A stretch of 64,000 nt of DNA from Alistipes sp. GTDB lineage: Bacteria; Bacteroidota; Bacteroidia; Bacteroidales; Rikenellaceae. The position numbers and the translations under genes were made by a program. Within the stretch, counting starts at the first letter, position 1; every line of letters starts with the position of its first letter. The stretch spans positions 27,785 to 91,784 of the forward strand of contig JAJQED010000001.1 in assembly GCA_021201825.1 (NCBI GenBank), given 5' to 3'. Positions 1 through 64,000 of this stretch are shown one piece after another. The notes under the pieces were generated by a model. That model did no database searches and was not told where the DNA came from. It saw only the letters and a program-made list of their open reading frames with translations.

Positions 1-809
1 TCGATCCCGCCCCGGAACCGGCCGACATTGTGCGAGTCGAAAGCCTGCGTGAGCCGGTAGTAGGAATAAGCGTCGAAGCGGCGGCAGAGCTTGTCGCCCT
101 GGTATTGCTGGTAGGTGGCCGCGCGGAAACCGGCCACCTTGAAAAAGTTGTCGTTCTCCTGTTGGGTGGCGTTGTAGGCCACCGAGCCCCGGTAGCTCAG
201 CAACCCCAGCGACCGGGATACCCGCATCCCTTTTTTTCCCGCTTCGGGGTCCGGGAGTCCGTAGGTCTGGTCGGCCTCGATGGCCATGCGCTGTGATTCG
301 TTGAACGCTATGGTCCACGGCTGGCTCTTGGCCGAAGTGGCGATCAGCACCAGCCTCTGTACGAACCCGGGCCGGGTGAGGGCCATCTCCATGGCCTGGA
401 ACCCCCCTATGGAGCTTCCGATCACTGCCCGGGCCGAGGTGATCCCCAGGTGGTCCGCCAAAAGGAAGTGGGCGTTGACCATATCCCGCACGGTTATGAA
501 CGGGAATTTATCGTAGTAGGGACGACCGGTACGGGGGTCGGTGCTTATCGGCCCGGTCGTACCGTAGTGCGACCCGAGGATGTTGGCGCAGATGATGAAA
601 TGCCTGCGCGGGTCCAGGAAACGTCCCTGTTCCACCGTGCCGGGCCACCAGTCCGCAACGTCCGAATTAGCCGTCAGTGCATGGCATACCCACACCGCAT
701 TGTCTCCCTTGAACTTGCCGAACGTATGGTATGCGATGGTAAGGGACGGCAGTTCCTCCCCGTTCTCCAGCCGGAACGGCCCCTGGTATGTATAGTGTTT
801 TACCGGCAC
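1..809 (-). CDS. metX: homoserine O-acetyltransferase, C-terminus cut by the window edge
   Basis: Not in the ORF track because it is open to the window edge. My minus-strand translation from GTG at 809 reads VPVKHYTYQGPFRLENGEELPSLTIAYHTFGK...AVIGSSIGGFQAMEMALTRP...YQGDKLCRRFDAYSYYRLTQAFDSHNVG. It has a GxSxG alpha/beta-hydrolase nucleophile and sits directly downstream of metY. Confidence 0.8.
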   Translation of the reverse strand, partial: MPVKHYTYQGPFRLENGEELPSLTIAYHTFGKFKGDNAVWVCHALTANSDVADWWPGTVEQGRFLDPRRHFIICANILGSHYGTTGPISTDPRTGRPYYDKFPFITVRDMVNAHFLLADHLGITSARAVIGSSIGGFQAMEMALTRPGFVQRLVLIATSAKSQPWTIAFNESQRMAIEADQTYGLPDPEAGKKGMRVSRSLGLLSYRGSVAYNATQQENDNFFKVAGFRAATYQQYQGDKLCRRFDAYSYYRLTQAFDSHNVGRFRGGI

Positions 810-821
810 TCGGGTTGTAGT

Positions 822-2955
<2,134 letters not shown>

Positions 2956-3145
2956 AAGTGTCCCTGCCGTAAAGTACGTTTATATGTAACTGGCAAATTT
3001 AATCAAATTATGGGTTTAATTTATACAAATGTGGCCGGACTTGGCGCATTACCCGGCGGTAAAAAGAAATAATTGCCGGCCCCTGCGATTAATTTGTTAA
3101 AAAGATGTATTTTTGTCAATTCGAAAACATGGTAATTTAAAGGAC

Positions 3146-3979
3146 ATGGCAAGAAACCAAAAGCCGGAAACCGGGAACGCGCCGGTAGCCGGGCAAGCCG
3201 GGGAGACGGAAGAAGTTGCCGGCGCAACCCAAACCCAGCCGCGCCCTGCCGTAAAACGGGGGCCGAGCGTAGCCAAACGCAGTGCAAAAAAAGAGGCGGC
3301 CCGGGCCGAAGACCCGGAGGAAAAAATAGAATCGGCCATTACCTCCACCGAGAGGTATATTATCCAGAACGGCAGCAAACTGCTCTCTCTGCTGGCGGCG
3401 CTCGTACTTCTGGCCGGGGTGGTGATAGCCTACAAATATGCTTACCTGCCCAGCCGTTCCGAAAAGGCCGGTGCGGCGATGTTCGTCGCCGAGCAGCACT
3501 TCGCCGAAGATTCGTACCGGCTTGCCCTCGACGGGGACGGGTTCAATGCCGGGTTCCTCGAGGTTATAAGCAAATACGGCTCGACCCCGCAGGGTAATAT
3601 CGCTAAACATTACGCCGGAATCAGTTACCTGAATCTGGGAGAGCTGGACAAGGCCTACGAGTACCTGTCCAAATACAAGCCTACCAAAGGGGTTCCCAAC
3701 GAGGTGATCAACGCCCAGAACTACGGGTTACAGGGGGATATCCTCGTGCAGCAGGGGCAGTATGCCAAGGCCGCCGACAAATATTCCAAAGCGGTGTCGG
3801 CCGGCAGCAACTCGCTCACCGCCCCGTATTACCTCAAAAAACTGGCGCTGGTTTACGACGAACTCGGCCGCCACGGCGAGGCGATCAAGTCGCTCCAGCG
3901 CATAGCGGACGAATACCCGACCAGTATCGAGTCCCGCGACGTGGAGAAATATATCGGCGCCCAGGAGCAGAAACTCTGA
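3146..3979 (+). CDS. TPR-repeat membrane-anchored protein with a basic N-terminus (YfgM-like)
   Basis: ORF 3113..3979 with ATG at 3146. It has a Lys/Arg/Ala-rich N-terminus, one TM segment (LLSLLAALVLLAGVVIAY) and TPR-like repeats (AKHYAGISYLNLGELDKAYEYL..., GQYAKAADKYSKAV). Confidence 0.6.
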   Translation: MARNQKPETGNAPVAGQAGETEEVAGATQTQPRPAVKRGPSVAKRSAKKEAARAEDPEEKIESAITSTERYIIQNGSKLLSLLAALVLLAGVVIAYKYAYLPSRSEKAGAAMFVAEQHFAEDSYRLALDGDGFNAGFLEVISKYGSTPQGNIAKHYAGISYLNLGELDKAYEYLSKYKPTKGVPNEVINAQNYGLQGDILVQQGQYAKAADKYSKAVSAGSNSLTAPYYLKKLALVYDELGRHGEAIKSLQRIADEYPTSIESRDVEKYIGAQEQKL

Positions 3980-4049
3980 AAATAACCCCGCCGGGGAGAT
4001 TTTCGTTCCGTGTAACATCAAGACCACAATTTACATCCAGATAATACAA

Positions 4050-4097
4050 GAGGGGGTGCCGGCCGGGGGCTATCGCACCCCCTCCCGGTTTTTAATG
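4050..4097 (+). terminator. intrinsic terminator after the TPR gene
   Basis: A 10-bp GC-rich stem, gagggggtgc (4050-4059) with gcaccccctc (4075-4084), is followed by ccggttttta. Confidence 0.6.
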
Positions 4098-4253
4098 GGG
4101 TAGGTACGGGCGAGGGAGCGGGTGACACTGAGCCGGCCGCACAACGGCTCGACGGGACAACCGGCGAGGGGGCTTACCGAAATTTAATTGGCCGCCGCAG
4201 CGGTTGGGATTGTTTTTTGAAAGGGTGTTAAAAAGAAAAAGAAGAACGTATAT

Positions 4254-4775
4254 ATGGAGAAGAAAAAGAATTTATCGGTTTTCGGGGGGCCGCTGCCGTC
4301 GGCCGAGAACATGAAGTTCGGGATCGTGGTGTCGGAGTGGAACCCGAGGGTGACCGAGGGTCTGCTGGGCGGGGCGCTGCGCACGCTGCGCGAGGCGGGG
4401 TGTCCGGACCGGAATATTATGGTGAAATATGTTCCCGGGTCGTTCGAGTTGCCACTGGGGGCGCAGTTCTTCGCCGAGTATACCGATGTGGACGCGGTGA
4501 TAGCGCTCGGGTGCGTGATCCAAGGCGAAACCAAACATTTCGATTACGTTTGCCAGGGGGTCACCCAGGGGATCACCCAGCTGTCGCTGAACTGGAATAT
4601 GCCCGTGGCGTTCGGGGTGCTGACCACCGACACGATGGAGCAGGCGTTGGACCGCGCGGGCGGCAAGCACGGCAACAAAGGCGACGAAGCCGCCGCTACG
4701 GTTATCCGGATGGTTGCCATGCAGGTATCGATGGAAGAGGCCGCCGTCCCGGCCGACCGCAAGGATATAAATTAG
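4254..4775 (+). CDS. ribH: 6,7-dimethyl-8-ribityllumazine synthase
   Basis: 173 aa with [20 protein letters not shown]..., [22 protein letters not shown] and FGVLTTDT. Confidence 0.9.
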
Positions 4776-4906
4776 CCGGGGGGCGGTTCCAAATCCCCTG
4801 CCGGATAGCTCTTTCCGGTCGGGAAAGTGCAAAGTTTTGACGCGGGGCGGCATGGCTTTAGGCGGTTTTTTCGTAATTTGTGCCGGTTAACCCAAAATAC
4901 CGGGAC

Positions 4907-5569
4907 ATGGATGTGAAAATTTGCGACAGCTGGAAAACCGTTCTGCAGGCCGAGTTCGCCAAGCCCTATTTTGCCGACCTCGTAGAATTCGTAAAGGCAG
5001 AGTACGGCCGTAAGCGGGTATTCCCTGCGGGCAGGAATATCTTCCGGGCGTTCGACAAATGCCCGTTCGAGCAGGTAAAGGTGGTCATTATCGGCCAGTA
5101 TCCCTACCACGGTCCCGGGCAGGCCAACGGCCTCTGTTTCTCGGTCAACGACGGGGTGCCTTTCCCGCCGTCGCTCCAGAATATTTTCCAGGAAGTACAT
5201 ACCGATACAGGTAACCCGGTACCGACCACGGGTAACCTGGACCGTTGGGCCGAACAGGGGGTACTGCTGCTGAACGCTGTCCTTACCGTCCGTGAACATG
5301 AGGCGGCATCCCATGCCGGGATGGGGTGGGAACGGTTTACCGATGCCGTGGTCAACGCCCTGGCAGGGCACCGGGAGGGGATCGTCTATATGTTGTGGGG
5401 GTCGTATGCGCAGAAAAAGGCCTCGTTCGTCAATCCCGAGCGCAACTGTATCCTGAAAACGGTACACCCCTCGCCACTTTCCGCCTACCGTGGGTTCTTC
5501 GGGTGCAAACACTTTTCTCAGGCCAACCAATATTTGCAGTCCCGGGGGCAGGAGCCGATAAACTGGTAA
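4907..5569 (+). CDS. ung: uracil-DNA glycosylase (family 1)
   Basis: Motifs VVIIGQYPYHGPGQANGLCFSV, LLLNAVLTV and HPSPLSA. The ATG at 4907 is preferred over the GTG at 4880. Confidence 0.9.
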   Translation: MDVKICDSWKTVLQAEFAKPYFADLVEFVKAEYGRKRVFPAGRNIFRAFDKCPFEQVKVVIIGQYPYHGPGQANGLCFSVNDGVPFPPSLQNIFQEVHTDTGNPVPTTGNLDRWAEQGVLLLNAVLTVREHEAASHAGMGWERFTDAVVNALAGHREGIVYMLWGSYAQKKASFVNPERNCILKTVHPSPLSAYRGFFGCKHFSQANQYLQSRGQEPINW

Positions 5570-5586
5570 AAGGCAGTCTCTTTTTC

Positions 5587-6080
5587 TTTCCGTCATTGCG
5601 AGGGCTGCAAGCCGAAGCAATCTCGGTCATTGCATTCCAATTAAGGTTGCCGCATCGCTGTATTCGTTCGCAATTACAGTGGTTAATGCCTTGCGCATCA
5701 TCCTTTCATTCCTTTTCCACTTTTGCTTGTCCAAAAGTGGAGCAAAAGACCCCGCCTCTCCGGGGTCAGGCGTCGCTCCCGGGAGCTTCCCTCACTACAT
5801 GGTAGTTCGGGTGATCTCCCTCTTGCGACTTTAATCCTGCCCCGGCGAAAATGGCGGATAGATCCCGGCTTCGCCGGGATAGGAGATTCTTTACTTTATT
5901 TCTAAAAGATAGTTTTATCTTTCCCGTCCTTGCGAACCTTAGTAAAGCAATCTCTTCTTCTTCCTTTCGTCATTGCGAGGGCTGAAAGCCCGAAGCAATC
6001 TCGGTCCTTGCATTACCAGCAAGATTGCAACGTCGCTGCGCTCCTCGCAATGACGTTTTCTTTTGCTCGCAATGACGTTC
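5587..6080. repeat. cluster of REP-like interspersed palindromic repeats ('cattgcgagg...gaagcaatctc' family)
   Basis: There are direct copies at 5587-5638 and 5965-6017 (tcattgcgagggctg[c/a]aagcc(c)gaagcaatctcggtc[a/c]ttgcatt). A degenerate copy lies at about 5923-5955. Inverted half-copies ctcgcaatgacg lie at 6041-6055 and 6063-6077. Extra hairpins are at 5718-5741 and 5841-5876. Confidence 0.7.
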
Positions 6081-6209
6081 CTTTTCCCGTCATACCGAAA
6101 GAAGTCAATGAATCTCCCCCGGGAAATTACTGCACCAAAAAGTTTTCCGCCAAAAACGAACAAAGCACCCGGCTCATCCCGAATCCGGGGCGAGCCACCA
6201 TCAGGCCAA

Positions 6210-6695
6210 CTATTTCAGGGTTCGCTCAATATAACTGCTGTAGTCGTAGACCTCGGGTTTGTAGTCGGCGCTGAAAAGCGGTGAAGAGATCAGGAAATCG
6301 GCCGAAGAGCGGTTGATGGCCGTGGGCACATTATACAGTGTGGCGATGCGCAGGAGTGCCTTTACGTCCACGTCGTGCGGCTGGGCCTGCATCGGGTCCC
6401 AGAAAAATATCATCGCGTTGATCCTGCCCTCGGCGATGCGGGCACCAAGCTGCTGGTCGCCCCCCAGCGGCCCGGACTTGAGCAGGGTAATGTCCGCGCT
6501 CTGTTCGTCGAACTCGATACGCCTTTCCGAGAGGGTCTTCTCGACCATCCGCCCGGTGGTGCCGGTACAAACCAGGCTGCATTTGAACAGTTTTTCCCAG
6601 TTCCAGTTGACCCATTCGGTCAGCTCGTGTTTCATATTGTCGTGCGCCACAAGCGCGATGGTCAGTTTATTTTCCTTTAGTTTAACGGTTTTCAT
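6210..6695 (-). CDS. mgsA: methylglyoxal synthase
   Basis: 161 aa with IALVAHDNMK, CTGTTG, GPLGGDQQ and FFWDPMQAQPHDVDVKALLR. Confidence 0.9.
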   Translation of the reverse strand: MKTVKLKENKLTIALVAHDNMKHELTEWVNWNWEKLFKCSLVCTGTTGRMVEKTLSERRIEFDEQSADITLLKSGPLGGDQQLGARIAEGRINAMIFFWDPMQAQPHDVDVKALLRIATLYNVPTAINRSSADFLISSPLFSADYKPEVYDYSSYIERTLK

Positions 6696-6787
6696 ACCAC
6701 GTAGTTATATATTCGTTCGATAATCTTTCGAATCGGTCGGCGGCCCTTACACGGAACCCGCCCTTGCGAAGTTATGGCAGCAGGAGG

Positions 6788-7813
6788 TTAGTCGAACAGC
6801 ACGCTCTCGCGGGCCGGAGGGGTGAAACCCAGGTGGCGGTAGGCCAATTCGGTGACTTCGCGCCCGCGCGGGGTGCGCTTGAGGAACCCCTCCTTGATCA
6901 GGAAAGGTTCGTAGACCTCTTCGATGGTGCCGCTGTCTTCACCCACGGCCGTGGCCACGGTGTTCAGGCCCACCGGTCCCCCGGAGAACTTCTGGATGAT
7001 GGTGGTCAGTATGCGGTTGTCCATCTGGTCGAGTCCCCGGGCATCGATGTTCAGGGCCGTGAGAGCCACACGGGTGATCTTCAGGTCTATATGTCCCTCG
7101 CCCTTGACCATCGCGAAGTCCCGGACCCGCCGCAGCAGGGCGTTGGCGATACGGGGCGTTCCCCGGCTTCGCATCGCTATCTCGAGGGTCGCATCCTCGT
7201 CGATCCCGATACCCAAAATCCCTGCCGAACGCCTCACGATACCCGCCAAAACGGGCGAATCGTAATACTCGAGGTGGCAGGTAATGCCGAACCGTGCGCG
7301 CAGCGGGCTGGTAAGCAGGCCGCTGCGGGTGGTGGCGCCTATCAGCGTGAACGGGTTCAGCTCCAGCTGGATAGACCGGGCCGACGGCCCCTTGTCCAGC
7401 ACGATGTCAATCTTGTAATCCTCCATCGCCGAATAGAGGTACTCCTCCACGATGGGGCTGAGCCGGTGGATCTCGTCGATGAAAAGCACGTCCCCCGGGT
7501 CGAGGTTGGTCAGCAGGCCTGCCAGGTCCCCGGGCTTGTCCAGTACCGGGCCGGACGAAACCTTGAGCGCCGTGCCCATTTCGTTGCTGATGATATTCGC
7601 CAGCGTGGTCTTCCCAAGGCCGGGAGGGCCGTGCAGCAGGACATGGTCGAGCGATTCGCCCCTCATCAGGGCCGCGCTGATAAATACCCGCAGGTTGTCG
7701 ACCGTTTTTTCCTGGCCGTTGAAACTGCCCAGTTCCTGCGGCCTGATCCGGTTCTCGAATTCCAGGTCGCTGCCCAGGTTGCGTATGTTGTTGCCCTCCG
7801 ACATCGCCCGCAA
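6788..7813 (-). CDS. ruvB: Holliday junction branch migration helicase RuvB
   Basis: 341 aa with Walker [12 protein letters not shown], Walker [10 protein letters not shown], and [15 protein letters not shown]. Confidence 0.95.
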
Positions 7814-7986
7814 AGTTACAAATTAACCGGGGTTTACCCTACGCCCCGCCGGGAATTATTGCGGGTAGGGGAAAACCGACCGCTGTATCATCCTATTCCA
7901 TTTCCTTATCTCCTGATTGAAAAAGAAAGTAGTGGAAGTGGACTGAAGAGCTATGACTGTCAGCGTTGCACCAAATAATACCGGTA

Positions 7987-8988
7987 TTATGATGATAATG
8001 GATTGGGTTTTACTCGCTTTTTCTTTCTGATGATCTTATTGTATAGCTTATACCGTTGCATCGCGATCAGATAAAGATCACCGCCCCGACTTTTAAGATA
8101 CTTCCGGAATTCCTTTATTTCCCGGCGGGCCTTAACAGGATCCGCTTCATGGAGTGTCCCGAACATTACGGTAATAAAGTCGTTCATTACCATGGCTACC
8201 CCGTATCCGATGTTCAGCCCTATAGCACTTTCATCCGTGGAATGCCTCTCGGTATAGAAGTCCACCAGTTTTTTACAAACGTATTTACAATCGTCGAAAT
8301 GTTTTACAAAGCCGGCAGCGCTTACACTCTGGCCCTCCCGTCCCAAATAATATTTGTAAACCACCAGGTCCAGGAATACAATAGTGCGGACATGGGCTAT
8401 CGGGCATAAAACGTATTCCATATCGCTGTAATAACAATGGCTCAATCGGAAACCGTCTTTGCGCAGAATTTCTGTTTTATAAGTCAGGGAATGCATCGAC
8501 AGTACAGGCCGGGATATCTTTTCCTGGATAAGGAACCGGCGGAAATCGTACGGCTTTTCGTATTCCACGAAATAATAGACCGGAACGGAACGCTCGTTCT
8601 TGACATATTCCTGAGAAAAATGAGTTATTATCAGGTCGGCCTCGTGATATTTCAGTTTACCGACATACTCGATAAAAGACTCCGTATCGAACCAGTCGTC
8701 GGCATCCAGTGTCTTGAAATATTTACCAAATGCCTGGTCTATGGCAAGGTTTATCGCGGAACCGTAACCCCCGTTCTCTTTGTCCAGTACCCTGACGGAA
8801 GCAGGATATCTTTTTTCATATTCCCGGGCGATTTCGAGCGAACCGTCGCGGCTCCCGTCATTTACTATCATTATTTCAATATCGTCCAGTACATGCGGGG
8901 AGAGGACCGAATCGACGCACCGCCGCAAATAGGACTCCATGTTATATGTGGCAATGGCGATCGACAATATTTTCCGCTCTCTGACCAT
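7987..8988 (-). CDS. family 2 glycosyltransferase
   Basis: 333 aa with LSIAIATYNMESYLRRCVDSV...IMIVNDGSRDGS...LDADDW (GT-A fold with a DxD). Confidence 0.8.
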   Translation of the reverse strand: MVRERKILSIAIATYNMESYLRRCVDSVLSPHVLDDIEIMIVNDGSRDGSLEIAREYEKRYPASVRVLDKENGGYGSAINLAIDQAFGKYFKTLDADDWFDTESFIEYVGKLKYHEADLIITHFSQEYVKNERSVPVYYFVEYEKPYDFRRFLIQEKISRPVLSMHSLTYKTEILRKDGFRLSHCYYSDMEYVLCPIAHVRTIVFLDLVVYKYYLGREGQSVSAAGFVKHFDDCKYVCKKLVDFYTERHSTDESAIGLNIGYGVAMVMNDFITVMFGTLHEADPVKARREIKEFRKYLKSRGGDLYLIAMQRYKLYNKIIRKKKRVKPNPLSS

Positions 8989-8990
8989 GT

Positions 8991-10010
8991 TTATCTTTTT
9001 GAGAACACCACCATTTGGGGGATTTCTTTATTGCCGGAACACAAAAAGATCCTCCGCCATCTATTGAATTTCTTTTTTTTGATTTTCTCTATCTGTACTC
9101 TGGTGCTGTCATACAGTTCCAAGTCCGTATTGATAAGCGTTTCGGCGAATTGTTCCATTTTTTCCCATATATATTTCCTGTCGGACCTGCAGTTTACGGT
9201 CAAAGTAAGGGAGATAGTAAACCCGATAAACGTAGATATATGGAATCGGATCTCCCTTGTCAGGCCGTTCACTTTACCTGCGTAATATCGGGAATAATGA
9301 TCGGTAAGGTTACGGCATACGGTTAGACGGCCCGCGAAATCTTTCCTGACATTCCCCGGCAGGACCGCAGTCTCTATCATCGAACTGCAAACCGGAGCAT
9401 TGATAAACGCCAAATTCCTTAGCTGTGCCAAAGGCAAAATCAAGTATTCCTGGACGGTATAATCTCCAGTACCGAAACTTACTTCCTTACTGCGTAATAA
9501 GTCCGTGCGGTATGTTATAGCGGGTAAAAAGAGGAAGTAGCCGCTCAGGTTTTCAATCCCGTCATCGGGAAGATCGTAGACCCGGTTGAAATATATCTTG
9601 AAATAGTTTATGGCAAACCGTTCGCCCGTTTCTTTATTTTCTTTTGTAAATTGATTCAATATAAGGTCCACTTCCAGCTCCCGTAGTCTGCGGGTGTATA
9701 CCATAAATGCAGTATCGTTTATCCGGTCTGGCGCTTCGAGTATTTTAAAGTATTTTCCCTTAGCTTCATTTACTGCCGTAACGAGTGCCTCGCCGAATTC
9801 ATAACCCCGGCCATCCAATACCCGGATAGATCCGGGATATCGGTTTCCCGCTCCAGAGATAACGGACCTGATGTAACTTTCATCGCCGCAAATCAGGATC
9901 TCTGTATCCTTTTCGATCTTTGCGCAGGATAGGGAGTCGAGACACCCACCAAGCCATTTGTGATGACGTACAGGGACGAAAATGGCCAGGGTCAATAATA
10001 TTCGATCCAT
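8991..10010 (-). CDS. divergent GT2-like protein, paralogous in layout to the neighbouring GT2
   Basis: 339 aa with a similar length and layout (LTLAIFVPVRHHKWLGGCLDSL..., ILEAPDRIND), but the DxD region is degenerate. It lies 2 nt upstream of the GT2 gene. Confidence 0.5.
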   Translation of the reverse strand: MDRILLTLAIFVPVRHHKWLGGCLDSLSCAKIEKDTEILICGDESYIRSVISGAGNRYPGSIRVLDGRGYEFGEALVTAVNEAKGKYFKILEAPDRINDTAFMVYTRRLRELEVDLILNQFTKENKETGERFAINYFKIYFNRVYDLPDDGIENLSGYFLFLPAITYRTDLLRSKEVSFGTGDYTVQEYLILPLAQLRNLAFINAPVCSSMIETAVLPGNVRKDFAGRLTVCRNLTDHYSRYYAGKVNGLTREIRFHISTFIGFTISLTLTVNCRSDRKYIWEKMEQFAETLINTDLELYDSTRVQIEKIKKKKFNRWRRIFLCSGNKEIPQMVVFSKR

Positions 10011-10033
10011 TCGTCTCGGGTCGTGGAAACATA

Positions 10034-11176
10034 TTATTTGAATTTCATGATCACAAGCACCGGGTTGTCCTCTTCATTTACATGTTCGAGTTTTTTCATA
10101 AGCTCGTCCGAAAAACGGCCCTCACGCCTTATCAGGTCCACCCTTGTGGCCGGGATCATATTCACGGCAATATTACCGGAAACATAATTGGGTATCGACT
10201 CCCGGGTTATCTGATGACGACGTCCTTTGATCTGGGAATCTATAATGTCCGGATGATAAACGATCTTTTCCTGTTTGTCATACACATAGTCCGTGGCATC
10301 GAAGTCGGTATCTTCCACCGATTTCATTTTCTTGATCGAAGAGGCGAAAATATACCTTTCGGTTTCTTTAGCCATAAAAAGGAAAACTTCGGGGTCCATA
10401 TCCGTTACGGAAGGTGTCCGGGTCAAAACGGGTTTTTTAATACCGTCGTAACCCAGGAAATAAGTAGTGTCGGAGGAGAATTCCATAATATAGCAGCCAC
10501 CGGGAGCCTGGGGTATACGGTCGGAATGTATACTACTCAGGCCTAATATCCTGCCGTCCGGCAGGTTGATTGTCGTATTTTTCCGGATTTTGATCTCGTA
10601 CGGGATGCCGATCTTAGAGACGACGCTTCCGTTCTCCTTGGATATTATCGTAAAGGGTTCTTGGTTTTGGTCGGCTTCACTGTACAATATTATATTATCA
10701 CCGAAATCGCCCATTGCGGAATACCGGGCCGAATCTAACGGAAACGACCTTTTGTATTCTCCCTCGGGATCATATACCAATATATTATTTTTCTGACCAT
10801 TCAAAACGAATAACTCTTCCTGGGTGTCGTCGCAAAACATATCGGTTACCGAAATGTATTCCTGCGGCCCGGGACCCTTGCGGTTAAAACTGCTGTAAGC
10901 CTTGCCGTTACGGGTAAACAGCTGAATATCACCGGTGTTCGGATTTCTGAAAGAGATATATTTTTCCCCTAAAGAATAAACATCACCCTGGACAAGAAAT
11001 CCTTTTTTTGTTTCCAGCGGCACATATTCAACGTCGGCGATATCTTGAATGGTAATGGTTTTAACTTTATAGGAGCCGGTCACGTTTATATTGGGCAGGT
11101 CGCCGGTTTGTTTTTCCCGGCAGCCGAAAAGGCATCCGGTAAGAAGCAGTGCCGATAGGAGAAGAAATTTTTTCAT
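10034..11176 (-). CDS. lipoprotein, probable 6-bladed beta-propeller (BF3164-like family)
   Basis: Signal peptide plus lipobox (MKKFLLLSALLLTGCLFGC). The repeated beta-rich segments include the RKGPGPQEY motif typical of this Bacteroidales family, as I recall it. Confidence 0.65.
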   Translation of the reverse strand: MKKFLLLSALLLTGCLFGCREKQTGDLPNINVTGSYKVKTITIQDIADVEYVPLETKKGFLVQGDVYSLGEKYISFRNPNTGDIQLFTRNGKAYSSFNRKGPGPQEYISVTDMFCDDTQEELFVLNGQKNNILVYDPEGEYKRSFPLDSARYSAMGDFGDNIILYSEADQNQEPFTIISKENGSVVSKIGIPYEIKIRKNTTINLPDGRILGLSSIHSDRIPQAPGGCYIMEFSSDTTYFLGYDGIKKPVLTRTPSVTDMDPEVFLFMAKETERYIFASSIKKMKSVEDTDFDATDYVYDKQEKIVYHPDIIDSQIKGRRHQITRESIPNYVSGNIAVNMIPATRVDLIRREGRFSDELMKKLEHVNEEDNPVLVIMKFK

Positions 11177-11192
11177 TGGATTAAGGTTAAAT

Positions 11193-12395
11193 TTAACTTA
11201 AGTTGCAAAGATCGGGTTTTTGTAAAACCAGCTCATAATTTGATATTGGAGGACACATCCATCTATATATACAATCACGGCAGGGCATCCTGTCCCGTAA
11301 CATCCTCCAGGAAGTTCCGGTTATGATCTCCTTATACAGAATATCGTACAGCGGGTCTTCGATCCGGCCCAAGGCCGGGTGGTTAACGTTGGCATGGACC
11401 GTGCCATCGGGTAATACTACCAATCTTCCGAAAAAATTGCTGTTCAAGGTCTGCCGGGCGAATATATCGCGTTTTGTTAATTTTGCATTCCGTAGATCAT
11501 CCTCCTCCACAAAAACGCATCTCCTAAAAAAATCGAGATTATTACCGGTAAAAAAAGGCCTTTTCTCTATGTTATAATTGTCGGATATCCGGGCCGCCTT
11601 TTCATAATCCCTTTCCGACCTGACCGGGATGATCCACTTAATATTCCCGATGTTTGTAATTTTCCGGGTATCATCCGGATACTCCGTTAAGACCGTAAAT
11701 AGTATATCATCGGCGATCATCGATCCAACCGTTGTAATATTCTTAAAGAAAGAATCCGCTCCGATTATGACCGTAACCGGAAGCGTGCTTTCCTGCTGGA
11801 TCCACTGCCGGAAGTCCGCGAATTCGGGATGGGAAAATATATCCCCCGCCAGGTTTACCATCCCCAAGTTCTCACTTCCTTTACAGTTATTTATGAATTC
11901 AGCGACTTTTCCAACGGACAGGTCGTCTTCCGATCGCATTGGGGAAAGTAATTGCTTATGATAATCGGGATGGACGGAGTTGTCCCCGTTGATATGTAAT
12001 GTTACTTCGTGCAAGTAGGAGATTATCTTGCCCGCTTGCTGCCTCGAGTGCATTTCCTGTATATCATCCACACCCTCGAGAAGTTTAAGTATGGGGGGGA
12101 GGGAGGCCGGCCGTGAGTCCGGACCGGTATTAGCCGTTAAATCTCCGGCCCCGATCGAAATTATATTGTCGATCCATTCCCTGATGTGCTCTTTCTCGAG
12201 ATCCGATCCATCGATCTTTACGGAATATAGATTGTCCGGCTCGGATAATTCCTTGTAAATGGTGGTAATATATTTATCGATGCCGAATGTAAAATAGCGG
12301 TTGTTCCCGGTATTATATATCAACCCCTTGTTTTGCCCGATCCAGAAAAAAGTATCACTATTCAGGTTCAGCCAGTATGAATGCGGTTTGATCAT
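11193..12395 (-). CDS. 'pseudo-rSAM' / SPASM-domain partner protein
   Basis: 400 aa with no CX3CX2C triad anywhere. The C-terminus has a SPASM-like CRDCIYRWMCPP. It overlaps the rSAM maturase stop by 4 nt (12392-12395). Confidence 0.65.
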   Translation of the reverse strand: MIKPHSYWLNLNSDTFFWIGQNKGLIYNTGNNRYFTFGIDKYITTIYKELSEPDNLYSVKIDGSDLEKEHIREWIDNIISIGAGDLTANTGPDSRPASLPPILKLLEGVDDIQEMHSRQQAGKIISYLHEVTLHINGDNSVHPDYHKQLLSPMRSEDDLSVGKVAEFINNCKGSENLGMVNLAGDIFSHPEFADFRQWIQQESTLPVTVIIGADSFFKNITTVGSMIADDILFTVLTEYPDDTRKITNIGNIKWIIPVRSERDYEKAARISDNYNIEKRPFFTGNNLDFFRRCVFVEEDDLRNAKLTKRDIFARQTLNSNFFGRLVVLPDGTVHANVNHPALGRIEDPLYDILYKEIITGTSWRMLRDRMPCRDCIYRWMCPPISNYELVLQKPDLCNLS

Positions 12396-13651
12396 ACCTT
12401 AAAAGTTGTTTCAACCAGGATACGTTTGTAAAAATGTGGTCTTCTTTTCAGGTTTTCCATGATTTCTTTGACGGCTTCGGTTTTTGATTGTGTCGTGATG
12501 AAACTGGGACAGTTAACATTATCATCCTTTACATTATCAATATGAAAAATACATACCGGACATAAAAACCCCGCATCACAAACACTGCACTGGCCGATAA
12601 ATTTTCTCAAATACCCGTTGAACAATTCAGCTATCTTCACACTGTCCAGATTTACTCCAGCCGAATCGACATTACCCATTGCGAAAACGTGGTCGATCTT
12701 TTCACAAGGTAGGATTTTGCCGTTAACACTAAGGAACATTTTTTTTGTAAAGGGAGTGCAGGTTACCGTTGGAATTACTCCTGTAACATTCCTATCATAC
12801 ATCAGATCGTTATAATCCCTAAAACCATTACCGGATTCGAAAACAACATATTTCCCCAATTCATAAACTTCGGGAGCTTCCAGGTATATATTTTCGATAA
12901 GTTGGCCGCAATTGTCTGTTTGCCGGATATCGTAGTGTTTGTTCTTATATGTACGGCGAAACTCCTCCCTTTTATCGGCCCTTATCCCACTTGGAGATAA
13001 AGTACCAATGGAAGGGGATTTTCCGAAAGTTCCATAAATATATTTATGGATTGACTCGACACTGTTTTTATTATGCAAAACGGAATTGAACCTCACATGC
13101 CTGTCGAAATATTCCGGATATTTTTCCCGTAACGCAAATATATTCGCCATTACACGGTCGTGAGAGTTATTTCCGGCATGGTCGACCCGGTGGCCGTTGC
13201 TCTCTCTGTCCCCGTCAAGGCTTATTAAAAGGTCGAACTGTTTCTCTACAAGATAGTCCATGGACCGGTCCAGAAGCATGGCATTTGTGGTCATTCCAAA
13301 TCTCAGGACCCGGGGAATATCCAGGTTCTGCATGTAATCGACGATCTCCCGGATGAGTGACAAATTAAGGAGAGGCTCGCCTCCGTAGAAACCAACGGCC
13401 AAGGGTCGTTGAAAAGACCGGTGGCCATTATTTTTCCAAAGACCGGCCAGATGATCGATCAATTTACGGGCAATATCGAAAGAAAGGAATTTACCCTGCC
13501 GCTCATCGTATCCCGTATAAAATTCCGAAAATGAACAATACCGGCAATTTAGGTTACACGCATCGGTTACCTCGAAAACAAGATTTTCCAGATGAAAGAT
13601 ATTATTTTCAATTGTAAATGGGTTTACATTTACCAGGTGTGTTTTGTTCAT
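12392..13651 (-). CDS. radical SAM / SPASM peptide maturase
   Basis: 419 aa. The CX3CX2C motif is TDACNLNCRYCSF. The C-terminal SPASM motif is GKILPCEK...CSVCDAGFLCPVC. It sits immediately downstream of a Cys-rich small ORF. Confidence 0.85.
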   Translation of the reverse strand: MNKTHLVNVNPFTIENNIFHLENLVFEVTDACNLNCRYCSFSEFYTGYDERQGKFLSFDIARKLIDHLAGLWKNNGHRSFQRPLAVGFYGGEPLLNLSLIREIVDYMQNLDIPRVLRFGMTTNAMLLDRSMDYLVEKQFDLLISLDGDRESNGHRVDHAGNNSHDRVMANIFALREKYPEYFDRHVRFNSVLHNKNSVESIHKYIYGTFGKSPSIGTLSPSGIRADKREEFRRTYKNKHYDIRQTDNCGQLIENIYLEAPEVYELGKYVVFESGNGFRDYNDLMYDRNVTGVIPTVTCTPFTKKMFLSVNGKILPCEKIDHVFAMGNVDSAGVNLDSVKIAELFNGYLRKFIGQCSVCDAGFLCPVCIFHIDNVKDDNVNCPSFITTQSKTEAVKEIMENLKRRPHFYKRILVETTFKV

Positions 13652-13675
13652 TTATTAGATTGGTAATAATTTCAC

Positions 13676-13748
13676 TTTATGGACCCGGGGAAGTCCATAA
13701 AATAAATTCGAAGCTTACAAAAGGTTACCGGCAATTGCCGGTAACCTT
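13676..13748 (-). terminator. two hairpins (terminator/attenuator) between the precursor and the maturase
   Basis: A 28-nt perfect palindrome aaggttaccggcaattgccggtaacctt (13721-13748) lies 5 nt after the precursor stop and is followed on the minus strand by TTTTGT. A second 9-bp hairpin pairs 13676-13684 with 13693-13701. Confidence 0.6.
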
Positions 13749-13753
13749 AATTT

Positions 13754-13991
13754 CTAATAACTCCCGCTTGTATTAGTTTGAGTGGAACCGCCGGCATCTG
13801 ATGTCCTTGAACTGAGTTCTCCTTCATCGACACATGCACAGACACATCCGCATTTACAATTACCCAACCTGCCCCGTCCATCTCCGTCACCCCCGCGTCC
13901 GTCCCGGCCTCCGACTATCATGGTTTTTTCCCTGTTGCTCAATTTCCTCTTTCGAAAGTTGAGCAAGGCTTAATTTCTGGATCTTTTTCAT
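13754..13991 (-). CDS. RiPP precursor peptide (GG leader plus Cys-rich core), apparently frameshifted at an A6 run
   Basis: ATG at 13991 gives MKKIQKLSLAQLSKEEIEQQGKNHDSRRPGRTRG*. The +1 frame continues (K)TMIVGGRDGRGGDGDGRGRLGNCKCGCVCACVDEGELSSRTSDAGGSTQTNTSGSY* to 13754. The two frames join at the A6 run (plus-strand T6 at 13924-13929). Confidence 0.6.
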
Positions 13992-14222
13992 TAGTTTGGA
14001 TTTAATAGTTAGTATTAATCGACCGCTTAATAAAGGGCGGTATCTGGTAAGTGTCTGGTTTAAATATTAGTAGTCCTTGCAATTTAGGGATACAGCTGTG
14101 CTATTGGATTTGTTTTGAGATGATACAGGAAATCGGATTAAGTTTGGGTTGTTATGGGTCGGGAATAAAAATATAAAACTTTATTCAAAAAACAAACATT
14201 GTGTCGGGTTTACTAAAGTAAT

Positions 14223-14822
14223 CTAAAGATTTTTATACAGGATGCCGTCGTCGAAATAAAGGCGGCGAAGCATTGCGCATGTTTCCGGGTCGACATTTTT
14301 ATCAGCAGCTATTCGGACCTGGCTGTCTTTCATCCCGAAAAGGTTCATTATAAATTGCCAGTCTGCAAGTGATTCATACTTCAGTATAATTGTAGAATTG
14401 TCGAAATAGCAGCTTTGCGGCAGGAACCACGGACGGGAATAATTCCTAAGGAATGAGTCCTGCACCCGGTAATTCTGGGCAAGAAGAAATTTACATATTT
14501 TGTTGGGGTCGTGGTCAAGGGAGGAAAAAACCTTATTCAGTTCCCCGTCCAAGCCGGCCCCCGTCTTTATTGCCGAAACGAACCTGTTATATGGATTGCG
14601 CACGAAAGTTATGAACTTATAATCCTTATAATCCGGAAAAAACCGTGGTATGGCCTTAATATGTATATGCGAGGTGTCCAGATTTGTTTCGGGGTTAGGC
14701 AATGACCAGTATAACGAAAAAGAGTAATTCGGGTGGTGCCGCTCGTATTCTTTTTGCAGAAAGGTGCCTCCGCATTTCGGATTATGCAGGTATATTGTTT
14801 TGGTCAGTTCGTGAACGATCAT
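14223..14822 (-). CDS. sulfotransferase (family-2-like, PAPS-dependent)
   Basis: 199 aa. The 5'-PSB loop is LHNPKCGGTF and the 3'-PB-like motif is FVRNPYNRFVSAI. Confidence 0.7.
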   Translation of the reverse strand: MIVHELTKTIYLHNPKCGGTFLQKEYERHHPNYSFSLYWSLPNPETNLDTSHIHIKAIPRFFPDYKDYKFITFVRNPYNRFVSAIKTGAGLDGELNKVFSSLDHDPNKICKFLLAQNYRVQDSFLRNYSRPWFLPQSCYFDNSTIILKYESLADWQFIMNLFGMKDSQVRIAADKNVDPETCAMLRRLYFDDGILYKNL

Positions 14823-14865
14823 GACAGGTTCGTTTTAAGCTTTTATTAATTACGGTATTAAAAAA

Positions 14866-15405
14866 CTACCGGGTATATATCGGAATGAAATATTTATCCT
14901 CCGTGACAAGGTAGATAAACTCCGGGGTACTGAAGAAACAGTGACCCTCTCCGGCGGTTGCGACCAAATTCTCGAACTGTGCTATCTCTTCACGGGAATG
15001 CTTGTCACATAGCCGGGCCAGAATACCCGTATGGCGGAAATAATTGTCGGAATAAAGCTCGTACAGAAATGAAATAAGGTATATCCGGTTCAGCGGCAGC
15101 ATCTGTTCGTATATCTCTTCGACAATGGAAAGGAATAACCCGAGGAACCGTTCCGTACGGAATTTGTTTAAATCGCACCGGTACATCTGGACAAGTATGT
15201 GGATAGCGGTAAATAGTTCGTTATCCGGAAAGAAAACCGTTGAGAGAGGCCGCATCTGTTCCGAAGATAGCTTTACTCCGGTACCGCCGGACAAAGCGTG
15301 GAACATATCCAGGTTGAGCAACAGGCTATGTTCCAGCCTTTTCTTTATGAGACTGTCCTCGGTGTAGGGTTTGGACCGATAACGTCGAATAAGGTACGTA
15401 CCCAA
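14866..15405 (-). CDS. hypothetical protein, possibly the C-terminal part of a frameshifted gene
   Basis: 179-aa ORF with a TTG start. It overlaps the upstream ORF by 61 nt in another frame. No motif recognised. Confidence 0.4.
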   Translation of the reverse strand: MGTYLIRRYRSKPYTEDSLIKKRLEHSLLLNLDMFHALSGGTGVKLSSEQMRPLSTVFFPDNELFTAIHILVQMYRCDLNKFRTERFLGLFLSIVEEIYEQMLPLNRIYLISFLYELYSDNYFRHTGILARLCDKHSREEIAQFENLVATAGEGHCFFSTPEFIYLVTEDKYFIPIYTR

Positions 15406-15779
15406 GACGACAAAATATTTATACCGTATGTATTATAGGTTAAAACTTCCCGAACCGTATTATCGAAATCCTCAAGAATAAAGTCAATGTCTCCGTCGAT
15501 AAATCGCTGTTCCCAGAGATATTGCAAACCCCAACCGATTCCTGGAATCCCGGTAGAGAACGGCAAGGAAAATTTTTTGAATTGAAAGCCGATAATGTCC
15601 TCTAAAAGTTCTCCGGCCTGTTCTTCCAGTTGTGAGGAGTTTGTTTGCCGGGACAGGCAGTATAGCACAAGGGCACTTCCTGTCAGGCCGTCTTTCAATC
15701 CCGGGTTAATATCGGGTTTTTTCGACCTGATAGCTGCGGCCCGCTCGAGCAGGATGTCCGTGGGTGTTTGTTTTATCAT
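15345..15779 (-). CDS. hypothetical protein with weak LanC-like Gly-rich helix-repeat signatures
   Basis: 144 aa. GLKDGLTGSALVLYCL and TGIPGIGWGLQYLW are reminiscent of alpha-toroid LanC repeats. The similarity is not verifiable here. Confidence 0.4.
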   Translation of the reverse strand: MIKQTPTDILLERAAAIRSKKPDINPGLKDGLTGSALVLYCLSRQTNSSQLEEQAGELLEDIIGFQFKKFSLPFSTGIPGIGWGLQYLWEQRFIDGDIDFILEDFDNTVREVLTYNTYGINILSSWVRTLFDVIGPNPTPRTVS

Positions 15780-15830
15780 CGTTTATATTTCATGGGTTAA
15801 GCAGTGCATTAAAGTAAGGAGATCGGGGAC

Positions 15831-18800
15831 CTAATTCAAAGGCTTATTTTTTCTTTCCATCGGCAGGAATACGGGGAGGAATATAACGAGCGATACCAGC
15901 GAGAAGAGCATCCCGCTGATCCCGCCCATCGCGAACGAGTACCAGAAGACGTCCGACGGTCCGTAATAGATAAACGGCAGCAGTCCCACAACGGTAGAGG
16001 TGACTGTCAGCAAAATTGGTATGATCTTCCGGTTATAGGAGGTCAAAAAGATGCGCAGTCCCGAGATATTTTTACCCGTGCGTTCGATTATGCTGTACTC
16101 GTTTACGATGTAAATTCCGGCGTTGACCACCAGTCCGCACAGCAGTATAAAAGACGCGAATCCGCCCTGGTCGAACGGTATGCCGGCCATTCCGAACGTT
16201 AAGAACGCTCCGATAAATGATACGGGGATCATCAAAAGTATCACGAGCGGTTTGCGGAGGGACTCGAAAATAATGGCGCAGAGGAAATAGAAAATAAATA
16301 CCAGGATCCAGGCGGGAGTCGCGGCCTCGCTCAAATCCCATTCGAAATCGGTACTTTCCGCACGGTAACCGATAGGGAGGGTTTCCGTGTTCAATCTCTC
16401 GAGGGTCCGGCGCATAAGTCTTCTTCCCAGCTCGCCGTCCCCTATAAAGTCGAAACCGACAAATAGCTGGTAGGACTGGTTGAGCTTGTGAATATCGATG
16501 CCCGTGTTACGCTTATCGATATCGGCGAAAGAAGAGAGCTTCACTTCCATGGAATCAACCGGGAGCGGGTTGTTTTTAATGTTCCACAGGTCGAATTCCT
16601 CCCTGAGGGACGACGCCAGGATTACTTTTTCCTGCCTGCCGTCTATGAATACCGGGGATAGTTCCGTGGAAAAAAGCAACTGGCGCAGGTAGCTGAAATA
16701 GCCATTCAGGTCAATACCTTTTTCGACCGCTACCGTTTTATCGATCCCGATAAAATATTCCTGTTCCGGGACTGCCCACTCCATTTGGCCGTATATCTGC
16801 GGTTCGAATACGCGCATATTGCCCGAGAGACTGTCGGCCAAATCTTCGGCATATTTCATGAGCAGGTCGAAATTGGGCCCCGTGAGCTTTATTCTCCTGG
16901 ATTTGAGCCCGCTGAAAACCGAGTTGTTGAACCTTTGGTCATCTATCCCGGTTACGCTCCAGGTGGCTCCCCCGTTCATGATGGCCATGCCGATGACTTC
17001 GCCCTTGATCCGGGACGGCAGTTCCGTATTGTCGTACTCGTCCTTGAAAGTGACCTGGATGGATGCGTTCTTATGGGACAGGACACTGGTCCGGAACATA
17101 TCGATCTCGTCGTACCCGGCCAGGAAATTCTCCATGTTCCGGACCAGTTCGTCGAGTTGGTGGACGGTACATCCCTCCGGCATACCTGCCCGGATGGAGA
17201 GGGTCGGTTTCCCCGGCTCGCGGTAGATGCCCGACTTGGCAACCGTAGTGTGGAAGACCCTGAAAGAACCTCCCAGGATCTTCTCGAAAGTTTCTTTTTT
17301 GGATTGGTAGAACGGGGAGCCGACTGTCTTGTTATAGAATTGCACCCACTTCTTTTCCTGCCCCGACGAGATCCGGTTTGGCAGCATGTGGATGGGGATT
17401 CCGAACGCAAGTATCAATATTACCACGTAAAGCCATCGCCGCTTCCTGCTCCATGAAATAAATCCGGCATATGCCCGGTTGAACCTGACGATACGCCTTT
17501 TTGTCCCGGGCTTTATATTTACCATCCCCACCGCTGCCGGCAATTTATCCAACAGAGAGGGAATGAAGAGCAATGAAATAAAAAGGGAAACGACCAGGTT
17601 GACTATTATTACGACCGCGAAATCCAGCAGGTTTTCTTTTTGCTCTTCCGGCAGCAGGAATATAACGCAAAGGGCAGCTATGGTGCTCATCAGTGCACCC
17701 AGGATCGCCGGGAATACCCTCTTGTCGCGATAATAAGCGTAATGGTCCGTCATTATGATGGAGGTGTCTATTATCAGCCCGAGCGAAACGGTGATCCCGG
17801 CCAGGGTATATATATGTATAGGCAGGTCGAGGAGTTTATAAAAAATGAAAGCGACAAGTATATTGGCCACAAGGGTCAGGAAAATTATCAGCAGGTAGCG
17901 CAGGTTGCGGTTGGCCGCAAAAACAACGGCAAGCAAAATCAGGAGGGTGGCGATCGTCCTCAGCCCGATCCTTGATAGTTCTTCGGTAACGTACTCCGAC
18001 GAATCGTATGTCAGCATAAGGGAGGTCTCGGCCGGGAACACTTCCCGCAGTTGGTCCATCTGCCGGCGTACCTCCGCTGCCACTTTAATCAGGTTGCTTT
18101 GCCTCCCGGCAAAAATATTAAGGTTTACGGCATTGAGCCCGTTAATGCGGTAATAGGAATCCGGTAGGGTTTCGCGGTAATCGATCGTGGCTATATCCCT
18201 GAGGTGGATTATCCTGCCGCCGACCAGTTTGATGGGTATCTCCCCGAAATCCCCGCGAAGATCTGCGGATAATTTCACGGGCACCGTCAAATCTTCACCC
18301 TCAGTATAAACATTCCCGGCGGTTCCCTCCCGGGAGATGTCATTGAAAGCGGTGGCTATCTCTTCTGCCGTGATGCCGTAAACGCGGGTCTTTTCGGGAT
18401 CGAAGCTGATTATGTATTCATAAGGTGTTATGCCGTAAGTCTGTATATCGTTTATACCGTTGATCATGGACAGGGCCGGGATCACGTGTTTTTCAATATA
18501 CTCCCCGACCTCCCGGGAGGGAAGCCGCGAGTTTATGGTATACGACATTATCGGACTCTCTTCCAATCCGGCGACTCCGAGCGAAAGGGCGGGGTATGAA
18601 ACCCCGTCGGGCAGTGACGGGTAAACGGAACGTATCTGTGAGGAGACCTCGAAACGGGCCACGTCCATCTTCGTCCCTTTCTTGAATTCCACCCGGATCT
18701 CCCCGGAGCCTTTACGGGAAACAGACGAGATTTCACTTATGCCGCCTACCCGGGACAGCACCCCCTCGAGCTTCGAGGTCACTTCCTGTTCGATAAGCCT

Positions 18801-18965
18801 CGAAGAGACGTCAGGCCAGTTGTAGGTGACATTTATGGTATTGGAACTTTTATCCGGGGTATACTGTATATTGAACAGGGGGATCATAGCTGCGCCAATT
18901 ATCATCAGCACCACCATGACCAGTATTACCGAAAACGACGACATCCCGTGCCGCGGATTTTCCAT
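15831..18965 (-). CDS. RND efflux permease (AcrB/HAE family)
   Basis: 1044 aa with a 12-TM layout and two large periplasmic loops, paralogous to the adjacent permease. Confidence 0.9.
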   Translation of the reverse strand: MENPRHGMSSFSVILVMVVLMIIGAAMIPLFNIQYTPDKSSNTINVTYNWPDVSSRLIEQEVTSKLEGVLSRVGGISEISSVSRKGSGEIRVEFKKGTKMDVARFEVSSQIRSVYPSLPDGVSYPALSLGVAGLEESPIMSYTINSRLPSREVGEYIEKHVIPALSMINGINDIQTYGITPYEYIISFDPEKTRVYGITAEEIATAFNDISREGTAGNVYTEGEDLTVPVKLSADLRGDFGEIPIKLVGGRIIHLRDIATIDYRETLPDSYYRINGLNAVNLNIFAGRQSNLIKVAAEVRRQMDQLREVFPAETSLMLTYDSSEYVTEELSRIGLRTIATLLILLAVVFAANRNLRYLLIIFLTLVANILVAFIFYKLLDLPIHIYTLAGITVSLGLIIDTSIIMTDHYAYYRDKRVFPAILGALMSTIAALCVIFLLPEEQKENLLDFAVVIIVNLVVSLFISLLFIPSLLDKLPAAVGMVNIKPGTKRRIVRFNRAYAGFISWSRKRRWLYVVILILAFGIPIHMLPNRISSGQEKKWVQFYNKTVGSPFYQSKKETFEKILGGSFRVFHTTVAKSGIYREPGKPTLSIRAGMPEGCTVHQLDELVRNMENFLAGYDEIDMFRTSVLSHKNASIQVTFKDEYDNTELPSRIKGEVIGMAIMNGGATWSVTGIDDQRFNNSVFSGLKSRRIKLTGPNFDLLMKYAEDLADSLSGNMRVFEPQIYGQMEWAVPEQEYFIGIDKTVAVEKGIDLNGYFSYLRQLLFSTELSPVFIDGRQEKVILASSLREEFDLWNIKNNPLPVDSMEVKLSSFADIDKRNTGIDIHKLNQSYQLFVGFDFIGDGELGRRLMRRTLERLNTETLPIGYRAESTDFEWDLSEAATPAWILVFIFYFLCAIIFESLRKPLVILLMIPVSFIGAFLTFGMAGIPFDQGGFASFILLCGLVVNAGIYIVNEYSIIERTGKNISGLRIFLTSYNRKIIPILLTVTSTVVGLLPFIYYGPSDVFWYSFAMGGISGMLFSLVSLVIFLPVFLPMERKNKPLN

Positions 18966-18968
18966 ACC

Positions 18969-21900
18969 CTACCTGTTCTTGTGAATTATATAATAAAATA
19001 TCGGTACGAAGAATATGCTGACAAATGTCCCGACTGCCATACCCGTAATGACCGCAACCGAGAGGGGATACTGCAGGTCGGAACCCATTTCCCCCCTTGC
19101 CAGGAAGGGGGTGATGGCAAGGATGGTGGTCAGCGAGGTCATGATTATCGGTTTCAACCTGCGCTGGCCGGCCTCCATGATAGCCCTTTTCAGCGATCTG
19201 CCGCTTCGGCGCAGTTTATTGATGGTGTCCACCTTGAGTATGGAGTCGTTTATCACGATCCCGCATGTTACCACTATACCGATAATGGACATAATATTTA
19301 ACGACAGCCCCAGTATCCACAACACCAGCAGTATCCCGAAGATGTCGATCACCATCTCGGACAGTATGATAAAGGGTTGCACGACGGATTCGAACTGCGC
19401 CGCAAGGATGAAATAGAGCAGCAGTACAGCTACCCCGAGCACCATGATAAGCTCCCACATTATCACGCGGTTGCTGAAATATCCTCCGCTGAAGCTAACT
19501 TCGAAATCGTCGTTGTGTGATATCGCCTCCCGTATCCGTTCCATTACCCCGGGAACATCCCGTTCGGGTATGTCCAACTCCAACGGATAGAAATTTCCTT
19601 CGGGTCCCGCCGTTATGTATTTAAGGTCCTGTCCGCGTGTTTGCCGCATGAATATGGATACCGGCAGGTAGGTGCCGTTCTTGCGGATGGTCGCTCCCCC
19701 GACTATCTCCGCCAGCCCGCTTTTGTTGTCCCCGACGATGACCGGGAGGTAAAAGCGTCCCTGGATTATGGTAAACAACTGGTTCTCGTTGAGGGAATTT
19801 CGCAGGACGTTCAACAATTCGCCGTAAGTTACTCCATACAGGGACATGATCTCGGGGCGGGTTACGTAGAGTATGTGTTCCTGCCATGACGGCATGTCGA
19901 TTTGCACTTCGGGCAGGTGTTCCGACAGGGAGACTATTGCGCCGTTCAGTTGGTTCGGATCCGGTGCCTTGCCGGAAGTGGGGCGCAGGCGGGCTACAAG
20001 CGGGGCCTCGTTGCTGCCGAAAACCATGTCGAATATATTGCCGGAAAGCTCGAACCCGTAGGAGGCCAGCGGATAACGGGCGTCCAGATATTCCGATACT
20101 GCCGCTTCGATGTCGCCGATGGTATAGCCGTCTTGCTCTTTAACGTAGACCACCGCCTCCGATGTGCCCATCCGCCGGGTATGGTCCAGCATGAATTGCT
20201 GTATACCCGCCATGGTCGTGGTTTGCGAAGTCATGTCGTCGATCTGCCCCATGAGCAGCCCCAGCCGCCGGTCGTTCTCTTCCACCGTGATGCGTTCGTT
20301 CCAGTCTATATTGACCAGCATGTCCCGGTATGTTATTTCGGGTAGACGGTCTTTCCCGATCTGGGAAAAAAGCAAAATGCTCCCCGCCACCGATACCGGG
20401 AAATAGAGCCACATGATCCAACGACGCCGGAAGAAAAATTTAAGGGTCCGGTCGTAGGAGGGGATCAATCTGTCGAACGATATTTTTTGCAGGAAGCGGT
20501 TACCCGATATCCCGTCCTGTCTGCGGAACATTAGGAAATAGTAGACCGGGATCACGGTAACGGTCACCCCGAGCGAACAAAACAGTGTGATGGCGACCGA
20601 AAGGGCCTGGTCGTAAAACAGCATCCCGGCAATGCCGCTAAGGAAAATCAGGGGTAAAAATACGGCACAGGTCGTAAGTACCGAACTGAGCATCGGGAAG
20701 AATACCTCGCCGGTCCCTTTCACAACTGCCTGTCGCAGGCTGTATCCGTTGCTCCAACGGTAGGTGATATTGTCGATCACTATTATGGAGTTGTCGACCA
20801 TCATGCCCACACCCAGGATCAACCCCGACAACGACACTATGTTGATCGATATTCCGAACAGGTAAAAGAATAGCATCGAGCAGATCAATGCTACGGGCAT
20901 CGTCAACACGATCAATAGCGCTGAACGCAGGTTCTGCATGAACAGCAGGATAATGAGGCTCGCCAGTATGACGCCGAATATTATGTTGCGCGTCAGGTTG
21001 TTGATCGAATAATCCAGCAGTTCCGTCTGGTCGCGGGTGAGGGTGAACTCTATGTCGGGGTAATCCTCCGAGAAGCTTTCCATCAGCCGGAAAATATTCT
21101 TTTTAAGGCGGGCCATCTTTGCCTCCGACTGTTTGATCACGGCCAGTGATACGGCCATCTTACCGTCGGAAGTGACGATATTGCTTCGCCGCCGGGGATG
21201 CTCGATAACCGTTGCCAGTTCCCCGATCCGGTAGATACGTCCCGAGACATTAATATAGGCCTGCTCGATATCCTCTTTCCCGGTCGCCGCGCTTTCCACC
21301 TTGACGTTATACTGGTATTCCCCGTCCCGTATCGTAAGGTTGCCCATCCCGAAGTTGACCGCGCTCACCGCATTCTCGAACTCCCCGATCGAGAGGTCTA
21401 TCTCATGGAGTTTGTTCCGGTCCGGGATTATCAGTATCTCGGGAACCACATACCCGGAAAGGTCGACCATGGCCACTTCCGGCAGCTGTTCTATCCGCTT
21501 GACGATAACATGGGAAGCGAAACTGCTTAGCTGTGAGAAACGCTCGGAGACGGGAAAGATCCCTTCGCCAGCTGCCGGCGCCGTATCGTTCCTTACCGAG
21601 AGGTTGATATAAAACGCCGGAATGTCTGTCGCCCCGGCCTTGAGTACCGTCGGCCGGAGCATGTCGCGCGGCAGGGAATTCATCGAACGGTCGATCTTTT
21701 CGTTCACCTCGACGAACAGGTAGTCCGAGTTGACCCCGTGGTCAAAAGAGAGGGTGATGGTCCCGCTGCCGTCTTTGGTCTCGGACCGGATATCCCTGAG
21801 TCCCGATAGCTGCAATAGCTGCTGGCGCAACTGTGCCATGACCGACTCATCCAATTCGCGGGCGGAGTGCGACGGATAGGATACCTGAACGCTGATATAC

Positions 21901-22022
21901 GGAATGTCCACCGAGGGTATCAGCGAGACCGGAAGCATATTAACGCTCACGATACCGAGCACAACCACCATGATCAGGGACATGGTTACGGCGATGGGCC
22001 TGTCTATGAGCTTGTTCAGCAT
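18969..22022 (-). CDS. RND efflux permease (AcrB/HAE family)
   Basis: 1017 aa. It starts MLNKLIDRPIAVTM, has GVGMMVDNSIIVIDN, and ends with a typical C-terminal TM bundle. Confidence 0.9.
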   Translation of the reverse strand: MLNKLIDRPIAVTMSLIMVVVLGIVSVNMLPVSLIPSVDIPYISVQVSYPSHSARELDESVMAQLRQQLLQLSGLRDIRSETKDGSGTITLSFDHGVNSDYLFVEVNEKIDRSMNSLPRDMLRPTVLKAGATDIPAFYINLSVRNDTAPAAGEGIFPVSERFSQLSSFASHVIVKRIEQLPEVAMVDLSGYVVPEILIIPDRNKLHEIDLSIGEFENAVSAVNFGMGNLTIRDGEYQYNVKVESAATGKEDIEQAYINVSGRIYRIGELATVIEHPRRRSNIVTSDGKMAVSLAVIKQSEAKMARLKKNIFRLMESFSEDYPDIEFTLTRDQTELLDYSINNLTRNIIFGVILASLIILLFMQNLRSALLIVLTMPVALICSMLFFYLFGISINIVSLSGLILGVGMMVDNSIIVIDNITYRWSNGYSLRQAVVKGTGEVFFPMLSSVLTTCAVFLPLIFLSGIAGMLFYDQALSVAITLFCSLGVTVTVIPVYYFLMFRRQDGISGNRFLQKISFDRLIPSYDRTLKFFFRRRWIMWLYFPVSVAGSILLFSQIGKDRLPEITYRDMLVNIDWNERITVEENDRRLGLLMGQIDDMTSQTTTMAGIQQFMLDHTRRMGTSEAVVYVKEQDGYTIGDIEAAVSEYLDARYPLASYGFELSGNIFDMVFGSNEAPLVARLRPTSGKAPDPNQLNGAIVSLSEHLPEVQIDMPSWQEHILYVTRPEIMSLYGVTYGELLNVLRNSLNENQLFTIIQGRFYLPVIVGDNKSGLAEIVGGATIRKNGTYLPVSIFMRQTRGQDLKYITAGPEGNFYPLELDIPERDVPGVMERIREAISHNDDFEVSFSGGYFSNRVIMWELIMVLGVAVLLLYFILAAQFESVVQPFIILSEMVIDIFGILLVLWILGLSLNIMSIIGIVVTCGIVINDSILKVDTINKLRRSGRSLKRAIMEAGQRRLKPIIMTSLTTILAITPFLARGEMGSDLQYPLSVAVITGMAVGTFVSIFFVPIFYYIIHKNR

Positions 22023-22031
22023 GACGTTGCG

Positions 22032-23102
22032 CTATTCGGCCGGTTGAACCGGTGACCCGTCGGCCAGGTTGAGGTTGCCCGAGACGATGATCCGGTCTCC
22101 CGCCTGCAGGTCGGCGCCCCGGGAAGTGTTGGCGGTAACCACATAAGAATCGCTGTTCTCCATCACCGTATGCACATAGGTCCATACAGCCCGGCCGTTG
22201 TCGTAGCGGAAAAGCACCTCCAGGTTGTTCCGTATCACCACCGCATTTTTCGGGACCACAAGCTGCCCGGGGACACTGTTCTCGACCAGCACTTTGACGT
22301 TCATCCCGTCCATAAATCCACGCGGAACATTATGTATACGGGCCTTGACGGCTATCTGTCCCCGGTCGTCTATGGTAGGGTTGATGCTCGTAACGGTGCC
22401 GGTTCCTCGTTTTTCCGGTTCGAAAAAAGGAATGACGGTAATTCTCTGTCCTACTTTCACGAAACCCAGTTCGCTCTCCGTAACCGTGAAATCCACATCC
22501 ATCTCCGAATCGTCTATAACGGTACAGAGCTCGGCCTCGGTTTTTTCGAAAGGCTTGCTTTTCAGGTTGGCGACCTTGCCGGAGAAAGGGGCGCGGATCG
22601 TGCAGTTGGCCAGGTTGAGCCGTGCCTGTTCGAGGTTGGCCACCGCCATGTTATAACCGGACCGGGTCTTTACCGTCGCACGCGATTCCTCGGCCAGAAG
22701 AGACGTATCCGGCCTCTCGAGCCCGAATCCTATTACGGCGTCCGCAAGGTCGATCCGTGCCTGCTCCATGTTGATCGTTGCGGTATTGAGCTGGTTGACC
22801 GCCGTTTGCGTATCCAGAACGGCCAGTATCTCCCCTGCCTGCACCTGCTGTCCGTTCTCTACCGGAATACTTGCGATCATCCCTTCGGTCGGGTATCCGA
22901 TCACGCTCTTACGGCGGGCGCTCAGTTTGCCGTTGCTTAACATCTGGCGGTGGAAAGAAGTTTCGGCGAGGGTCATTATTTCCACTATATTCGACTCCTG
23001 GATATGTTCCTGTCTGGCCATTTCGGCCGTTTCCGTATTCCCTTTACTTCGGCACGAACAAAAAACGAGCGCGGCCAGGACCGGTAGCAGATATATTTTC
23101 AT
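22032..23102 (-). CDS. RND efflux periplasmic adaptor (MFP/HlyD family) lipoprotein
   Basis: The start at 23102 gives MKIYLLPVLAALVFCSC (lipobox). It has coiled-coil hairpin and beta-barrel segments and IRAPFSGKV. Confidence 0.85.
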   Translation of the reverse strand: MKIYLLPVLAALVFCSCRSKGNTETAEMARQEHIQESNIVEIMTLAETSFHRQMLSNGKLSARRKSVIGYPTEGMIASIPVENGQQVQAGEILAVLDTQTAVNQLNTATINMEQARIDLADAVIGFGLERPDTSLLAEESRATVKTRSGYNMAVANLEQARLNLANCTIRAPFSGKVANLKSKPFEKTEAELCTVIDDSEMDVDFTVTESELGFVKVGQRITVIPFFEPEKRGTGTVTSINPTIDDRGQIAVKARIHNVPRGFMDGMNVKVLVENSVPGQLVVPKNAVVIRNNLEVLFRYDNGRAVWTYVHTVMENSDSYVVTANTSRGADLQAGDRIIVSGNLNLADGSPVQPAE

Positions 23103-23600
23103 AAAAGACAGATTATCGGGTTCACGGGTACCGCCGGCCGGCCGGATGAAATATACCGGTTCCAATTCGGCGTGCCGGAGCTGTTCAGGCAGGGCAGGGT
23201 CGTTCTTTCAGGGTGTCGTATCGCCGGGAATTTCGACCCCGTTTGATCCATGTATACCCTGGAGTGTAGAAATACTTCCCACCGTTCACCGGCTGGCAAT
23301 ATTGTAATGGTAAAAATTTTCATTTCCAGGGTTTGTGGATTTAGGAAAAACAGGGTCGTAAAGCCAAAAATAAGAATTATTATTTTAATGCTTCCATAAT
23401 GCCGGAAATTATTAGGCATCAAACCTATCCCTGCTGAACCCCGTGAGCAGGTTGCTTTTTATTTTCGCGAGGGAACAGGTCGGAATAAACGCAAACGAAA
23501 TTTCGGCAATAAGGCCCATACAGCCAGGCCCCGGGCGGACTGCTAATTCGAACAAGTCGAAGAACTGATCTTCGGAGGGTGTAAAGTTCTTTAAGTACGG

Positions 23601-23632
23601 CTGCATATACGACTTAGGTCCCGGATGCCCGG
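23601..23632 (-). terminator. 14-bp perfect hairpin downstream of the cupin gene
   Basis: gacttaggtcccgg-atgc-ccgggacctaagtc. There is no clear U-run, so its function as a terminator is tentative. Confidence 0.4.
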
Positions 23633-23670
23633 GACCTAAGTCGTTGGTTTGCAATTGTAAATACCGTCCG

Positions 23671-24219
23671 TTATTTTTTCAGATCGTACTTGAACCCTTT
23701 CAGCGCATCATCCGAATAGATATGCAGGCTGTGGCCCGTATCGCTCAGGCAGGTGATACGGTGGATATGGTTCTTATAATCGTCATTTTCACCGATGGCA
23801 AAGAAACACTGCTGGTCGTAAACCACTACGGCGTTCACCAGTTTGGCTTCCGATTCGCTCACCGGTTCGAATATCTCGATAAGGAATTCACCGTCGGCTA
23901 TCGTATAGCTGGCAAACCGGGGGTGAGAATGAATGGCTGTGCGGTTGCCTTTTTTCCAGGACATTACGATGGCTTCCCAGCCGCTGCGGTCATTGCGGCC
24001 GATGTAGTTACGCACGTAGGTAGAGTCGTCGAAGTTATTTATGGCCAGCGGATTACGGCGGACGTAATCCAGAACATATTCCCTAATGGCGTTGCCCAGT
24101 TCTTCGGTAATGTCCCGGCCGCTGGTAATCGAGTCCAGTCCGGAGAAGAAATCTTCATAACCGGTATGCACGGAAAGACCCGGCTTAAAATCGGTGGATA
24201 GACGGTTGTCGTTATTCAT
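23671..24219 (-). CDS. cupin-fold protein (cysteine-dioxygenase-like metal site?)
   Basis: 182 aa. WKKGNRTAIHSHPRFASY...GEF resembles the cupin G-x5-HxH motif. Confidence 0.5.
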   Translation of the reverse strand: MNNDNRLSTDFKPGLSVHTGYEDFFSGLDSITSGRDITEELGNAIREYVLDYVRRNPLAINNFDDSTYVRNYIGRNDRSGWEAIVMSWKKGNRTAIHSHPRFASYTIADGEFLIEIFEPVSESEAKLVNAVVVYDQQCFFAIGENDDYKNHIHRITCLSDTGHSLHIYSDDALKGFKYDLKK

Positions 24220-24374
24220 TTTTTAGGCGTAATTAAGGTTTGTACTGTGCAAATATCCTCAATTTAACCCCTTGGGCCATAGGCACAAATACCTAAAACG
24301 GCTAAGTATCAAACCGGTAATTGCAACGGGTTTCCGTACTACCTTTTATCTTTATCCGTGTACCGCAATAAAGC

Positions 24375-24402
24375 AAAAGGGTCCGGCACACCGGACCCTT
24401 TT
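24375..24402. terminator. bidirectional intrinsic terminator
   Basis: aaaagggtccgg-caca-ccggaccctttt, with A/T runs on both sides. It lies about 20 nt downstream of the TAA at 24423-24425 on the minus strand. Confidence 0.6.
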
Positions 24403-24422
24403 GTTTTATATAAGTAATGAAA

Positions 24423-24857
24423 TTACAAGATCGAGGGAGGTGTTTCGATAATTACGTTAAACGTATCATCTACCAGGAAAAAAGCGGTTACGTGCGCATA
24501 ACGCCCTGTAGTATCGACTGCTTGAACCACAAAATCTCCTGTTTTTGGAAAACTTACCCATATTTTGGTCTCGTCATAAGACCCGTCAATATTCTGGTAG
24601 GGTTGGGTCCGTAATTCGGGACTGGCGGTCTATGTCCATGTCGTGTTCATTACGGGAGGGGTTACCAAAGTTACCAATACAAAACTCCCCGGTCCAAGTG
24701 AATAAGAAACACACTTAAGGTATGGATCGGTAATAGCAATGGCGTTTGCCGACCCGTCGCCGTCATCGATCAATTCGGGTAAATCCCGGGCACAAGAGGC
24801 TAATAAAACGGGGATAATCAGTGTTAAAACCGTTCCGATGAAGATCTTTGTTTTCAT
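24423..24857 (-). pseudogene. small lipoprotein gene with an in-frame TAG (codon 76)
   Basis: ORF 24630..24857 (MKTKIFIGTVLTLIIPVLLASC..., lipobox) stops at TAG 24630-24632. The same frame stays open for 68 more codons (TASPELRTQPYQNIDGSYDETKIWVSFPKTGDFVVQAVDTTGRYAHVTAFFLVDDTFNVIIETPPSIL) to TAA 24423-24425, just before a terminator. Confidence 0.55.
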
Positions 24858-25142
24858 AAGGGTAATTTAACAGGATGCCTCCTCTTTTAAAGATTTTCGG
24901 CTTTCTCTAACCTTAGGATAGGTAACGATAAAGTAAAAAAAATTATGGCTGAAATACAATATTTTATCTCTATGATAATAGATATGGTCAAGGGCTTTCC
25001 TGGTAGGAATTAAAGTTTTAATGACCGGATAGATCGTCCACGGGATCAAATAGCTTGTCGAACTTTACTTAACCTATTCAAAAACACTTAAATTTGCCGG
25101 GGAGGGCGTTACCGGTATAGTGGAATTAACAGACAAAATATT

Positions 25143-25919
25143 GTGACTATGGAAAACGATAACCGCGAACAGATCCGGGCCGTCACCGACGGGGATATCT
25201 ATTCGGCTATATTTACCCGCGCGTCTACCCGTAAATTCGAACCTGCCGCTGTCCCTGCGGAAACTCTCCAACGGATCGAAGATTTTATCGCTACCGTCGA
25301 ACCACTCGTTCCCGGGATCGGGCTTACCCACCGGATCGTGGATGCAACGGCGGTAAAGGGATTGGCGCTTCCGAAAGCCCCGCACTTCCTGCTTATTTCG
25401 GGCAAGCCGCATCCAATGCGTAATACATGTGCCGGGTTCGTTTACCAGCATGCGGTATTGTTTATGCACTCTATGGGGCTGGCCTGCCGCTGGCTGAGCA
25501 GCGTAAAGGGTAAGGAAACCGACCCGGACCACATAATCGGCATAGCGTTCGGTCAGCCGGTAGAGCCGGCCCAAAGGAAACCGGAGGAGTTCGACCGCAA
25601 ACCGCTCGGGGAGATAGCCCGGGGCTACGATCCGCGTTTGGAAGCGGTACGCCTCGCCCCTTCGGGGATGAACGGCCAGCCGTGGTATTTCGTAGTGGAT
25701 GACGGTGTGGTCCATGTCTATTACAAAAAGCGGTTGGGAGGTCTGCTCGGGAAACTCTACAACCAGACCGATGTGGACTGCGGTATCGGGCTGTGTCATC
25801 TGGCCGTAGCCAGCCGGCACGAGGAGAAACCGTTCAATTTCATTACCGGACAACAGGACGCCCCGGCTCCCCCGAAAGGATACCTTTACGCAGGCACCGT
25901 GAAACAAGGCGCAATATGA
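25143..25919 (+). CDS. nitroreductase-family protein
   Basis: 258 aa with FTRASTRKFEP..., and APSGMNGQPWYFVV near the C-terminal third. Confidence 0.75.
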   Translation: MTMENDNREQIRAVTDGDIYSAIFTRASTRKFEPAAVPAETLQRIEDFIATVEPLVPGIGLTHRIVDATAVKGLALPKAPHFLLISGKPHPMRNTCAGFVYQHAVLFMHSMGLACRWLSSVKGKETDPDHIIGIAFGQPVEPAQRKPEEFDRKPLGEIARGYDPRLEAVRLAPSGMNGQPWYFVVDDGVVHVYYKKRLGGLLGKLYNQTDVDCGIGLCHLAVASRHEEKPFNFITGQQDAPAPPKGYLYAGTVKQGAI

Positions 25920-26668
25920 GAACCACTGAAAATACCGTCCTTATTACGGGCGGGGCCACCGGTATAGGGTTCGCCCTGGCCGGGGCATTCCTCGAAAGGG
26001 GAAATACGGTAATAATATGCGGACGCCGGGAGGAGAAGCTCCTCGAGGCCCAAAGAAAGCTCCCCGGTTTAAAGATCCGGGTGTGCGATGTAACGGACCC
26101 GTCAGGGCGCCAAGATCTTACGCAGTGGACCGAAAATAATTTTCCCGAGATAAATATCCTTGTGAACAACGCCGGGATACAGCGTCATATCGATTTTACC
26201 GTCGGCGCCGACCAGCTCCATGCCGGCGAAAACGAGATAAGGGTCAACCTCGAAGCTCCAGTTTTCCTGTCGGCGATGTTCATCCCGCTGTTATCCGTCA
26301 ACCGGGATGCCGCAATCGTAAATGTCTCGTCGGGTTTGGGATTTTTCCCGGCCGTGGGGATGCCCGTCTACAGCGCCACAAAGGCTGCGCTGCATATGTT
26401 TTCGGTGACCCTCAGGCAACAACTCGCCCCGACCGGCATCCGTGTTTTCGAGGCCATAGCTCCATACATCCCCGATACGGAATTGAATTTGGAGGGCCGC
26501 AAACGCTCGGGTGTGATGAACCTTAACCACCCGGCCCCGACCGCCGCACAGTATGCCGAGGTGGTTCTCGAAGGGATCGGGGCTGACCAATACGAGATAG
26601 GCTACGGAATGACCGACCGATGGAGAACAATGTCCCGGGCCGAACTCGACCAACTTGTAACCAAATAA
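25916..26668 (+). CDS. short-chain dehydrogenase/reductase (SDR)
   Basis: The ATG at 25916 overlaps the previous stop (ATGA). Motifs are TGGATGIGFALA, NNAGI and YSATKAAL. Confidence 0.85.
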   Translation: MRTTENTVLITGGATGIGFALAGAFLERGNTVIICGRREEKLLEAQRKLPGLKIRVCDVTDPSGRQDLTQWTENNFPEINILVNNAGIQRHIDFTVGADQLHAGENEIRVNLEAPVFLSAMFIPLLSVNRDAAIVNVSSGLGFFPAVGMPVYSATKAALHMFSVTLRQQLAPTGIRVFEAIAPYIPDTELNLEGRKRSGVMNLNHPAPTAAQYAEVVLEGIGADQYEIGYGMTDRWRTMSRAELDQLVTK

Positions 26669-26691
26669 TCACCCGTAAAAACTATAAGTTT

Positions 26692-27225
26692 ATGGACACA
26701 CTGAAAGCTATCCGCAATCGCAGGTCGGTCCGGAGTTATACCGGCGAAAAACTTGCGGAAAACGATCTGCAAACGATCCTCATGGCCGCCAACGCAGCAC
26801 CGGTCGGTATGGGCAGGTACGAGAATGTACACCTGACCGTGATCGAGAATCCGGAATTGCTGGGTGCGATAGACCGGAATGCGGCACAGGTATTCGGCCG
26901 CCCGGATATGAAACCTTTGTACGGTGCGCCGCTATTCATCCTGGTTTCGGCCCGGCCCACGATGGATGCGATCGGCAATGCCGATTATTCAAACGCGGCG
27001 ATCGTCGTACACAACATGGCTTTGGCGGCCGTAGAGCTCGGTGTAGGCAGTTGCTATATCTGGGGTGCGACGATGGCACTGGCAGGGAACCCGGAGCTGG
27101 TTGCGCAGCTCGGACTGCCGGACGGGTTATCGCCCTGCTGCGGTATCGTATTGGGAGCCACGGCGGAAAAATATACCGACCGGGAGATTCCCGAAGATCG
27201 CATTGCTACGGTGTTTGTGAAATAA
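26692..27225 (+). CDS. nitroreductase-family protein
   Basis: The ATG at 26692 gives MDTLKAIRNRRSVRSYTGEKL...; it also contains ANAAPVGMG. Confidence 0.8.
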   Translation: MDTLKAIRNRRSVRSYTGEKLAENDLQTILMAANAAPVGMGRYENVHLTVIENPELLGAIDRNAAQVFGRPDMKPLYGAPLFILVSARPTMDAIGNADYSNAAIVVHNMALAAVELGVGSCYIWGATMALAGNPELVAQLGLPDGLSPCCGIVLGATAEKYTDREIPEDRIATVFVK

Positions 27226-27240
27226 TACCGGTGTAAAGAT

Positions 27241-28071
27241 ATGCCGAACGTAATTTATTGCTACTCCGGGACAGGCAACAGCCTGGCCGCCGCCCGGCTC
27301 CTGGGAGGGAGATTACCCGTTACGGAAATTATCTCCCTGCTGGCACTTCGCAGCGATAGTTCGGTTCCCGCAAAATACGAACGGGTCGGGTTCTGTTTCC
27401 CGACCTGTTTCGGCCACCCGCCCAAGATCGTGGCGCAGATCGGGCAGAGCCTCCATTTGCATCCCCATCAAAAACCTTTTATCATGGCCAGCTGCGGCGG
27501 CTATAATATACTTACCATCGCAGATTTCCGCAAGATACTGCAGACCAAAACGCAGAACCCGATACAGTGTTTCCAGGTCATACTGCCGGGGAGCCACATA
27601 ATCGGTTTCAGCGCTTTCCCCAAACCGATACAACGATGGTTGTTCCGTAGGACCGAAAGACTCGCGGGCCGGATCGCCTGTAAAATACGGAACGACAAAC
27701 CGACGAGGGAAAAGAGGGTCCTGAAACTGGAAAACGCGACGACTATGTCCCGGACCTTTAACGGATGGCTCGGGATCAAGGATATTTTCTCCACCCGGAC
27801 CGAATACTTCACTACCGACAATTGTATCCGGTGCGGCACATGCGGGCGCCTTTGCCCGGTCGGCAATATCAGCGTCGGCCCGGAAAAGGTCACATTCGGC
27901 CATAACTGCCAGCAATGCATGGCCTGTATACAATGGTGTCCCCGCCGGGCGATAGCCCATCCGAACGTGCCTGCCAAAAGGAAGCGTTACCGCCATCCGG
28001 ACGTAACCGTAGAGGATATGATACAACTGGCAGCGGGAGGACCCGACCCGTTGAACCGCCCGGCAAAATAA
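27241..28071 (+). CDS. flavodoxin-like / 2x[4Fe-4S] ferredoxin fusion (EFR1-like)
   Basis: 276 aa. The N-terminus is IYCYSGTGNS. The C-terminus has CIRCGTCGRLCP and CQQCMACIQWCP. Confidence 0.7.
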   Translation: MPNVIYCYSGTGNSLAAARLLGGRLPVTEIISLLALRSDSSVPAKYERVGFCFPTCFGHPPKIVAQIGQSLHLHPHQKPFIMASCGGYNILTIADFRKILQTKTQNPIQCFQVILPGSHIIGFSAFPKPIQRWLFRRTERLAGRIACKIRNDKPTREKRVLKLENATTMSRTFNGWLGIKDIFSTRTEYFTTDNCIRCGTCGRLCPVGNISVGPEKVTFGHNCQQCMACIQWCPRRAIAHPNVPAKRKRYRHPDVTVEDMIQLAAGGPDPLNRPAK

Positions 28072-28248
28072 CTTTCAGCCGGGAAAGTAGTATAATAATG
28101 CCTGCCGTCCGCGCCGTAAATTATCTCCTTAAAAAACTCGAAACGATTGGCCTCTAAGGGAAAGATTTTTTAAAGCAGTGAAGTTAAGGCAACGATCACC
28201 CATTCGGGCGTTATTTAAGTTGCCACCGATCCGCGTGCCGATAAAACT

Positions 28249-28304
28249 AAAAAATGGCTTACAGATAACTGTAAGCCATTTTTACTGTGCCCAGGACGAG
28301 ACTC
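28249..28304. repeat. attL: direct repeat of the tRNA-Leu 3' end plus its terminator hairpin
   Basis: 28271-28304 (gtaagccatttttactgtgcccaggacgagactc) is identical to 47081-47114. Flanking 28249-28270 matches 47059-47080 with a few mismatches. Confidence 0.8.
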
Positions 28305-28426
28305 ACAGAATACAAAACTACCCAAAACTTTAAAATCAAAATAATTCTATATAATTCATATTATCAAATAATTACATTTGAATTGTTTTGAATTTGTTTC
28401 GAGGCAAATTTGACGTTTTTATAGGT

Positions 28427-28448
28427 TTGCGGTCGCGGTGCGGTCGCG
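28427..28448 (+). repeat. tandem 11-mer (ttgcggtcgcggtgcggtcgcg), candidate integrase arm site (left)
   Basis: The same tandem motif recurs in the same orientation at 47029-47052, at the other end of the element. Confidence 0.4.
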
Positions 28449-28505
28449 AAAATTTGTTAATCCCCAAACTATTATATATGTTTGCCTTAACGAAACTATA
28501 GTGTT

Positions 28506-29885
28506 ATGGCAGCAACAACCTATATACTCACCAAGACGGCTAACAGTGCGGGGGAATGTCAGATAATCCTGCGGACTTACATTCGGCATGATTACCGTAT
28601 GCGAATACAATCCCGCATTTGGGTAAGCCCTAAACGATGGGGCAAAAAGAATGGCATAACTATACCGGCCACACCGGGAGAAGAACAAGAGCAGTTAATC
28701 GAGAAAAAAGAATTACTCCAAAAACTTACTCGATATATCGAGGATGAACTGAAGCACGAAGAAGATAAAAATAGCCTGGAACGTATTTGGGGAGAAAAGA
28801 AGGTTGCAGCATTCTACAAGCCGACGAAAACAACAAAAGAAAGGGTAAAAGACTTTTTCGGTATAGCCCAGGATTATCTTGCCAAACATAAGCTATCCGA
28901 ATCCCGCGTTAAACATTTCAATGTCTTGATACGATGCCTAAAGAGGTATGAACTATATAAAAGGGCAACCGGTAGCCGGGCTTTCAAACTTAATATAAAT
29001 ACGCTGTCCTACGACCAGCTTGCCGATATTGAAAACTTCCTTACTAACGAGCGGGAGGTGTTTAAGTCCCACCCGGAAATATACGAGGCCATACCGTATT
29101 CTACAAAACAGTCAAAAATGACTTATACGCTAAAAAAAGATAGCGACAAACCTAAAGGAATGCCGAAAGAGCGCGGCCAGAATTATATCTCGGATATGAT
29201 GACACGGTTCCGGTCGTTCATAATTTGGGCGAACGACAACGAATACACCACTAATAATCCTTTCAAAAACTACCCGGTCGGTGAAAGCGTGTACGGTACG
29301 CCAATCTATATAAGCAATGATGAAAGAAAAAAGCTCTATGAAACCGATATGTCTGATATACCGTCGGTTGCCGTTCAACGTGATATTTTTGTTTTTCAAT
29401 GTCTTATCGGATGCCGCGTAAGCGACCTATATAAATTTACGTGGAAGAATGTTATAAACGGTGCGATTGAGTATATCCCCAAGAAAACTCGCGAGGACAG
29501 GGTGCAGACCGTCCGGGTTCCATTGAGCGATACGGCGAAAGAAATTATAGAACGTTACCGTGATCTGCACCGGGAAAGCCTTTTGCCTTTTATCTCATCG
29601 CAGAAATATAATGACAATATAAAAGAGGCATTCAAAAAAGCCGGACTTGACCGTATGGTAACTATTATCGACCAACGGACACGGCAAGAGGTGCAAAAGC
29701 CGATTTATGAGGTCGCATCTTCACATATGGCACGGCGGAGCTTCATTGGTAATATTTACAAACAAGTCAAAGACCCTAACCTGGTCGGAGCATTGAGCGG
29801 CCATAAAGAGGGTAGTAAGGCGTTCGCGCGTTACCGTGACATCGACGAGGACATGAAGAAGGAGCTAATCGGTTTTCTGGATTAA
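28506..29885 (+). CDS. tyrosine site-specific integrase (Bacteroides type with an N-terminal arm-binding domain)
   Basis: 459 aa. The C-terminal catalytic region has CLIGCRVSD..., SSHMARRSF, GHKEGSKAFARY. It lies adjacent to attL. Confidence 0.9.
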   Translation: MAATTYILTKTANSAGECQIILRTYIRHDYRMRIQSRIWVSPKRWGKKNGITIPATPGEEQEQLIEKKELLQKLTRYIEDELKHEEDKNSLERIWGEKKVAAFYKPTKTTKERVKDFFGIAQDYLAKHKLSESRVKHFNVLIRCLKRYELYKRATGSRAFKLNINTLSYDQLADIENFLTNEREVFKSHPEIYEAIPYSTKQSKMTYTLKKDSDKPKGMPKERGQNYISDMMTRFRSFIIWANDNEYTTNNPFKNYPVGESVYGTPIYISNDERKKLYETDMSDIPSVAVQRDIFVFQCLIGCRVSDLYKFTWKNVINGAIEYIPKKTREDRVQTVRVPLSDTAKEIIERYRDLHRESLLPFISSQKYNDNIKEAFKKAGLDRMVTIIDQRTRQEVQKPIYEVASSHMARRSFIGNIYKQVKDPNLVGALSGHKEGSKAFARYRDIDEDMKKELIGFLD

Positions 29886-29932
29886 CTACACATTGTCAGT
29901 TATTTATATTTATTTTGCGAAAACGGCACATT

Positions 29933-30913
29933 ATGAACAAAGGAGAAATAATAATATATCAGACACAGGACGGCCAGACTCAACTCGATGTTAAAATCGA
30001 AGATGAAACCGTTTGGCTGAACCGCCAACAGATGGCGGATTTGTTTGACAGGGATATAAAGACCATCGGCAAACATATAAACAATGCCTTACAGGAAGAA
30101 CTCAACGGAATTCCAACTGTCGCAAATTTTGCGACAGTTCAACAAGAAGGAAAAAGGCAGGTTGAAAGACAAATAGAGTTTTATAACCTTGATATGGTTA
30201 TATCGGTCGGCTACCGGGTAAAATCCAATCGTGGCATCCAGTTCCGTATATGGGCCAACCGTGTACTGAAAGAGTATCTGGTTAAAGGCTACGCGATCAA
30301 TAATAAGATGCAGGCGGAACAACTGGAGAGCATGAAAAATGCCGTTCGCTTGATGTCGAATGTTCTCGAATCACAATCCCTATCTGGTGATGAGGCCACC
30401 GGCTTGCTAAAAGTTATCCGTGATTATACCTACGCTCTTGATACTTTGGATCGATACGACTACCAGGAACTCACTATTGAAAATACCACAACAGAGGAGC
30501 CGTTCCGGGCCACATACGAATCGGCCATGAAAGCTATCGAGGAATTGAGGGATAAATTCGGTAGCGGAGGTCTGTTCGGGAACGAAAAAGATGGTTCATT
30601 CAAAAGCTCCATAAATACAATTTACCAGACTTTCGACGGACAGGAATTATACCCAAGCATTGAAGAAAAAGCGGCCATGCTTCTTTACCTGGTCGTCAAA
30701 AATCATTCTTTCTCTGACGGTAACAAACGTATTGCCGCGTTTCTGTTCCTATGGTTCCTCGAAAAGAACGGTATTCTGTATAAAAATGATGGAAAGCAAC
30801 TTATTGCAAATAACACGCTTGTTGCTTTAACTCTGATGATAGCTGAAAGCAATCCCGACGAAATGGAGGCGATGGTTAAAGTTGTTGTGAATCTAATTAA
30901 CAAAAGCAATTAA
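29933..30913 (+). CDS. RhuM-like N-terminal domain fused to a Fic/Doc domain
   Basis: The N-terminus has IIYQTQDGQTQLDVKIEDETVWLNRQQMADLF...YNLDMVISVGYRVKSNRGIQFRIWAN (RhuM-like). The C-terminus has the Doc-type Fic motif HSFSDGNKR. Confidence 0.75.
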   Translation: MNKGEIIIYQTQDGQTQLDVKIEDETVWLNRQQMADLFDRDIKTIGKHINNALQEELNGIPTVANFATVQQEGKRQVERQIEFYNLDMVISVGYRVKSNRGIQFRIWANRVLKEYLVKGYAINNKMQAEQLESMKNAVRLMSNVLESQSLSGDEATGLLKVIRDYTYALDTLDRYDYQELTIENTTTEEPFRATYESAMKAIEELRDKFGSGGLFGNEKDGSFKSSINTIYQTFDGQELYPSIEEKAAMLLYLVVKNHSFSDGNKRIAAFLFLWFLEKNGILYKNDGKQLIANNTLVALTLMIAESNPDEMEAMVKVVVNLINKSN

Positions 30914-30915
30914 TA

Positions 30916-32154
30916 ATGAATAGAATAGTGCTTATAGGGAACGGATTCGATAAAGCACATGGTTTACCAACTGGCTATAAAGAATTTATGGATAGTTATT
31001 GGACAGATTTTTCTTTAAATATATATAGCGGAAGCGCGGTTAATGACTATGAGGATGAGTTTGTTACATTTCATAATGGATCTCAAAGTGCTAAACTTAA
31101 AAGCAGTGTTAAACCATCTTATAATTTAAATTCCTATACAAGTCTCATAAAATATATTGGAGAAAGTAGACCACAAAATACTACTCATAATTACGGCATA
31201 TCATTCAAGAATAATTTTTGGAAACACATTACCCAAAGAACCTCTCTCAATAGTTGGCTTGATATAGAGAACGAATATTATTATTTGCTCAAAAGTTATT
31301 TGAAAGATGATAAACAAGGTGAATTAGTTCGAAAGCTCAATGAAGAATTTTCTCAGGTCAAGAAATTACTTGAAAAATACTTGACAAATGTTAGCATAAA
31401 AGAAGTTAAGAAGATTGACTCAATTGAAGAAGCATTTAGATCATTGCCTATTCATAAAGATGATGTTGGCTTATCAAAATTACAAATGTTTTGGGGTACT
31501 TTATCTGACGAGATTGATAGAGTTAAGAATATAATCAGGAGTGGAGGTCAAGAATATCACTTTGCAAAATTGAAAACCGACGAAGAATTAGATGAGGAGA
31601 TAAAAAGTGTTAGTGAAGAGAAAGGAATATTTCCTATGAGGACTTTATTCCTTAATTTTAATTACACCAGCACAGTTGAGAAATTGTATCTGCGGCCTGA
31701 TGATGATTTTGTTATCAATATTCATGGAGAGTTAAATAATCCAAAAAACCCGATTATTTTTGGATATGGAGATGAATTAGATGACGATTATAAAGACATA
31801 GAGAAGACCAATGATAATAATTTTATGGAAAACATGAAACACATACATTATTCTAATACGGATAATTACCGTGCGCTGCTAATGTTCTTGCAGCAGGAGC
31901 CATATCAGGTTTTTGTAATGGGACATTCATGCGGGAATTCAGATAGAACTTTACTCCAAACTATTTTTGAGCATACAAACTGCGTATCGATAAAACCTTT
32001 TTATTACCAATGGAAAGATGCAGAATGTCAAGAAATTAAAGATAACTACACAGAAATATGTAAAAACATATCGCGAAACTTTAATGATAAAAAATCTATG
32101 AGGGATATTTTAGTAAATAAGGTTTATTGTAAACCATTATCTCCTATATCTTAA
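30916..32154 (+). CDS. AbiH-like abortive-infection family protein
   Basis: 412 aa. Four motifs were seen: IGNGFDKAHGLPTGYKEF, NFNYTSTVEKLY, NIHGE...IIFGYGDE and VMGHSCGNSDRTLL. Confidence 0.65.
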   Translation: MNRIVLIGNGFDKAHGLPTGYKEFMDSYWTDFSLNIYSGSAVNDYEDEFVTFHNGSQSAKLKSSVKPSYNLNSYTSLIKYIGESRPQNTTHNYGISFKNNFWKHITQRTSLNSWLDIENEYYYLLKSYLKDDKQGELVRKLNEEFSQVKKLLEKYLTNVSIKEVKKIDSIEEAFRSLPIHKDDVGLSKLQMFWGTLSDEIDRVKNIIRSGGQEYHFAKLKTDEELDEEIKSVSEEKGIFPMRTLFLNFNYTSTVEKLYLRPDDDFVINIHGELNNPKNPIIFGYGDELDDDYKDIEKTNDNNFMENMKHIHYSNTDNYRALLMFLQQEPYQVFVMGHSCGNSDRTLLQTIFEHTNCVSIKPFYYQWKDAECQEIKDNYTEICKNISRNFNDKKSMRDILVNKVYCKPLSPIS

Positions 32155-32197
32155 TAACTTAGAAGGACATATTAAAAAAAGATTATATCTTTGATGT

Positions 32198-32803
32198 ATG
32201 CCCAACAAGGATAAATACATACCTTGGATAGGGGTCGGTATTGCTTCATTGGTACTGGCTTCCATAGGGCGGTATGTTGCCTTGCAACATGACGCGGATA
32301 CAGGGACAGCCAATCTTGTGTTTGTTATTGTTTTGGTAAGTATCGGCTTATTGTATGTCCTTTCTATAGAATTATTAGAGCCGATATTCAAATGTATTTT
32401 TAAACGTATAAGGGTAAAACCGAAGTACTGTACATCATTACCTGACGATGCTGTGCTGAAAAGTAAGATCGAATCTTTCTGTCAATATTCCGATGAAATT
32501 TTGGCAGGATATATACCGGACGAAGAAATGCCGCTATTGCACCGCTATATTGAGCAATACGCTAAAAGTAACACGGGCGACGTGCCGCAGAAGATTACGA
32601 CGACTGGATTAGATAACTTTGAACTCTACCACTACGGTTGGAATATTTGGAACCACTTTGACGTGATGGAGCAGCCGGAAACCGCTGATTGGCTTATCGC
32701 TGTTTTCTCCAAGCTATCAAAATCCAAGCGAACAATCTATAAGAAATTTAAGCACGATGGTCGGGACACATATAAAATACCAATAGAACCGAATATAAAA
32801 TAG
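32198..32803 (+). CDS. hypothetical 2-TM membrane protein
   Basis: 201 aa. Two N-terminal hydrophobic helices (WIGVGIASLVLASIG; LVFVIVLVSIGLLYVL) are followed by a soluble domain with no recognised motif. Confidence 0.45.
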   Translation: MPNKDKYIPWIGVGIASLVLASIGRYVALQHDADTGTANLVFVIVLVSIGLLYVLSIELLEPIFKCIFKRIRVKPKYCTSLPDDAVLKSKIESFCQYSDEILAGYIPDEEMPLLHRYIEQYAKSNTGDVPQKITTTGLDNFELYHYGWNIWNHFDVMEQPETADWLIAVFSKLSKSKRTIYKKFKHDGRDTYKIPIEPNIK

Positions 32804-33004
32804 CAACCGGAATAAATCGGCTACGAAGGGATTTACAGCAATGTAAATCCCTTTTGCTTTTTATTTCTTTTATAAATAGTCGGTTACAAATGGGGATTGA
32901 AACACCCAACAAAAACTTTTTCCCCGCAATTACTCCTCGTACTCTTGTCCCGGATTCACACGAATCTGCCTGTAAAGGCTTTGTAAAACTTTAAAACTTT
33001 TGTT

Positions 33005-33313
33005 ATGAATTACAAAGAATTGCTGGAGTCCGGGGCGAACGTAAGCGTTACCGTTGGACTGGATGACCTGCGAGAGATTTTTAAAGAGACCGTCAGCGGT
33101 CTAAAACCCGAATCGGCTCATCCGCAACCGGAAGAATTTCTAAGCCGTAAAGAGGTTCTGGCCTTACTGCAAATCGACTCTTCAACCTTATGGAATTGGG
33201 AAAAGACAGGTTATATAAAGTCTTTCCCCTTCGGTGGCCGCAAACGGTATAAACTGGAAGATGTCGAGGCAATCCGCACAGGGAAGAAAGGAGGACGCAA
33301 TGGAAAACAATAG
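33005..33313 (+). CDS. helix-turn-helix (MerR/excisionase-like) DNA-binding protein
   Basis: 102 aa. LSRKEVLALLQIDSSTLWNWEKTGYIKSFPFGGRKRYKLEDVEAI matches the Xis/MerR-type HTH pattern. Confidence 0.6.
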   Translation: MNYKELLESGANVSVTVGLDDLREIFKETVSGLKPESAHPQPEEFLSRKEVLALLQIDSSTLWNWEKTGYIKSFPFGGRKRYKLEDVEAIRTGKKGGRNGKQ

Positions 33314-34214
33314 TAATATTGCCGAACTCAAGAGAATCAGCATCCGTCACTACTTATCCAGGCGAGGAATAAACCCTCAAACAGTTAAACCCGGCTACGG
33401 ATTTTATTTTTCACCGCTGAGGAAAGAAACAGACCCCAGCTTCAAAGTAGATTGGAACGCTAACCTATGGCACGACTTCGGAACCGGCGAGGGCGGTAGC
33501 ATTATCGATCTTGTAGCCCGGATGGAGAACTGCTCCGTCGCCGACGCGATTCACCGACTGGAGAAAGAGATTCCCGATTCCGAAAGGGTATCGACCAACC
33601 GCCAACTCTCTGTCCCCGACCAATCACGTATTGAAATATTCTCAGTCGGTAAGCTCCAGCATCTGGTCCTGCTCCAGTATCTAAGCGACCGAGGGATAGA
33701 CCTGCCAGCCGCACAGAAATATTGCAATGAGGTAAGGTATCAGTCCGGTAGCCACCCTTACTTCGCTATCGGATTTAAGAACGATGCCGGAGGTTGGGAA
33801 CTACGAAACCGTGCCTTCAAAGGGAGCAGTACACCGAAGAATATAACAACCATCGACAACGGTTCCGATACGGTCATGGTATTCGAGGGTTTTATGGATT
33901 TCCTCTCTTATCTCTCACTGAAAAATAGTCCGTCGCCGTCCATCGACACAACGGTACTCAACTCCGTTGTCAACCTTCAAAAAGCCGTGCCGTTTCTCGA
34001 ATCCCACCGCACCGTTCATGCCTTTCTTGACAACGACGAATCAGGACGAAAAACGGTCGCCGAAATAGATAAGTTATTACCCAAATCCGAAGTTGTGGAT
34101 CAGTCTAAATTCTATCAAAATTACAAAGACTTGAACGACTATCTCCGGAACAATCGAACGCATAAATCACAGCCAAAATGCCCGGTGAGAAAGAAAGCAG
34201 GCCGCAAATTATAG
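33300..34214 (+). CDS. Toprim-domain primase-like protein
   Basis: The ATG at 33300 gives MENNSNIAELKRISIRHYL.... The C-terminal half has VMVFEGFMDFLS...FLDNDESGRK (Toprim E...DxD). Confidence 0.65.
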   Translation: MENNSNIAELKRISIRHYLSRRGINPQTVKPGYGFYFSPLRKETDPSFKVDWNANLWHDFGTGEGGSIIDLVARMENCSVADAIHRLEKEIPDSERVSTNRQLSVPDQSRIEIFSVGKLQHLVLLQYLSDRGIDLPAAQKYCNEVRYQSGSHPYFAIGFKNDAGGWELRNRAFKGSSTPKNITTIDNGSDTVMVFEGFMDFLSYLSLKNSPSPSIDTTVLNSVVNLQKAVPFLESHRTVHAFLDNDESGRKTVAEIDKLLPKSEVVDQSKFYQNYKDLNDYLRNNRTHKSQPKCPVRKKAGRKL

Positions 34215-34266
34215 GCGTCTTCGGCTTATCTGCAACCGGAGAGTTTTCGGGCGGTAGCAAGTTTGT

Positions 34267-34336
34267 GTTTTGTGTACCACAAAACCCCGCTTCGCGGGAA
34301 ACTTGCCCTGCGGGGCAAGCGACTTTTTAAGTCGCT
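34267..34336 (+). other. candidate oriT: four consecutive hairpins upstream of mobC
   Basis: The stems are 34267-74/34278-85, 34286-90/34294-98, 34302-08/34313-19 and 34318-24/34330-36. Confidence 0.4.
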
Positions 34337-34391
34337 GTCCGGCTATCTCGTTGGTCTCCGCCGGACTTTGTCTGACAGTTAAAATTAAGTT

Positions 34392-34760
34392 ATGAGCAAG
34401 AATAAAAAAGGTGGCCGTCCGAAGAAAAGTGCCACTCAAAAATTAAAACACAGGGTTGCATATATGCTTCCGACCATAGAATATTTTGCCCTCAAAACGA
34501 GAGCTAAAAATGCCGGAATTTCTCTGGCAGAAATCTCCCGTAGAGCCGTGACGGATTGTAAAATTATCCCGCGTCTTACGCCCGACGAATCCGGCTGAAT
34601 ACGACAACTCTCCGGGATGTCGAACAACTTGAATCAGATCGCACATCAGGCCAATATCGCAGGTTATCCTCAAGTCAAAAATGAAATGGCAGAGCTGGCG
34701 GAAGAAATAAGAACCATAAAAAACTTGCTTAAAGATGATGGGAAAGATAAGAAGCGGTAG
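34392..34760 (+). pseudogene. mobC: MobC-like relaxosome accessory gene with an in-frame TGA (codon 69)
   Basis: ...IIPRLTPDESG-TGA-IRQLSGMSNNLNQIAHQANIAG...KDDGKDKKR*. The conserved NNLNQ(I/L)A motif lies after the stop, in the same frame. The end overlaps the relaxase start. Confidence 0.65.
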
Positions 34761-35721
34761 TTCTTTCGGTGGCTGTGTAAAGTATGCAGCTACAAAAAAG
34801 GATGCGGAACTTATCGGAGCCATGGGAGTCGAACTCAAGAATTGGAGAACGATTGCCGAAAGCATGGAGTTGCAATCGCAGATGAACCCGAGGCTTGGGA
34901 AGAAAGTAGGGCATATCTCCCTCAATTTTTCAGTCCAAGACAAAGACAGGTTAACCAATGAATATATGGTGAAGGTGGCAAATGAATATATGTACAAAAT
35001 GGGAATCCGTGATACGCAGGCCGTTGTTTACCGTCACTATGACCGGGAGCATCCGCATTGTCATATAGTTTACAACCGTGTTAGTAATTCTGGCAAGACG
35101 ATATCCGATAAGAAAGAGAGAATACGCAACATGAAAATCTGCCGTCAACTGACCGAAGCGCACGGACTCTATCTTAAGAAAACTGATGCCAAACAGAATG
35201 TAAAACAGGATCGTCTTATAGGCAGGGATAAGATTAAGTACGAAATATATCATGCCATCAAAGACGGATTGCAAATGGCTAAAAGCTGGCCGGAACTTAA
35301 ATCTTATTTACATAAGCAAGGGATAACGACCGACTTTAAAACCAAAGGAAAAACAGACGTGGTACAAGGTGTCGTTTTTACTAAAGGTAATCAAAAGCCG
35401 TTCAACGGCTCGGAGATCGACAGACAATTCAGCTACTCGAAACTCTCGGCTTTGCTTAACGAAAATGCAAAACAGCATAACCAGACCGGAACGGTAAGTG
35501 TTCAGACAGAGCAAAGCCAAAGGCAAGTAATTAAACCCGTACAAAACCCCACCGAGCACACTTACCCGAAACCGCAATTCACGCACGAACACTCTGCCGG
35601 TTCCGGATTAGCTGGTTTATTTAATATCCATCCGTCAGGCGATAGTTATGACGAAGGTGCGGCAGAACTGGAAAGAGAATTAAAAAAACGTAAGAAAAAG
35701 AAACGAGGTCGTTCGATATAA
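34735..35721 (+). CDS. relaxase / mobilization nuclease (MobA/VirD2 family)
   Basis: 328 aa with the HYDREHPHCHIVYNRV histidine triad. The N-terminus is GSSFGGCVKY. Confidence 0.85.
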   Translation: MMGKIRSGSSFGGCVKYAATKKDAELIGAMGVELKNWRTIAESMELQSQMNPRLGKKVGHISLNFSVQDKDRLTNEYMVKVANEYMYKMGIRDTQAVVYRHYDREHPHCHIVYNRVSNSGKTISDKKERIRNMKICRQLTEAHGLYLKKTDAKQNVKQDRLIGRDKIKYEIYHAIKDGLQMAKSWPELKSYLHKQGITTDFKTKGKTDVVQGVVFTKGNQKPFNGSEIDRQFSYSKLSALLNENAKQHNQTGTVSVQTEQSQRQVIKPVQNPTEHTYPKPQFTHEHSAGSGLAGLFNIHPSGDSYDEGAAELERELKKRKKKKRGRSI

Positions 35722-35819
35722 GTCGAACGGGCGGCTTCACTGAGCATAGCCCGTTGTCAGCCGGAGGCTGGTGCGGATTAAGCGCAGCGAAGTAACAATA
35801 AAAAGAAAAAACGATAAAT

Positions 35820-36374
35820 ATGAGTAAAGAACTTGATGCTGTTTCCGGAATGTTCGAGGAACAAATGGAAATGATAAAACAGATTTTAAAGAATCAGCAG
35901 ACCACCGGAGAGATAAACTTTAACCCGGAGCAGCTTGCCGAAGTACGCGAACTATCCGAGGCCGTAAAGAAAGCGGCCCGTAATCCAGACCAAACCGTAA
36001 TCCATAATCACAAGCATAGGATTGTATTTCCACCGTCCGATAGTGTTATATGGCATATTACCCTCATAACACTAATTGTTATCCTTGGATTTCTTGTTAA
36101 AAGACAGCATAATACTCTAATCAGATTTGAAGATAATGACCTCAAATACCGCTACATCGAAATGCGTGGTTCTGCTGAACCGGAAGAAATTTTAATGCTT
36201 CGGGAAATATTCGATTATAACAGGAATAAAGAACAAATCCGAGTAATCCGTCAAAAGGTAAACCAATATGAAAAGTTAATTCGGGAGCAGGCTGAGACGG
36301 AAGCACGGGCAAGACTGAATGCCGCTGAAGCGGAAAGGTTAAGAAATGAAGCGGAGACGGTAAAGGGTAAATAA
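35820..36374 (+). CDS. hypothetical membrane / coiled-coil protein (third gene of the mob block)
   Basis: 184 aa with a central TM (WHITLITLIVILGFLV) and a C-terminal charged coiled coil. Confidence 0.45.
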   Translation: MSKELDAVSGMFEEQMEMIKQILKNQQTTGEINFNPEQLAEVRELSEAVKKAARNPDQTVIHNHKHRIVFPPSDSVIWHITLITLIVILGFLVKRQHNTLIRFEDNDLKYRYIEMRGSAEPEEILMLREIFDYNRNKEQIRVIRQKVNQYEKLIREQAETEARARLNAAEAERLRNEAETVKGK

Positions 36375-36382
36375 TTGTGGAA

Positions 36383-36643
36383 TCATTCCTCGATTTCAAA
36401 AGATGATTCCATGCCGTTGAGCAATTCGGATAAAGATATTTTATAGTATTTACAAATGAGAGCAAGATTAGATAAAGATACGTTCACCAAAGCCTTTTCA
36501 TATCTGTAAATACTGATTTTTAATGTCTCATCAATTTTCTCGTTGGTTATATTTTGCTCAAGACGCAATTCTCGAAGACGCCTCCCAACCTCAATCAACA
36601 GAGCCTTATCTTTTCTAACAGTCCTTTTTTTTGTTTTTGTCAT
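36383..36643 (-). CDS. XRE-family HTH transcriptional regulator
   Basis: The ATG at 36643 gives MTKTKKRTVRKDKALLIEVGRRLRELRLEQNITNEKI...LSNLALICKYYKISLSELL. Confidence 0.75.
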   Translation of the reverse strand: MTKTKKRTVRKDKALLIEVGRRLRELRLEQNITNEKIDETLKISIYRYEKALVNVSLSNLALICKYYKISLSELLNGMESSFEIEE

Positions 36644-36661
36644 TCGCAAATATTTATACAT

Positions 36662-36693
36662 ATACGTAGTTTTTATCTCTACGTACACGTAGA
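36662..36693. promoter_or_regulatory. candidate operator: ACGTAG half-sites upstream of the XRE gene
   Basis: The palindrome tctacgt-ac-acgtaga (36678-36693) plus a third half-site tacgtag (36663-36669) lie 20-50 nt upstream of the ATG at 36643. Confidence 0.4.
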
Positions 36694-36801
36694 AATAAAA
36701 ATGAATTTCTATCTTTGAGCATTCATTAATTCAGACTATTAGAAGTTATATGTTATCTTTGCGGGAACATTGCAATTCGCCTTAACGCAAGAGCGAACTA
36801 T

Positions 36802-37050
36802 ATAAAGGGTAAACGACCTTTATGCCTCACTGTAAACTCGCGACTATCGAGAGATAGGTTTCCGGCTGGCTTAAATGTTGTTGAAACCCATGAGTATACC
36901 CTGACCTTAACGGTCGGGGTAACTCTGGGCGCAGGACAACATACCAGCCAAGGCTCGCGAGGCCGACAGTGAGGAATGTTGCTCCTGCGTTCCTCTTTTC
37001 TAACTGGAGTAGTGAGCAATTTCCAATTCACTAATCTAACTCCAAGCCTT
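36802..37050 (+). ncRNA. candidate structured RNA or leader upstream of the SLOG gene (strand uncertain)
   Basis: Nested complementarity was seen: 36825-33 cctcactgt with 36966-74 acagtgagg; 36837-43 ctcgcga with 36955-61 tcgcgag; 36857-62 ggtttc with 36883-88 gaaacc; and a 10-bp hairpin 36897-36906/36912-36921. Hairpins also occur at 36802-36823 and 37006-37044. Confidence 0.3.
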
Positions 37051-37563
37051 ATGACTAATATTAATCCCGCTACTACCGTAGCGTTCACTGGTTACCGCCC
37101 CGGTAAAATCAAAAAGTCAGATCCAGATAATAATTTCCTTTTCGCCGAAATACAGGTACGTCTTCTCGGTACCATTCACAAACTTGCAGAGCAGGGTTAT
37201 AAAACATTCTTGTCCGGCATGGCCGCTGGTTTCGATCTCATGGCCGCAAGCGCGGTTCTTCTCGCAAGAAACACATACCCTGAAATCGAATTGATATGCG
37301 TTGTGCCGTTCCCGGATCAGGCGTTCAACTTTGCTCCTTATTGGAAAGTGGAACACAGCAATATATTACGGCACGCACAAAGGTGTTTAACCCTATTCGG
37401 AAGTTATCATCGTAGTGTGTACCACAGGCGGAATGATTTTTTGGTTGAGAACAGTTCCGTATTGGTATGCTATTATGACGGTCAGCCAGGCGGAACACAT
37501 TACACAGTTACTCTTGCCCAAAGACGGGGATTGGAAATAATCAATCTTTTCGGCTCAGAATAA
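37051..37563 (+). CDS. SLOG-fold protein (DUF1273 / YpsA-like)
   Basis: ATG at 37051. VAFTGYRP...FLSGMAAGFDLMAA...CVVPF...YYDGQPGGTHYTV matches the DUF1273 pattern, as I recall it. Confidence 0.65.
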   Translation: MTNINPATTVAFTGYRPGKIKKSDPDNNFLFAEIQVRLLGTIHKLAEQGYKTFLSGMAAGFDLMAASAVLLARNTYPEIELICVVPFPDQAFNFAPYWKVEHSNILRHAQRCLTLFGSYHRSVYHRRNDFLVENSSVLVCYYDGQPGGTHYTVTLAQRRGLEIINLFGSE

Positions 37564-38011
37564 GTATGGATAAAAGGATCGGCAAGAAGTGCTATCCGTA
37601 TGTGCGCTCAGTTTTGCAATGAGGAAAAGCAAGCACACTTTTCCCGGCGACAAGAGCAATTCCTTATTTATCTGTTATACTGAATCAGAGCATGGCATTA
37701 AAGGTACCGGCCGGTCACATTGCCAGAAAAGTTAAAGCAGATTTTAATTTGTAGAATGAGATTTGAGTCCGGGATGGAAACCTCGACTTCTTGCGATCCT
37801 CTTCCATCTATTTTATCAATAACCTCTCCCACTCTATAACATCTATATTTTTCGAAATAATATATATTGAGGATGTAGCTTTCACATTCTCAGTATTTTT
37901 GTTATTTTTACCGCTATTAATTCAGCCGAGAGAGGCCTCAACTTTATCTTTTTAAATTTATCTGGCCTCTTTCTGGAATAATACTAATCCTATTAATATA
38001 GCGGGTAATAT

Positions 38012-39574
38012 ATGGCAAAGAAAAACGGAAATGCTGCGGAAGAACCACTTGAGAAACAACTATGGAAAACGGCTGATAAACTCCGCAAAAATATAGATGC
38101 TGCTGAATACAAGCATATCGCGTTAGGACTTATATTCCTGAAATACATCTCCGATGCCTTCGAAGAATTATATACACGACTTAAAGCGGAAGAAACAAGC
38201 GGAGCCGACCCCGAAGATATCGACGAATATAAAGCCGAAAATGTTTTCTTTGTTCCGAAAGAGGCCAGGTGGGATTTCCTGAAATCCCAGGCAAAGCAAC
38301 CTACCATTGGTAAAACAGTGGATGCTGCGATGGATGCCATTGAGAAAGAAAACAATTCTCTAAAAGGCGTACTCCCTAAAGTTTTTGCGCGTCAGAACCT
38401 AGACCCCACAAGCTTAGGAGAATTGATCGACCTTATAGGGAACATTGCTTTGGGTGATGCGAAAGCACGAAGCGCCGATGTATTGGGTCATGTATTTGAA
38501 TACTTTCTGGGCGAGTTTGCCCTTGCCGAGGGAAAGAAAGGCGGACAGTTCTACACGCCCCGAAGCGTGGTTGAACTGTTGGTCGAAATGCTCGAACCCT
38601 ACAAAGGGCGGGTTTTCGACCCTTGCTGTGGATCGGGCGGTATGTTCGTACAATCGGAGAAGTTTGTCACCGGTCATCAGGGACGGGTAAACGATATTTC
38701 GATCTACGGCCAGGAGAGCAACCAGACCACATGGCGGCTGTGTAAAATGAACCTGGCTATACGGGGGATCGACAGCTCGCAGGTAAAGTGGAACAACGAA
38801 GGTTCGTTTCTTAACGATGCCCACAAAGACCTTAAAGCCGATTATATCATCGCCAATCCACCGTTCAATGTGAGCGATTGGGGCGGCGACCTGTTGCGTA
38901 AGGATGGCCGCTGGTAATACGGCACACCACCGACGGGTAACGCTAACTTCGCGTGGCTGCAACATTTTATCTATCACCTTTCACCCTCCGGACAGGCGGG
39001 CGTGGTGTTGGCCAAAGGGGCGCTGACCTCCAAGACATCCGGCGAGGGTGAGATCCGCAAAGCGTTGATCGAAGCCGGGCTGATAGACTGTATCGTCAAC
39101 CTGCCAGCCAAACTGTTCCTTAATACACAGATACCTGCTGCACTGTGGTTCCTTAGCCGCAACCGGACAAATGGCAGTTTCCGCAACCGGAGCGGGGAGA
39201 TTCTTTTCATCGATGCCCGCAATCTCGGTCACCTGATCAACCGCCGCACACGGGAACTATCCAATGGCTCGGAGAATCCGGAAGATAACGATATAGGCCG
39301 CATCGCCTCCACTTACCACAACTGGCGCAATCCAGACGGGGAGTACACAGATGTGGCGGGATTCTGCGCTTCGGTTCCTGTTGAACGTGTGAAGGAACTG
39401 GACTATGTATTGACCCCGGGTCGTTACGTAGGCTTGCCGGACGAGGAGGAAGACTTCAACTTCAAAGAACGGTTCACCGCCCTGCGCGCGGAACTGGAAG
39501 AGCAACTGAAAGAAGAAGCCCGGCTGAATGAGATTATAGCCGCTAACCTTGCTAAAATCAAAGTCAATGAGTGA
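38012..39574 (+). pseudogene. hsdM: type I R-M methyltransferase subunit HsdM with a single in-frame TAA (codon 302)
   Basis: ORFs 38012..38917 and 39002..39574 are in the same frame. The junction reads [62 protein letters not shown], with no other stop. Confidence 0.9.
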
Positions 39575-39833
39575 AATAAAAACAGTTAATAGAACTATAC
39601 ATCCCGATACCCACAAGGAAACAATTTCCTATCGGGTGAAAATTGGGAAGAAAAATTATTACAATCAATTAGTTGTCAACATTGATCACGACAACTATGG
39701 CTTTATAGGCACTTATGTATTCTCAAGAGATGAGATTGCAAATTATGAGAGCATACATTTTAAGGCATTAGATACGGATAACGGCGTTAAAATAGAATGG
39801 CTGCAGAACTTAAAATTTGAGATAATCAAATGA
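39567..39833 (+). CDS. small hypothetical protein (88 aa) between hsdM and hsdS
   Basis: The ATG at 39567 overlaps the hsdM stop (ATGAGTGA) and the stop overlaps the next start (ATGA). The composition is beta-rich and no motif was recognised. Confidence 0.45.
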   Translation: MSEIKTVNRTIHPDTHKETISYRVKIGKKNYYNQLVVNIDHDNYGFIGTYVFSRDEIANYESIHFKALDTDNGVKIEWLQNLKFEIIK

Positions 39834-40204
39834 GAGAGTGGGTAATCATCGCGCCGATTGTTTTGTCGGTAGTGGCTATTGTTGTGGCTATCGTGTCGTC
39901 GCGAAAAACTTCGATTCTTGCACGAAAACAGATAGAATCGCTAAAGGAATTATCGCGATTGAAGATTGAGTCAGCACTATTATTGGCAGAAGAAGAGTTG
40001 TCTAAAGCGCAGATTGAATATGAGGCTGTTTTGCAAGAGATGCGGACAGGAGAACAGCAGCAGGGCAATAAGATTCTTGACATTGGGGCTGCCACCCTAT
40101 GTAAAAAGAACTATGAGGACTCTTATGCACATATCCTGCAAAGCCATAGATTCCGGATAGATAAATTGCAAAAGAAGGTTGAAGAATTAAAAGCAAAATC
40201 ATGA
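39830..40204 (+). CDS. small TM plus coiled-coil protein (124 aa) between hsdM and hsdS
   Basis: N-terminal TM (WVIIAPIVLSVVAIVVAIV) followed by heptad-like charged helices. It has ATGA overlaps with both neighbours. Confidence 0.45.
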   Translation: MREWVIIAPIVLSVVAIVVAIVSSRKTSILARKQIESLKELSRLKIESALLLAEEELSKAQIEYEAVLQEMRTGEQQQGNKILDIGAATLCKKNYEDSYAHILQSHRFRIDKLQKKVEELKAKS

Positions 40205-41376
40205 GTGAGTGGAGGGAACATAGATTTTCTGATTTCGTCGATGTAAATCCACGAGTATTGCTGCCGAAAGATGAGAGCATTTCTTTTGTTGAGATGAAAG
40301 ATCTCAACGAAAGTATAAGGTATTGTGTGGCCTCACAGGAAAAAAATCTGTCCGGAGGTAGTAGGTTTGAAGAAAGGGATACTCTTTTTGCCCGAATAAC
40401 TCCTTGTCTGGAGAATGGGAAAATATGTCAGGTAAAAAGGCTTAAAAACGGGAAAGGCTTTGGCTCAACTGAATTTCATGTTTTTAGAGGACGAGATAAA
40501 ATATCTGATTCTGACTTTGTTTATTATTTATCTCGATGGGATGATGTCAGAAGCCATGCTGAAATTAATTTAGACGGAACGTCTGGAAGACAAAGAGTTC
40601 CGAAGCAAGCTTTTGATGATTTAATCCTTACTCTCCCTCCCCTTGCCGAGCAACGTGCGATAGCGGAGGTGTTGGGGAGTCTGGATGATAAGATCGACCT
40701 GCTGCACCGTCAGAACGCCACCCTCGAAAAAATGGCCGAAACCCTTTTCCGCCAATGGTTCATCGAACAAGCAAAACCGGAATGGGAGGAGAAAAGTCTT
40801 AAAGAAGTTACAGATATTGCGATTGGTAGAACTCCTCCAAGAAAAGAATTTCATTGGTTCTCAAATAATCCATTGGATGTAAAATGGATTTCAATTAAAG
40901 ACTTAGGAAATGACGGCATATTCATATCAAATACCTCTGAATATTTAACAAGAGATGCTGTTAAAGCTTTTAAAATACCTGTAATTCCCTCGAATACGGT
41001 TGTTCTTAGCTTTAAAATGACTGTGGGTAGAGTTGCTATTTCTTCAGAAACAATGACTTCAAATGAAGCTATTGCACATTTCAGATTCAACAATGAAACC
41101 CCTTTTACGAAGGAATATCTATATATTTTTCTTAAAACTTACCCTTATGATATTCTTGGTAGTACATCATCAATAGTTACAGCAATTAATTCGGCAATGA
41201 TTAAAGACATACAAATCTTAATTCCGGACAATACTACAATGGAATTATTTCGCCAAAAATCCGAACCGCTATTTATCAAGATAAAATCCAATCAACAACA
41301 AATCCGCACCCTTACCACCCTGCGAGATACGCTGCTGCCAAAGCTAATGAGTGGCGAAGTAAGAGTGGAAATATAA
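40201..41376 (+). CDS. hsdS: type I R-M specificity subunit HsdS (two TRDs)
   Basis: The central conserved helix is LPPLAEQRAIAEVLGSLDDKIDLLHRQNATLEKMAETLFRQWF. The C-terminal conserved helix is LRDTLLPKLMSGEVRV. Confidence 0.85.
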   Translation: MSEWREHRFSDFVDVNPRVLLPKDESISFVEMKDLNESIRYCVASQEKNLSGGSRFEERDTLFARITPCLENGKICQVKRLKNGKGFGSTEFHVFRGRDKISDSDFVYYLSRWDDVRSHAEINLDGTSGRQRVPKQAFDDLILTLPPLAEQRAIAEVLGSLDDKIDLLHRQNATLEKMAETLFRQWFIEQAKPEWEEKSLKEVTDIAIGRTPPRKEFHWFSNNPLDVKWISIKDLGNDGIFISNTSEYLTRDAVKAFKIPVIPSNTVVLSFKMTVGRVAISSETMTSNEAIAHFRFNNETPFTKEYLYIFLKTYPYDILGSTSSIVTAINSAMIKDIQILIPDNTTMELFRQKSEPLFIKIKSNQQQIRTLTTLRDTLLPKLMSGEVRVEI

Positions 41377-41388
41377 ACTCAACAAGGT

Positions 41389-42681
41389 ATGGAAGAAGAT
41401 GTATTATTGCTCGTTTATAAGCAAGTCCTTGAAAATATAGAGGGTGGCGAAAACCATCTTCTGATTGCCAATGGATTCAATCGCGGTCTTGGAATAAACA
41501 CAGGTTATCCGGCTATCTTTCAAAGAATGGCTGAAAACAACAGAGGTGTTTATCACGAAGCCATGCCCATGATGGAAGAGTGCTGCTTTGATCTTGAGGC
41601 GCTCATAGGGAAATTAGAGAATGACATTGCCGATCACAACCAGTTTCTTAAAAAATACGTCAGAAATAAAGTCAAATTCGACTTTATGCAAGCTACTCAT
41701 GAAATCGTAAAGTCTGAAATAAAAAATATTTACGCAGAAAAGAATGAGGGTGTTTTTCTCTTGTTGAGAAACTTCGATAGTTATTTCTCGTTGAATTATG
41801 ACTCATTTCTCTATTTATTCTTACTTAAACACAAGTCTTTAAAAAGTGGCGAGAAGAACGCAATAGCTTTTCAGCCAACCATTCAGTTTATCGAAGAGGA
41901 TATAGACGCAAGCCAAAATGATATATATACTGAAATTAAAGAAGCGAGAACTAACGGCACACTTAAAGTTACTCTTGGCGAAGATGCATCAATGGAAAAA
42001 CGACTTTGTAACGTAACAAAAAGCCATTTTGTGAAAGAAGTAACAGAGTATTCCAAAACCTATAAAAAAGGCTGGAAAACAAAAGATATTACCAGAGTTG
42101 TTGATGCTATTTTTGAAGAAGAAAAGAGAAATGCACTGATAGAGCGTGTAGATGATGGTAGCAGGCCGATTCAGCAAAGTTTGTTTAGTGGTGGGACAGA
42201 GTTCGTTTTCGACCCAAAAAGCAAAACTCAAAATATTTTTTTTCTTCACGGAGCCTTTCATATTTACAAAGACGGGGATCGCGTAAAGAAGATAACTCAA
42301 CAATCCGATAAGGCACTATATCAGAGGCTGGAGGAAGTCATTAATGACGATCAAAAAGAAATCGTTTGCGTACTTCAGCACACAAACAAAACCGACGCGA
42401 TTAATGATAACGACTACCTGATGAATTGCCTTAATAAGTTGGGGGAGCTAAAAGGAAGTTTAGTAATCATCGGCTGCTCATTATCGGATAATGATGATCA
42501 TATTTTCGAAAAAATAAATAACTCTGAGATTAAAACGATTTACCTCTCTACTTTATCTAAAGAGAAAAGCAAAAATTACAAATTAGCAAGAAAAAAGTTT
42601 CCCTCAAAAGAGATTTACCTATTTGACGCAGAATCAATTTCATACGAATTAATTGAAGAAAAGATATTATGCCCCGCATAA
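41389..42681 (+). CDS. DUF4917-like protein (AbiH/SIR2-like motif set) inserted between hsdS and hsdR
   Basis: 430 aa with LLIANGFNRGLGINTGYPAIF, SLNYDSFLY, FFLHGAFHIY and VIIGCSLSDNDDHIF. It overlaps the hsdR start by 13 nt. Confidence 0.6.
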   Translation: MEEDVLLLVYKQVLENIEGGENHLLIANGFNRGLGINTGYPAIFQRMAENNRGVYHEAMPMMEECCFDLEALIGKLENDIADHNQFLKKYVRNKVKFDFMQATHEIVKSEIKNIYAEKNEGVFLLLRNFDSYFSLNYDSFLYLFLLKHKSLKSGEKNAIAFQPTIQFIEEDIDASQNDIYTEIKEARTNGTLKVTLGEDASMEKRLCNVTKSHFVKEVTEYSKTYKKGWKTKDITRVVDAIFEEEKRNALIERVDDGSRPIQQSLFSGGTEFVFDPKSKTQNIFFLHGAFHIYKDGDRVKKITQQSDKALYQRLEEVINDDQKEIVCVLQHTNKTDAINDNDYLMNCLNKLGELKGSLVIIGCSLSDNDDHIFEKINNSEIKTIYLSTLSKEKSKNYKLARKKFPSKEIYLFDAESISYELIEEKILCPA

Positions 42682-45600
42682 CCGAAAACAGTATAGAGGA
42701 ATTCTGCATCGAACGGCTGGAGAGCATCGGATATAAATATATCTACGGTCCCGATATCGCCCCGGACAGCGAAACTCCTGAGCGCGACAATTACCAGCAG
42801 GTACTATTGCTTGATCGGCTGCGCCATGCGGTCAGGCGGATCAATACTGATATCCCTGCCGACCAACAAGAGGAAGCCATTCGGCAGATTCAACGTATAG
42901 CCTCGCCGGAGCTGATCGCAAACAACGAAACTTTCCATCGCTACCTTACTGAAGGGGTTCCTGTCAGTTATCAAAAAGATGGTGGCGAGCGCGGAGACAG
43001 AGTTTGGTTGGTGGACTTCGAGAATCCGCTAAACAACGATTTCCTTGTGGTCAACCAATTTACAGTGGTAGAGAATGGACACACGAAGCGCCCCGATGTC
43101 CTGTTATTCGTTAACGGGATCCCACTGGTGGTAATGGAACTAAAAAACGCAGCGGATGAGAACGCAACGGTTAATTCGGCGTTCCGGCAAATCGAAACCT
43201 ATAAAGCCCAAATACCCTCGCTGTTTACCTACAATGCCATATGTGTTATATCCGACGGGCTGGAAGCTCGCACAGGCTCCATTTCCGCCGGGTTCAGCCG
43301 CTTTTTGGCGTGGAAGACGGCCGACGGCAAGGCCGAAGCGTCCCATCTGGTTAGCCAGCTTGAGACAATGATCTGCGGAATGCTGAACCGTAAAACGCTG
43401 CTCGACCTTGTAGGCCATTTTATAGTGTTTGAGAAATCTAAACAGGAAGATCCGCAAACGGGAATAGTAAATATAAATACAGTCAAAAAAATAGCCGCCT
43501 ATCACCAATATTACGCTGTGAACCGAGCGGTGGAATCGACACTTCGAGCTTCGGGTTATAAAAAAACACCACTATCCAATATAGTCTGTGAAGCGCCGGC
43601 GACTTATGGAGTGCCGGGAGTTGAACAGCAACCCGTTGGCGACCGCAAAGGTGGCGTGGTATGGCATACCCAGGGCAGTGGCAAATCTTTGTCGATGGTA
43701 TTCTATACCGGCAAACTGGTACTGGCTATGGACAATCCTACGGTAGTTGTTATCACAGACCGTAACGATCTCGATGACCAGCTATTCGACACATTCGCGG
43801 CCTCAAAGCAATTGCTACGGCAGACCCCGGTGCAAGCAGAAAACCGTGACAATCTGAAAGAACTGTTGAAAGTAGGTTCAGGAGGAATTGTATTTACAAC
43901 CATACAGAAATTCAATCCCGAAGAGGGTAATGTATATGAGCAGTTGTCCGACCGTGAAAATATCGTCGTCATAGCCGACGAAGCCCACCGTTCGCAATAC
44001 GGATTCCGTGGTAAAACGGTGGACGACCGGAACGGTGACGGCGAGATAGTCGGCAAGAAAACCGTTTACGGCTTTGCCAAATATATGCGAGATGCACTCC
44101 CTAACGCGACGTATCTAGGTTTTACCGGTACTCCTATAGAAAGCACCGATGTAAACACTCCGGCAGTATTCGGCAATTATGTCGATATATACGATATAGC
44201 GCAGGCAGTGGAAGACGGTGCAACTGTAAGAATATATTACGTGAGCCGTCTTGCAAAGGTCGCATTGAGCGAAGAAGGGCGTGAGTTGGTGGAAGAGTTG
44301 GATGATAATCTGGAACAGGAAGACTTGACCGATACTCAAAAAGCCAAAACCAAGTGGACGCAACTCGAAGCCTTAATTGGAAGTGAGAACCGAATACATA
44401 ATATAGCCAAGGATATTATCTCTCATTTTGAAAAACGGCAAGAGGTATTCGAGGGTAAAGGGATGATAGTTACCATGAGTCGCCGTATTGCTGCCGAACT
44501 TTATGATGCAATAATAGCACTAAAACCCGAATGGCATTCGGATGACCTGAACAAAGGGGTAATTAAAGTTGTTATGACAACCAGTTCCTCAGACGGGCCG
44601 CTGATAGCCAAACATCACACCACGAAAGAACAGCGTGGCCGACTGGCCGACAGGATGAAATCACCGGACGATGAGTTGAAACTTGTGATAGTTCGCGATA
44701 TGTGGCTTACCGGTTTTGACGCGCCGAGTATGCACACGCTCTATATCGACAAACCGATGAAGGGCCACAACTTGATGCAGGCAATAGCCCGGGTAAATCG
44801 CGTCTATAAAGACAAGCCCGGGGGATTGGTGGTTGACTATCTGGGTATAGCATCTGACTTGAAAAAAGCACTTTCCTTCTACTCAGATTCCGGTGGCAAA
44901 GGTGATCCTGCCATAGCACAAGAGCAGGCGGTGAGCATAATGCTTGAAAAATTGGAAGTCATATCCAATATGTTGCACGGATTTACGTATGTAGATTATT
45001 TCGAAGCGGATACTGCAAAAAAACTATCTACGATTCTTGCTGCCGAAGAATACATTTTAGGATTGAATGATGGTAAGAAACGTTTCCTAAACGAAGTTAC
45101 GGCCCTTTCCCAAGCTTTTGCCATTGCCGTTCCGCATGACCAGGCGATGGATGCAAAAGACGAGGTTGCTTTCTTTCAGGCAATTAAAGCCCGCCTAGCC
45201 AAATTCGACAACTCTGGTTCGGGACGAACCAACGAAGAATTAGAAACCACTATTAGGCAAGTAATAGACAAAGCTCTGGTTACGGATCAGGTAATAGATG
45301 TATTCGATGCCGCCAGACTAAAAAAACCTGATATTTCTATTCTCTCCGAAGAGTTTATGGGGGAACTCAAAGGGATGGAACACAAGAATGTAGCGTTGGA
45401 AGTATTAAAAAAACTTCTTAACGACGAGATACGGGACCGTGCGAAAAAGAATCTGGTGCAAAGCAAATCGCTTATTGAAATGCTTGAAAACTCCATTCGT
45501 AAATATCACAACAAGATACTTACTGCTGCTGAAGTTATAGAAGAGTTAATCAACCTGAGTAAGGATATCGTGGAGATGGACAACGAGGCCAAAGTGATGG

Positions 45601-45896
45601 GCTTGACCGATTATGAATATGCTTTTTATACGGCAGTTGCTAATAACACCAGCGCAAAGGAACTGATGCAACAGGAAAAATTAAAAGAATTGGCAGTGGT
45701 ACTAACCGAAACAATCCGGAATAATGCGTCCATTGACTGGACAATAAAAGAGAGTGTCAAAGCTAAATTGAAAGTTTCGGTAAAACGTCTTCTCCGCCAA
45801 TTCGGTTATCCACCGGATATGCAAATGTTGGCAACGGAAACTGTGTTGAAGCAGGCAGAAATGATAGCGGAGGAATTGATTAAAGATAATAGATAA
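42669..45896 (+). CDS. hsdR: type I restriction enzyme R subunit
   Basis: 1075 aa. It has an N-terminal nuclease-like region (PDVLLFVNGIPLVVMELK), helicase motifs HTQGSGKS and VIADEAHRSQ, and FDAPSMHTLYIDKPMKGHNLMQAIARVNR. Confidence 0.95.
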   Translation: MPRITENSIEEFCIERLESIGYKYIYGPDIAPDSETPERDNYQQVLLLDRLRHAVRRINTDIPADQQEEAIRQIQRIASPELIANNETFHRYLTEGVPVSYQKDGGERGDRVWLVDFENPLNNDFLVVNQFTVVENGHTKRPDVLLFVNGIPLVVMELKNAADENATVNSAFRQIETYKAQIPSLFTYNAICVISDGLEARTGSISAGFSRFLAWKTADGKAEASHLVSQLETMICGMLNRKTLLDLVGHFIVFEKSKQEDPQTGIVNINTVKKIAAYHQYYAVNRAVESTLRASGYKKTPLSNIVCEAPATYGVPGVEQQPVGDRKGGVVWHTQGSGKSLSMVFYTGKLVLAMDNPTVVVITDRNDLDDQLFDTFAASKQLLRQTPVQAENRDNLKELLKVGSGGIVFTTIQKFNPEEGNVYEQLSDRENIVVIADEAHRSQYGFRGKTVDDRNGDGEIVGKKTVYGFAKYMRDALPNATYLGFTGTPIESTDVNTPAVFGNYVDIYDIAQAVEDGATVRIYYVSRLAKVALSEEGRELVEELDDNLEQEDLTDTQKAKTKWTQLEALIGSENRIHNIAKDIISHFEKRQEVFEGKGMIVTMSRRIAAELYDAIIALKPEWHSDDLNKGVIKVVMTTSSSDGPLIAKHHTTKEQRGRLADRMKSPDDELKLVIVRDMWLTGFDAPSMHTLYIDKPMKGHNLMQAIARVNRVYKDKPGGLVVDYLGIASDLKKALSFYSDSGGKGDPAIAQEQAVSIMLEKLEVISNMLHGFTYVDYFEADTAKKLSTILAAEEYILGLNDGKKRFLNEVTALSQAFAIAVPHDQAMDAKDEVAFFQAIKARLAKFDNSGSGRTNEELETTIRQVIDKALVTDQVIDVFDAARLKKPDISILSEEFMGELKGMEHKNVALEVLKKLLNDEIRDRAKKNLVQSKSLIEMLENSIRKYHNKILTAAEVIEELINLSKDIVEMDNEAKVMGLTDYEYAFYTAVANNTSAKELMQQEKLKELAVVLTETIRNNASIDWTIKESVKAKLKVSVKRLLRQFGYPPDMQMLATETVLKQAEMIAEELIKDNR

Positions 45897-45910
45897 ATTT
45901 TGAGTTGATA

Positions 45911-46999
45911 ATGAACATAGTTTTCTTAGTCGGAAATGGCTTTGACCTGAATCTGGGAATGAAAACCCGATATGGTGATTTTTATGATTATTATTTAGCA
46001 AAGTCACCTACTGAGAGTACCACCAATATTCATCAATTACAGAGCAATCTTAAAGAAGATAGGGAGAATTGGTCAGATTTAGAAGAGGCGCTTGGGCAAT
46101 ACATTGGAAGAATTGAGGCTGAAGAAGCAGTGCAGATTCATACCCATCTAGTGAAAGAGTTGGCCCAGTATCTTTTAAAAGAAGAAGATAAGTACATAAT
46201 TGACAATAGCCATCAAGGCATATTTTATGAACACTTAGTCAATCCCGAGAATCTCTTGTTGCCACTTGAGACGCGGGATATAAAAAACTTTAAAGACAAC
46301 TGGAGTAATCATAATTGGGATATAAAAATTATTACTTTCAATTACACTAAATCACTGGAAAAGTTATTAGCATATGAAAACAAAGCTCTAAAAATTGGAA
46401 CCCACGGAAATAATCCAAGCCGAGCAATAAATGTATCTGAAATTGAGCATATTCATGGTTTTCCAAACAATAGAATGGTATTAGGTGTCAATGATTTTAC
46501 ACAAATAGGCAATGAAAAACATCAGGAGGTAAGAATAATCAGGAATAAATATATTAAACCTCATTGTAATAGTACTTACCGACTTGGGCATGAAACTAAG
46601 TGTGTTCAGTGGATTGGGCAAGCTGACTTATTTTGTGTATTCGGGTTATCTTTTGGTAACACAGATAAGTATTGGTGGGAGGCAGTTGGGAAGAGAATTG
46701 CGAATGAAAATGTTAAAATGATTATATTCTGGAATGACCCAAATTCTTTATTTTCGGGTAACGAGGGCCCAGAGAGAGTAGAAAGAGAAGATGAAATCAA
46801 AGATTATTTTTTATGCAAAACAGGATTAGATGAAATAAAAAAGGAGAAAATAAAAGAACGAATTTATGTTGGTTATAATACCGAATTCCTTAAAGTAAAA
46901 TTACTACTTAAAGAAAGTATTTCTTCTAAATCAAAAGATAAATCTAATATTCCGCTTCACGGTATAGGGCACATTAACCTGCCGACTAAAACAAGTTAA
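45911..46999 (+). CDS. AbiH-like protein immediately downstream of hsdR
   Basis: ATG at 45911. Motifs are VGNGFDLNLGMKTRYGDF, TFNYTKSLEKLL, HIHGFPNNRMVLGVND and VFGLSFGNTDKYWW. Confidence 0.6.
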   Translation: MNIVFLVGNGFDLNLGMKTRYGDFYDYYLAKSPTESTTNIHQLQSNLKEDRENWSDLEEALGQYIGRIEAEEAVQIHTHLVKELAQYLLKEEDKYIIDNSHQGIFYEHLVNPENLLLPLETRDIKNFKDNWSNHNWDIKIITFNYTKSLEKLLAYENKALKIGTHGNNPSRAINVSEIEHIHGFPNNRMVLGVNDFTQIGNEKHQEVRIIRNKYIKPHCNSTYRLGHETKCVQWIGQADLFCVFGLSFGNTDKYWWEAVGKRIANENVKMIIFWNDPNSLFSGNEGPERVEREDEIKDYFLCKTGLDEIKKEKIKERIYVGYNTEFLKVKLLLKESISSKSKDKSNIPLHGIGHINLPTKTS

Positions 47000-47028
47000 G
47001 ACGAAATAAAAACGACTAAAATCAACAC

Positions 47029-47052
47029 TTGCGGTCGTGGTGCGGTCGTGGC
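47029..47052 (+). repeat. tandem 11-mer (cttgcggtcgtggtgcggtcgtgg), candidate integrase arm site (right)
   Basis: Matches the motif at 28427-28448 with C/T differences, in the same orientation, about 7 nt from attR. Confidence 0.4.
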
Positions 47053-47058
47053 AGAAAT

Positions 47059-47114
47059 CAAAAATGGCTTTCAGAAATCTGTAAGCCATTTTTACTGTGC
47101 CCAGGACGAGACTC
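47059..47114. repeat. attR: direct repeat overlapping the tRNA-Leu 3' end
   Basis: See attL. The 34-nt identical core is 47081-47114, of which 47098-47114 is the tRNA 3' end. Confidence 0.8.
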
Positions 47115-47181
47115 GAACTCACACGGCCTAACGGCCACTACCCCCTCAAAGTAGCGTGTCTACCAATTCCACCACCTGGGC
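47098..47181 (-). tRNA. tRNA-Leu (anticodon GAG), type II with a long variable arm
   Basis: Manual fold of the minus strand: acceptor GCCCAGG/CCTGGGC plus discriminator A; D arm GTG..CAC; anticodon stem CTACT/GGTAG with loop TT-GAG-GG; variable stem GGCC-GTTA-GGCC; T loop TTCGAGT. Confidence 0.85.
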
Positions 47182-47870
47182 AATAATTACGGAGTGCAAA
47201 GATATATATTTTTTGATATTTCCAAGGCTTCCAGTGTGTAACCGGCCGTAAAATTTTTTTATAAGCCGGAAAACCCGGCCCTGTGAAAAATTATTTCGGC
47301 ACCGTTATACTCTTCGCTGCCCCACTGGAGCCCTTATTAACACAGCAACCGATAGTAAACATTCCCCGTTTTGCCGACGGTGATGCGGGTTGGTCCGTCA
47401 CGGGTAAAGGGGTATCCCCGATAGAAATGCCGTTGTCCGCCGGGGCCGTATATACCGGGACAGTACATTCCTTGAAAAAGGCATGTACACCGTAAAATGT
47501 ATCGTCAAGGGTAGAGGCTATTCCTTTATCGGGAGGTATACCGGCGGTATGGAAATAAAAGTGAAATTACGGTCCCGGGGGATAAAAGACCCGGATGCTA
47601 TGTTCGACAACCCGGACAACCCCCTGTACCGTGAATGGATCGGCGGAAAAGAGATCGGGGTGGTTTGTATCGTTATCGAAAAAAAGGAAGAACAGCCTCG
47701 CGCCGGCAAAACCCGGGGGCGGCAAACCTTTGGAATTTAAGGGATATTGATTACTTTTGCAACCGCAAGCGCTTATGGGGTCCTTTCCCGCAGGATAGTG
47801 ACTGAGTGGCGCCCGAGGGTAATAACGCATGGCAGGCCTTTGTCGGGCCCGGCCGCAGAAAAGATTAAAG

Positions 47871-48458
47871 ATGAAAAATTTCGAGATCGATGCCGTAAAA
47901 CGCGAGGCGTACGGCAAGAAAGAGAGCAAGAAGCTCCACCGCGAAGGGATGATCCCCTGCGCGCTTTACGGTAACGGCGAGACGGTCCATTTCGCCATCA
48001 GCGCACGGGACGCCAAACCGCTTATTTACACCCCCAATTCGTACATTATCAACGTCAACCTCGACGGCAAAAAAGAGATCGCCGTGATGAGGGAGGTTCA
48101 GTACCATCCGGTAAAGGAGCAGGTGCTGCATATAGATTTCTACCGCGCCGTTCCGGGTAAAGAGGTGGCTATCGATATACCGGTGCGCCTGACGGGCAAC
48201 TCCATCGGGGTTAAGCTCGGGGGTAAACTGTCGCTGGCCAAACGCAAGATACACGTTAAAGGTATCCTGGAGAACCTGCCGGACGAGTTGGTAGTGGACG
48301 TTACGGACCTCGAGCTGGGCAAGTCCATCTTCGTGGGCGACCTGCAGTTCGATGGGCTGACCCTGCTCACTCCCGCCGTTACGGCCGTTGCCGCAGTTAA
48401 GATGACGCGTGCCGCCCGTGGTGCGGCTGCTGCCGCCGCCGCCGCTGCGGAGAAATAG
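47871..48458 (+). CDS. rplY: 50S ribosomal protein L25 / general stress protein Ctc
   Basis: The ATG at 47871 gives MKNFEIDAVKREAYGKKESKKLHREGMIPCALYG.... It has an Ala-rich C-terminal tail. Confidence 0.85.
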   Translation: MKNFEIDAVKREAYGKKESKKLHREGMIPCALYGNGETVHFAISARDAKPLIYTPNSYIINVNLDGKKEIAVMREVQYHPVKEQVLHIDFYRAVPGKEVAIDIPVRLTGNSIGVKLGGKLSLAKRKIHVKGILENLPDELVVDVTDLELGKSIFVGDLQFDGLTLLTPAVTAVAAVKMTRAARGAAAAAAAAAEK

Positions 48459-48544
48459 TCGGGACGGTTCCGGTCTTCCCGCAGCATGGAAATTGCTTTG
48501 GGTAGTCACACCGGGTCCCGTATCCGGGTTAAACACAGAGAGAC

Positions 48545-49168
48545 ATGGCAGGATTTTTCAAAAGATTGTTTTGCCGTGCGCAGCCACAAACCAGCGACAG
48601 CGAAGTGAAATACCTTATCGCCGGCCTCGGCAACGTGGGCGACCAGTACGCCGGGACGAGGCATAACATAGGTTTTGACGTATTGGACGCCCTTGCAGGG
48701 GCGTCCAATGCTGTTTTCACCCCGTCACGGTACGGCTCGATCGCACGGGTCAGGTTCAAGGGGCGGCAGCTGATCCTGCTCAAGCCCTCCACGTACATGA
48801 ACCTGAGTGGCAATGCCGTGCGCTACTGGCTCAAGCAGGAAAAGATTGACCTGGGGAACCTGTTGGTTATCGTGGACGATCTGGCCTTGCCGCTGGGAAC
48901 CATCCGGATCCGGGCCAAAGGGAGCGACGGCGGCCATAACGGCCTCAAGAGCATAAACCAGGTCCTCGGCACGAACGACTATGCCCGCCTGCGTTTCGGT
49001 ATCGGCAGGGACTTTCCCAAGGGCTTCCAGGTGGATTACGTGCTGGGCGAGTGGACCGACGAAGAGGCCCGGGCCCTACCTCCCCGCCTCGAAGCGGCCG
49101 GGGAAGCGGTGAAGTCGTTCGCCACGGCGGGTCTGGAGCGGACGATGAACGTCTATAACAAAAAATAA
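48545..49168 (+). CDS. pth: peptidyl-tRNA hydrolase
   Basis: Motifs [21 protein letters not shown] and [12 protein letters not shown]. Confidence 0.9.
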
Positions 49169-49294
49169 CCGTTAGACCGACCGGGGGAGACCCCAAAGGT
49201 TAACGGGAGGTTCAAACGAAAAGCCGGGACAAATCGCCCCGGCTTCTTTCTTCGATAATACCCCACGGCATCTGCGGTGACCGCCATCTCCCTG

Positions 49295-49969
49295 TTATTT
49301 GCGGGTGCGGTGCTGCTTGGCCGACTTGTTCTGCAGGTTTTTGGCGTTCTTGGAATTCTTCTGCTGGCGGCCGTTCTGGTAGGCGTTTTTCTTCGGATGT
49401 GCCGTAAAGGGTTGTTTATAGTCGCTTTTGAGGTTATTCAATGCAATTTCATCCACCTTAATGGCGTTATCGGACAGCGTTTTTATGTCCTTTATTATAA
49501 CCTCGTTGTTGGGGTGTTCCTGGTTGTATTCGTAGCTCTTGGTGCGCATGTAGCGGGCCATATTGGCTATGGCATCCTCCACTGCGGGGCCGTCCGGCTC
49601 GCCGGCCAGCGACTCGATGATGCGCTGAACGTTCTTGCCGTAATGCTTCATTTTGATCCGCTTGTCCGGGTACGGCAACTTGTCGGGCTTGGGAGCCAGC
49701 GCCTCGGCCGACGGGATCGGGTAAGGCGAATCCACGTCAAGGTCGAACCCCGCCATGATGAAAAGATGGTCCCAGAGCTTGTGTGTGAAGTCCGCGGTAT
49801 CCCTCAGCAGGGGGTTCAGGTTCCCCATCACAGCGATCACGGCATAGGCCTGCGTATTACGGAAGTCACGGTCCTCGATGGTCTTAATGTAGTCCACCAT
49901 CTCGTGGATATGCCTACCGTATTCTGGAAGCCTCAGCTTCTTGCGTTGGTAATTGTAATTCTTGTCCAT
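49295..49969 (-). CDS. DUF4290-like protein
   Basis: 224 aa. LPEYGRHIHEMVDY...AYAVIAVMGNLNP is the pattern I associate with the Bacteroidota DUF4290 family. It has a basic C-terminal tail. Confidence 0.7.
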   Translation of the reverse strand: MDKNYNYQRKKLRLPEYGRHIHEMVDYIKTIEDRDFRNTQAYAVIAVMGNLNPLLRDTADFTHKLWDHLFIMAGFDLDVDSPYPIPSAEALAPKPDKLPYPDKRIKMKHYGKNVQRIIESLAGEPDGPAVEDAIANMARYMRTKSYEYNQEHPNNEVIIKDIKTLSDNAIKVDEIALNNLKSDYKQPFTAHPKKNAYQNGRQQKNSKNAKNLQNKSAKQHRTRK

Positions 49970-50281
49970 TACGGAATTTATCTGTTTTCAATCGTTCCAA
50001 TGAATCTTTCCGGAGAAAAACCGCCCGTGGTGAAACTGTACTTTAAGTCACAAAGCCGCTTCAAAAAGGCAACCGGGATAGTATTAATTCGACTGGGAAA
50101 AACCGGCCTGGAGGGCCATACCGGCAAGTGGTTCGATACTTGCGGAACCGCAGTATTTACTAACTTTGTCACAAAGTTATACCTTAATTTTTATAAATGC
50201 AAATCGACCGGTAACAAAGCCGTCCATACCACCCCTTATACCCCTGTACGGCCGGGCCTGGTTTGCAACAGTCTGGATATT

Positions 50282-51466
50282 ATGGCAAAAATCCTCATTA
50301 TCGACAGGCAGCGTGGCGTCAGGAATGTATTGAAAGAGAAACTGGAATTCGAGGGATACGGCGTCGATGCGGTGGAAAATTTGCAGCAAGCCCTGTCAGG
50401 TGCGGAAACAACGCATTATGATATAATCATCGTCGAAGACCAGGAATTCCTCTCCCCCTGCCCCGGTGAGTCGGCCCTGCCGGACACTGCGGCCGTAATC
50501 GTCACCTCGGCCAAACCCACCGTCGAACTGGCCGTTGAAACCATGCGCCGCGGAGCTTTCGACTTCGTCACCAAGCCCATCGACATGAACGCCCTGCTGA
50601 CGGCTGTCCGTAAAGCGGACACCTCCCTGCAGGAAGCCGGCCTGCAAGCTCAAATACAAAAACCAATCCAGCGCTGCCGCACCCGCAAAGCCGGACCCTC
50701 CAAAGTCGAGAACATCATCGGCAACTCGCGCCAGATAAAACACGTCAAATCGCTCATCGACAAAGTAGCCCCCTCCAACGCCCGGGTCCTGATAACCGGC
50801 CCCAACGGCACCGGCAAGGAACTGGTGGCCCACTGGCTCCATGAAAAGAGCGACCGCCGTGACGCCCCGTTCGTGGAAGTCAACTGCGCCGCCATACCCT
50901 CGGAACTGATAGAGAGCGAACTGTTCGGCCACGAAAAAGGAGCGTTCACCTCCGCCATAAAACAACGCCGCGGCAAATTCGAACAAGCCAACGGCGGCAC
51001 CCTCTTCCTGGACGAGATCGGAGACATGAGCCTCTCGGCCCAGGCCAAAGTGCTCCGAGCCTTACAAGAGAACAAAATCTGCCGCGTCGGAAGCGACAAA
51101 GACGTCGAAGTGGACGTGCGTGTCCTTGCGGCAACGAACAAGAACCTACGTGACGAAATCCGCCGGGGCAACTTCCGTGAAGACCTCTTCCACCACCTGA
51201 GTGTCATCGTGATAAACGTCCCCCCGCTCGTGGACCGCATCGAAGACCTCCCCCTGCTGGTCGAATACTTCGTCGACAAAATATCCGGAGAAAAAGGCAT
51301 CGACCCCAAACCCGTCGAAGACGAAGCAATAAAAGAACTCAAAAGCATGGAATGGACCGGCAATATCCGCGAACTGCGAAACGTCGTCGAACGCCTCATA
51401 ATCCTCAGCGAAGAACAAATAACCTGCGACGACGTCAAAACATACGCCACAACCCCCGCCTGGTAA
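50282..51466 (+). CDS. sigma-54-dependent response regulator (REC plus AAA+), no recognisable C-terminal HTH
   Basis: The ATG at 50282 gives MAKILIIDRQRGVRNVL.... It has Walker A GPNGTGKE, GAFTSA, Walker B LFLDEIGDM and RELRNVVERL about 25 aa from the stop. Confidence 0.85.
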   Translation: MAKILIIDRQRGVRNVLKEKLEFEGYGVDAVENLQQALSGAETTHYDIIIVEDQEFLSPCPGESALPDTAAVIVTSAKPTVELAVETMRRGAFDFVTKPIDMNALLTAVRKADTSLQEAGLQAQIQKPIQRCRTRKAGPSKVENIIGNSRQIKHVKSLIDKVAPSNARVLITGPNGTGKELVAHWLHEKSDRRDAPFVEVNCAAIPSELIESELFGHEKGAFTSAIKQRRGKFEQANGGTLFLDEIGDMSLSAQAKVLRALQENKICRVGSDKDVEVDVRVLAATNKNLRDEIRRGNFREDLFHHLSVIVINVPPLVDRIEDLPLLVEYFVDKISGEKGIDPKPVEDEAIKELKSMEWTGNIRELRNVVERLIILSEEQITCDDVKTYATTPAW

Positions 51467-51552
51467 CCATAACCACCCCGCAAAACTAATATCCACCCTG
51501 TATATCTTATTTTCTTCGTTTTTTCTTGTAAGAAAGAACCAAAGAACTTTTG

Positions 51553-51778
51553 GAGATACTGCGTATCTCATGATTTTCTCAGTTAATAAAGGAGGGGCAC
51601 GGACAAGCCGTGGCTTTGTGCCCCTCCTTTATTAACTGACAGTAGCAGGAAACGAACCGACGCTCGCAGTAAGTGCAGAGACAAGCAAGCTTGTCTCTGC
51701 CTTACAAGGAGGAGGAAACCCCGCAGGGGTAACACTGTTTCCAAAAGAGTTTTCTGGTTCTCTTTTGCAAAAGAGAAC
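51553..51778. repeat. cluster of five strong hairpins between convergent genes
   Basis: The stems are 51553-59/51563-69; a 21-bp perfect stem 51580-51600/51618-51638; 51675-86/51689-700; 51714-19/51737-42; and a 22-nt palindrome at 51757-51778. Confidence 0.7.
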
Positions 51779-51806
51779 AAAAATATAGGTATTACGGGGG
51801 TGATTA

Positions 51807-52937
51807 TTAGTCTTCGAAGTCGGGGCGGTTTGTGATATATGTGTCCCATTTTTCGAGGACTTGTTTCAGGTCTTGGGGGAGTGGGGCTTTGAAGTGGAGG
51901 TGTTTACCGGTGGCGGGGTGTGTGAATCCGAGGCTTTTGGCGTGGAGCGCTTGTCGGGGGAGGAGGGTGAAGCAGTTGGTTATGAACTGCTTGTATTTGG
52001 TAAATGTGGTGCCTTTCAGGATGCGGTCCCCGCCGTAGCGGGCGTCGTTGAACAGGGGGTGTCCGAGCCATTCCATGTGGACGCGGATCTGGTGGGTGCG
52101 GCCGGTTTCAAGGCGGCATTCGGCGAGGGTCACGTAGCCGTAACGCTTAAGTACTTTATAGTGGGTGACGGCGTGCTTGCCTGCGTCGCCGTCCGGGTAG
52201 ACATACATTTTCAGGCGGTCGCGGACACTGCGGCCTATATGGCCCGTTATGGTTCCCTCGTCCTCGGGGAGGTTGCCCCAGACCAGGGCGAGGTAACGCC
52301 GCTGGATGGTGTGGTCGAAGAATTGGCGGGCGAGTTTGGCGTGGGTCCGCTCGTCTTTGGCTATCACCAGCAGGCCGGAGGTATCCTTGTCGATGCGGTG
52401 GACAAGGCCCGCCCGCATATCCCCCTCGCTGAACAGCTCGAGCCCTTGCAGGTAATAGGTCAGGGCGTTTACCAGCGTGCCGCTGTAATTGCCGTGTCCC
52501 GGGTGGACCACCATTCCTGCCGGTTTGTCGATGACCATCAAGTGGTCGTCTTCGTAGACAATATTCAGCGGGATATCCTCCGGGATTATCTCCAGGCGGC
52601 GGCGCGGGTAGGGCAGTACGATCGAGATCACGTCGCCCGGTTTTACCTTGTAGCTGGCTTTGACCGCTTTGCCGTTTACTATGATGTTGCCGCTGTCGGC
52701 GGCGGTTTGGATGCGGTTGCGGGAGGTGCTCTCCAGGCGGTTGGTCAGGAACTTGTCTATGCGGAGCATCGCCTGTCCACGGTCCACGGTGAGGTTGAAA
52801 TGCTCGTATAGTTCGTCCTGCTGGTCCTCCTCGTCGGCTTCCGGGGCCGCTACGCCGGTAACGGCCAACGGCTGTGCTGTGACGGGATCGTCCTGTACCG
52901 CTGTCGCGGCTGGGCGGCGGGTATCTTCCGTTGCCAT
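51807..52937 (-). CDS. rluD: RluA/RluD-family pseudouridine synthase with an S4 domain
   Basis: S4-like LRIDKFLTNRL...IIVNGKAVKASYKVKPGD; catalytic HRIDKDTSGLLV; also RTHQIRVH. A start at 52937 (MATEDT) avoids overlap with the upstream gene. Confidence 0.85.
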   Translation of the reverse strand: MATEDTRRPAATAVQDDPVTAQPLAVTGVAAPEADEEDQQDELYEHFNLTVDRGQAMLRIDKFLTNRLESTSRNRIQTAADSGNIIVNGKAVKASYKVKPGDVISIVLPYPRRRLEIIPEDIPLNIVYEDDHLMVIDKPAGMVVHPGHGNYSGTLVNALTYYLQGLELFSEGDMRAGLVHRIDKDTSGLLVIAKDERTHAKLARQFFDHTIQRRYLALVWGNLPEDEGTITGHIGRSVRDRLKMYVYPDGDAGKHAVTHYKVLKRYGYVTLAECRLETGRTHQIRVHMEWLGHPLFNDARYGGDRILKGTTFTKYKQFITNCFTLLPRQALHAKSLGFTHPATGKHLHFKAPLPQDLKQVLEKWDTYITNRPDFED

Positions 52938-52941
52938 CGGG

Positions 52942-53805
52942 TTATTGCTCGCTTGCGGATTGTTCGGTCGCGGCACGGCGGCGGGCGGCGGTGTCCGATG
53001 ATTTGGCCGCATCTTCGACTTTGGCCGGATCGAGGGTGAGCTTCAGCGACACTTCCGATCCGTGGTGCGCCCGGATGCCCTGCCCGAGGCCCTGTACGTA
53101 GACTTTGGCCTGGTTGCGGTTAAGCATCGTGATCCCGGGGTCGTACTCGATCTGCCCAATGTTAAGCCCCGCTTCCCACAGCCTGCTCTTGGCTTCGTTC
53201 AGGGGGAAACCGATAACTTTGGGTACTACCGGAAGCGGAGCATCGGAATTGTTGCCCACCACCAGTGTGATGCCCGAACCCTGCTCGGCGCGCAGGTGAC
53301 TGTCCGGACGGACCACCTTGCCGTTGAACCGCTGTTCAAGGACGTTGTTCGCCGCAAGGTCGGCACGGAACACCAGGCGCTCGATCTCCAGTCCGGCGAC
53401 CTCCAGGTTGTTCTTGGCCTGGCGCAGGGAGTATCCGGTGACGTAGGGAACCTCCACCATCCGCTGCTTGTGCGAATTGATGGTAACCACTACCCGGCGC
53501 CCTTTCTTGACCCTCGTGCCGGGTTTGGGCAGCTGGTCCAGTATCACCCCGCCGGCGTAGGCGGGAACATACAGCGAATCGTTCACCTCTATTACCAGCC
53601 GCGCCTTGCGCGAAGCGGCAATGGCCTCCTCGACCTGCATCCCCGACAGGTCGGGCACCGCTTCGCTGGTATTGTGGCGCGTGGCCAGGTTCAGCACGAT
53701 CGAACACACGAAGAAGAAGACCAACAACGCGCACACTACCAATACCAGATGCCTCAACAGCCGGCGCTCGGCGATATAGGCATATATCTTCCTTAGAAAA
53801 TCCAT
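52942..53805 (-). CDS. PASTA-domain membrane protein
   Basis: N-terminal TM followed by three VP(D/Y/K)(L/V)xG...A...L...GL PASTA-like repeats. Confidence 0.7.
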   Translation of the reverse strand: MDFLRKIYAYIAERRLLRHLVLVVCALLVFFFVCSIVLNLATRHNTSEAVPDLSGMQVEEAIAASRKARLVIEVNDSLYVPAYAGGVILDQLPKPGTRVKKGRRVVVTINSHKQRMVEVPYVTGYSLRQAKNNLEVAGLEIERLVFRADLAANNVLEQRFNGKVVRPDSHLRAEQGSGITLVVGNNSDAPLPVVPKVIGFPLNEAKSRLWEAGLNIGQIEYDPGITMLNRNQAKVYVQGLGQGIRAHHGSEVSLKLTLDPAKVEDAAKSSDTAARRRAATEQSASEQ

Positions 53806-53839
53806 TAGCTAAAATATTTAAGTCCGGGCGGACACGGGG

Positions 53840-54937
53840 CTAACCCGCGACCTGGTTGTAAAAAGTGTCCCGTTCCACGGCCCTGTATCCGGCCGCTGTA
53901 ACGAGTTTTTCTATGTCGGCGACGGTCATGGCCGGGTTCTGTTCCTCGGCGCCTGCCATCGAATATATCTTTGTGGTGTCCTCGATCGTGCCGTCTATGT
54001 CGTCGGCCCCGAACGAGAGGGCCATCTCCGTGGTCACCTTGCCGTACATCGGCCAGTAGGCCTTGATGTGCGGAAAGTTGTCCAGGTAGATGCGGGACAT
54101 GGCCAGCGTTCGCAGGTCCTCGGTGACCGGCACCTCGCCGCATCCCTCCATCGGGTTGCCGGCGCTGCGGAACTTCAGCGGGATGAACGCGTTGAAACCC
54201 CCGGTGCGGTCCTGCACCTGGCGCAGACGCTCGAGGTGGTCGATGCGGTGTTCCACCTGTTCCACATGGCCGTACAGCATCGTAGCGTTCGTACTTATCC
54301 CCAGCCCGTGGGCGGCCTCGTGCATATCGAGCCATTGGCGCGTCGTGCCTTTTTCGGGGCATATCCGCCGGCGAACCTGCTCGTCGAATATCTCCGCCCC
54401 GCCCCCGGGGATCGCCTTCATCCCGGCCTCTTTCAATATCCGGAGGCCCTCGGAATAGCCCAGCCCGGCCTTTTCTATCATATAGGCCAGTTCGATGGCC
54501 GTGAACGCCTTGACGGTTACGTGCGGCAGTATCCCCTTTACCCGGCGGATCATTTCGCCGTAGAACTCCAGGTCATGGCCGGGATGCACCCCGCCCACGA
54601 TATGGACCTCCGTAACCGCGCTGTCGCGGTACCGGCGCGCCGTTTCTTCTATCTGCCCGAGGCTCAAGTTCCACGCCCCCGGCTCCCCCTCCTCGCGGCG
54701 GTAAGAGCAGAATCTGCACCGGAACAGGCACACGTTGGTCGGCTCGATATGGAAGTTGCGGTTATAGTAAACCGCATCCCCGCTCCTTGCCCGTTTCAGC
54801 CCGTCGGCCACCGTCCCCAGCAAAGCAAGCGGAGCTTCCCTCCACAGCGTCAAGGCCTCCTGCGGCGTTATCCGGCCGCCGCCGGCGGCCCTGGCCGCGA
54901 TCCGGCCCGCCTGTGTCGAACTTAGCTGCGATAGCAT
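53840..54937 (-). CDS. radical SAM menaquinone (futalosine-pathway) enzyme, MqnE/MqnC type
   Basis: 365 aa with NFHIEPTNVCLFRCRFCSY (CX3CX2C) and a CofH/ThiH-like layout. I cannot separate MqnE from MqnC by eye. Confidence 0.75.
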   Translation of the reverse strand: MLSQLSSTQAGRIAARAAGGGRITPQEALTLWREAPLALLGTVADGLKRARSGDAVYYNRNFHIEPTNVCLFRCRFCSYRREEGEPGAWNLSLGQIEETARRYRDSAVTEVHIVGGVHPGHDLEFYGEMIRRVKGILPHVTVKAFTAIELAYMIEKAGLGYSEGLRILKEAGMKAIPGGGAEIFDEQVRRRICPEKGTTRQWLDMHEAAHGLGISTNATMLYGHVEQVEHRIDHLERLRQVQDRTGGFNAFIPLKFRSAGNPMEGCGEVPVTEDLRTLAMSRIYLDNFPHIKAYWPMYGKVTTEMALSFGADDIDGTIEDTTKIYSMAGAEEQNPAMTVADIEKLVTAAGYRAVERDTFYNQVAG

Positions 54938-55035
54938 AAGGCAAAGATATAAAATCTACACGGTTGAACGGCACCAAACAAAAAAGGATACCTCGTACGG
55001 TATCCTTATAAACGTCGGGAAGCGATGAAATAGTA

Positions 55036-55191
55036 TTACTTGGCCAGGGTCTCGTCAGAAACCGAGAGTTTCTTGCGGCCTTTGGCGCGGCGTGCGGCGA
55101 GCACCTTGCGGCCGTTGGCCGTAGACATCCTGTGGCGGAAGCCGTGTTTGTTGATCCTCTTTCTGCGGGAGGGCTGGAAAGTCCTTTTCAT
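55036..55191 (-). CDS. rpmH: 50S ribosomal protein L34
   Basis: Too short for the ORF track. My translation reads [51 protein letters not shown]. Confidence 0.9.
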
Positions 55192-55593
55192 CGTTATATC
55201 GTTTTTATCGTTTCTTCTTTAGCGGAGTGCAAAGGTATAATAAATTTATTTTTTCCAAAAATATTCCGCCTTTAATTTAACTCGCGGCCCGATAGCCGTT
55301 TATCGCCTCATGCTCCCGGGGCGAAAAGGAGTTCCCGGTATTCTGCCGGACTGCGCCCGAACTGACCGTTGCCGGTGACGGCGGTTCCGGTTAGAGGAGG
55401 TGTGGCGGAATTTCCTGCCTCGGGCCGGGACTACCGGCGGGATTTCCGCCCTGCCGGGTAAGGGGTTGCACCGGTGGGAATTGGTCTGTCCGGCAGGATG
55501 TACAACCGGAAATTCCTGAAGCCGGCCGGACATTTGCCCGGTTGCTATGGTAGGACGGTAGGGGGATTGTAGGCCTGTTGCCGGACCTTTTCC

Positions 55594-56496
55594 CTAACTG
55601 GTCTTGGAACTGCGCGCCGTGGCGGGCTTGTCGCTGCCTGCCGCGATCGACTTGGTCGACCCGTTGGATTTGGCCTTCTTAGGCTTCGACTCCTGCGCCT
55701 TCAGGAACTCCTCGGACTTATTGGTCGCCACGATCTCCACGGGCGGTACCTGCTCCCCGGCCTCCACTTTCTTGATATACAGGTCTATGGCTTTGGCCAT
55801 CGAGGGAGCCTCCGGAGTGGGGGCCATCACGTTGACCGACAGCCCGGCATTGGCGGCCGCCTGTGCCGTGCCGTTGCCGAACGTGGCGATACGCGGCAGG
55901 TCCCGGGTCCCGAACTGGCTCACGAGGGACGAGATCTCCGACGGGCTGAAAAAGGCCAGCAGGTCGTAATCCCGCAGGTCCAGGTCCGCAAGGTCGGAAC
56001 TGACCGTACGGGAAAGTATCAGTGTATCGAAGTTGAGGTTCAGCTTCTCCATGGTCTGCGGTAGCTCGGGCTTGTGCGGCTCGGAAAGCACCAGCAGCAA
56101 CCTCTCGGACTTGTGCTTGAGGATCAGCTCCATAAAGTTGTTGAACGTGCCGTCTGCGAACGATATCTTGCGCTTGCGGTACACTATGTACTTCTGCAGG
56201 TAGAGGGCCACTGCCTCGGTCTGGCAGAGGTATTTCATGGTCTCGGGCACGGTGATGCGCGCCTCCTCGCAGATGCGGAAAAAATGGTCGACTGTGGTCC
56301 TGCTGGTAAATATGATAGCGGAGTGGTCCAGTATCTCGATCCTCTGGCTGCGGTACTCTTTCAGGCTCACTCCCTCGACCCTGATGAACGGCCGGTAATC
56401 GACACTGGCCCCGTATTTTGTGTGGATTTCGTAATAAGGGGATTTCTCGGCGATTGCAGGGGCAGGCTGCGACACCAAAACTTTTTTAATCTCCAA
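55594..56496 (-). CDS. hemD: uroporphyrinogen-III synthase-like protein (HemD family)
   Basis: 300 aa. VLVSQPAP...YRPFIRVEGV...DHSAIIFTSRTTVDHFF is the Bacteroidota HemD-like pattern. It has a Lys/Ser-rich tail. Confidence 0.6.
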   Translation of the reverse strand: MEIKKVLVSQPAPAIAEKSPYYEIHTKYGASVDYRPFIRVEGVSLKEYRSQRIEILDHSAIIFTSRTTVDHFFRICEEARITVPETMKYLCQTEAVALYLQKYIVYRKRKISFADGTFNNFMELILKHKSERLLLVLSEPHKPELPQTMEKLNLNFDTLILSRTVSSDLADLDLRDYDLLAFFSPSEISSLVSQFGTRDLPRIATFGNGTAQAAANAGLSVNVMAPTPEAPSMAKAIDLYIKKVEAGEQVPPVEIVATNKSEEFLKAQESKPKKAKSNGSTKSIAAGSDKPATARSSKTS

Positions 56497-56511
56497 CTTT
56501 TTTGACTTTAG

Positions 56512-57381
56512 TTACTGAATGTTCCTGACGGCCAGGATTACCAAAAAGCTGACGGGTAAAATTTCAACGGCACAAAGGTACAAAATCCAATACAAAATCG
56601 AAATTTTTTGCCCAATAAACAGCAGATAAGTCCTAATTAACAGAAAAATAACCAACCCGCCGCAAACTGTGAAAAGTATAACCGATAGCACCGGCAATGC
56701 CCCCGGGGGGCAGAGTACGACCGCCAACATAAGGGGGGTGCTAAGCAGGAACAGCAGGCCGTAGGTCAGGTTACGCAGGGAGAGCAGCTGGCCTGTGAAC
56801 CTGCCGCTGTAGGTGAGCCATCCGGCCGTTTTGATCACCGCCACCTGGAAAGCCCAGATGGCCAGTAAACCCACCCAGACCGCCGCCACAGGCAGCGGCA
56901 GCGCCCACTCGGGCAGCCGCCCTGCCGCCACATCGCCCCATGCCGCGTCCCCGTAGCGGACTATCACCAGGCCGGTGATCAGCATACCCACCAGCAGGAT
57001 AAGCCTGCGGAAAGTCTCGAAGATATAGTTATGCTCGTCCAGCAGTTTCTCAACGTAGAGTGTACCCCGGAACATATTGACCACGGTAACCGCGTGTGGC
57101 ATGAAGTAATAGAGCAGCAGGCAGAACCCGGCAAAGCACGCCAGTATGGCGACCGAGTAGAAGACCCCGCCCGTTACGACCCATTCGAAAGGCTGTGCCG
57201 CCGCCGCAGGGGGTCCGGCAAGACGGCTCGCCGTGCCGAACATCCCGGCCGCCGTAACCGTCCCCCATGACACTGCCGCGCTGTCCGCAACCGGTGTGGC
57301 GATAGCCGCAAAGTCCCCGGCCGCCCCTGCAGTCCGGGCCAGCGTGTCCACGGCAAGTATGTCTCCTGTCGCCTCCAGCAT
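56512..57381 (-). CDS. multi-pass membrane protein (DUF4271-like)
   Basis: 289 aa with at least 6 hydrophobic helices. It occupies the conserved position next to the hemD-like gene in Bacteroidota, from memory. Confidence 0.55.
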   Translation of the reverse strand: MLEATGDILAVDTLARTAGAAGDFAAIATPVADSAAVSWGTVTAAGMFGTASRLAGPPAAAAQPFEWVVTGGVFYSVAILACFAGFCLLLYYFMPHAVTVVNMFRGTLYVEKLLDEHNYIFETFRRLILLVGMLITGLVIVRYGDAAWGDVAAGRLPEWALPLPVAAVWVGLLAIWAFQVAVIKTAGWLTYSGRFTGQLLSLRNLTYGLLFLLSTPLMLAVVLCPPGALPVLSVILFTVCGGLVIFLLIRTYLLFIGQKISILYWILYLCAVEILPVSFLVILAVRNIQ

Positions 57382-57387
57382 CGCCTG

Positions 57388-58566
57388 CTAAATATAAACC
57401 TTGTTGAGGGTTATACGGAACGTGGTGCCCTTGCCGACCTCGGAATCGACCACGAATATCTTCCCCTTATGGTAGTCCTCGATGATCCTTTTGCTCAGTG
57501 ATAGCCCCAGCCCCCAACCCCGGGTCTTGGTTGTGAACCCCGGCTCGAATATCCTCTTGAAATTGGCCTTGGACACTCCGCGGCCGGTGTCGGCCACGTC
57601 GATAAAGACGTGGTTCTCGTCCGACGTTATCTTCACGTCGATCACCCCCTTGCCCTGCAGGGCGTCCAGCGAATTTTTCAGCAGGTTCTCCACCACCCAT
57701 TCGAACAGGGCGCTGTTGACCATCGCCTGAACGGGGGCGATGGCAAGCCCGTTGTATTCGATCGTTACGTTTTTGGGAACCCGGGTGCGGAAATACAGTA
57801 CGCTGTTGCCGACGACCTCGTTGATATTGGCCGGCGAAAGCACCGTCTCCGACCCGATCTTCGAAAAGCGGTCCACCACTTTCATAAGCCGCGTCAGGTC
57901 CTTGCCCATCTCCTCCACCGCCGTCTGGTCCACAGGCTGGCTGCGCAGGTATTCGAGCCACCCGAGCAGCGACGAGGTGGGGGTCCCCAGCTGGTGGGCG
58001 GTCTCCTTGGCAAGCCCGATCCACACCCTGTTCTGCTCGTCGTGTTTGGTGGAGACGAACGCAAGGTACCCGAATGCGATAAAGATAAAGATTACCGACA
58101 GCTGGATCAGCGGAAAGTAGGTCAGCATCTTCAGCAGTGTCGACTCGCCGTAGAACAGGTAGTAGGTGTTGTACCACAGGTCGTTGATCACCACCTCCTT
58201 GTTGATCTTCGAGAGCTTGTCGATCTTTTTGCGCAGCAGGTCGGGGTTCGTGATCGTCTTCTCGGGTATCAGGTCGTAGTTCACCACCCGCAGGTTGTCG
58301 TCCACGATAACGTACGGTATCCCGTTCTTACCCCCTCCCGGCAGCTGCGGGAACGGGTTGTAAATGGGGGAAGGGGTGGCGTGTTCCATGGCGTAGGTCC
58401 ACATCCTGATCTCGTTCTGCTCTTTCTCCCGCAGACGCTTGGCCATGTAGTTGGTAAAGAGCAGGGAGGTAGTGCCGATGCCCAGGCCCAATACGATTAT
58501 GATCACTTTCCGGCGGAAAGTGAGCCTGCCTCCACGGCCCAGTATCGAACCCAGGTTAAGTTTCAT
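57388..58566 (-). CDS. sensor histidine kinase
   Basis: Two TM segments, H-box HQLGTPTSSLLGWLEYL, N box LLKNSLDAL, and G boxes DTGRGV / GWGLGLSL. Confidence 0.85.
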   Translation of the reverse strand: MKLNLGSILGRGGRLTFRRKVIIIVLGLGIGTTSLLFTNYMAKRLREKEQNEIRMWTYAMEHATPSPIYNPFPQLPGGGKNGIPYVIVDDNLRVVNYDLIPEKTITNPDLLRKKIDKLSKINKEVVINDLWYNTYYLFYGESTLLKMLTYFPLIQLSVIFIFIAFGYLAFVSTKHDEQNRVWIGLAKETAHQLGTPTSSLLGWLEYLRSQPVDQTAVEEMGKDLTRLMKVVDRFSKIGSETVLSPANINEVVGNSVLYFRTRVPKNVTIEYNGLAIAPVQAMVNSALFEWVVENLLKNSLDALQGKGVIDVKITSDENHVFIDVADTGRGVSKANFKRIFEPGFTTKTRGWGLGLSLSKRIIEDYHKGKIFVVDSEVGKGTTFRITLNKVYI

Positions 58567-58569
58567 CTG

Positions 58570-60252
58570 TTATCTGCGGCGGGTGTCCTGTTCGGTTACG
58601 ATATGGCGGTACCTCACAGGGTCCGAAAGCACCTCTACGGCCCGGGCCACCTCCTCGTCGGACGAGAGCGAGTGGCGAACCGCCCCCTGCTGGTAATACT
58701 GCCTGAGCACTATATTGCTCTCGATGATCTCCCTGATCTGGTCGCGGTACAGGAGCATGTTGCCCCTCTTGTCGTCCTGCATCAGGTCGGCGATCCGTTC
58801 TATTTCGCCGCCTATACGTTCGTAGTAGAGTTCTTTCTCGGCCCTCTCTTTCAGCAGGCGCAGGGCGGCGGCCGTCTCCGAACTGTATTCCATCGGTTTG
58901 TCTTCCATGAATTCCATGAACCACTCGTAATCGGCATTCGAGAGGCGGAAGTTGTCCACGTCCACCGGCTCCCGGTACCGCCGGGCATACTCGTCGGCAA
59001 AGTCGTCCAGATACCCGAGCCCGTAAGCCATCATGGTGAATCGGCTGATGTAGTCGGTCGGGGTCACGATGTCGGGCATGATCCCCCCGCCGTCATAAAC
59101 CTTGCGGCCCGCCAGGGTAGTGAACTGGTTGATAAGCGAGTCGGGGATGGACGAAACGCTGCCGTCCTCGTTCCGCTTGGCATAGTCTATGGCCTGTATG
59201 CACCGCCCGCTGGGAATGTAATACTTGGCCGTGGTTATCTTCAGGTAGGAGTTGTACTCCACCGGCCGGGGCGACTGCACCAGCCCCTTGCCGTAGGTGC
59301 GCTGGCCCAGGACCACGGCCCGGTCCAGGTCCTGAAGGGCGCCGGCTACGATCTCGGCCGCCGAAGCGGAACTGCCGTTAACCAGCACCACGATGGGCAG
59401 GTCCAGGTCTATGGGGTCGTTCTCGGTACGGAACACCGCCGTCGATTCCGGCTGGCGACCCCGGATGCTCACTACCTCCGTATCCCGGGGGACGAACATC
59501 GAAAGTATCTTCACCGCCTCCTGAAGTATCCCGCCCCCGTTGTTGCGGTAGTCCAGCACAAGGCCTTTGAGCCGCCCGTCCTTTTTCATCTCCATCAGCG
59601 CGTTGCGCATGTCGCTGCTGCAATTCTCCGTGAAATCGCTGTGCTGGATATAGCCGATGCTGTCGTTTAAGAATCCGTAATACGGTATACCCGAGATGCT
59701 TATGCGTTCGCGGGTGATCGTCGTCTCCTCCTGTTGTCCGGTATAGAATTTTTCGATGAGCAGGGTCACCCGGGTTCCCGGGTCACCCTTGAGCATTGAA
59801 CTGACCTTTTCCGACCCGATCCCACGGGCATCCGTCCCGTCTATGGAGAGTATCCTGTCGCCTATCTGCAAACCGCTGCGGTCGGCCGGGAAACCCTCGT
59901 ACGGCTGGGCGATATAGACCCAGTCCCCCTTTTGGCGGATCAACGCGCCGATACCGCCGTACTTGCCGGTGGTCATCATCTCGAACTCCTCCATATCCTC
60001 CTCGGGCAGGTACTCGGTGTAGGGGTCCAGCGAGGAGGTCATCCCCATTATGGCGTCGTTGAGCAGTTTGTCCTGGTCCGGCTCGTCCACGTAGAACATA
60101 TTAAGGTCCCGGTACACGTCCACCAGTATCTGCATGTTGCGCCCAAGCCTGAAATCCGAATTCACCCCCGCTGCCATAAGCAGGACCACGGCGGCCACCC
60201 CGGCCAGCCAGGCGGGCTTCCTCAATTTATTTTTAAAGTTCTTCATATCCAT
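58570..60252 (-). CDS. S41-family C-terminal processing peptidase with a PDZ domain
   Basis: PDZ GLQIGDRILSIDG; catalytic region NGSSASAAEIVAGAL and GQRTYGKG. A start at 60252 (MDMKNF) is preferred. Confidence 0.85.
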   Translation of the reverse strand: MDMKNFKNKLRKPAWLAGVAAVVLLMAAGVNSDFRLGRNMQILVDVYRDLNMFYVDEPDQDKLLNDAIMGMTSSLDPYTEYLPEEDMEEFEMMTTGKYGGIGALIRQKGDWVYIAQPYEGFPADRSGLQIGDRILSIDGTDARGIGSEKVSSMLKGDPGTRVTLLIEKFYTGQQEETTITRERISISGIPYYGFLNDSIGYIQHSDFTENCSSDMRNALMEMKKDGRLKGLVLDYRNNGGGILQEAVKILSMFVPRDTEVVSIRGRQPESTAVFRTENDPIDLDLPIVVLVNGSSASAAEIVAGALQDLDRAVVLGQRTYGKGLVQSPRPVEYNSYLKITTAKYYIPSGRCIQAIDYAKRNEDGSVSSIPDSLINQFTTLAGRKVYDGGGIMPDIVTPTDYISRFTMMAYGLGYLDDFADEYARRYREPVDVDNFRLSNADYEWFMEFMEDKPMEYSSETAAALRLLKERAEKELYYERIGGEIERIADLMQDDKRGNMLLYRDQIREIIESNIVLRQYYQQGAVRHSLSSDEEVARAVEVLSDPVRYRHIVTEQDTRRR

Positions 60253-60256
60253 TCTG

Positions 60257-60730
60257 TTACTCTTCACCGTCCAGTTCGTGCCGCAGCCGGCCATCGATAC
60301 GGTAAATGTCTTTTTTCATTCCTTCAACGAACAGCACGCCGTTCAGCCCCGTGACGGTCACCGTATCGTCGAACTGCGAGGCTATCCTGCGGGAGAGCTT
60401 TGCCGCCCTGAACACCATCGTTTTACCATCCTCCGAGGAGAGTACGAAGCCGTAGTTCTCCATTACGCGGCGTATCTTATCCCGGTCGGCCTCGATGTCT
60501 CCCCGTACCCTCGTTTCGCCGAACGCAAGGCCGGGATAGACCCCCGCCAGTATCACCAGCACGCCCAACAGCAGCCATCCGTTCCGGGAGTTGAACAGGG
60601 CGTTCAGCAGGTTGCCGTCCCCCGTGTCCAACAGGCCGGCGGCCGCCATCACCGCGAACACGATTCCCAGCAGGACCACCATCCGCAGGATGTACCTGAG
60701 CGAGCGCAAAATATACTTCGATCCGTTCAT
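60257..60730 (-). CDS. hypothetical membrane protein
   Basis: A start at 60730 (MNGSKYILRSL...) gives 157 aa with two hydrophobic helices and no motif recognised. Confidence 0.4.
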   Translation of the reverse strand: MNGSKYILRSLRYILRMVVLLGIVFAVMAAAGLLDTGDGNLLNALFNSRNGWLLLGVLVILAGVYPGLAFGETRVRGDIEADRDKIRRVMENYGFVLSSEDGKTMVFRAAKLSRRIASQFDDTVTVTGLNGVLFVEGMKKDIYRIDGRLRHELDGEE

Positions 60731-60743
60731 AAGCCGTTCTATT

Positions 60744-61619
60744 TTATCTTGTTGCGATTTCTCCGATACCGGCGGCCACCCTCTCCATGAGCCACCTCGG
60801 GGTTGACGTGGCCCCGCAGACCCCCACCGTGGCCACTCCCTCGAACCATTCGGGCCGCAGGTCGCACGCATCTTCCACCATATAACTGCGGGGATTGGCC
60901 TGCCGGCACACCCCGAAGAGAACCTTGCCGTTCGAACTCTTCAGCCCGCTCACGAACACCACCGCGTCGAACCGTGCCGCAAAGCGGCGCAGGTGCGGCT
61001 CCCGGTTTGCCACCTGGCGGCAGATCGTGTCGTGGACCGTAACCTTGTCCGGACGGACGGCCCTGGCCAGTATCTCGTCCCGTACCTGCCCGAACAGCGA
61101 AAGGCTTTGCGTGGTCTGTGACAGCAGGTAAACCGGCCGGGTGTAGTCCACCGCATCCAGGTCCGCGGCATTCTCCACCACGATAACCTCCCCGTCCACC
61201 TGCCCAGTAAGGCCTACCACCTCCGCATGGCCCCTCTTGCCCAACAGGACCACCTGCCCGTCAACGGCCACCATCTGCTCGTGAGCCCGTTTGACGATCC
61301 CCTGCAGCCGCGCCACGACGGGGCATGTGGCGTCCACCACCGCAAGGCCCAGCCCGGCGGCGAGGGTGTGTACCTGCGGAGGCTCCCCGTGCGCACGTAT
61401 CAAAACGGTACTGCCCTGTTCCAGATCGCCCAGCCGCTCGTGCTTAACGGCCTCCAACCCGAGCGCCCCGAGCCTCTGCACCTCCACCTTATTGTGGACG
61501 ATATCACCAAGGGAGTAGACCTTGCCGCTCCCCAAGGCTTGCTCCGCGGCCTCTATCGCCCGGACCACCCCGAAGCAAAACCCGGATTCCCGGTCTATTT
61601 CAACTGCCGGCCGTGACAT
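60744..61619 (-). CDS. ispH: 4-hydroxy-3-methylbut-2-enyl diphosphate reductase
   Basis: 291 aa with GFCFGVVRAI, GDIVHNKVEV, DATCPVV and SSNG. Confidence 0.9.
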   Translation of the reverse strand: MSRPAVEIDRESGFCFGVVRAIEAAEQALGSGKVYSLGDIVHNKVEVQRLGALGLEAVKHERLGDLEQGSTVLIRAHGEPPQVHTLAAGLGLAVVDATCPVVARLQGIVKRAHEQMVAVDGQVVLLGKRGHAEVVGLTGQVDGEVIVVENAADLDAVDYTRPVYLLSQTTQSLSLFGQVRDEILARAVRPDKVTVHDTICRQVANREPHLRRFAARFDAVVFVSGLKSSNGKVLFGVCRQANPRSYMVEDACDLRPEWFEGVATVGVCGATSTPRWLMERVAAGIGEIATR

Positions 61620-62132
61620 TTATAATTGCTGCCATGTGGATACCACCTCGCTTTGTACCGTAACGTGACGCCCCATCTGCCTGTATCCCTGTAAAATATC
61701 TTTTAACCGTTGTTTTTCTTTCTTGCCCGCTATAATAGCGCGCAAGCGCCGTTCGTCCCCGCCGGCCGTTACGAAATCCAAATAATTGGCCGTAACAGCC
61801 GTAAATTTCCCGACATGTTTCCGGCAATTGGTATACCGCAGGGAAATCCGCTTCAAACCGCTGACTGGGAACCGGCAGACCTCCCCGCCTGATTCCATCA
61901 TTATGTCCCGGTCCCCGAGCGTATGTCTGCCGACCGTCCGGTAGGGACGGTAAACCATAAAGAATAACGAGGCGGCATAGAGCCCCGAGATGATCGGCAC
62001 CCCGTAATAACCTCCCGATTCGAAAAAAAAGGCCGATACGACAATCAGCATCACCCACAAGGCGGCAATGACAACCCCTGTCGCCAGCCCGTAGTTGCGA
62101 ACTCCCTTATGATCGATCAGCTCGAGTTCCAT
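61620..62132 (-). CDS. hypothetical membrane protein
   Basis: 170 aa with two N-terminal TM helices and a soluble C-terminal half. It abuts the ispH start. Confidence 0.4.
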   Translation of the reverse strand: MELELIDHKGVRNYGLATGVVIAALWVMLIVVSAFFFESGGYYGVPIISGLYAASLFFMVYRPYRTVGRHTLGDRDIMMESGGEVCRFPVSGLKRISLRYTNCRKHVGKFTAVTANYLDFVTAGGDERRLRAIIAGKKEKQRLKDILQGYRQMGRHVTVQSEVVSTWQQL

Positions 62133-62135
62133 AGC

Positions 62136-62813
62136 TTAAATATTGCACAGTTTATCCGTCACCCAGGCCATCTGCTCGTCGAGGGTCATATAGCTGTTGT
62201 CCAGCACCACAGCGTCCTCCGCTTTGCGCAGGGGCGACACGTCCCGGGACTGGTCGGCCTCGTCCCGTTCCCGGATATTGCGCTCGATCTCCTCGAGCGA
62301 CACGTCCATCCCCTTGGCCGCCAGCTCCTGGTAACGGCGCCGGGCCCGCACCGCCGGATCGGCTGTAAGGAATATCTTGAGTTCGGCGTCGGGGAAGACC
62401 ACGGTGCCTATGTCCCGCCCGTCCATCACCACCCCCCGGTTGCGCCCCATTTCCTGCTGCATGGCCACCAGCTTGCGCCGCACCTGGGGAACACTGCTCA
62501 CCGCGCTCACGAAATTGCTCACCTCGATGGTCCGTATCTTGCCCTCGGCATACTCCCCGTTCACGTAAATGTCGCTCGCCCCGCGGGCCGGGTTGAACCG
62601 GAACACGATATCTATATCGTCCAGCATCCCCACCAGCTTGTCCTCGTCCAGAATGCCGTTACGGATCGCCCCGTGCTGGAGGGCATAGAGCGTCACGGCC
62701 CGGTACATAGCCCCCGAGTCGATAAATATATATCCCAGCCGCGCCGCGATCTCCCGGGCGAACGTACTCTTGCCACCCGACGAAAAGCCGTCGATAGCTA
62801 TTATTATCTTCAT
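62136..62813 (-). CDS. cmk: cytidylate kinase
   Basis: The start at 62813 gives MKIIIAIDGFSSGGKSTFAREIA...DSGAMYRAVT. Confidence 0.9.
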   Translation of the reverse strand: MKIIIAIDGFSSGGKSTFAREIAARLGYIFIDSGAMYRAVTLYALQHGAIRNGILDEDKLVGMLDDIDIVFRFNPARGASDIYVNGEYAEGKIRTIEVSNFVSAVSSVPQVRRKLVAMQQEMGRNRGVVMDGRDIGTVVFPDAELKIFLTADPAVRARRRYQELAAKGMDVSLEEIERNIRERDEADQSRDVSPLRKAEDAVVLDNSYMTLDEQMAWVTDKLCNI

Positions 62814-62814
62814 G

Positions 62815-63465
62815 TCACTGCAAAATCCCATCCACCGGTGTATTTACGAACATCATTAGAACCGTCGCCGCGCCCAGCAGTACGATCACTGCCCCGGCCG
62901 TGCGGTTTATCCAAAACAGGTGCCTCGGCCTGAACCTGCCGCGCAGCAGGCTGACCACCGACGTCAGGCCCAGCCACCATCCACCCGCCCCGCAGAACAC
63001 TCCCGCTATCATCACCGTCCCGAGGCCCATCCCGAGCGTTTGCTCGCTGAAGCCGAACGTGGCGAACAGCCCTATGAAGACCAGTACGAATGCCGGGTTG
63101 GCCAGGGTGACCAGAAAGAGCGATATAAAATCCTGCCAAAGGCTGGTGCGGCCCGCCCTGTTGCGGCGTATCTGCACCACCGGGTTGAGGCTGAAAATAT
63201 AGACCCCGACCATCATCACGCACAGCCCGCCGACCACCTTTATCAGGGTTATGTTCTCCCTGATGAAACCCAGCACGAACGCCAATGAAAAGAACGCCGC
63301 CAGGGCGAAAATAGTATCGGCCGCCGCCGCCCCCAACCCGGAGACGAATCCCGACCGGTGGCCCTTGCTCAGGGTCCTCTGCACGCACAAAACCCCGACC
63401 GGACCCAATGGTATGGACGCCACGAGACCGATCACGACACCCCGTATGAAAAGCGATAACAACAC
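62815..63465 (-). CDS. LysE-family amino-acid exporter
   Basis: 216 aa with about six TM helices. The N-terminus has GLVASIPLGPVGVLCVQRTL. Confidence 0.8.
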   Translation of the reverse strand: MLLSLFIRGVVIGLVASIPLGPVGVLCVQRTLSKGHRSGFVSGLGAAAADTIFALAAFFSLAFVLGFIRENITLIKVVGGLCVMMVGVYIFSLNPVVQIRRNRAGRTSLWQDFISLFLVTLANPAFVLVFIGLFATFGFSEQTLGMGLGTVMIAGVFCGAGGWWLGLTSVVSLLRGRFRPRHLFWINRTAGAVIVLLGAATVLMMFVNTPVDGILQ

Positions 63466-63775
63466 GGCAAGCCCTGCGAAAAGACAAAATTAATAAATAT
63501 ATCCGTCTTTATATCCGTCTGCCCGCCAACGGGGCCCCGCTGCCGGTTGTGTCCCTCCCCCTGCCGATTACAGCATGCGGACGTGGTGCCGGTATTGAAG
63601 TAAAACTTATGCCGGGGATATGGCGCCGTTTATATGAACCTGCCGAAATATCCGGGGCATATTTTGTTATAATTGTATCCCGGCCGCTTCACGGCCGCTT
63701 CACACTTCGATCCGCTTACCGACCACCGGCCGACCCACGGCTGACGGTCCGTTTCCTTCCCGCTTCCCATCTTTC

Positions 63776-64000
63776 GGCCCACTTCCCTCCTTTCGGCTGA
63801 CGCTCGCCTACGCCATAAGCGCCGCCGCCCGGTTTACGTTCCATCCAGTTCGGCTCACGTTCTAATCACTTTAGGCCCACGTGAGACCCACGTTCGACCC
63901 ACGTGCGGCCCACTTCCCTCCTTTCGGCTTAAGCTCGGCCTATGCTCGGCTGACGCTCGCACAAGCCATAAGCGCCGCCGGGGTGCGGCTTACGTTCCAT
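63776..64000. repeat. ~90-nt direct repeat plus four tandem 11-mers (GRCCCACKTNN)
   Basis: Copy 1 (63776-63844) and copy 2 (63907-64000) share ggcccacttccctcctttcggct...gacgctcgc..gccataagcgccgccg..ttacgttccat. The 11-mers are ggcccacgtga, gacccacgttc, gacccacgtgc and ggcccacttcc at 63874-63917. Confidence 0.7.

Follow-up and report, generated by a model that had tools for sequence, protein, structure and literature searches.

Closest described systems

The GG-Bacteroidales systems include BGC3-5 of a published survey, clusters that combine a radical SAM (rSAM) enzyme with a pseudo-rSAM partner, a LanC-like protein and, in part, GlyS (PMC10352776). The earlier note on the DNA analysed here had called the product chemistry of this TIGR04148/04149/04150 family uncharacterised, and our literature search found no experimental chemistry for it. 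The locus in the window, by which we mean the whole 64,000-nucleotide stretch of a gut Alistipes genome, resembles these systems in its translationally coupled rSAM and partner genes, both scoring above the cut-offs, and in a precursor with a GG leader and a CxCxC core. The family repeatedly includes GT2 genes, a DUF5128 lipoprotein and LanC-like proteins devoid of Zn ligands, all of them present here. The locus differs by an extra sulfotransferase, which occurs in none of the 80 family loci sampled and goes unmentioned in the survey, and by a precursor that has an additional Gly/Arg/Asp-rich linker and is frameshifted. It also lies in the Rikenellaceae, a family in which that survey detected no areas other than rSAM-only ones (PMC10352776).

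The sulfonated class II lanthipeptides ssl/ssc (LanM, SslST and CysCDN), for which sulfation on Tyr was experimentally shown, provide a precedent for a PAPS-type sulfotransferase dedicated to a RiPP locus, as predicted here (PMC11143521). The likeness extends to sulfate-activation genes, which also adjoin the sulfotransferase in related cassettes (L091-L093). Unlike the present locus, ssl/ssc have a Streptomyces host, LanM as the core enzyme and neither a LanC-like adaptor nor a glycosyltransferase (GT). The same study looked for sulfotransferases co-occurring with LanB and other lanthipeptide synthetases and found none (PMC11143521), whereas one of our related loci, L003, pairs LanB/LanC with a sulfotransferase of the present clade. 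RaxX/RaxST of Xanthomonas likewise combine a ribosomal peptide, a dedicated sulfotransferase and GG-type leader processing on leaving the cell, but RaxX is linear and Tyr-sulfated, depends on a peptidase-containing ABC transporter, and involves no rSAM and no glycosylation.

The ranthipeptide and sactipeptide maturases CteB, PapB, RumMC and CcpM share with the window enzyme an rSAM core, a seven-Cys SPASM domain and Cys-rich substrates. However, the window rSAM scored far below the cut-offs, with no equivalog-level match to known thioether maturases (score/cut-off in bits: CcpM 194/500, RumMC 128/720, PapB 101/340, SCIFF 87/425), has no N-terminal RRE-like extension and is accompanied by an obligatory pseudo-rSAM partner. 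Glycocins of the SunS/ThuS type also place a GT2 enzyme within a bacteriocin-like GG-leader locus, but the window GT2 has no detectable sequence link to solved peptide glycosyltransferases, and glycosylation is here a prediction. None of the glycocins in the literature searched is known to bear a sulfated sugar. Judged from its sequence, the locus is a member of a known rSAM RiPP family with putative sulfotransferase/LanC-like/GT tailoring added.

Gene content and origin of the island

The features of the block and of the genes directly upstream are as follows.

7987..8988, minus strand: GT2a glycosyltransferase with an intact DAD motif (PF00535, 102 bits)
8991..10010, minus strand: GT2b, a GT2 paralogue with a degenerate DXD motif, EAP for DAD (PF00535, 20.4 bits, below the 23.3 threshold)
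10034-11176, minus strand: DUF5128 six-bladed beta-propeller lipoprotein with lipobox LTGC (PF17170, 72 bits)
11193..12395, minus strand: pseudo-rSAM partner (TIGR04150, 311.5 bits; cut-off 250)
12392..13651, minus strand: radical SAM/SPASM peptide maturase (TIGR04148, 459.9 bits; cut-off 300)
13671..13748, minus strand: two stable hairpins in the precursor-rSAM intergenic gap, with a 12-bp stem at 13721-13748
13754..13991, minus strand: TIGR04149-type precursor gene, disrupted by a +1 frameshift with its junction at the A6 run 13924-13929
14223..14822, minus strand: Sulfotransfer_2-type sulfotransferase of a short (~200-aa) clade (PF03567, 24.9 bits; cut-off 22)
14866-15779, minus strand: LanC-like protein paired with the sulfotransferase, encoded by a single gene that a frameshift at the T4 run 15412-15415 interrupts
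15831..23165, minus strand: membrane-fusion protein and two genes for RND pumps, immediately upstream in the same orientation; possible exporter

All genes of the block 7987-15779 are tightly packed on the minus strand, and the GC fraction is 0.40-0.47 across the block compared with 0.55-0.61 in the flanks (island overall 44%, Alistipes genome 55-60%). Gene coordinates and GC profile thus agree with the single-strand, tightly packed and AT-richer block that the earlier note had described, and the motifs it quoted (CNLNCRYC, CSVCDAGFLCPVC, CRDCIYRWMCPP, PKCGGT and RNPYNRFVS) were all found in the translations. The block is most likely a TIGR04148/04149/04150-type RiPP island gained by horizontal transfer. 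ORF and profile searches found no Wzx, Wzy, Wzz or initiating transferase in the island, and no leader peptidase cutting at GG was found among the tested ORFs or encoded nearby. As for export, an MFP-RND-RND set (36-39% identity) immediately follows the rSAM pair in locus L013, but the link is weak because an RND match of any kind occurred in only 3 of the 80 related rSAM loci.

The rSAM/pseudo-rSAM pair and the precursor

With both enzymes above curated cut-offs, the identity as a GG-Bacteroidales rSAM RiPP system proposed in the earlier note stands, and the TIGRFAM numbers it had given, TIGR04148-04150, are correct. The rSAM carries its CX3CX2C motif at C32/C36/C39 together with seven invariant C-terminal (SPASM) cysteines, and its closest solved relative is CteB (5wgg). 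An anaerobic sulfatase-maturating enzyme, named earlier as the finding that would speak against a RiPP maturase, was rejected: TIGR03942 ranked eleventh with 67.9 bits against a cut-off of 349, as compared with 460 bits for TIGR04148. The partner gene overlaps the rSAM gene by 4 nt, and a partner adjoins the rSAM in 79 of the 80 related loci. It is devoid of the SAM-cluster cysteines, having DNSVHPDY at the position where CX3CX2C is present in 35 of 68 partners, and it retains C372, C375, C381 and C397, invariant among 69 sequences. An N-terminal extension of ~130 aa distinguishes it from the rSAM.

The small Cys-rich precursor with a bacteriocin-like leader reported previously does exist as a gene with leader and core, but not as one intact ORF. 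The canonical leader start MKKIQKLSLAQLSKEEIEQQGK (ATG 13991) lies in one frame, and TMIVGG with the Cys-rich core (stop 13754) lies in the +1 frame; with A5 instead of A6, the gene would encode MKKIQKLSLAQLSKEEIEQQGKTMIVGG / RDGRGGDGDGRGRLGNCKCGCVCACVDEGELSSRTSDAGGSTQTNTSGSY. The repaired 78-aa precursor scored 22.6 bits against TIGR04149 (E 7.5e-5), just under the cut-off of 25, and the leader half alone gave 20.8 bits over positions 1-20 of the model. A 70-aa ORF starting at TTG, presumably what had been seen before, has no TIGR04149 match as encoded. The core contains CKCGCVCAC, with a CxCxC cluster common to 45 of 47 family precursors, as well as 10 Ser/Thr, and it ends in ...SGSY. The hairpins noted earlier after the precursor were confirmed by folding: the two strong hairpins 3' of its stop have an MFE of -42.9 kcal/mol (z -5.85), and none of 200 shuffles folded as well. 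They are likely an attenuator or a partial terminator.

The sulfotransferase and its neighbours

The PAPS loops (5'-PSB and 3'-PB) LHNPKCGGT and RNPYNRFVS are invariant or nearly so among 34 relatives, with LHNPKxGG and RNPYNRF as consensus. The top PDB matches of the structure model (pLDDT 88.5) are all sulfotransferases, the best being heparan-sulfate sulfotransferases, with NDST1 at a probability of 0.97-0.98 and TM 0.41-0.50, albeit at weak E-values (best ~2e-3). The PAPS-type sulfotransferase of the earlier note is credible as a prediction from the above-threshold Pfam score, both loops and the predicted fold.

Its genomic context gave a mixed answer to the question, raised before, whether the sulfotransferase is syntenic with the rSAM pair. 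It was found in 0/80 related TIGR04148 rSAM loci and is not a usual companion of this family, so that its tie to the family rests on two lineages. Its closest relatives, however, sit in RiPP loci, one of which is another TIGR04148/04150 pair: L006 encodes TIGR04148 (507 bits), TIGR04150 (389 bits), a GT4, a sulfotransferase of 50% identity and a LanC-like gene. The class I lanthipeptide locus L003 holds LanB, LanC, a C39-ABC transporter, a GT2, the sulfotransferase and LanC-like genes, and in L091-L093 the sulfotransferase directly follows CysD and CysN (622.7 bits) and is accompanied by a LanC-like gene and a long GT2. Several of these cassette contexts are 2-6 kb contigs that break off without reaching a core RiPP enzyme. 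Nearly all contexts seen include a glycosyltransferase along with the sulfotransferase, and its wider family occurs in capsule and other glycosylation loci, for example a 232-aa relative in a Wzz/Poly_export capsule locus. A stray polysaccharide gene was rejected as an explanation, as the clade adjoins LanC-like genes and recurs in RiPP loci.

A LanC-like gene adjoins the sulfotransferase in 11/11 informative loci of the ~200-aa clade and also in L147, compared with 0/23 loci of the 232-259-aa clade and 0/26 distant loci; among the related rSAM loci, 29/80 have LanC-like genes. In the window, a profile of sulfotransferase-adjacent LanC-like proteins matched in two frames, with HMM positions 24-122 in frame 1 (79.6 bits) and 121-280 in frame 3 (44.7 bits). 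The earlier note did not describe this gene (14866-15779) or its frameshift. A true LanC cyclase was ruled out by a Pfam LANC_like score of 16.7 bits (cut-off 23.2), by missing Zn ligands (the repaired protein contains four Cys but lacks a CH motif) and by the absence of a LanB/LanM dehydratase from the island. The same absence has been reported for Bacteroidales LanC-like proteins, which may relate to carbohydrate-active enzymes (PMC10352776).

Of the two GT2 genes claimed previously, GT2a is clear, and its closest solved relatives are GT-A enzymes; up to E = 10, its PDB matches comprised only polysaccharide or teichoic-acid GT-A enzymes and none of the SunS type. GT2b falls under the Pfam GT2 threshold, yet it is a clear paralogue of GT2a (26% identity over 305 aa, E 2e-30) and, with EAP for DAD, possibly a non-catalytic partner. 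GT2 homologues occur in 12/80 related rSAM loci, some of them fused to a LanC-like domain, and in sulfotransferase-free loci such fusions and GT2 genes directly follow the partner gene. The beta-propeller lipoprotein was recognised correctly before as well; a DUF5128 homologue lies within 10 kb in 21/80 related rSAM loci.

Frameshifts in the precursor and LanC-like genes

Two one-base indels account for the interrupted frames: an insertion in the precursor gene, giving A6 where A5 is needed, and a deletion in the LanC-like gene, giving T4 where T5 is needed. The A6 run was reproduced in two independent Logan metagenome assemblies and the T4 run in one of them. Decay of the locus would not readily explain why every large enzyme gene is still intact.

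Because of the indels in these two genes, the pathway is most likely silent or decaying, and this strain is unlikely to produce the peptide. Sequencing or assembly errors in an intact locus are conceivable, given that the window was taken from a metagenome-assembled genome and that each indel falls within a homopolymer. Such errors are nonetheless highly improbable: L001 (SRR15221321) is 100% identical over 17.6 kb with both the A6 run and the T4 context, L002 (SRR15221362) shows 3 SNPs, the A6 run and no gaps, and the other genes of the block are all undisrupted. The homopolymers might instead act as a switch, in which slippage at A6/T4, whether it occurs in replication, transcription or translation, would bring the genes back into frame in some of the cells or at a low rate, a contingency control over a costly or toxic peptide. 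Both indels fall in small non-catalytic genes while ~6 kb of enzyme genes are intact, and the sequence indicates that tRNA-Lys, slipping by +1 from AAA to AAA, would re-pair perfectly. We still regard a switch as improbable. Efficient slippage generally takes runs longer than 6 and 4 bases, no stimulatory RNA structure was found downstream of A6 (z -0.59), an unremarkable AAC codon follows the slip site, the run length is identical in two samples, and no close relatives were found for checking conservation of the site. Silencing or decay is thus retained as the preferred reading.

Proposed product and the sulfate acceptor

We somewhat favour a Cys-crosslinked, glycosylated peptide with a sulfated sugar, made by a portable tailoring cassette within the acquired TIGR04148/04149/04150 island, the pathway being silent in this strain. 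Cross-link type, glycosylation and sulfate acceptor are all read from the genes. The GG-leader precursor with its CKCGCVCAC core would be bound by the rSAM/pseudo-rSAM pair, the ~130-aa extension of the partner probably supplying leader recognition. By analogy with CteB-, CcpM- and RumMC-type maturases, the SPASM rSAM would cross-link the cysteines, most likely as thioethers. GT2a, perhaps with GT2b, would glycosylate the Ser/Thr-rich tail, and the sulfotransferase would sulfate the sugar using PAPS with the LanC-like partner as an adaptor. The product may leave via the RND pump.

The earlier note had proposed that the peptide is both cross-linked and O-sulfated. A credible sulfotransferase with kin in RiPP loci is consistent with sulfation, but a sugar on the peptide is a likelier acceptor than a peptide hydroxyl, since the sulfotransferase is tied to LanC-like and GT genes and its wider family is glycan-associated. 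We consider it unlikely that the enzyme sulfates a side chain directly (the C-terminal Tyr, or Ser/Thr of the tail) in the manner of RaxST/SslST, with the GT2 genes acting independently. Known RiPP sulfotransferases do act on Tyr (PMC11143521), the core with its 10 Ser/Thr ends in ...SGSY, and the fold matches include StaL, an enzyme that adds sulfate to a glycopeptide-antibiotic aglycone. Against this, a GT lies beside the sulfotransferase family nearly everywhere, capsule and glycosylation loci house the wider family, GSY/GSF tails are also found in sulfotransferase-free loci (e.g. L089 and L090), and the enzyme matches Sulfotransfer_2 rather than the Sulfotransfer_1/3 families matched by other sulfotransferases in L143.

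Alternatively, the GT2, sulfotransferase and LanC-like genes could modify a surface glycan or lipid and merely neighbour the rSAM trio, which seems quite improbable to us. The absence of the sulfotransferase from the 80 related loci, its capsule-locus relatives, the polysaccharide enzymes closest to GT2a and the suggested link of Bacteroidales LanC-like proteins to carbohydrate-active enzymes (PMC10352776) all fit such a target. But genes for a flippase, a polymerase, chain-length control or an initiating transferase are absent from the island, and the cassette is found again alongside two distinct RiPP core machineries. Moreover, LanC-like genes occur in 29/80 rSAM loci, GT2-LanC-like fusions directly follow the partner gene, and the 232-259-aa clade that includes the capsule-locus relative has a LanC-like partner in 0/23 cases.

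A sulfated sugar on the peptide is thus our preferred reading. Beyond this locus, we tentatively suggest, at less than even confidence, that the sulfotransferase, an obligatory LanC-like protein and a GT, joined by CysD/CysN in some contigs, form a mobile cassette serving unrelated Bacteroidota RiPP machineries (rSAM/pseudo-rSAM and LanB/LanC) and yielding peptides with sulfated sugars, in which the Zn-less LanC-like protein may be the adaptor that recruits the peptide to the GT and sulfotransferase. The GTs, the rare sulfotransferase and its LanC-like partner in this Cys-rich peptide locus predict a sulfated glycopeptide, with the precursor and LanC-like genes broken here by one-base frameshifts. 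To our knowledge, a sulfated sugar has not been reported for any RiPP; if the cassette is indeed mobile in this way, RiPPs with sulfated sugars would represent a new modification.

Composition and family assignment of the locus

All long ORFs between 7987 and 15779 lie on the minus strand and are listed here in the direction of transcription:

15779-14866, minus: LanC-like gene, two overlapping ORFs
14822-14223, minus: sulfotransferase
13991/13966-13754, minus: small Cys-rich ORF, the precursor
13651-12392, minus: radical-SAM enzyme (rSAM)
12395-11193, minus: rSAM partner, 4-nt overlap with the rSAM
11176-10034, minus: DUF5128 lipoprotein (72 bits by profile)
10010-8991 and 8988-7987, minus: two GT2 genes (GT2b and GT2a)

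The intergenic spacing is 2-51 nt, except for 231 nt before and 102 nt after the precursor, and folding of the 102-nt spacer gave two strong hairpins (-42.9 kcal/mol, z -5.85). The GC content is 0.40-0.47 in the locus versus 0.55-0.61 in its flanks, which carry ruvB, mgsA and ung; the source is an Alistipes sp. MAG according to NCBI. No riboswitch or known RNA was found at 7800-24000, and a sigma-70 promoter scan, whose consensus is ill-suited to Bacteroidota, gave no enrichment over shuffled sequences. The ten large window ORFs scanned include neither a leader peptidase nor a C39-ABC exporter.

Outside the locus, a 182-aa cupin with a borderline match to type I cysteine dioxygenase (23.4 bits) is encoded at 23671-24219 (minus), just upstream of MFP/RND genes and in locally lowered GC. 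A second low-GC stretch (28000-48000, 0.37-0.45) resembles a mobile defence island:

28506-29885: tyrosine integrase
40201-41376: type I R-M specificity subunit
41389-42681: DUF4917
42669-45896: 1075-aa ORF
45905-46999: AbiH

The earlier note read the locus as a RiPP system of rSAM, pseudo-rSAM and GG-leader precursor with a dedicated sulfotransferase, and every motif it quoted is found there. The rSAM scores 459.9 bits against TIGR04148 (cut-off 300) and the partner 311.5 bits against TIGR04150 (cut-off 250). An anaerobic sulfatase maturase, which the earlier note named as one refuting outcome, is ruled out outright for the rSAM, because that model reaches only 67.9 bits; the closest solved relative in the profile search is CteB. 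The rSAM begins right at the cluster motif, while the partner has about 130 residues ahead of the equivalent position, where it reads DNSVHPDY. Partners share four invariant C-terminal cysteines, and 35 of 68 from other loci (including L029, L034-L036, L039, L040, L043 and L045) bear an intact CX3CX2C at this position (about residue 135-150). Since about half keep the motif, the label 'pseudo' does not suit all TIGR04148-adjacent partners, and some of these systems may operate with two active rSAM enzymes.

GT2a is a solid GT2 protein (102 bits). GT2b falls under the GT2 threshold, yet its paralogy to GT2a is clear (E 2e-30); EAP stands where GT2a has the DAD motif. Each catalytic gene of the island is paired with a degenerate companion: the rSAM with the pseudo-rSAM, GT2a with GT2b, which lost its DXD, and the sulfotransferase with the Zn-less LanC-like protein. 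Pseudo-rSAM partners and LanC-like proteins without Zn ligands have already been described in Bacteroidales (PMC10352776).

Two frameshifts interrupt the Alistipes copy

The ATG at 13991 starts MKKIQKLSLAQLSKEEIEQQGKNHDSRRPGRTRG, ending in a stop codon, of which residues 1-20 match positions 1-20 of the TIGR04149 precursor profile (20.8 bits). The +1 frame relative to the leader start encodes the GG site together with the core (…EKTMIVGGRDGRGGDGDGRGRLGNCKCGCVCACVDEGELSSRTSDAGGSTQTNTSGSY). The two frames join at GGAAAAAACC, with an A6 run at 13924-13929. The 70-aa precursor ORF as encoded has no TIGR04149 score, and five A's instead of six would yield a 78-aa peptide scoring 22.6 bits (E 7.5e-5; cut-off 25). 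The 47 precursors that we gathered beside related rSAM genes have in common the leader pattern MKKLxKLKLxxLSKxELxxxEMNxLxGG, and 45 of their cores contain a CxCxC cluster followed by a tail rich in Gly/Ser/Thr/Asn. The repaired peptide agrees with this leader/core pattern; a 16-residue Gly/Arg/Asp linker and its five cysteines are atypical. A regex scan found no further precursor copies in the 64-kb window. In another locus of the family (L061), a shortened 36-aa extra copy (MKNLKLNKLNRISEEMKNAVKGGEAPCCSCRMLLRQ) lies at 6998-7108 near an intact one, which suggests that precursors decay elsewhere in the family, too.

The LanC-like gene is similarly interrupted. A profile built from six proteins adjoining sulfotransferase homologues matched 15860-14801 in two frames, with positions 24-122 in frame 1 (79.6 bits) and 121-280 in frame 3 (44.7 bits). 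The junction is ATTTTG, with a T4 run at 15412-15415, and an added fifth T gives …GINIFVVLGTYLIRRY…, which can be aligned with the profile. Hence the ORFs of 144 and 179 aa make up a single LanC-like gene of about 304 aa; the NCBI annotation contains just its 179-aa part, named as a hypothetical protein. The N-terminal ORF has sub-threshold matches to LANC_like and LanKC/LanL. A whole-database search with the repaired protein returned itself and one weak match only, and the local HMM was used instead. The protein has no Zn site, and its relatives are sometimes fused to GT2.

Assembly error is an unlikely cause of the frameshifts, because two Logan assemblies reproduce the sequence: L001 (SRR15221321) matches it at 100% identity across 17,652 bp, both sites included, and L002 (SRR15221362) differs by three SNPs without gaps and has the same A6 run. 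A slippage switch or programmed frameshifting has a low probability: both runs are short, there is no RNA structure downstream of the A6 run (z -0.59), and there are no relatives near enough for comparing conservation of the sites. Both frameshifts are most simply read as fixed inactivating mutations. With these mutations the product is probably not made by this strain, and two single-base repairs are required before the Alistipes copy can be expressed.

The sulfotransferase belongs to a small clade linked to LanC-like genes

At E ≤ 1e-30, TIGR04148 comprises 2,166 cluster representatives, and even the one nearest to the window rSAM is only 50% identical. One genome per species yielded at least 583 loci, and we searched the 10-kb flanks of the best 80 by tblastn with the window proteins at 1e-5, by which divergent genes could be missed: the partner was found in 79, LanC-like genes in 23 (29 by HMM), DUF5128 in 21, GT2 in 12, RND in three, and the sulfotransferase in none. 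Several loci carry GT2 directly after the partner or fused to a LanC-like domain (487-633 aa). A Parabacteroides locus (L013) has the gene set of the window minus the sulfotransferase: LanC-like, GT2, DUF5128, two precursors, rSAM, partner and MFP-RND-RND. A Bacteroidales survey reported rSAM with LanC-like in 263 areas and rSAM, LanC-like and GlyS in 41, and nowhere mentions a sulfotransferase (PMC10352776).

The sulfotransferase (PF03567, 24.9 bits; cut-off 22) has a small family: among 1.84 billion representatives, 93 reach E ≤ 1e-3 and nine reach ≤ 1e-30. The alignment separates a clade of about 200 aa, which includes the window protein, from one of 232-259 aa with a 45-residue insert.

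Gene contexts of short-clade sulfotransferases (identity to the window protein)
L003-5 (42%): LanB N- and C-domains, LanC, S41 peptidase, GT2, sulfotransferase, LanC-like genes, C39-ABC transporter
L006 (50%): TIGR04148 (507 bits), TIGR04150 (389 bits), GT4, sulfotransferase, LanC-like
L007-10 (49%): GT2-LanC-like fusion, sulfotransferase, LanC-like
L091-93 (45-47%): CysD, CysN (622.7 bits), one or two sulfotransferases, LanC-like, 616-619-aa GT2, second LanC-like
L147 (39%): LanC-like, sulfotransferase, GT2; gene order as in the window

A LanC-like gene adjoins the short-clade sulfotransferase in 11 of 11 loci with sufficient flanks, versus 0/23 long-clade and 0/26 distant loci; many contigs with the short-clade cassette are short. 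In L006 (ERR13998660) all biosynthetic genes are intact and the precursor is off-contig. The visible part of L003 holds no precursor; a group II intron reverse-transcriptase fragment (RVT_N, 12396-12581) lies there between the sulfotransferase-adjacent and the second LanC-like gene.

Among more distant relatives, P0032 (232 aa) is encoded in a capsule locus of Parabacteroides, together with Wzz, Poly_export, further sulfotransferases and several glycosyltransferases, and P0007 is an orphan. The capsule locus that holds P0032 (L143 and L144) has three or four additional sulfotransferase genes, which belong to other Pfam families and are interleaved with DnaB-like helicase and DnaG-like primase genes. 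Relatives of about 200 aa at 29-38% identity adjoin GT2 or Branch-type glycosyltransferases, and one adjoins collagen-like and LRR genes; this distant 199-aa protein overlaps collagen-repeat and LRR_5 proteins in an operon-like string (L154:2670-5026) unlike the other contexts.

The dedicated sulfotransferase of the earlier note is thus not a regular companion of this rSAM family, but the cassette that it forms with LanC-like and glycosyltransferase genes is found again beside two classes of RiPP core enzyme. The sulfotransferase and GT2 genes of the window lie outside any polysaccharide locus.

A predicted sulfated glyco-RiPP

The sulfotransferase was modelled confidently (pLDDT 88.5), and its best PDB fold matches are all sulfotransferases, headed by the heparan-sulfate NDST1 domain and 6-O-sulfotransferase with weak E values (about 2e-3 at best); a PDB sequence search with its profile found no match. 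The earlier note proposed a cross-linked and O-sulfated peptide. A sugar is the more likely sulfate acceptor, we infer, because glycosyltransferases consistently accompany the family, the wider family has capsule-locus relatives, and the fold matches resemble heparan-sulfate enzymes. The missing Zn site, the occasional GT2 fusion and the constant sulfotransferase neighbour suggest that the LanC-like protein would act as an adaptor carrying the peptide to the tailoring enzymes.

Few RiPP modifications are as rare as sulfation: examples in the literature searched are limited to RaxX, a small number of methanobactins, conopeptides and two Streptomyces lanthipeptides. That literature contains no characterised product of the very large TIGR04148 family from gut Bacteroidales. 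L006 is a better experimental target than the window locus. The short sulfotransferase clade is small and its gene neighbours are clear, which leads to the testable prediction of a sulfated glyco-RiPP in gut and termite-gut Bacteroidota and to a candidate role for the Zn-less LanC-like proteins of hundreds of Bacteroidales clusters.

Follow-up and report, generated by a model that had tools for sequence, protein, structure and literature searches.

A precursor gene split at an A6 run in a GG-Bacteroidales radical SAM RiPP cassette of Alistipes: probably a fixed mutation rather than a programmed frameshift

In the genome of an uncultured Alistipes, a small gene resembling a peptide precursor is divided between two reading frames, and the two frames meet at a run of six A's. 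The question is whether this split is an error of the assembly, a device that controls the output of the peptide, or simply a mutation. We addressed it in a stretch of 64,000 nucleotides (64 kb, hereafter the window), and all positions given below are those of the window. The split gene consists of the following features.

13887 to 13991, minus strand: leader-frame ORF, 34 codons and TGA; a TIGR04149-type leader followed by 12 out-of-frame residues (TIGR04149, 20.8 bits over residues 1-20)
13924 to 13929, minus strand (plus-strand T6): A6 run where the leader and core frames meet, with one A more than the in-frame gene
13754 to 13927, minus strand: core-frame segment with KTMIVGG, the 16-aa Gly/Arg/Asp spacer, CKCGCVCACV, the C-terminal tail and TAG
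13907 to 13912, minus strand: double-glycine motif that closes the leader and is read in the +1 frame alone (G27-G28, the same in all aligned sequences)
13859 to 13906, minus strand: Gly/Arg/Asp spacer RDGRGGDGDGRGRLGN, 16 aa
13829 to 13858, minus strand: Cys-rich motif of the core, CKCGCVCACV, on which the rSAM maturase presumably acts (comparable CxCxC motifs in all relatives)

The leader ORF MKKIQKLSLAQLSKEEIEQQGKNHDSRRPGRTRG starts with the ATG at 13991-13989 and ends with the TGA at 13889-13887. In the +1 frame, KTMIVGG is followed by the spacer, by CKCGCVCACV and by the tail DEGELSSRTSDAGGSTQTNTSGSY, which ends in SGSY before the TAG at 13756-13754. As encoded, the leader, the GG and the Cys core are not in one ORF, and the stop at codon 34 precedes any GG. 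The first-pass annotation had described this arrangement from the letters alone, and all of its coordinates and sequences were verified, including the plus-strand T6 at 13924-13929. In addition, the deletion of one A gave a 78-aa precursor identical to the one that it had quoted, and this peptide aligns with relatives from other genomes. The two frames are both open only in 13969-13887, and the A6 run is the sole homopolymer of at least 4 bases in this interval before the in-frame IVGG. Thus, the frame change is pinned to the A-run. A6 as such is commonplace, and the window has 39 A6 and 30 T6 runs. We also tried an alternative repair by two additional A's (A8, giving GKKTMIVGG); it had no TIGR04149 match, which is probably an effect of the HMMER filters.

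The genes around the precursor point to a RiPP cassette. They are listed here from the maturase outward.

12392 to 13651, minus strand: intact peptide maturase of 419 aa, of the radical SAM/SPASM type (TIGR04148 score of 459.9 bits, cutoff 300, with 8-409 of the 411 model positions aligned; Pfam Radical_SAM)
11193 to 12395, minus strand: intact pseudo-rSAM partner of 400 aa (TIGR04150 score of 311.5 bits, cutoff 250, with 1-406 of the 407 model positions aligned)
10034 to 11176, minus strand: DUF5128 six-bladed beta-propeller lipoprotein (PF17170, E 5.7e-20), a recurrent accessory of the cassette with homologues in related loci
7987 to 10010, minus strand: two genes resembling family-2 (GT2) glycosyltransferases, past the propeller gene on its downstream side
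13721 to 13748: hairpin formed by a perfect 12-bp palindrome, immediately past the core stop, followed on the minus strand by TTTTG
14223 to 14822, minus strand: 199-aa protein similar to sulfotransferases, next to the precursor on its upstream side (Pfam Sulfotransfer_2, E 2.7e-5)
15831 to 23165, minus strand: a pair of RND-type pumps of 1044 and 1017 aa, of which the 1044-aa one was scanned with Pfam, and an HlyD-like membrane-fusion protein, upstream

The precursor gene is directly upstream of the TIGR04148 maturase, the TIGR04150 partner comes next, and the ORF of the partner overlaps the stop of the maturase. The hairpin at 13721-13748 is likely a terminator or an attenuator between precursor and maturase. 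The RND pumps and the HlyD-like protein are possible export or immunity genes, and no C39 peptidase-ABC exporter was found among the large window ORFs scanned with Pfam. A sigma-70 promoter scan gave no informative result, as expected for Bacteroidota. The G+C content of the RiPP cluster (7987-15779) is 43.9%, compared with 50.3% for the whole window, and this low value fits horizontal acquisition.

Several related cassettes share a recurring set of accessory genes, whose function is nowhere described: LanC-like-fragment proteins with a GIGWG motif (about 200 or 293 aa), GT2/GT4 glycosyltransferases and the DUF5128 propeller lipoprotein. Examples are found at L003:725-2692 and at L026:1523-2152 and 10359-11240. 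Meanwhile, the RND and membrane-fusion genes of the window adjoin, on the upstream side of the cluster, a small cupin protein with a borderline match to cysteine dioxygenase type I (CDO_I; 23671-24219, minus strand). Farther along, 28506-46999 looks like a defence island. In it, an integrase gene precedes the genes of a type I restriction-modification system (S subunit at 40201-41376, a DUF4917 protein, R subunit at 42669-45896), and the abortive-infection gene AbiH is at 45905-46999.

We then considered whether the repaired peptide belongs to the precursor family. It scored 22.6 bits on TIGR04149, and the leader ORF alone scored 20.8 bits (E 2.6e-4), the cutoff being 25. Elsewhere, intact precursors that neighbour TIGR04148 maturases scored 14.6-60.9 bits, and the window peptide is therefore within the range of genuine members. 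At E <= 0.01, the repaired peptide had no Pfam match, PF14406 included. Leu9, G27-G28 and two core Cys are common to the repaired peptide and all eight aligned relatives. In addition, its leader (A5 form) is 28 aa long, equal to the leader of Bacteroides hominis. Given the leader score, the residues in common with the relatives, and the maturase and its partner next door, the resemblance to a precursor is above chance.

The intact relatives have one ORF, in which a leader of roughly 25-28 aa ends in (L/I)xGG and is followed by a CxCxC-rich core, for instance ...ALRGGACGCVCVGYLCACKC (L024) and ...MLRGGQMCFCACV (L026). A single-frame precursor of this leader-GG-Cys-core type was found in every reliably sequenced related cassette (about 20 loci, with L017 left out). 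The first-pass annotation had taken the leader-like ORF and the core ORF as parts of one gene, and indeed both are fused in the relatives. Thus, the window carries a single gene that has become split. Furthermore, no intact allele of the 78-aa peptide was found among 5.8 billion protein clusters, and the split ORFs themselves were not found there either. A small HMM built from four leaders detected no second leader-like ORF in the 64-kb window.

The window cassette differs considerably from its relatives. The nearest relative of the maturase had 50% identity among the 5.8 billion protein clusters, and identities were 33-46% in the genome and metagenome scans. At such distances, the ancestral length of the A-run is unreadable from orthologues, and the architecture alone is comparable. 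In the Bacteroides group, A-runs at a similar position of the leader are A5 or shorter and encode Lys/Asn codons, which vary, through synonymous changes or substitutions, among AAA AAC, AAA AAT and AAA GAA; the tract is thus not maintained. The spacer of the window peptide contains a second GG, and G-rich, imperfect repeats of a GAC-GGA-like type code for it. Such a Gly/Arg/Asp spacer is absent from all eight aligned relatives.

Two observations were made on the related loci. In one of them, L017, the precursor is also split (A5 to A4, at a similar position of the leader). This candidate for a recurrence was dismissed as a sequencing artefact: compared with the near-identical L015, it had 18 gap openings in 7 kb, mostly in short homopolymers, and its pseudo-rSAM gene is fragmented. 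The contig (L017:1-7074, from human gut, coverage about 2.9x) is a poor assembly that imitates biological frameshifts. The other observation concerns L022 (1368-1717), where the TIGR04148 maturase is kept and the pseudo-rSAM partner is reduced to a remnant of about 78 aa. In L023 (1315-2544), the partner is intact (409 aa) and the downstream genes are the same as in L022. L022 appears to be another cassette that is partly decayed.

The precursor is not the only broken gene in the cluster of the window. A LanC-like gene, located 1.4 kb upstream of it, is present as two fragments.

15345 to 15779, minus strand: LanC-like N-terminal fragment, 144 aa (matches residues 26-110 of the 298-aa protein P0124, E 9e-10; weak Pfam LANC_like match)
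14866 to 15405, minus strand: LanC-like C-terminal fragment, 179 aa, in another frame (matches residues 124-289 of P0124, E 5e-17, and residues 126-287 of P0123)

The two ORFs overlap by 61 nt in different frames. When the 179-aa ORF was used as a query in an exhaustive HMMER search, proteins of 290 and 298 aa matched over residues 124-289 only, and the 144-aa ORF also aligned with the LanC-like proteins of related cassettes. One base added anywhere in 15381-15434 restores an ORF of 305 aa. The repair that fits the relatives best lies around 15417-15431, where there is no long homopolymer. In the NCBI annotation, the N-terminal piece stands by itself as a hypothetical protein (LUF87_00185). 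The LanC-like protein may not be required, or it may be functional in two parts, and related clusters carry versions of roughly 200 aa. There are two frameshifts within 1.5 kb, a one-base gain in the precursor and a one-base loss in the LanC-like gene, in differing sequence contexts. Two independent frameshifts in one cluster argue for early pseudogenisation and are hard to square with a designed recoding signal.

To see the A-run in other assemblies, Logan contigs from three sequencing runs were retrieved by exact-protein look-up and compared with the window. These are consensus contigs, which mask minority A5 reads, and the SRR accessions behind all four assemblies, the window included, have close numbers and probably share a study and a platform.

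L001, SRR15221321: 9,260 bp compared, 100% identical to the window, A6
L002, SRR15221362: 5,832 bp compared, 3 SNPs and 0 gaps relative to the window, A6
L028, SRR15221322: 1,828 bp compared, 1 SNP and 0 gaps relative to the window, A6

Position 14163 is C in the window and L001 and T in L002 and L028. Therefore, at least two haplotypes exist, and A6 is present in all of them. These haplotypes are only about 0.05% apart, a distance without the evolutionary depth to reveal relaxed selection. The junction of the LanC-like gene is identical in L001 and L028. The SNPs that part the window/L001 haplotype from L002 are at 14163, 13541 and 9670; the one at 13541 is silent, and the maturase protein of L002 is identical to that of the window. 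A literature search with the SRR accessions found no paper.

These comparisons bear on two explanations given in the first-pass annotation. One was an assembly error, by which the genome would really carry A5 and a normal, unbroken gene. Indel errors typically fall in homopolymers, and L017 shows such an error in a homologous leader. However, A6 occurs in the window and in the contigs of all three runs, in two haplotypes, with 0 gaps over 9.3, 5.8 and 1.8 kb, unlike L017. In addition, the other large window genes that were scanned have full-length domain matches, so the window assembly is not generally frameshift-prone. An assembly artefact at A6 is contradicted by these results, and we consider it highly improbable that the extra A is of this origin. 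The other explanation was reversible slipped-strand ON/OFF switching. Here the A-run would be a contingency tract, the sampled populations would be OFF (A6), and A5 revertants would make the peptide. The position of the frame change exactly in a homopolymer is consistent with this, as are the family-typical precursor obtained by the loss of one base, the intact enzymes and the core frame that is still open. Against it, the tract showed no length variation in the four assemblies (A6 in the window, L001, L002 and L028) and two haplotypes, and no A5 allele was present in the protein database of 5.8 billion clusters. Six A's are short for an efficient contingency tract, and the A-run is not conserved among the relatives. 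Furthermore, the frameshift of the LanC-like gene is in no long homopolymer and would not be readily reversible. Switching is thus an unlikely explanation.

Programmed recoding, also suggested in the first-pass annotation, would need a +1 slip of tRNA-Lys on A-AAA-A or the dropping of one A by RNA polymerase, and a controlled fraction of the product would be full-length. A shift of +1 is what the gene needs: tRNA-Lys on A2-A4 can re-pair perfectly one base on (AAA to AAA, on A3-A5), after which ACC ATG ATA GTC GGA GGC would be read. A short G-rich stretch, CAGGGA, is just upstream of the run, and low-level compensatory frameshifting at homopolymer indels has a documented precedent (Atkins et al. 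2016, PMC5009743). However, the A-site codon of the 0 frame is AAC, an ordinary sense codon that is neither a stop nor rare. The A_AAA_AAC heptamer is in phase for -1, but that shift leads to CCA TGA and thus to an immediate stop, and the core is in the +1 frame. No RNA structure was predicted downstream of the run (136 nt from just upstream of A6, z = -0.35), and no frameshift is conserved among the reliably sequenced relatives. The run has 6 nt, compared with about 9 A/T in the runs described for bacterial transcriptional slippage (Atkins et al. 2016, PMC5009743). The unrelated second frameshift in the neighbouring gene also speaks for mutation over design. Programmed frameshifting and transcriptional slippage therefore find no support, and we regard recoding as very unlikely. 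A further possibility is that both small ORFs are functional, the 34-aa leader acting in trans and a leaderless core being made from the internal ATG at 13921-13919 (MIVGG...). This ATG is directly after the A-run, in the core frame and with an A-rich upstream context. Nevertheless, the arrangement occurs in no relative, the leaderless-core ORF was neither called nor found in databases, and a GG five residues from the N-terminus would be senseless in a leader-dependent system; this explanation is hardly credible. Finally, there is a slim chance that A6 acts as a throttle. One A would occasionally be dropped, whether through DNA slippage in a subpopulation, through RNA polymerase or through a +1 tRNA-Lys slip on A-AAA-A, and the maturase pair, which is otherwise intact, would then give a little of a potentially self-toxic Cys-rich peptide.

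What stands of the first-pass annotation is one precursor gene split at the A-run, whose A5 form has the leader-GG-Cys-core of the family. Of its explanations, assembly error is contradicted, and programmed +1 or transcriptional slippage finds no support. The simplest explanation, a fixed inactivating mutation, was missing from its list.

We propose that fixed inactivating mutations, acquired recently in a decaying cluster, are the probable cause of the split, rather than a programmed frameshift. In the intact system, the leader would presumably dock the precursor on the maturase/pseudo-rSAM pair. The maturase would then cross-link the Cys of the core, as its sub-threshold likeness to the CcpM, SCIFF and PapB maturases suggests, and the leader would be cut off after the GG as the last step. 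A one-base insertion fixed in the population, most parsimoniously from A5 to A6, has thrown the core out of frame. Standard translation therefore halts after 34 codons and yields a leader without a core, and most likely the mature peptide is not made. Meanwhile, the LanC-like gene would have lost one base independently, outside any long homopolymer, with the maturase pair still unhit. The enzymes are intact and the core frame is open with family-typical motifs; thus, either the mutation must be of recent date or the gene could be in use even now. An indel in the A-run is reversible in principle, and further TIGR04149 precursors could be present elsewhere in the genome, beyond the window.

A homopolymer frameshift in a precursor gene is in itself ordinary, and the RiPP family is known, although experimentally uncharacterised. 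The locus is nevertheless a caution for genome mining: judged by its enzymes, the cluster would count as intact, although the one precursor visible in it is broken and so is an accessory gene. In addition, it puts on record a very divergent branch of the family, with a maturase that shares no more than 50% identity with any known protein and with an unusual Gly/Arg/Asp spacer, and the repaired 78-aa sequence could serve for heterologous production. If the throttle were true, this would be the first RiPP precursor in Bacteroidota with its output set by recoding or homopolymer switching. Leaky or switchable production would likewise be a new regulation of a bacteriocin-like peptide in gut Bacteroidota; no finding here points in that direction.

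Among the known frameshifting systems, the window gene is like the prfB type in that +1 is required and the P-site tRNA can re-pair in the +1 frame, and it differs in having no in-frame stop or hungry codon, no conservation and no stimulator. The 'savior indel', exemplified by the G7 run of HSV thymidine kinase (Atkins et al. 2016, PMC5009743), is also a one-base indel in a coding homopolymer, where rare slippage could in principle restore the product. The run of the window is shorter, and there is no evidence of a product or of selection for leakiness. For the enzyme, the window maturase had secondary matches to CcpM (TIGR04068, 194 bits), the SCIFF maturase (TIGR03974, 87 bits) and the ranthipeptide maturase PapB (NF047865, 101 bits), all of which act on Cys-rich cores. 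This analogy suggests thioether cross-linking by the window maturase. However, the scores are far below the family cutoffs, and the window maturase is not a member of these families. In the searchable literature, we found no experimental paper on TIGR04148-04150 and none on the chemistry of a TIGR04148 enzyme.

The closest known system is the GG-Bacteroidales rSAM RiPP cassette, which Walsh et al. (2015, PMC4573289) reported from gut Bacteroides on the basis of in silico work. By its profile matches and gene order, the locus belongs to this cassette (TIGR04149/TIGR04148/TIGR04150; Pfam PF14406), as a divergent member in an uncultured Alistipes. The window differs from the described cassette in its frameshifted precursor, in its maturase with only 50% identity to the nearest relative, in the 16-aa Gly/Arg/Asp spacer between the GG and the Cys motif, in the RND pumps that take the place of the C39-ABC exporter, and in a repaired peptide just under the TIGR04149 cutoff (22.6 against 25). 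Meanwhile, both share the gene order of precursor, maturase and pseudo-rSAM, the leader type MKK...L..LSKEE...GG, the Cys-rich core, the accessory lipoprotein and an HlyD-like protein nearby.

Follow-up and report, generated by a model that had tools for sequence, protein, structure and literature searches.

Type I restriction-modification (R-M) enzymes methylate DNA as an M2S1 assembly and restrict it as R2M2S1, as in the EcoR124I structures, and this architecture implies that without HsdM neither the methylating nor the restricting complex would be able to form. Spontaneous nonsense, deletion and insertion alleles of hsdM that inactivate the Type I R-M system are well documented, for example in group A Streptococcus strain 854, in which they were selected during transformation (PMC8084154). 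The locus described here resembles those alleles in having a single inactivating hsdM lesion in an otherwise complete hsdM-hsdS-hsdR locus and, as with classical and spontaneous hsdM nulls, modification and restriction would be expected to be lost without self-killing. It differs from strain 854 in that the genome is that of an uncultured member of the Rikenellaceae with a predicted phenotype, and in that the operon contains embedded accessory genes and an hsdR missense change.

At the protein level, the best comparisons are with solved Type I subunits. The HsdM sequence matches 3KHK, whose annotation goes no further than 'Type I methylation subunit', with 465 bits (E 2.7e-138), the HsdM of EcoR124I/II (7BST_D) with 133 bits (E 1.2e-37) and that of EcoKI with 66 bits, and by bit score (133 versus 66) it is nearer to Type IC (EcoR124I) than to Type IA (EcoKI). 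Both 3KHK and 7BST have the same domain order as our HsdM, namely HsdM_N, the NPPF core and then GNANFAW. In 3KHK, the position of the stop codon described below belongs to a variable loop in which 8 residues are inserted, and it is there that the protein encoded here ends.

The gene lies in the window, by which we mean the whole stretch of 64,000 nucleotides that was analysed, and belongs to a mobile element inserted at a tRNA gene:

28245 to 47114, no strand assigned: integrated mobilizable island of 18.8 kb, which carries the R-M system
47097 to 47181, minus strand: tRNA-Leu(GAG), the integration target, with its 3' end inside the right-hand direct repeat

Direct repeats of 60 nt, 92% identical to each other, mark the two ends of the island (28245–28304 and 47055–47114), and GC content is 32–49% within it, as against 50–58% in the flanks. 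The island encodes an integrase, a RhuM/Fic gene, two AbiH genes, a primase, mobC, a MobB-like relaxase and a YpsA-SLOG gene; the defence cargo beside the Type I system comprises the two AbiH genes, a DUF4917 gene (PDC-S21), RhuM/Fic and YpsA-SLOG. Chromosomal genes have their best matches, at 72–84%, in Rikenellaceae and Alistipes metagenome-assembled genomes (MAGs), which places the host in the Rikenellaceae. The R-M genes form an operon of seven genes, linked in a chain in which stops and starts overlap or nearly abut, with the operon partners hsdS and hsdR on the same strand as hsdM:

38012 to 39574, plus strand: hsdM, Type I methyltransferase subunit with one nonsense codon; HsdM_N, DPCCGSGG at residues 203–210 and NPPF at residues 282–285
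39567 to 39833, plus strand: orf88, a small gene of 88 aa, soluble-looking, whose start overlaps the end of hsdM
39830 to 40204, plus strand: orf124, 124 aa, with ATGA overlaps with both neighbours
40201 to 41376, plus strand: hsdS, specificity subunit of 391 aa with two target-recognition domains, full length
41389 to 42681, plus strand: DUF4917 (PADLOC PDC-S21) candidate defence gene, between hsdS and hsdR
42669 to 45896, plus strand: hsdR, restriction/translocase subunit of 1075 aa, uninterrupted over its full length and with every domain present
45905 to 46999, plus strand: last gene of the operon, of the AbiH family

Translation of 38012–39574 gives 521 codons with a single internal stop (...DGRW*YGTPPTGNANFAW...), in agreement with the initial annotation, which had been made from the sequence and its open reading frames and had reported one in-frame TAA in hsdM. 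The lesion divides the gene as follows:

38915 to 38917, plus strand: in-frame TAA, hsdM codon 302; CAA (Gln) in the sister allele
38918 to 39574, plus strand: untranslated 3' part of hsdM, 218 codons, covering N6_Mtase model positions 154–311 and keeping 116/117 highly conserved positions

HsdM_N (PF12161) is complete, spanning residues 13–142 and model positions 1–135 of 135 (E 1.1e-26), and the core of a gamma-class N6-adenine methyltransferase is present, with the AdoMet motif I DPCCGSGG and the catalytic NPPF. The stop lies 17 codons 3' of NPPF, and the Pfam domain N6_Mtase (PF02384) is read in the same frame on both sides of it, from model positions 2–150 before to 154–311 after, which bears out the earlier description of a stop shortly after NPPF in an otherwise open frame. 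Functional HsdM has an uninterrupted frame of about 510–525 codons, which this gene lacks. In the window, hsdM is a single gene interrupted by a single codon, and it belongs to the HsdM family by descent, but as a pseudogene.

Comparison with intact orthologues, which the initial annotation had proposed, returns a sense codon at the stop position in the sister allele and in all 83 related loci, which come from many phyla (CAA 53, AAA 12, CAG 11, other sense codons 7, stop 0). The lysine that the initial annotation had suggested for homologues at this position is not the usual residue, which is glutamine (64/83 relatives, with lysine in 14/83 and other residues in 5/83), and the sister allele has CAA. 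The position itself is variable: the 83 loci have Q, K, L, N or V, and the protein alignment adds R, A and T. Elsewhere, the read-through HsdM is highly conserved: of the 321 alignment columns with 95% conservation or more in 77 relatives it deviates at one (D480E), and downstream of the stop it retains all but one of the 117 highly conserved positions. The nearest intact hsdM compared at the DNA level has 92% amino-acid versus 78% nucleotide identity. By this comparison, the family is under strong purifying selection and has been so historically. The distribution of the family points to one Type I lineage having spread very widely by horizontal transfer. Related loci in Bacteroidota, Pseudomonadota, Desulfobacterota and even archaeal MAGs (Methanophagales, Methanosarcinaceae) encode HsdM proteins with about 80% identity or more, and this hsdM was found in none of 24 same-genus or same-family genomes searched.

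Alleles were compared by exact-protein look-ups of Logan contigs. Contig SRR15221321_15329 (9,370 nt, window 37739–47108), which may derive from the same reads as the window's genome, has zero mismatches to the window, TAA included. From a sister run, contig SRR15221362_373 (9,136 nt, window 37834–46969) carries the same seven-gene operon with an intact hsdM of 520 aa. This sister allele, in which the genes follow one another as in the window, differs from it at 4 positions in 9,136 nt (99.96% identity):

38320: window G, sister A; synonymous change at V103 of hsdM
38915: window T, sister C; codon 302 of hsdM, TAA versus CAA (Gln)
44582: window C, sister T; synonymous change at T638 of hsdR
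45315: window A, sister G; codon 883 of hsdR, Arg (AGA) versus Gly (GGA)

The sister HsdM (P0139) equals the read-through of the window HsdM at 519 of 520 residues. A Pth protein, sought in the sister run as a host chromosome marker, was found in SRR15221321 only. Exact-pattern scans of genome and metagenome contig collections returned no near-identical alleles, and an E. coli collection gave no match.

Since a nearly identical intact allele exists and the part of the gene downstream of the stop is undecayed, the stop can be dated as very recent, one C-to-T transition away from CAA. This agrees with one of the alternatives offered by the initial annotation, a recent inactivating mutation. We consider it very probable that a recent nonsense mutation turned Gln302 of hsdM (CAA) into TAA, with loss of Type I methylation and restriction. 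In this explanation, a single C-to-T transition would convert codon 302 and translation would end 17 codons past NPPF, yielding an HsdM product of 301 residues. Such a product would retain motif I and NPPF, and would be without the conserved YGxPPxGNANFAW...GQAG stretch, the remaining catalytic domain and the C-terminal region that holds HsdM on HsdS in solved Type I enzymes. The earlier proposal that loss of HsdM silences the whole R-M system gains support from the M2S1 and R2M2S1 architecture, from which such an outcome would be expected. The genome (2.84 Mb, 41 contigs, rated 99.8% complete) contains no second hsdM, hsdS or hsdR; as this is its only Type I system, the cell should be r- m- for the bipartite site of the system, and we regard r- m- as the likely phenotype.

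Three other adenine-methylase-like genes were noted outside the window, on contig C3: an N6_Mtase-helicase fusion of 1,708 aa (77352–82478), an N6_N4 methylase (96921–97619) and a Dam-like D12 methylase (101893–102603). None of them is Type I, and the cluster, at about 77–103 kb, may belong to another mobile element.

The partner genes of hsdM had been described as looking intact. This stands for hsdS, which matches the PADLOC Specificity_I model end to end and is identical in the sister allele, and it stands for hsdR as an open reading frame of full length, which aligns gap-free at 89% identity to an intact HsdR of 1074 aa. It calls for a caveat at one residue of HsdR:

45315 to 45317, plus strand: hsdR codon 883, AGA (Arg); GGA (Gly) in the sister

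Gly883 is invariant in 50 of 50 HsdR relatives, and the window allele has Arg; no solved structure matched the C-terminal domain of HsdR. From this pattern of conservation, G883R is possibly a second damaging change on the haplotype with the hsdM stop, a combination that fits either relaxed selection on the operon or a second hit. Neither orf88 nor orf124 has a family match above threshold, with orf124 giving a weak match to SLATT_1 (E 0.0045) below the cut-off; by eye, orf124 has an N-terminal hydrophobic, TM-like stretch followed by a heptad-like, coiled-coil-looking remainder. Homologues of orf88 and orf124 were found in none of the 83 related hsdM loci and the DUF4917 gene in 2 of them, which indicates that the cargo embedded in these operons is variable.

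Early termination in the lead gene would probably lower the expression of orf88, orf124, hsdS, the DUF4917 gene, hsdR and the AbiH gene, given the overlapping chain of stops and starts, and the point of termination in hsdM lies 650 nt upstream of orf88. Inside the operon, scans for promoters (with the Bacteroidetes -7 and -33 motifs among the patterns) and for terminators gave counts no higher than those of shuffled controls. It is conceivable that the null allele was selected rather than fixed by drift, with silencing through Q302* and G883R favoured after entry of the island while the accessory genes were kept and internally expressed. Silencing would then avoid self-restriction during establishment or allow DNA uptake, and orf88/orf124, the DUF4917 gene and the AbiH gene would be expressed from internal signals. 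The hint in this direction is that two of the four differences from the sister damage conserved features, a number too small to separate selection from relaxed selection, and we hold selection of the null to be rather improbable.

A lower probability still attaches to the TAA being an artefact of sequencing or assembly, or the consensus having been taken from a minority variant, with CAA as the true codon. The nearly identical CAA allele in the sister run is what would be expected in that case, but the two assemblies, possibly built from the same reads, agree at every base over 9.4 kb. Moreover, the TAA is linked to three further single-nucleotide polymorphisms (SNPs) that separate its haplotype from the CAA haplotype, and is therefore part of a distinct haplotype rather than an isolated base-call oddity. 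The SRR15221321 Logan contig is unbroken across all four variable sites, from which we infer that this run holds no substantial second allele. A read error, which the initial annotation had listed as an alternative, is accordingly an unlikely source of the TAA in view of the agreeing assemblies and the three additional SNPs.

The initial annotation had also allowed for a leaky stop, with low-level read-through or suppression of the TAA giving enough full-length HsdM for some methylation. In its favour, the frame downstream of the TAA is fully preserved, and mobC in the same island has a conserved in-frame TGA with purifying selection downstream, which leaves room for some read-through in this host. 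The preserved frame is, however, equally explained by a young mutation, and neither the sister allele nor any of the 83 relatives has the stop, which is thereby no conserved programmed feature. TAA terminates 818 of the 1,594 open reading frames of at least 300 aa in the genome (51%) and is the commonest terminator, and no tRNA with anticodon TTA was found in the genome. In E. coli, a species of another phylum than the host, a T directly after TAA makes for a strong terminator context, the strongest known there. With no suppressor tRNA found and with TAA as the commonest terminator, read-through that would keep methylation going is very unlikely. A wider reassignment or suppression of the genetic code was rejected on the same counts of TAA-terminated frames and the same lack of a TTA-anticodon tRNA. 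ARAGORN reported a 91-nt 'tRNA-???' with a two-base anticodon on contig C24 of the genome (200373–200463, minus strand), which has no Rfam tRNA match and is probably a false positive.

The mobC gene (34392–34760, plus strand) encodes a NikA-like RHH domain and a MobC domain, with the in-frame TGA (34596–34598) between the two. A variant of the element, 93% identical and present in SRR15221335 and SRR15221326, has the mobC TGA at the same place; 3' of it there are 12 nucleotide differences with only 2 amino-acid changes, and the frame is open. The few amino-acid changes and the open frame indicate that purifying selection continues to act on the part of mobC after the TGA. At the position of the TGA, MobC proteins of greater distance have Leu, Ile or Tyr, and no intact mobC with Trp there is on record. 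Rather than decay, the mobC TGA suggests read-through that has been conserved, or else a gene in two pieces, possibly with a restart at Met75. Decay of the whole island with two nonsense hits was rejected, as the mobC TGA, being of old date and conserved with selection acting on the sequence behind it, says nothing about recent decay.

A further way in which activity could persist is HsdM working as two polypeptides, the 301-aa N-terminal fragment and a re-initiated C-terminal one. Gene callers annotate an open reading frame of 190 aa in the same frame, starting from the GTG at 39002, which is the first canonical in-frame start after the stop, 28 codons downstream. A start there, however, omits 28 residues, 17 of which are invariant in the alignment (G304, P306, P307, N310, N312, W315, Q317, H318, F319, Y321, H322, L323, P325, G327, Q328, A329 and G330), and no relative is split at the stop position, so that a functional two-piece HsdM is extremely improbable. 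It is just as hard to credit that the stop is one state of a reversible phase-variable switch. The on and off alleles do occur in samples apparently of one study (adjacent accession numbers), but there are no tandem or simple-sequence repeats at 37800–41400 and no inverted repeats at 37500–47200, neither the operon nor the rest of the genome offers a spare hsdS cassette or a further hsdS, and the change is a point substitution in unique sequence without an elevated reversion rate.

Recent nonsense mutation of hsdM thus remains the preferred explanation, and the allele is an ordinary, young loss-of-function allele of a well-known kind, which implies no new biology. In annotation, hsdM should here be called a pseudogene, and the strain should be predicted to be without the Type I methylation motif and the restriction barrier of the island. 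The CAA (on) and TAA (off) alleles in sister samples form a natural allele pair, which can serve as a natural control when the recognition motif is to be assigned from metagenomic methylomes. The same pair would also lend itself to the question whether genes embedded in R-M operons are still expressed once the lead gene is truncated.
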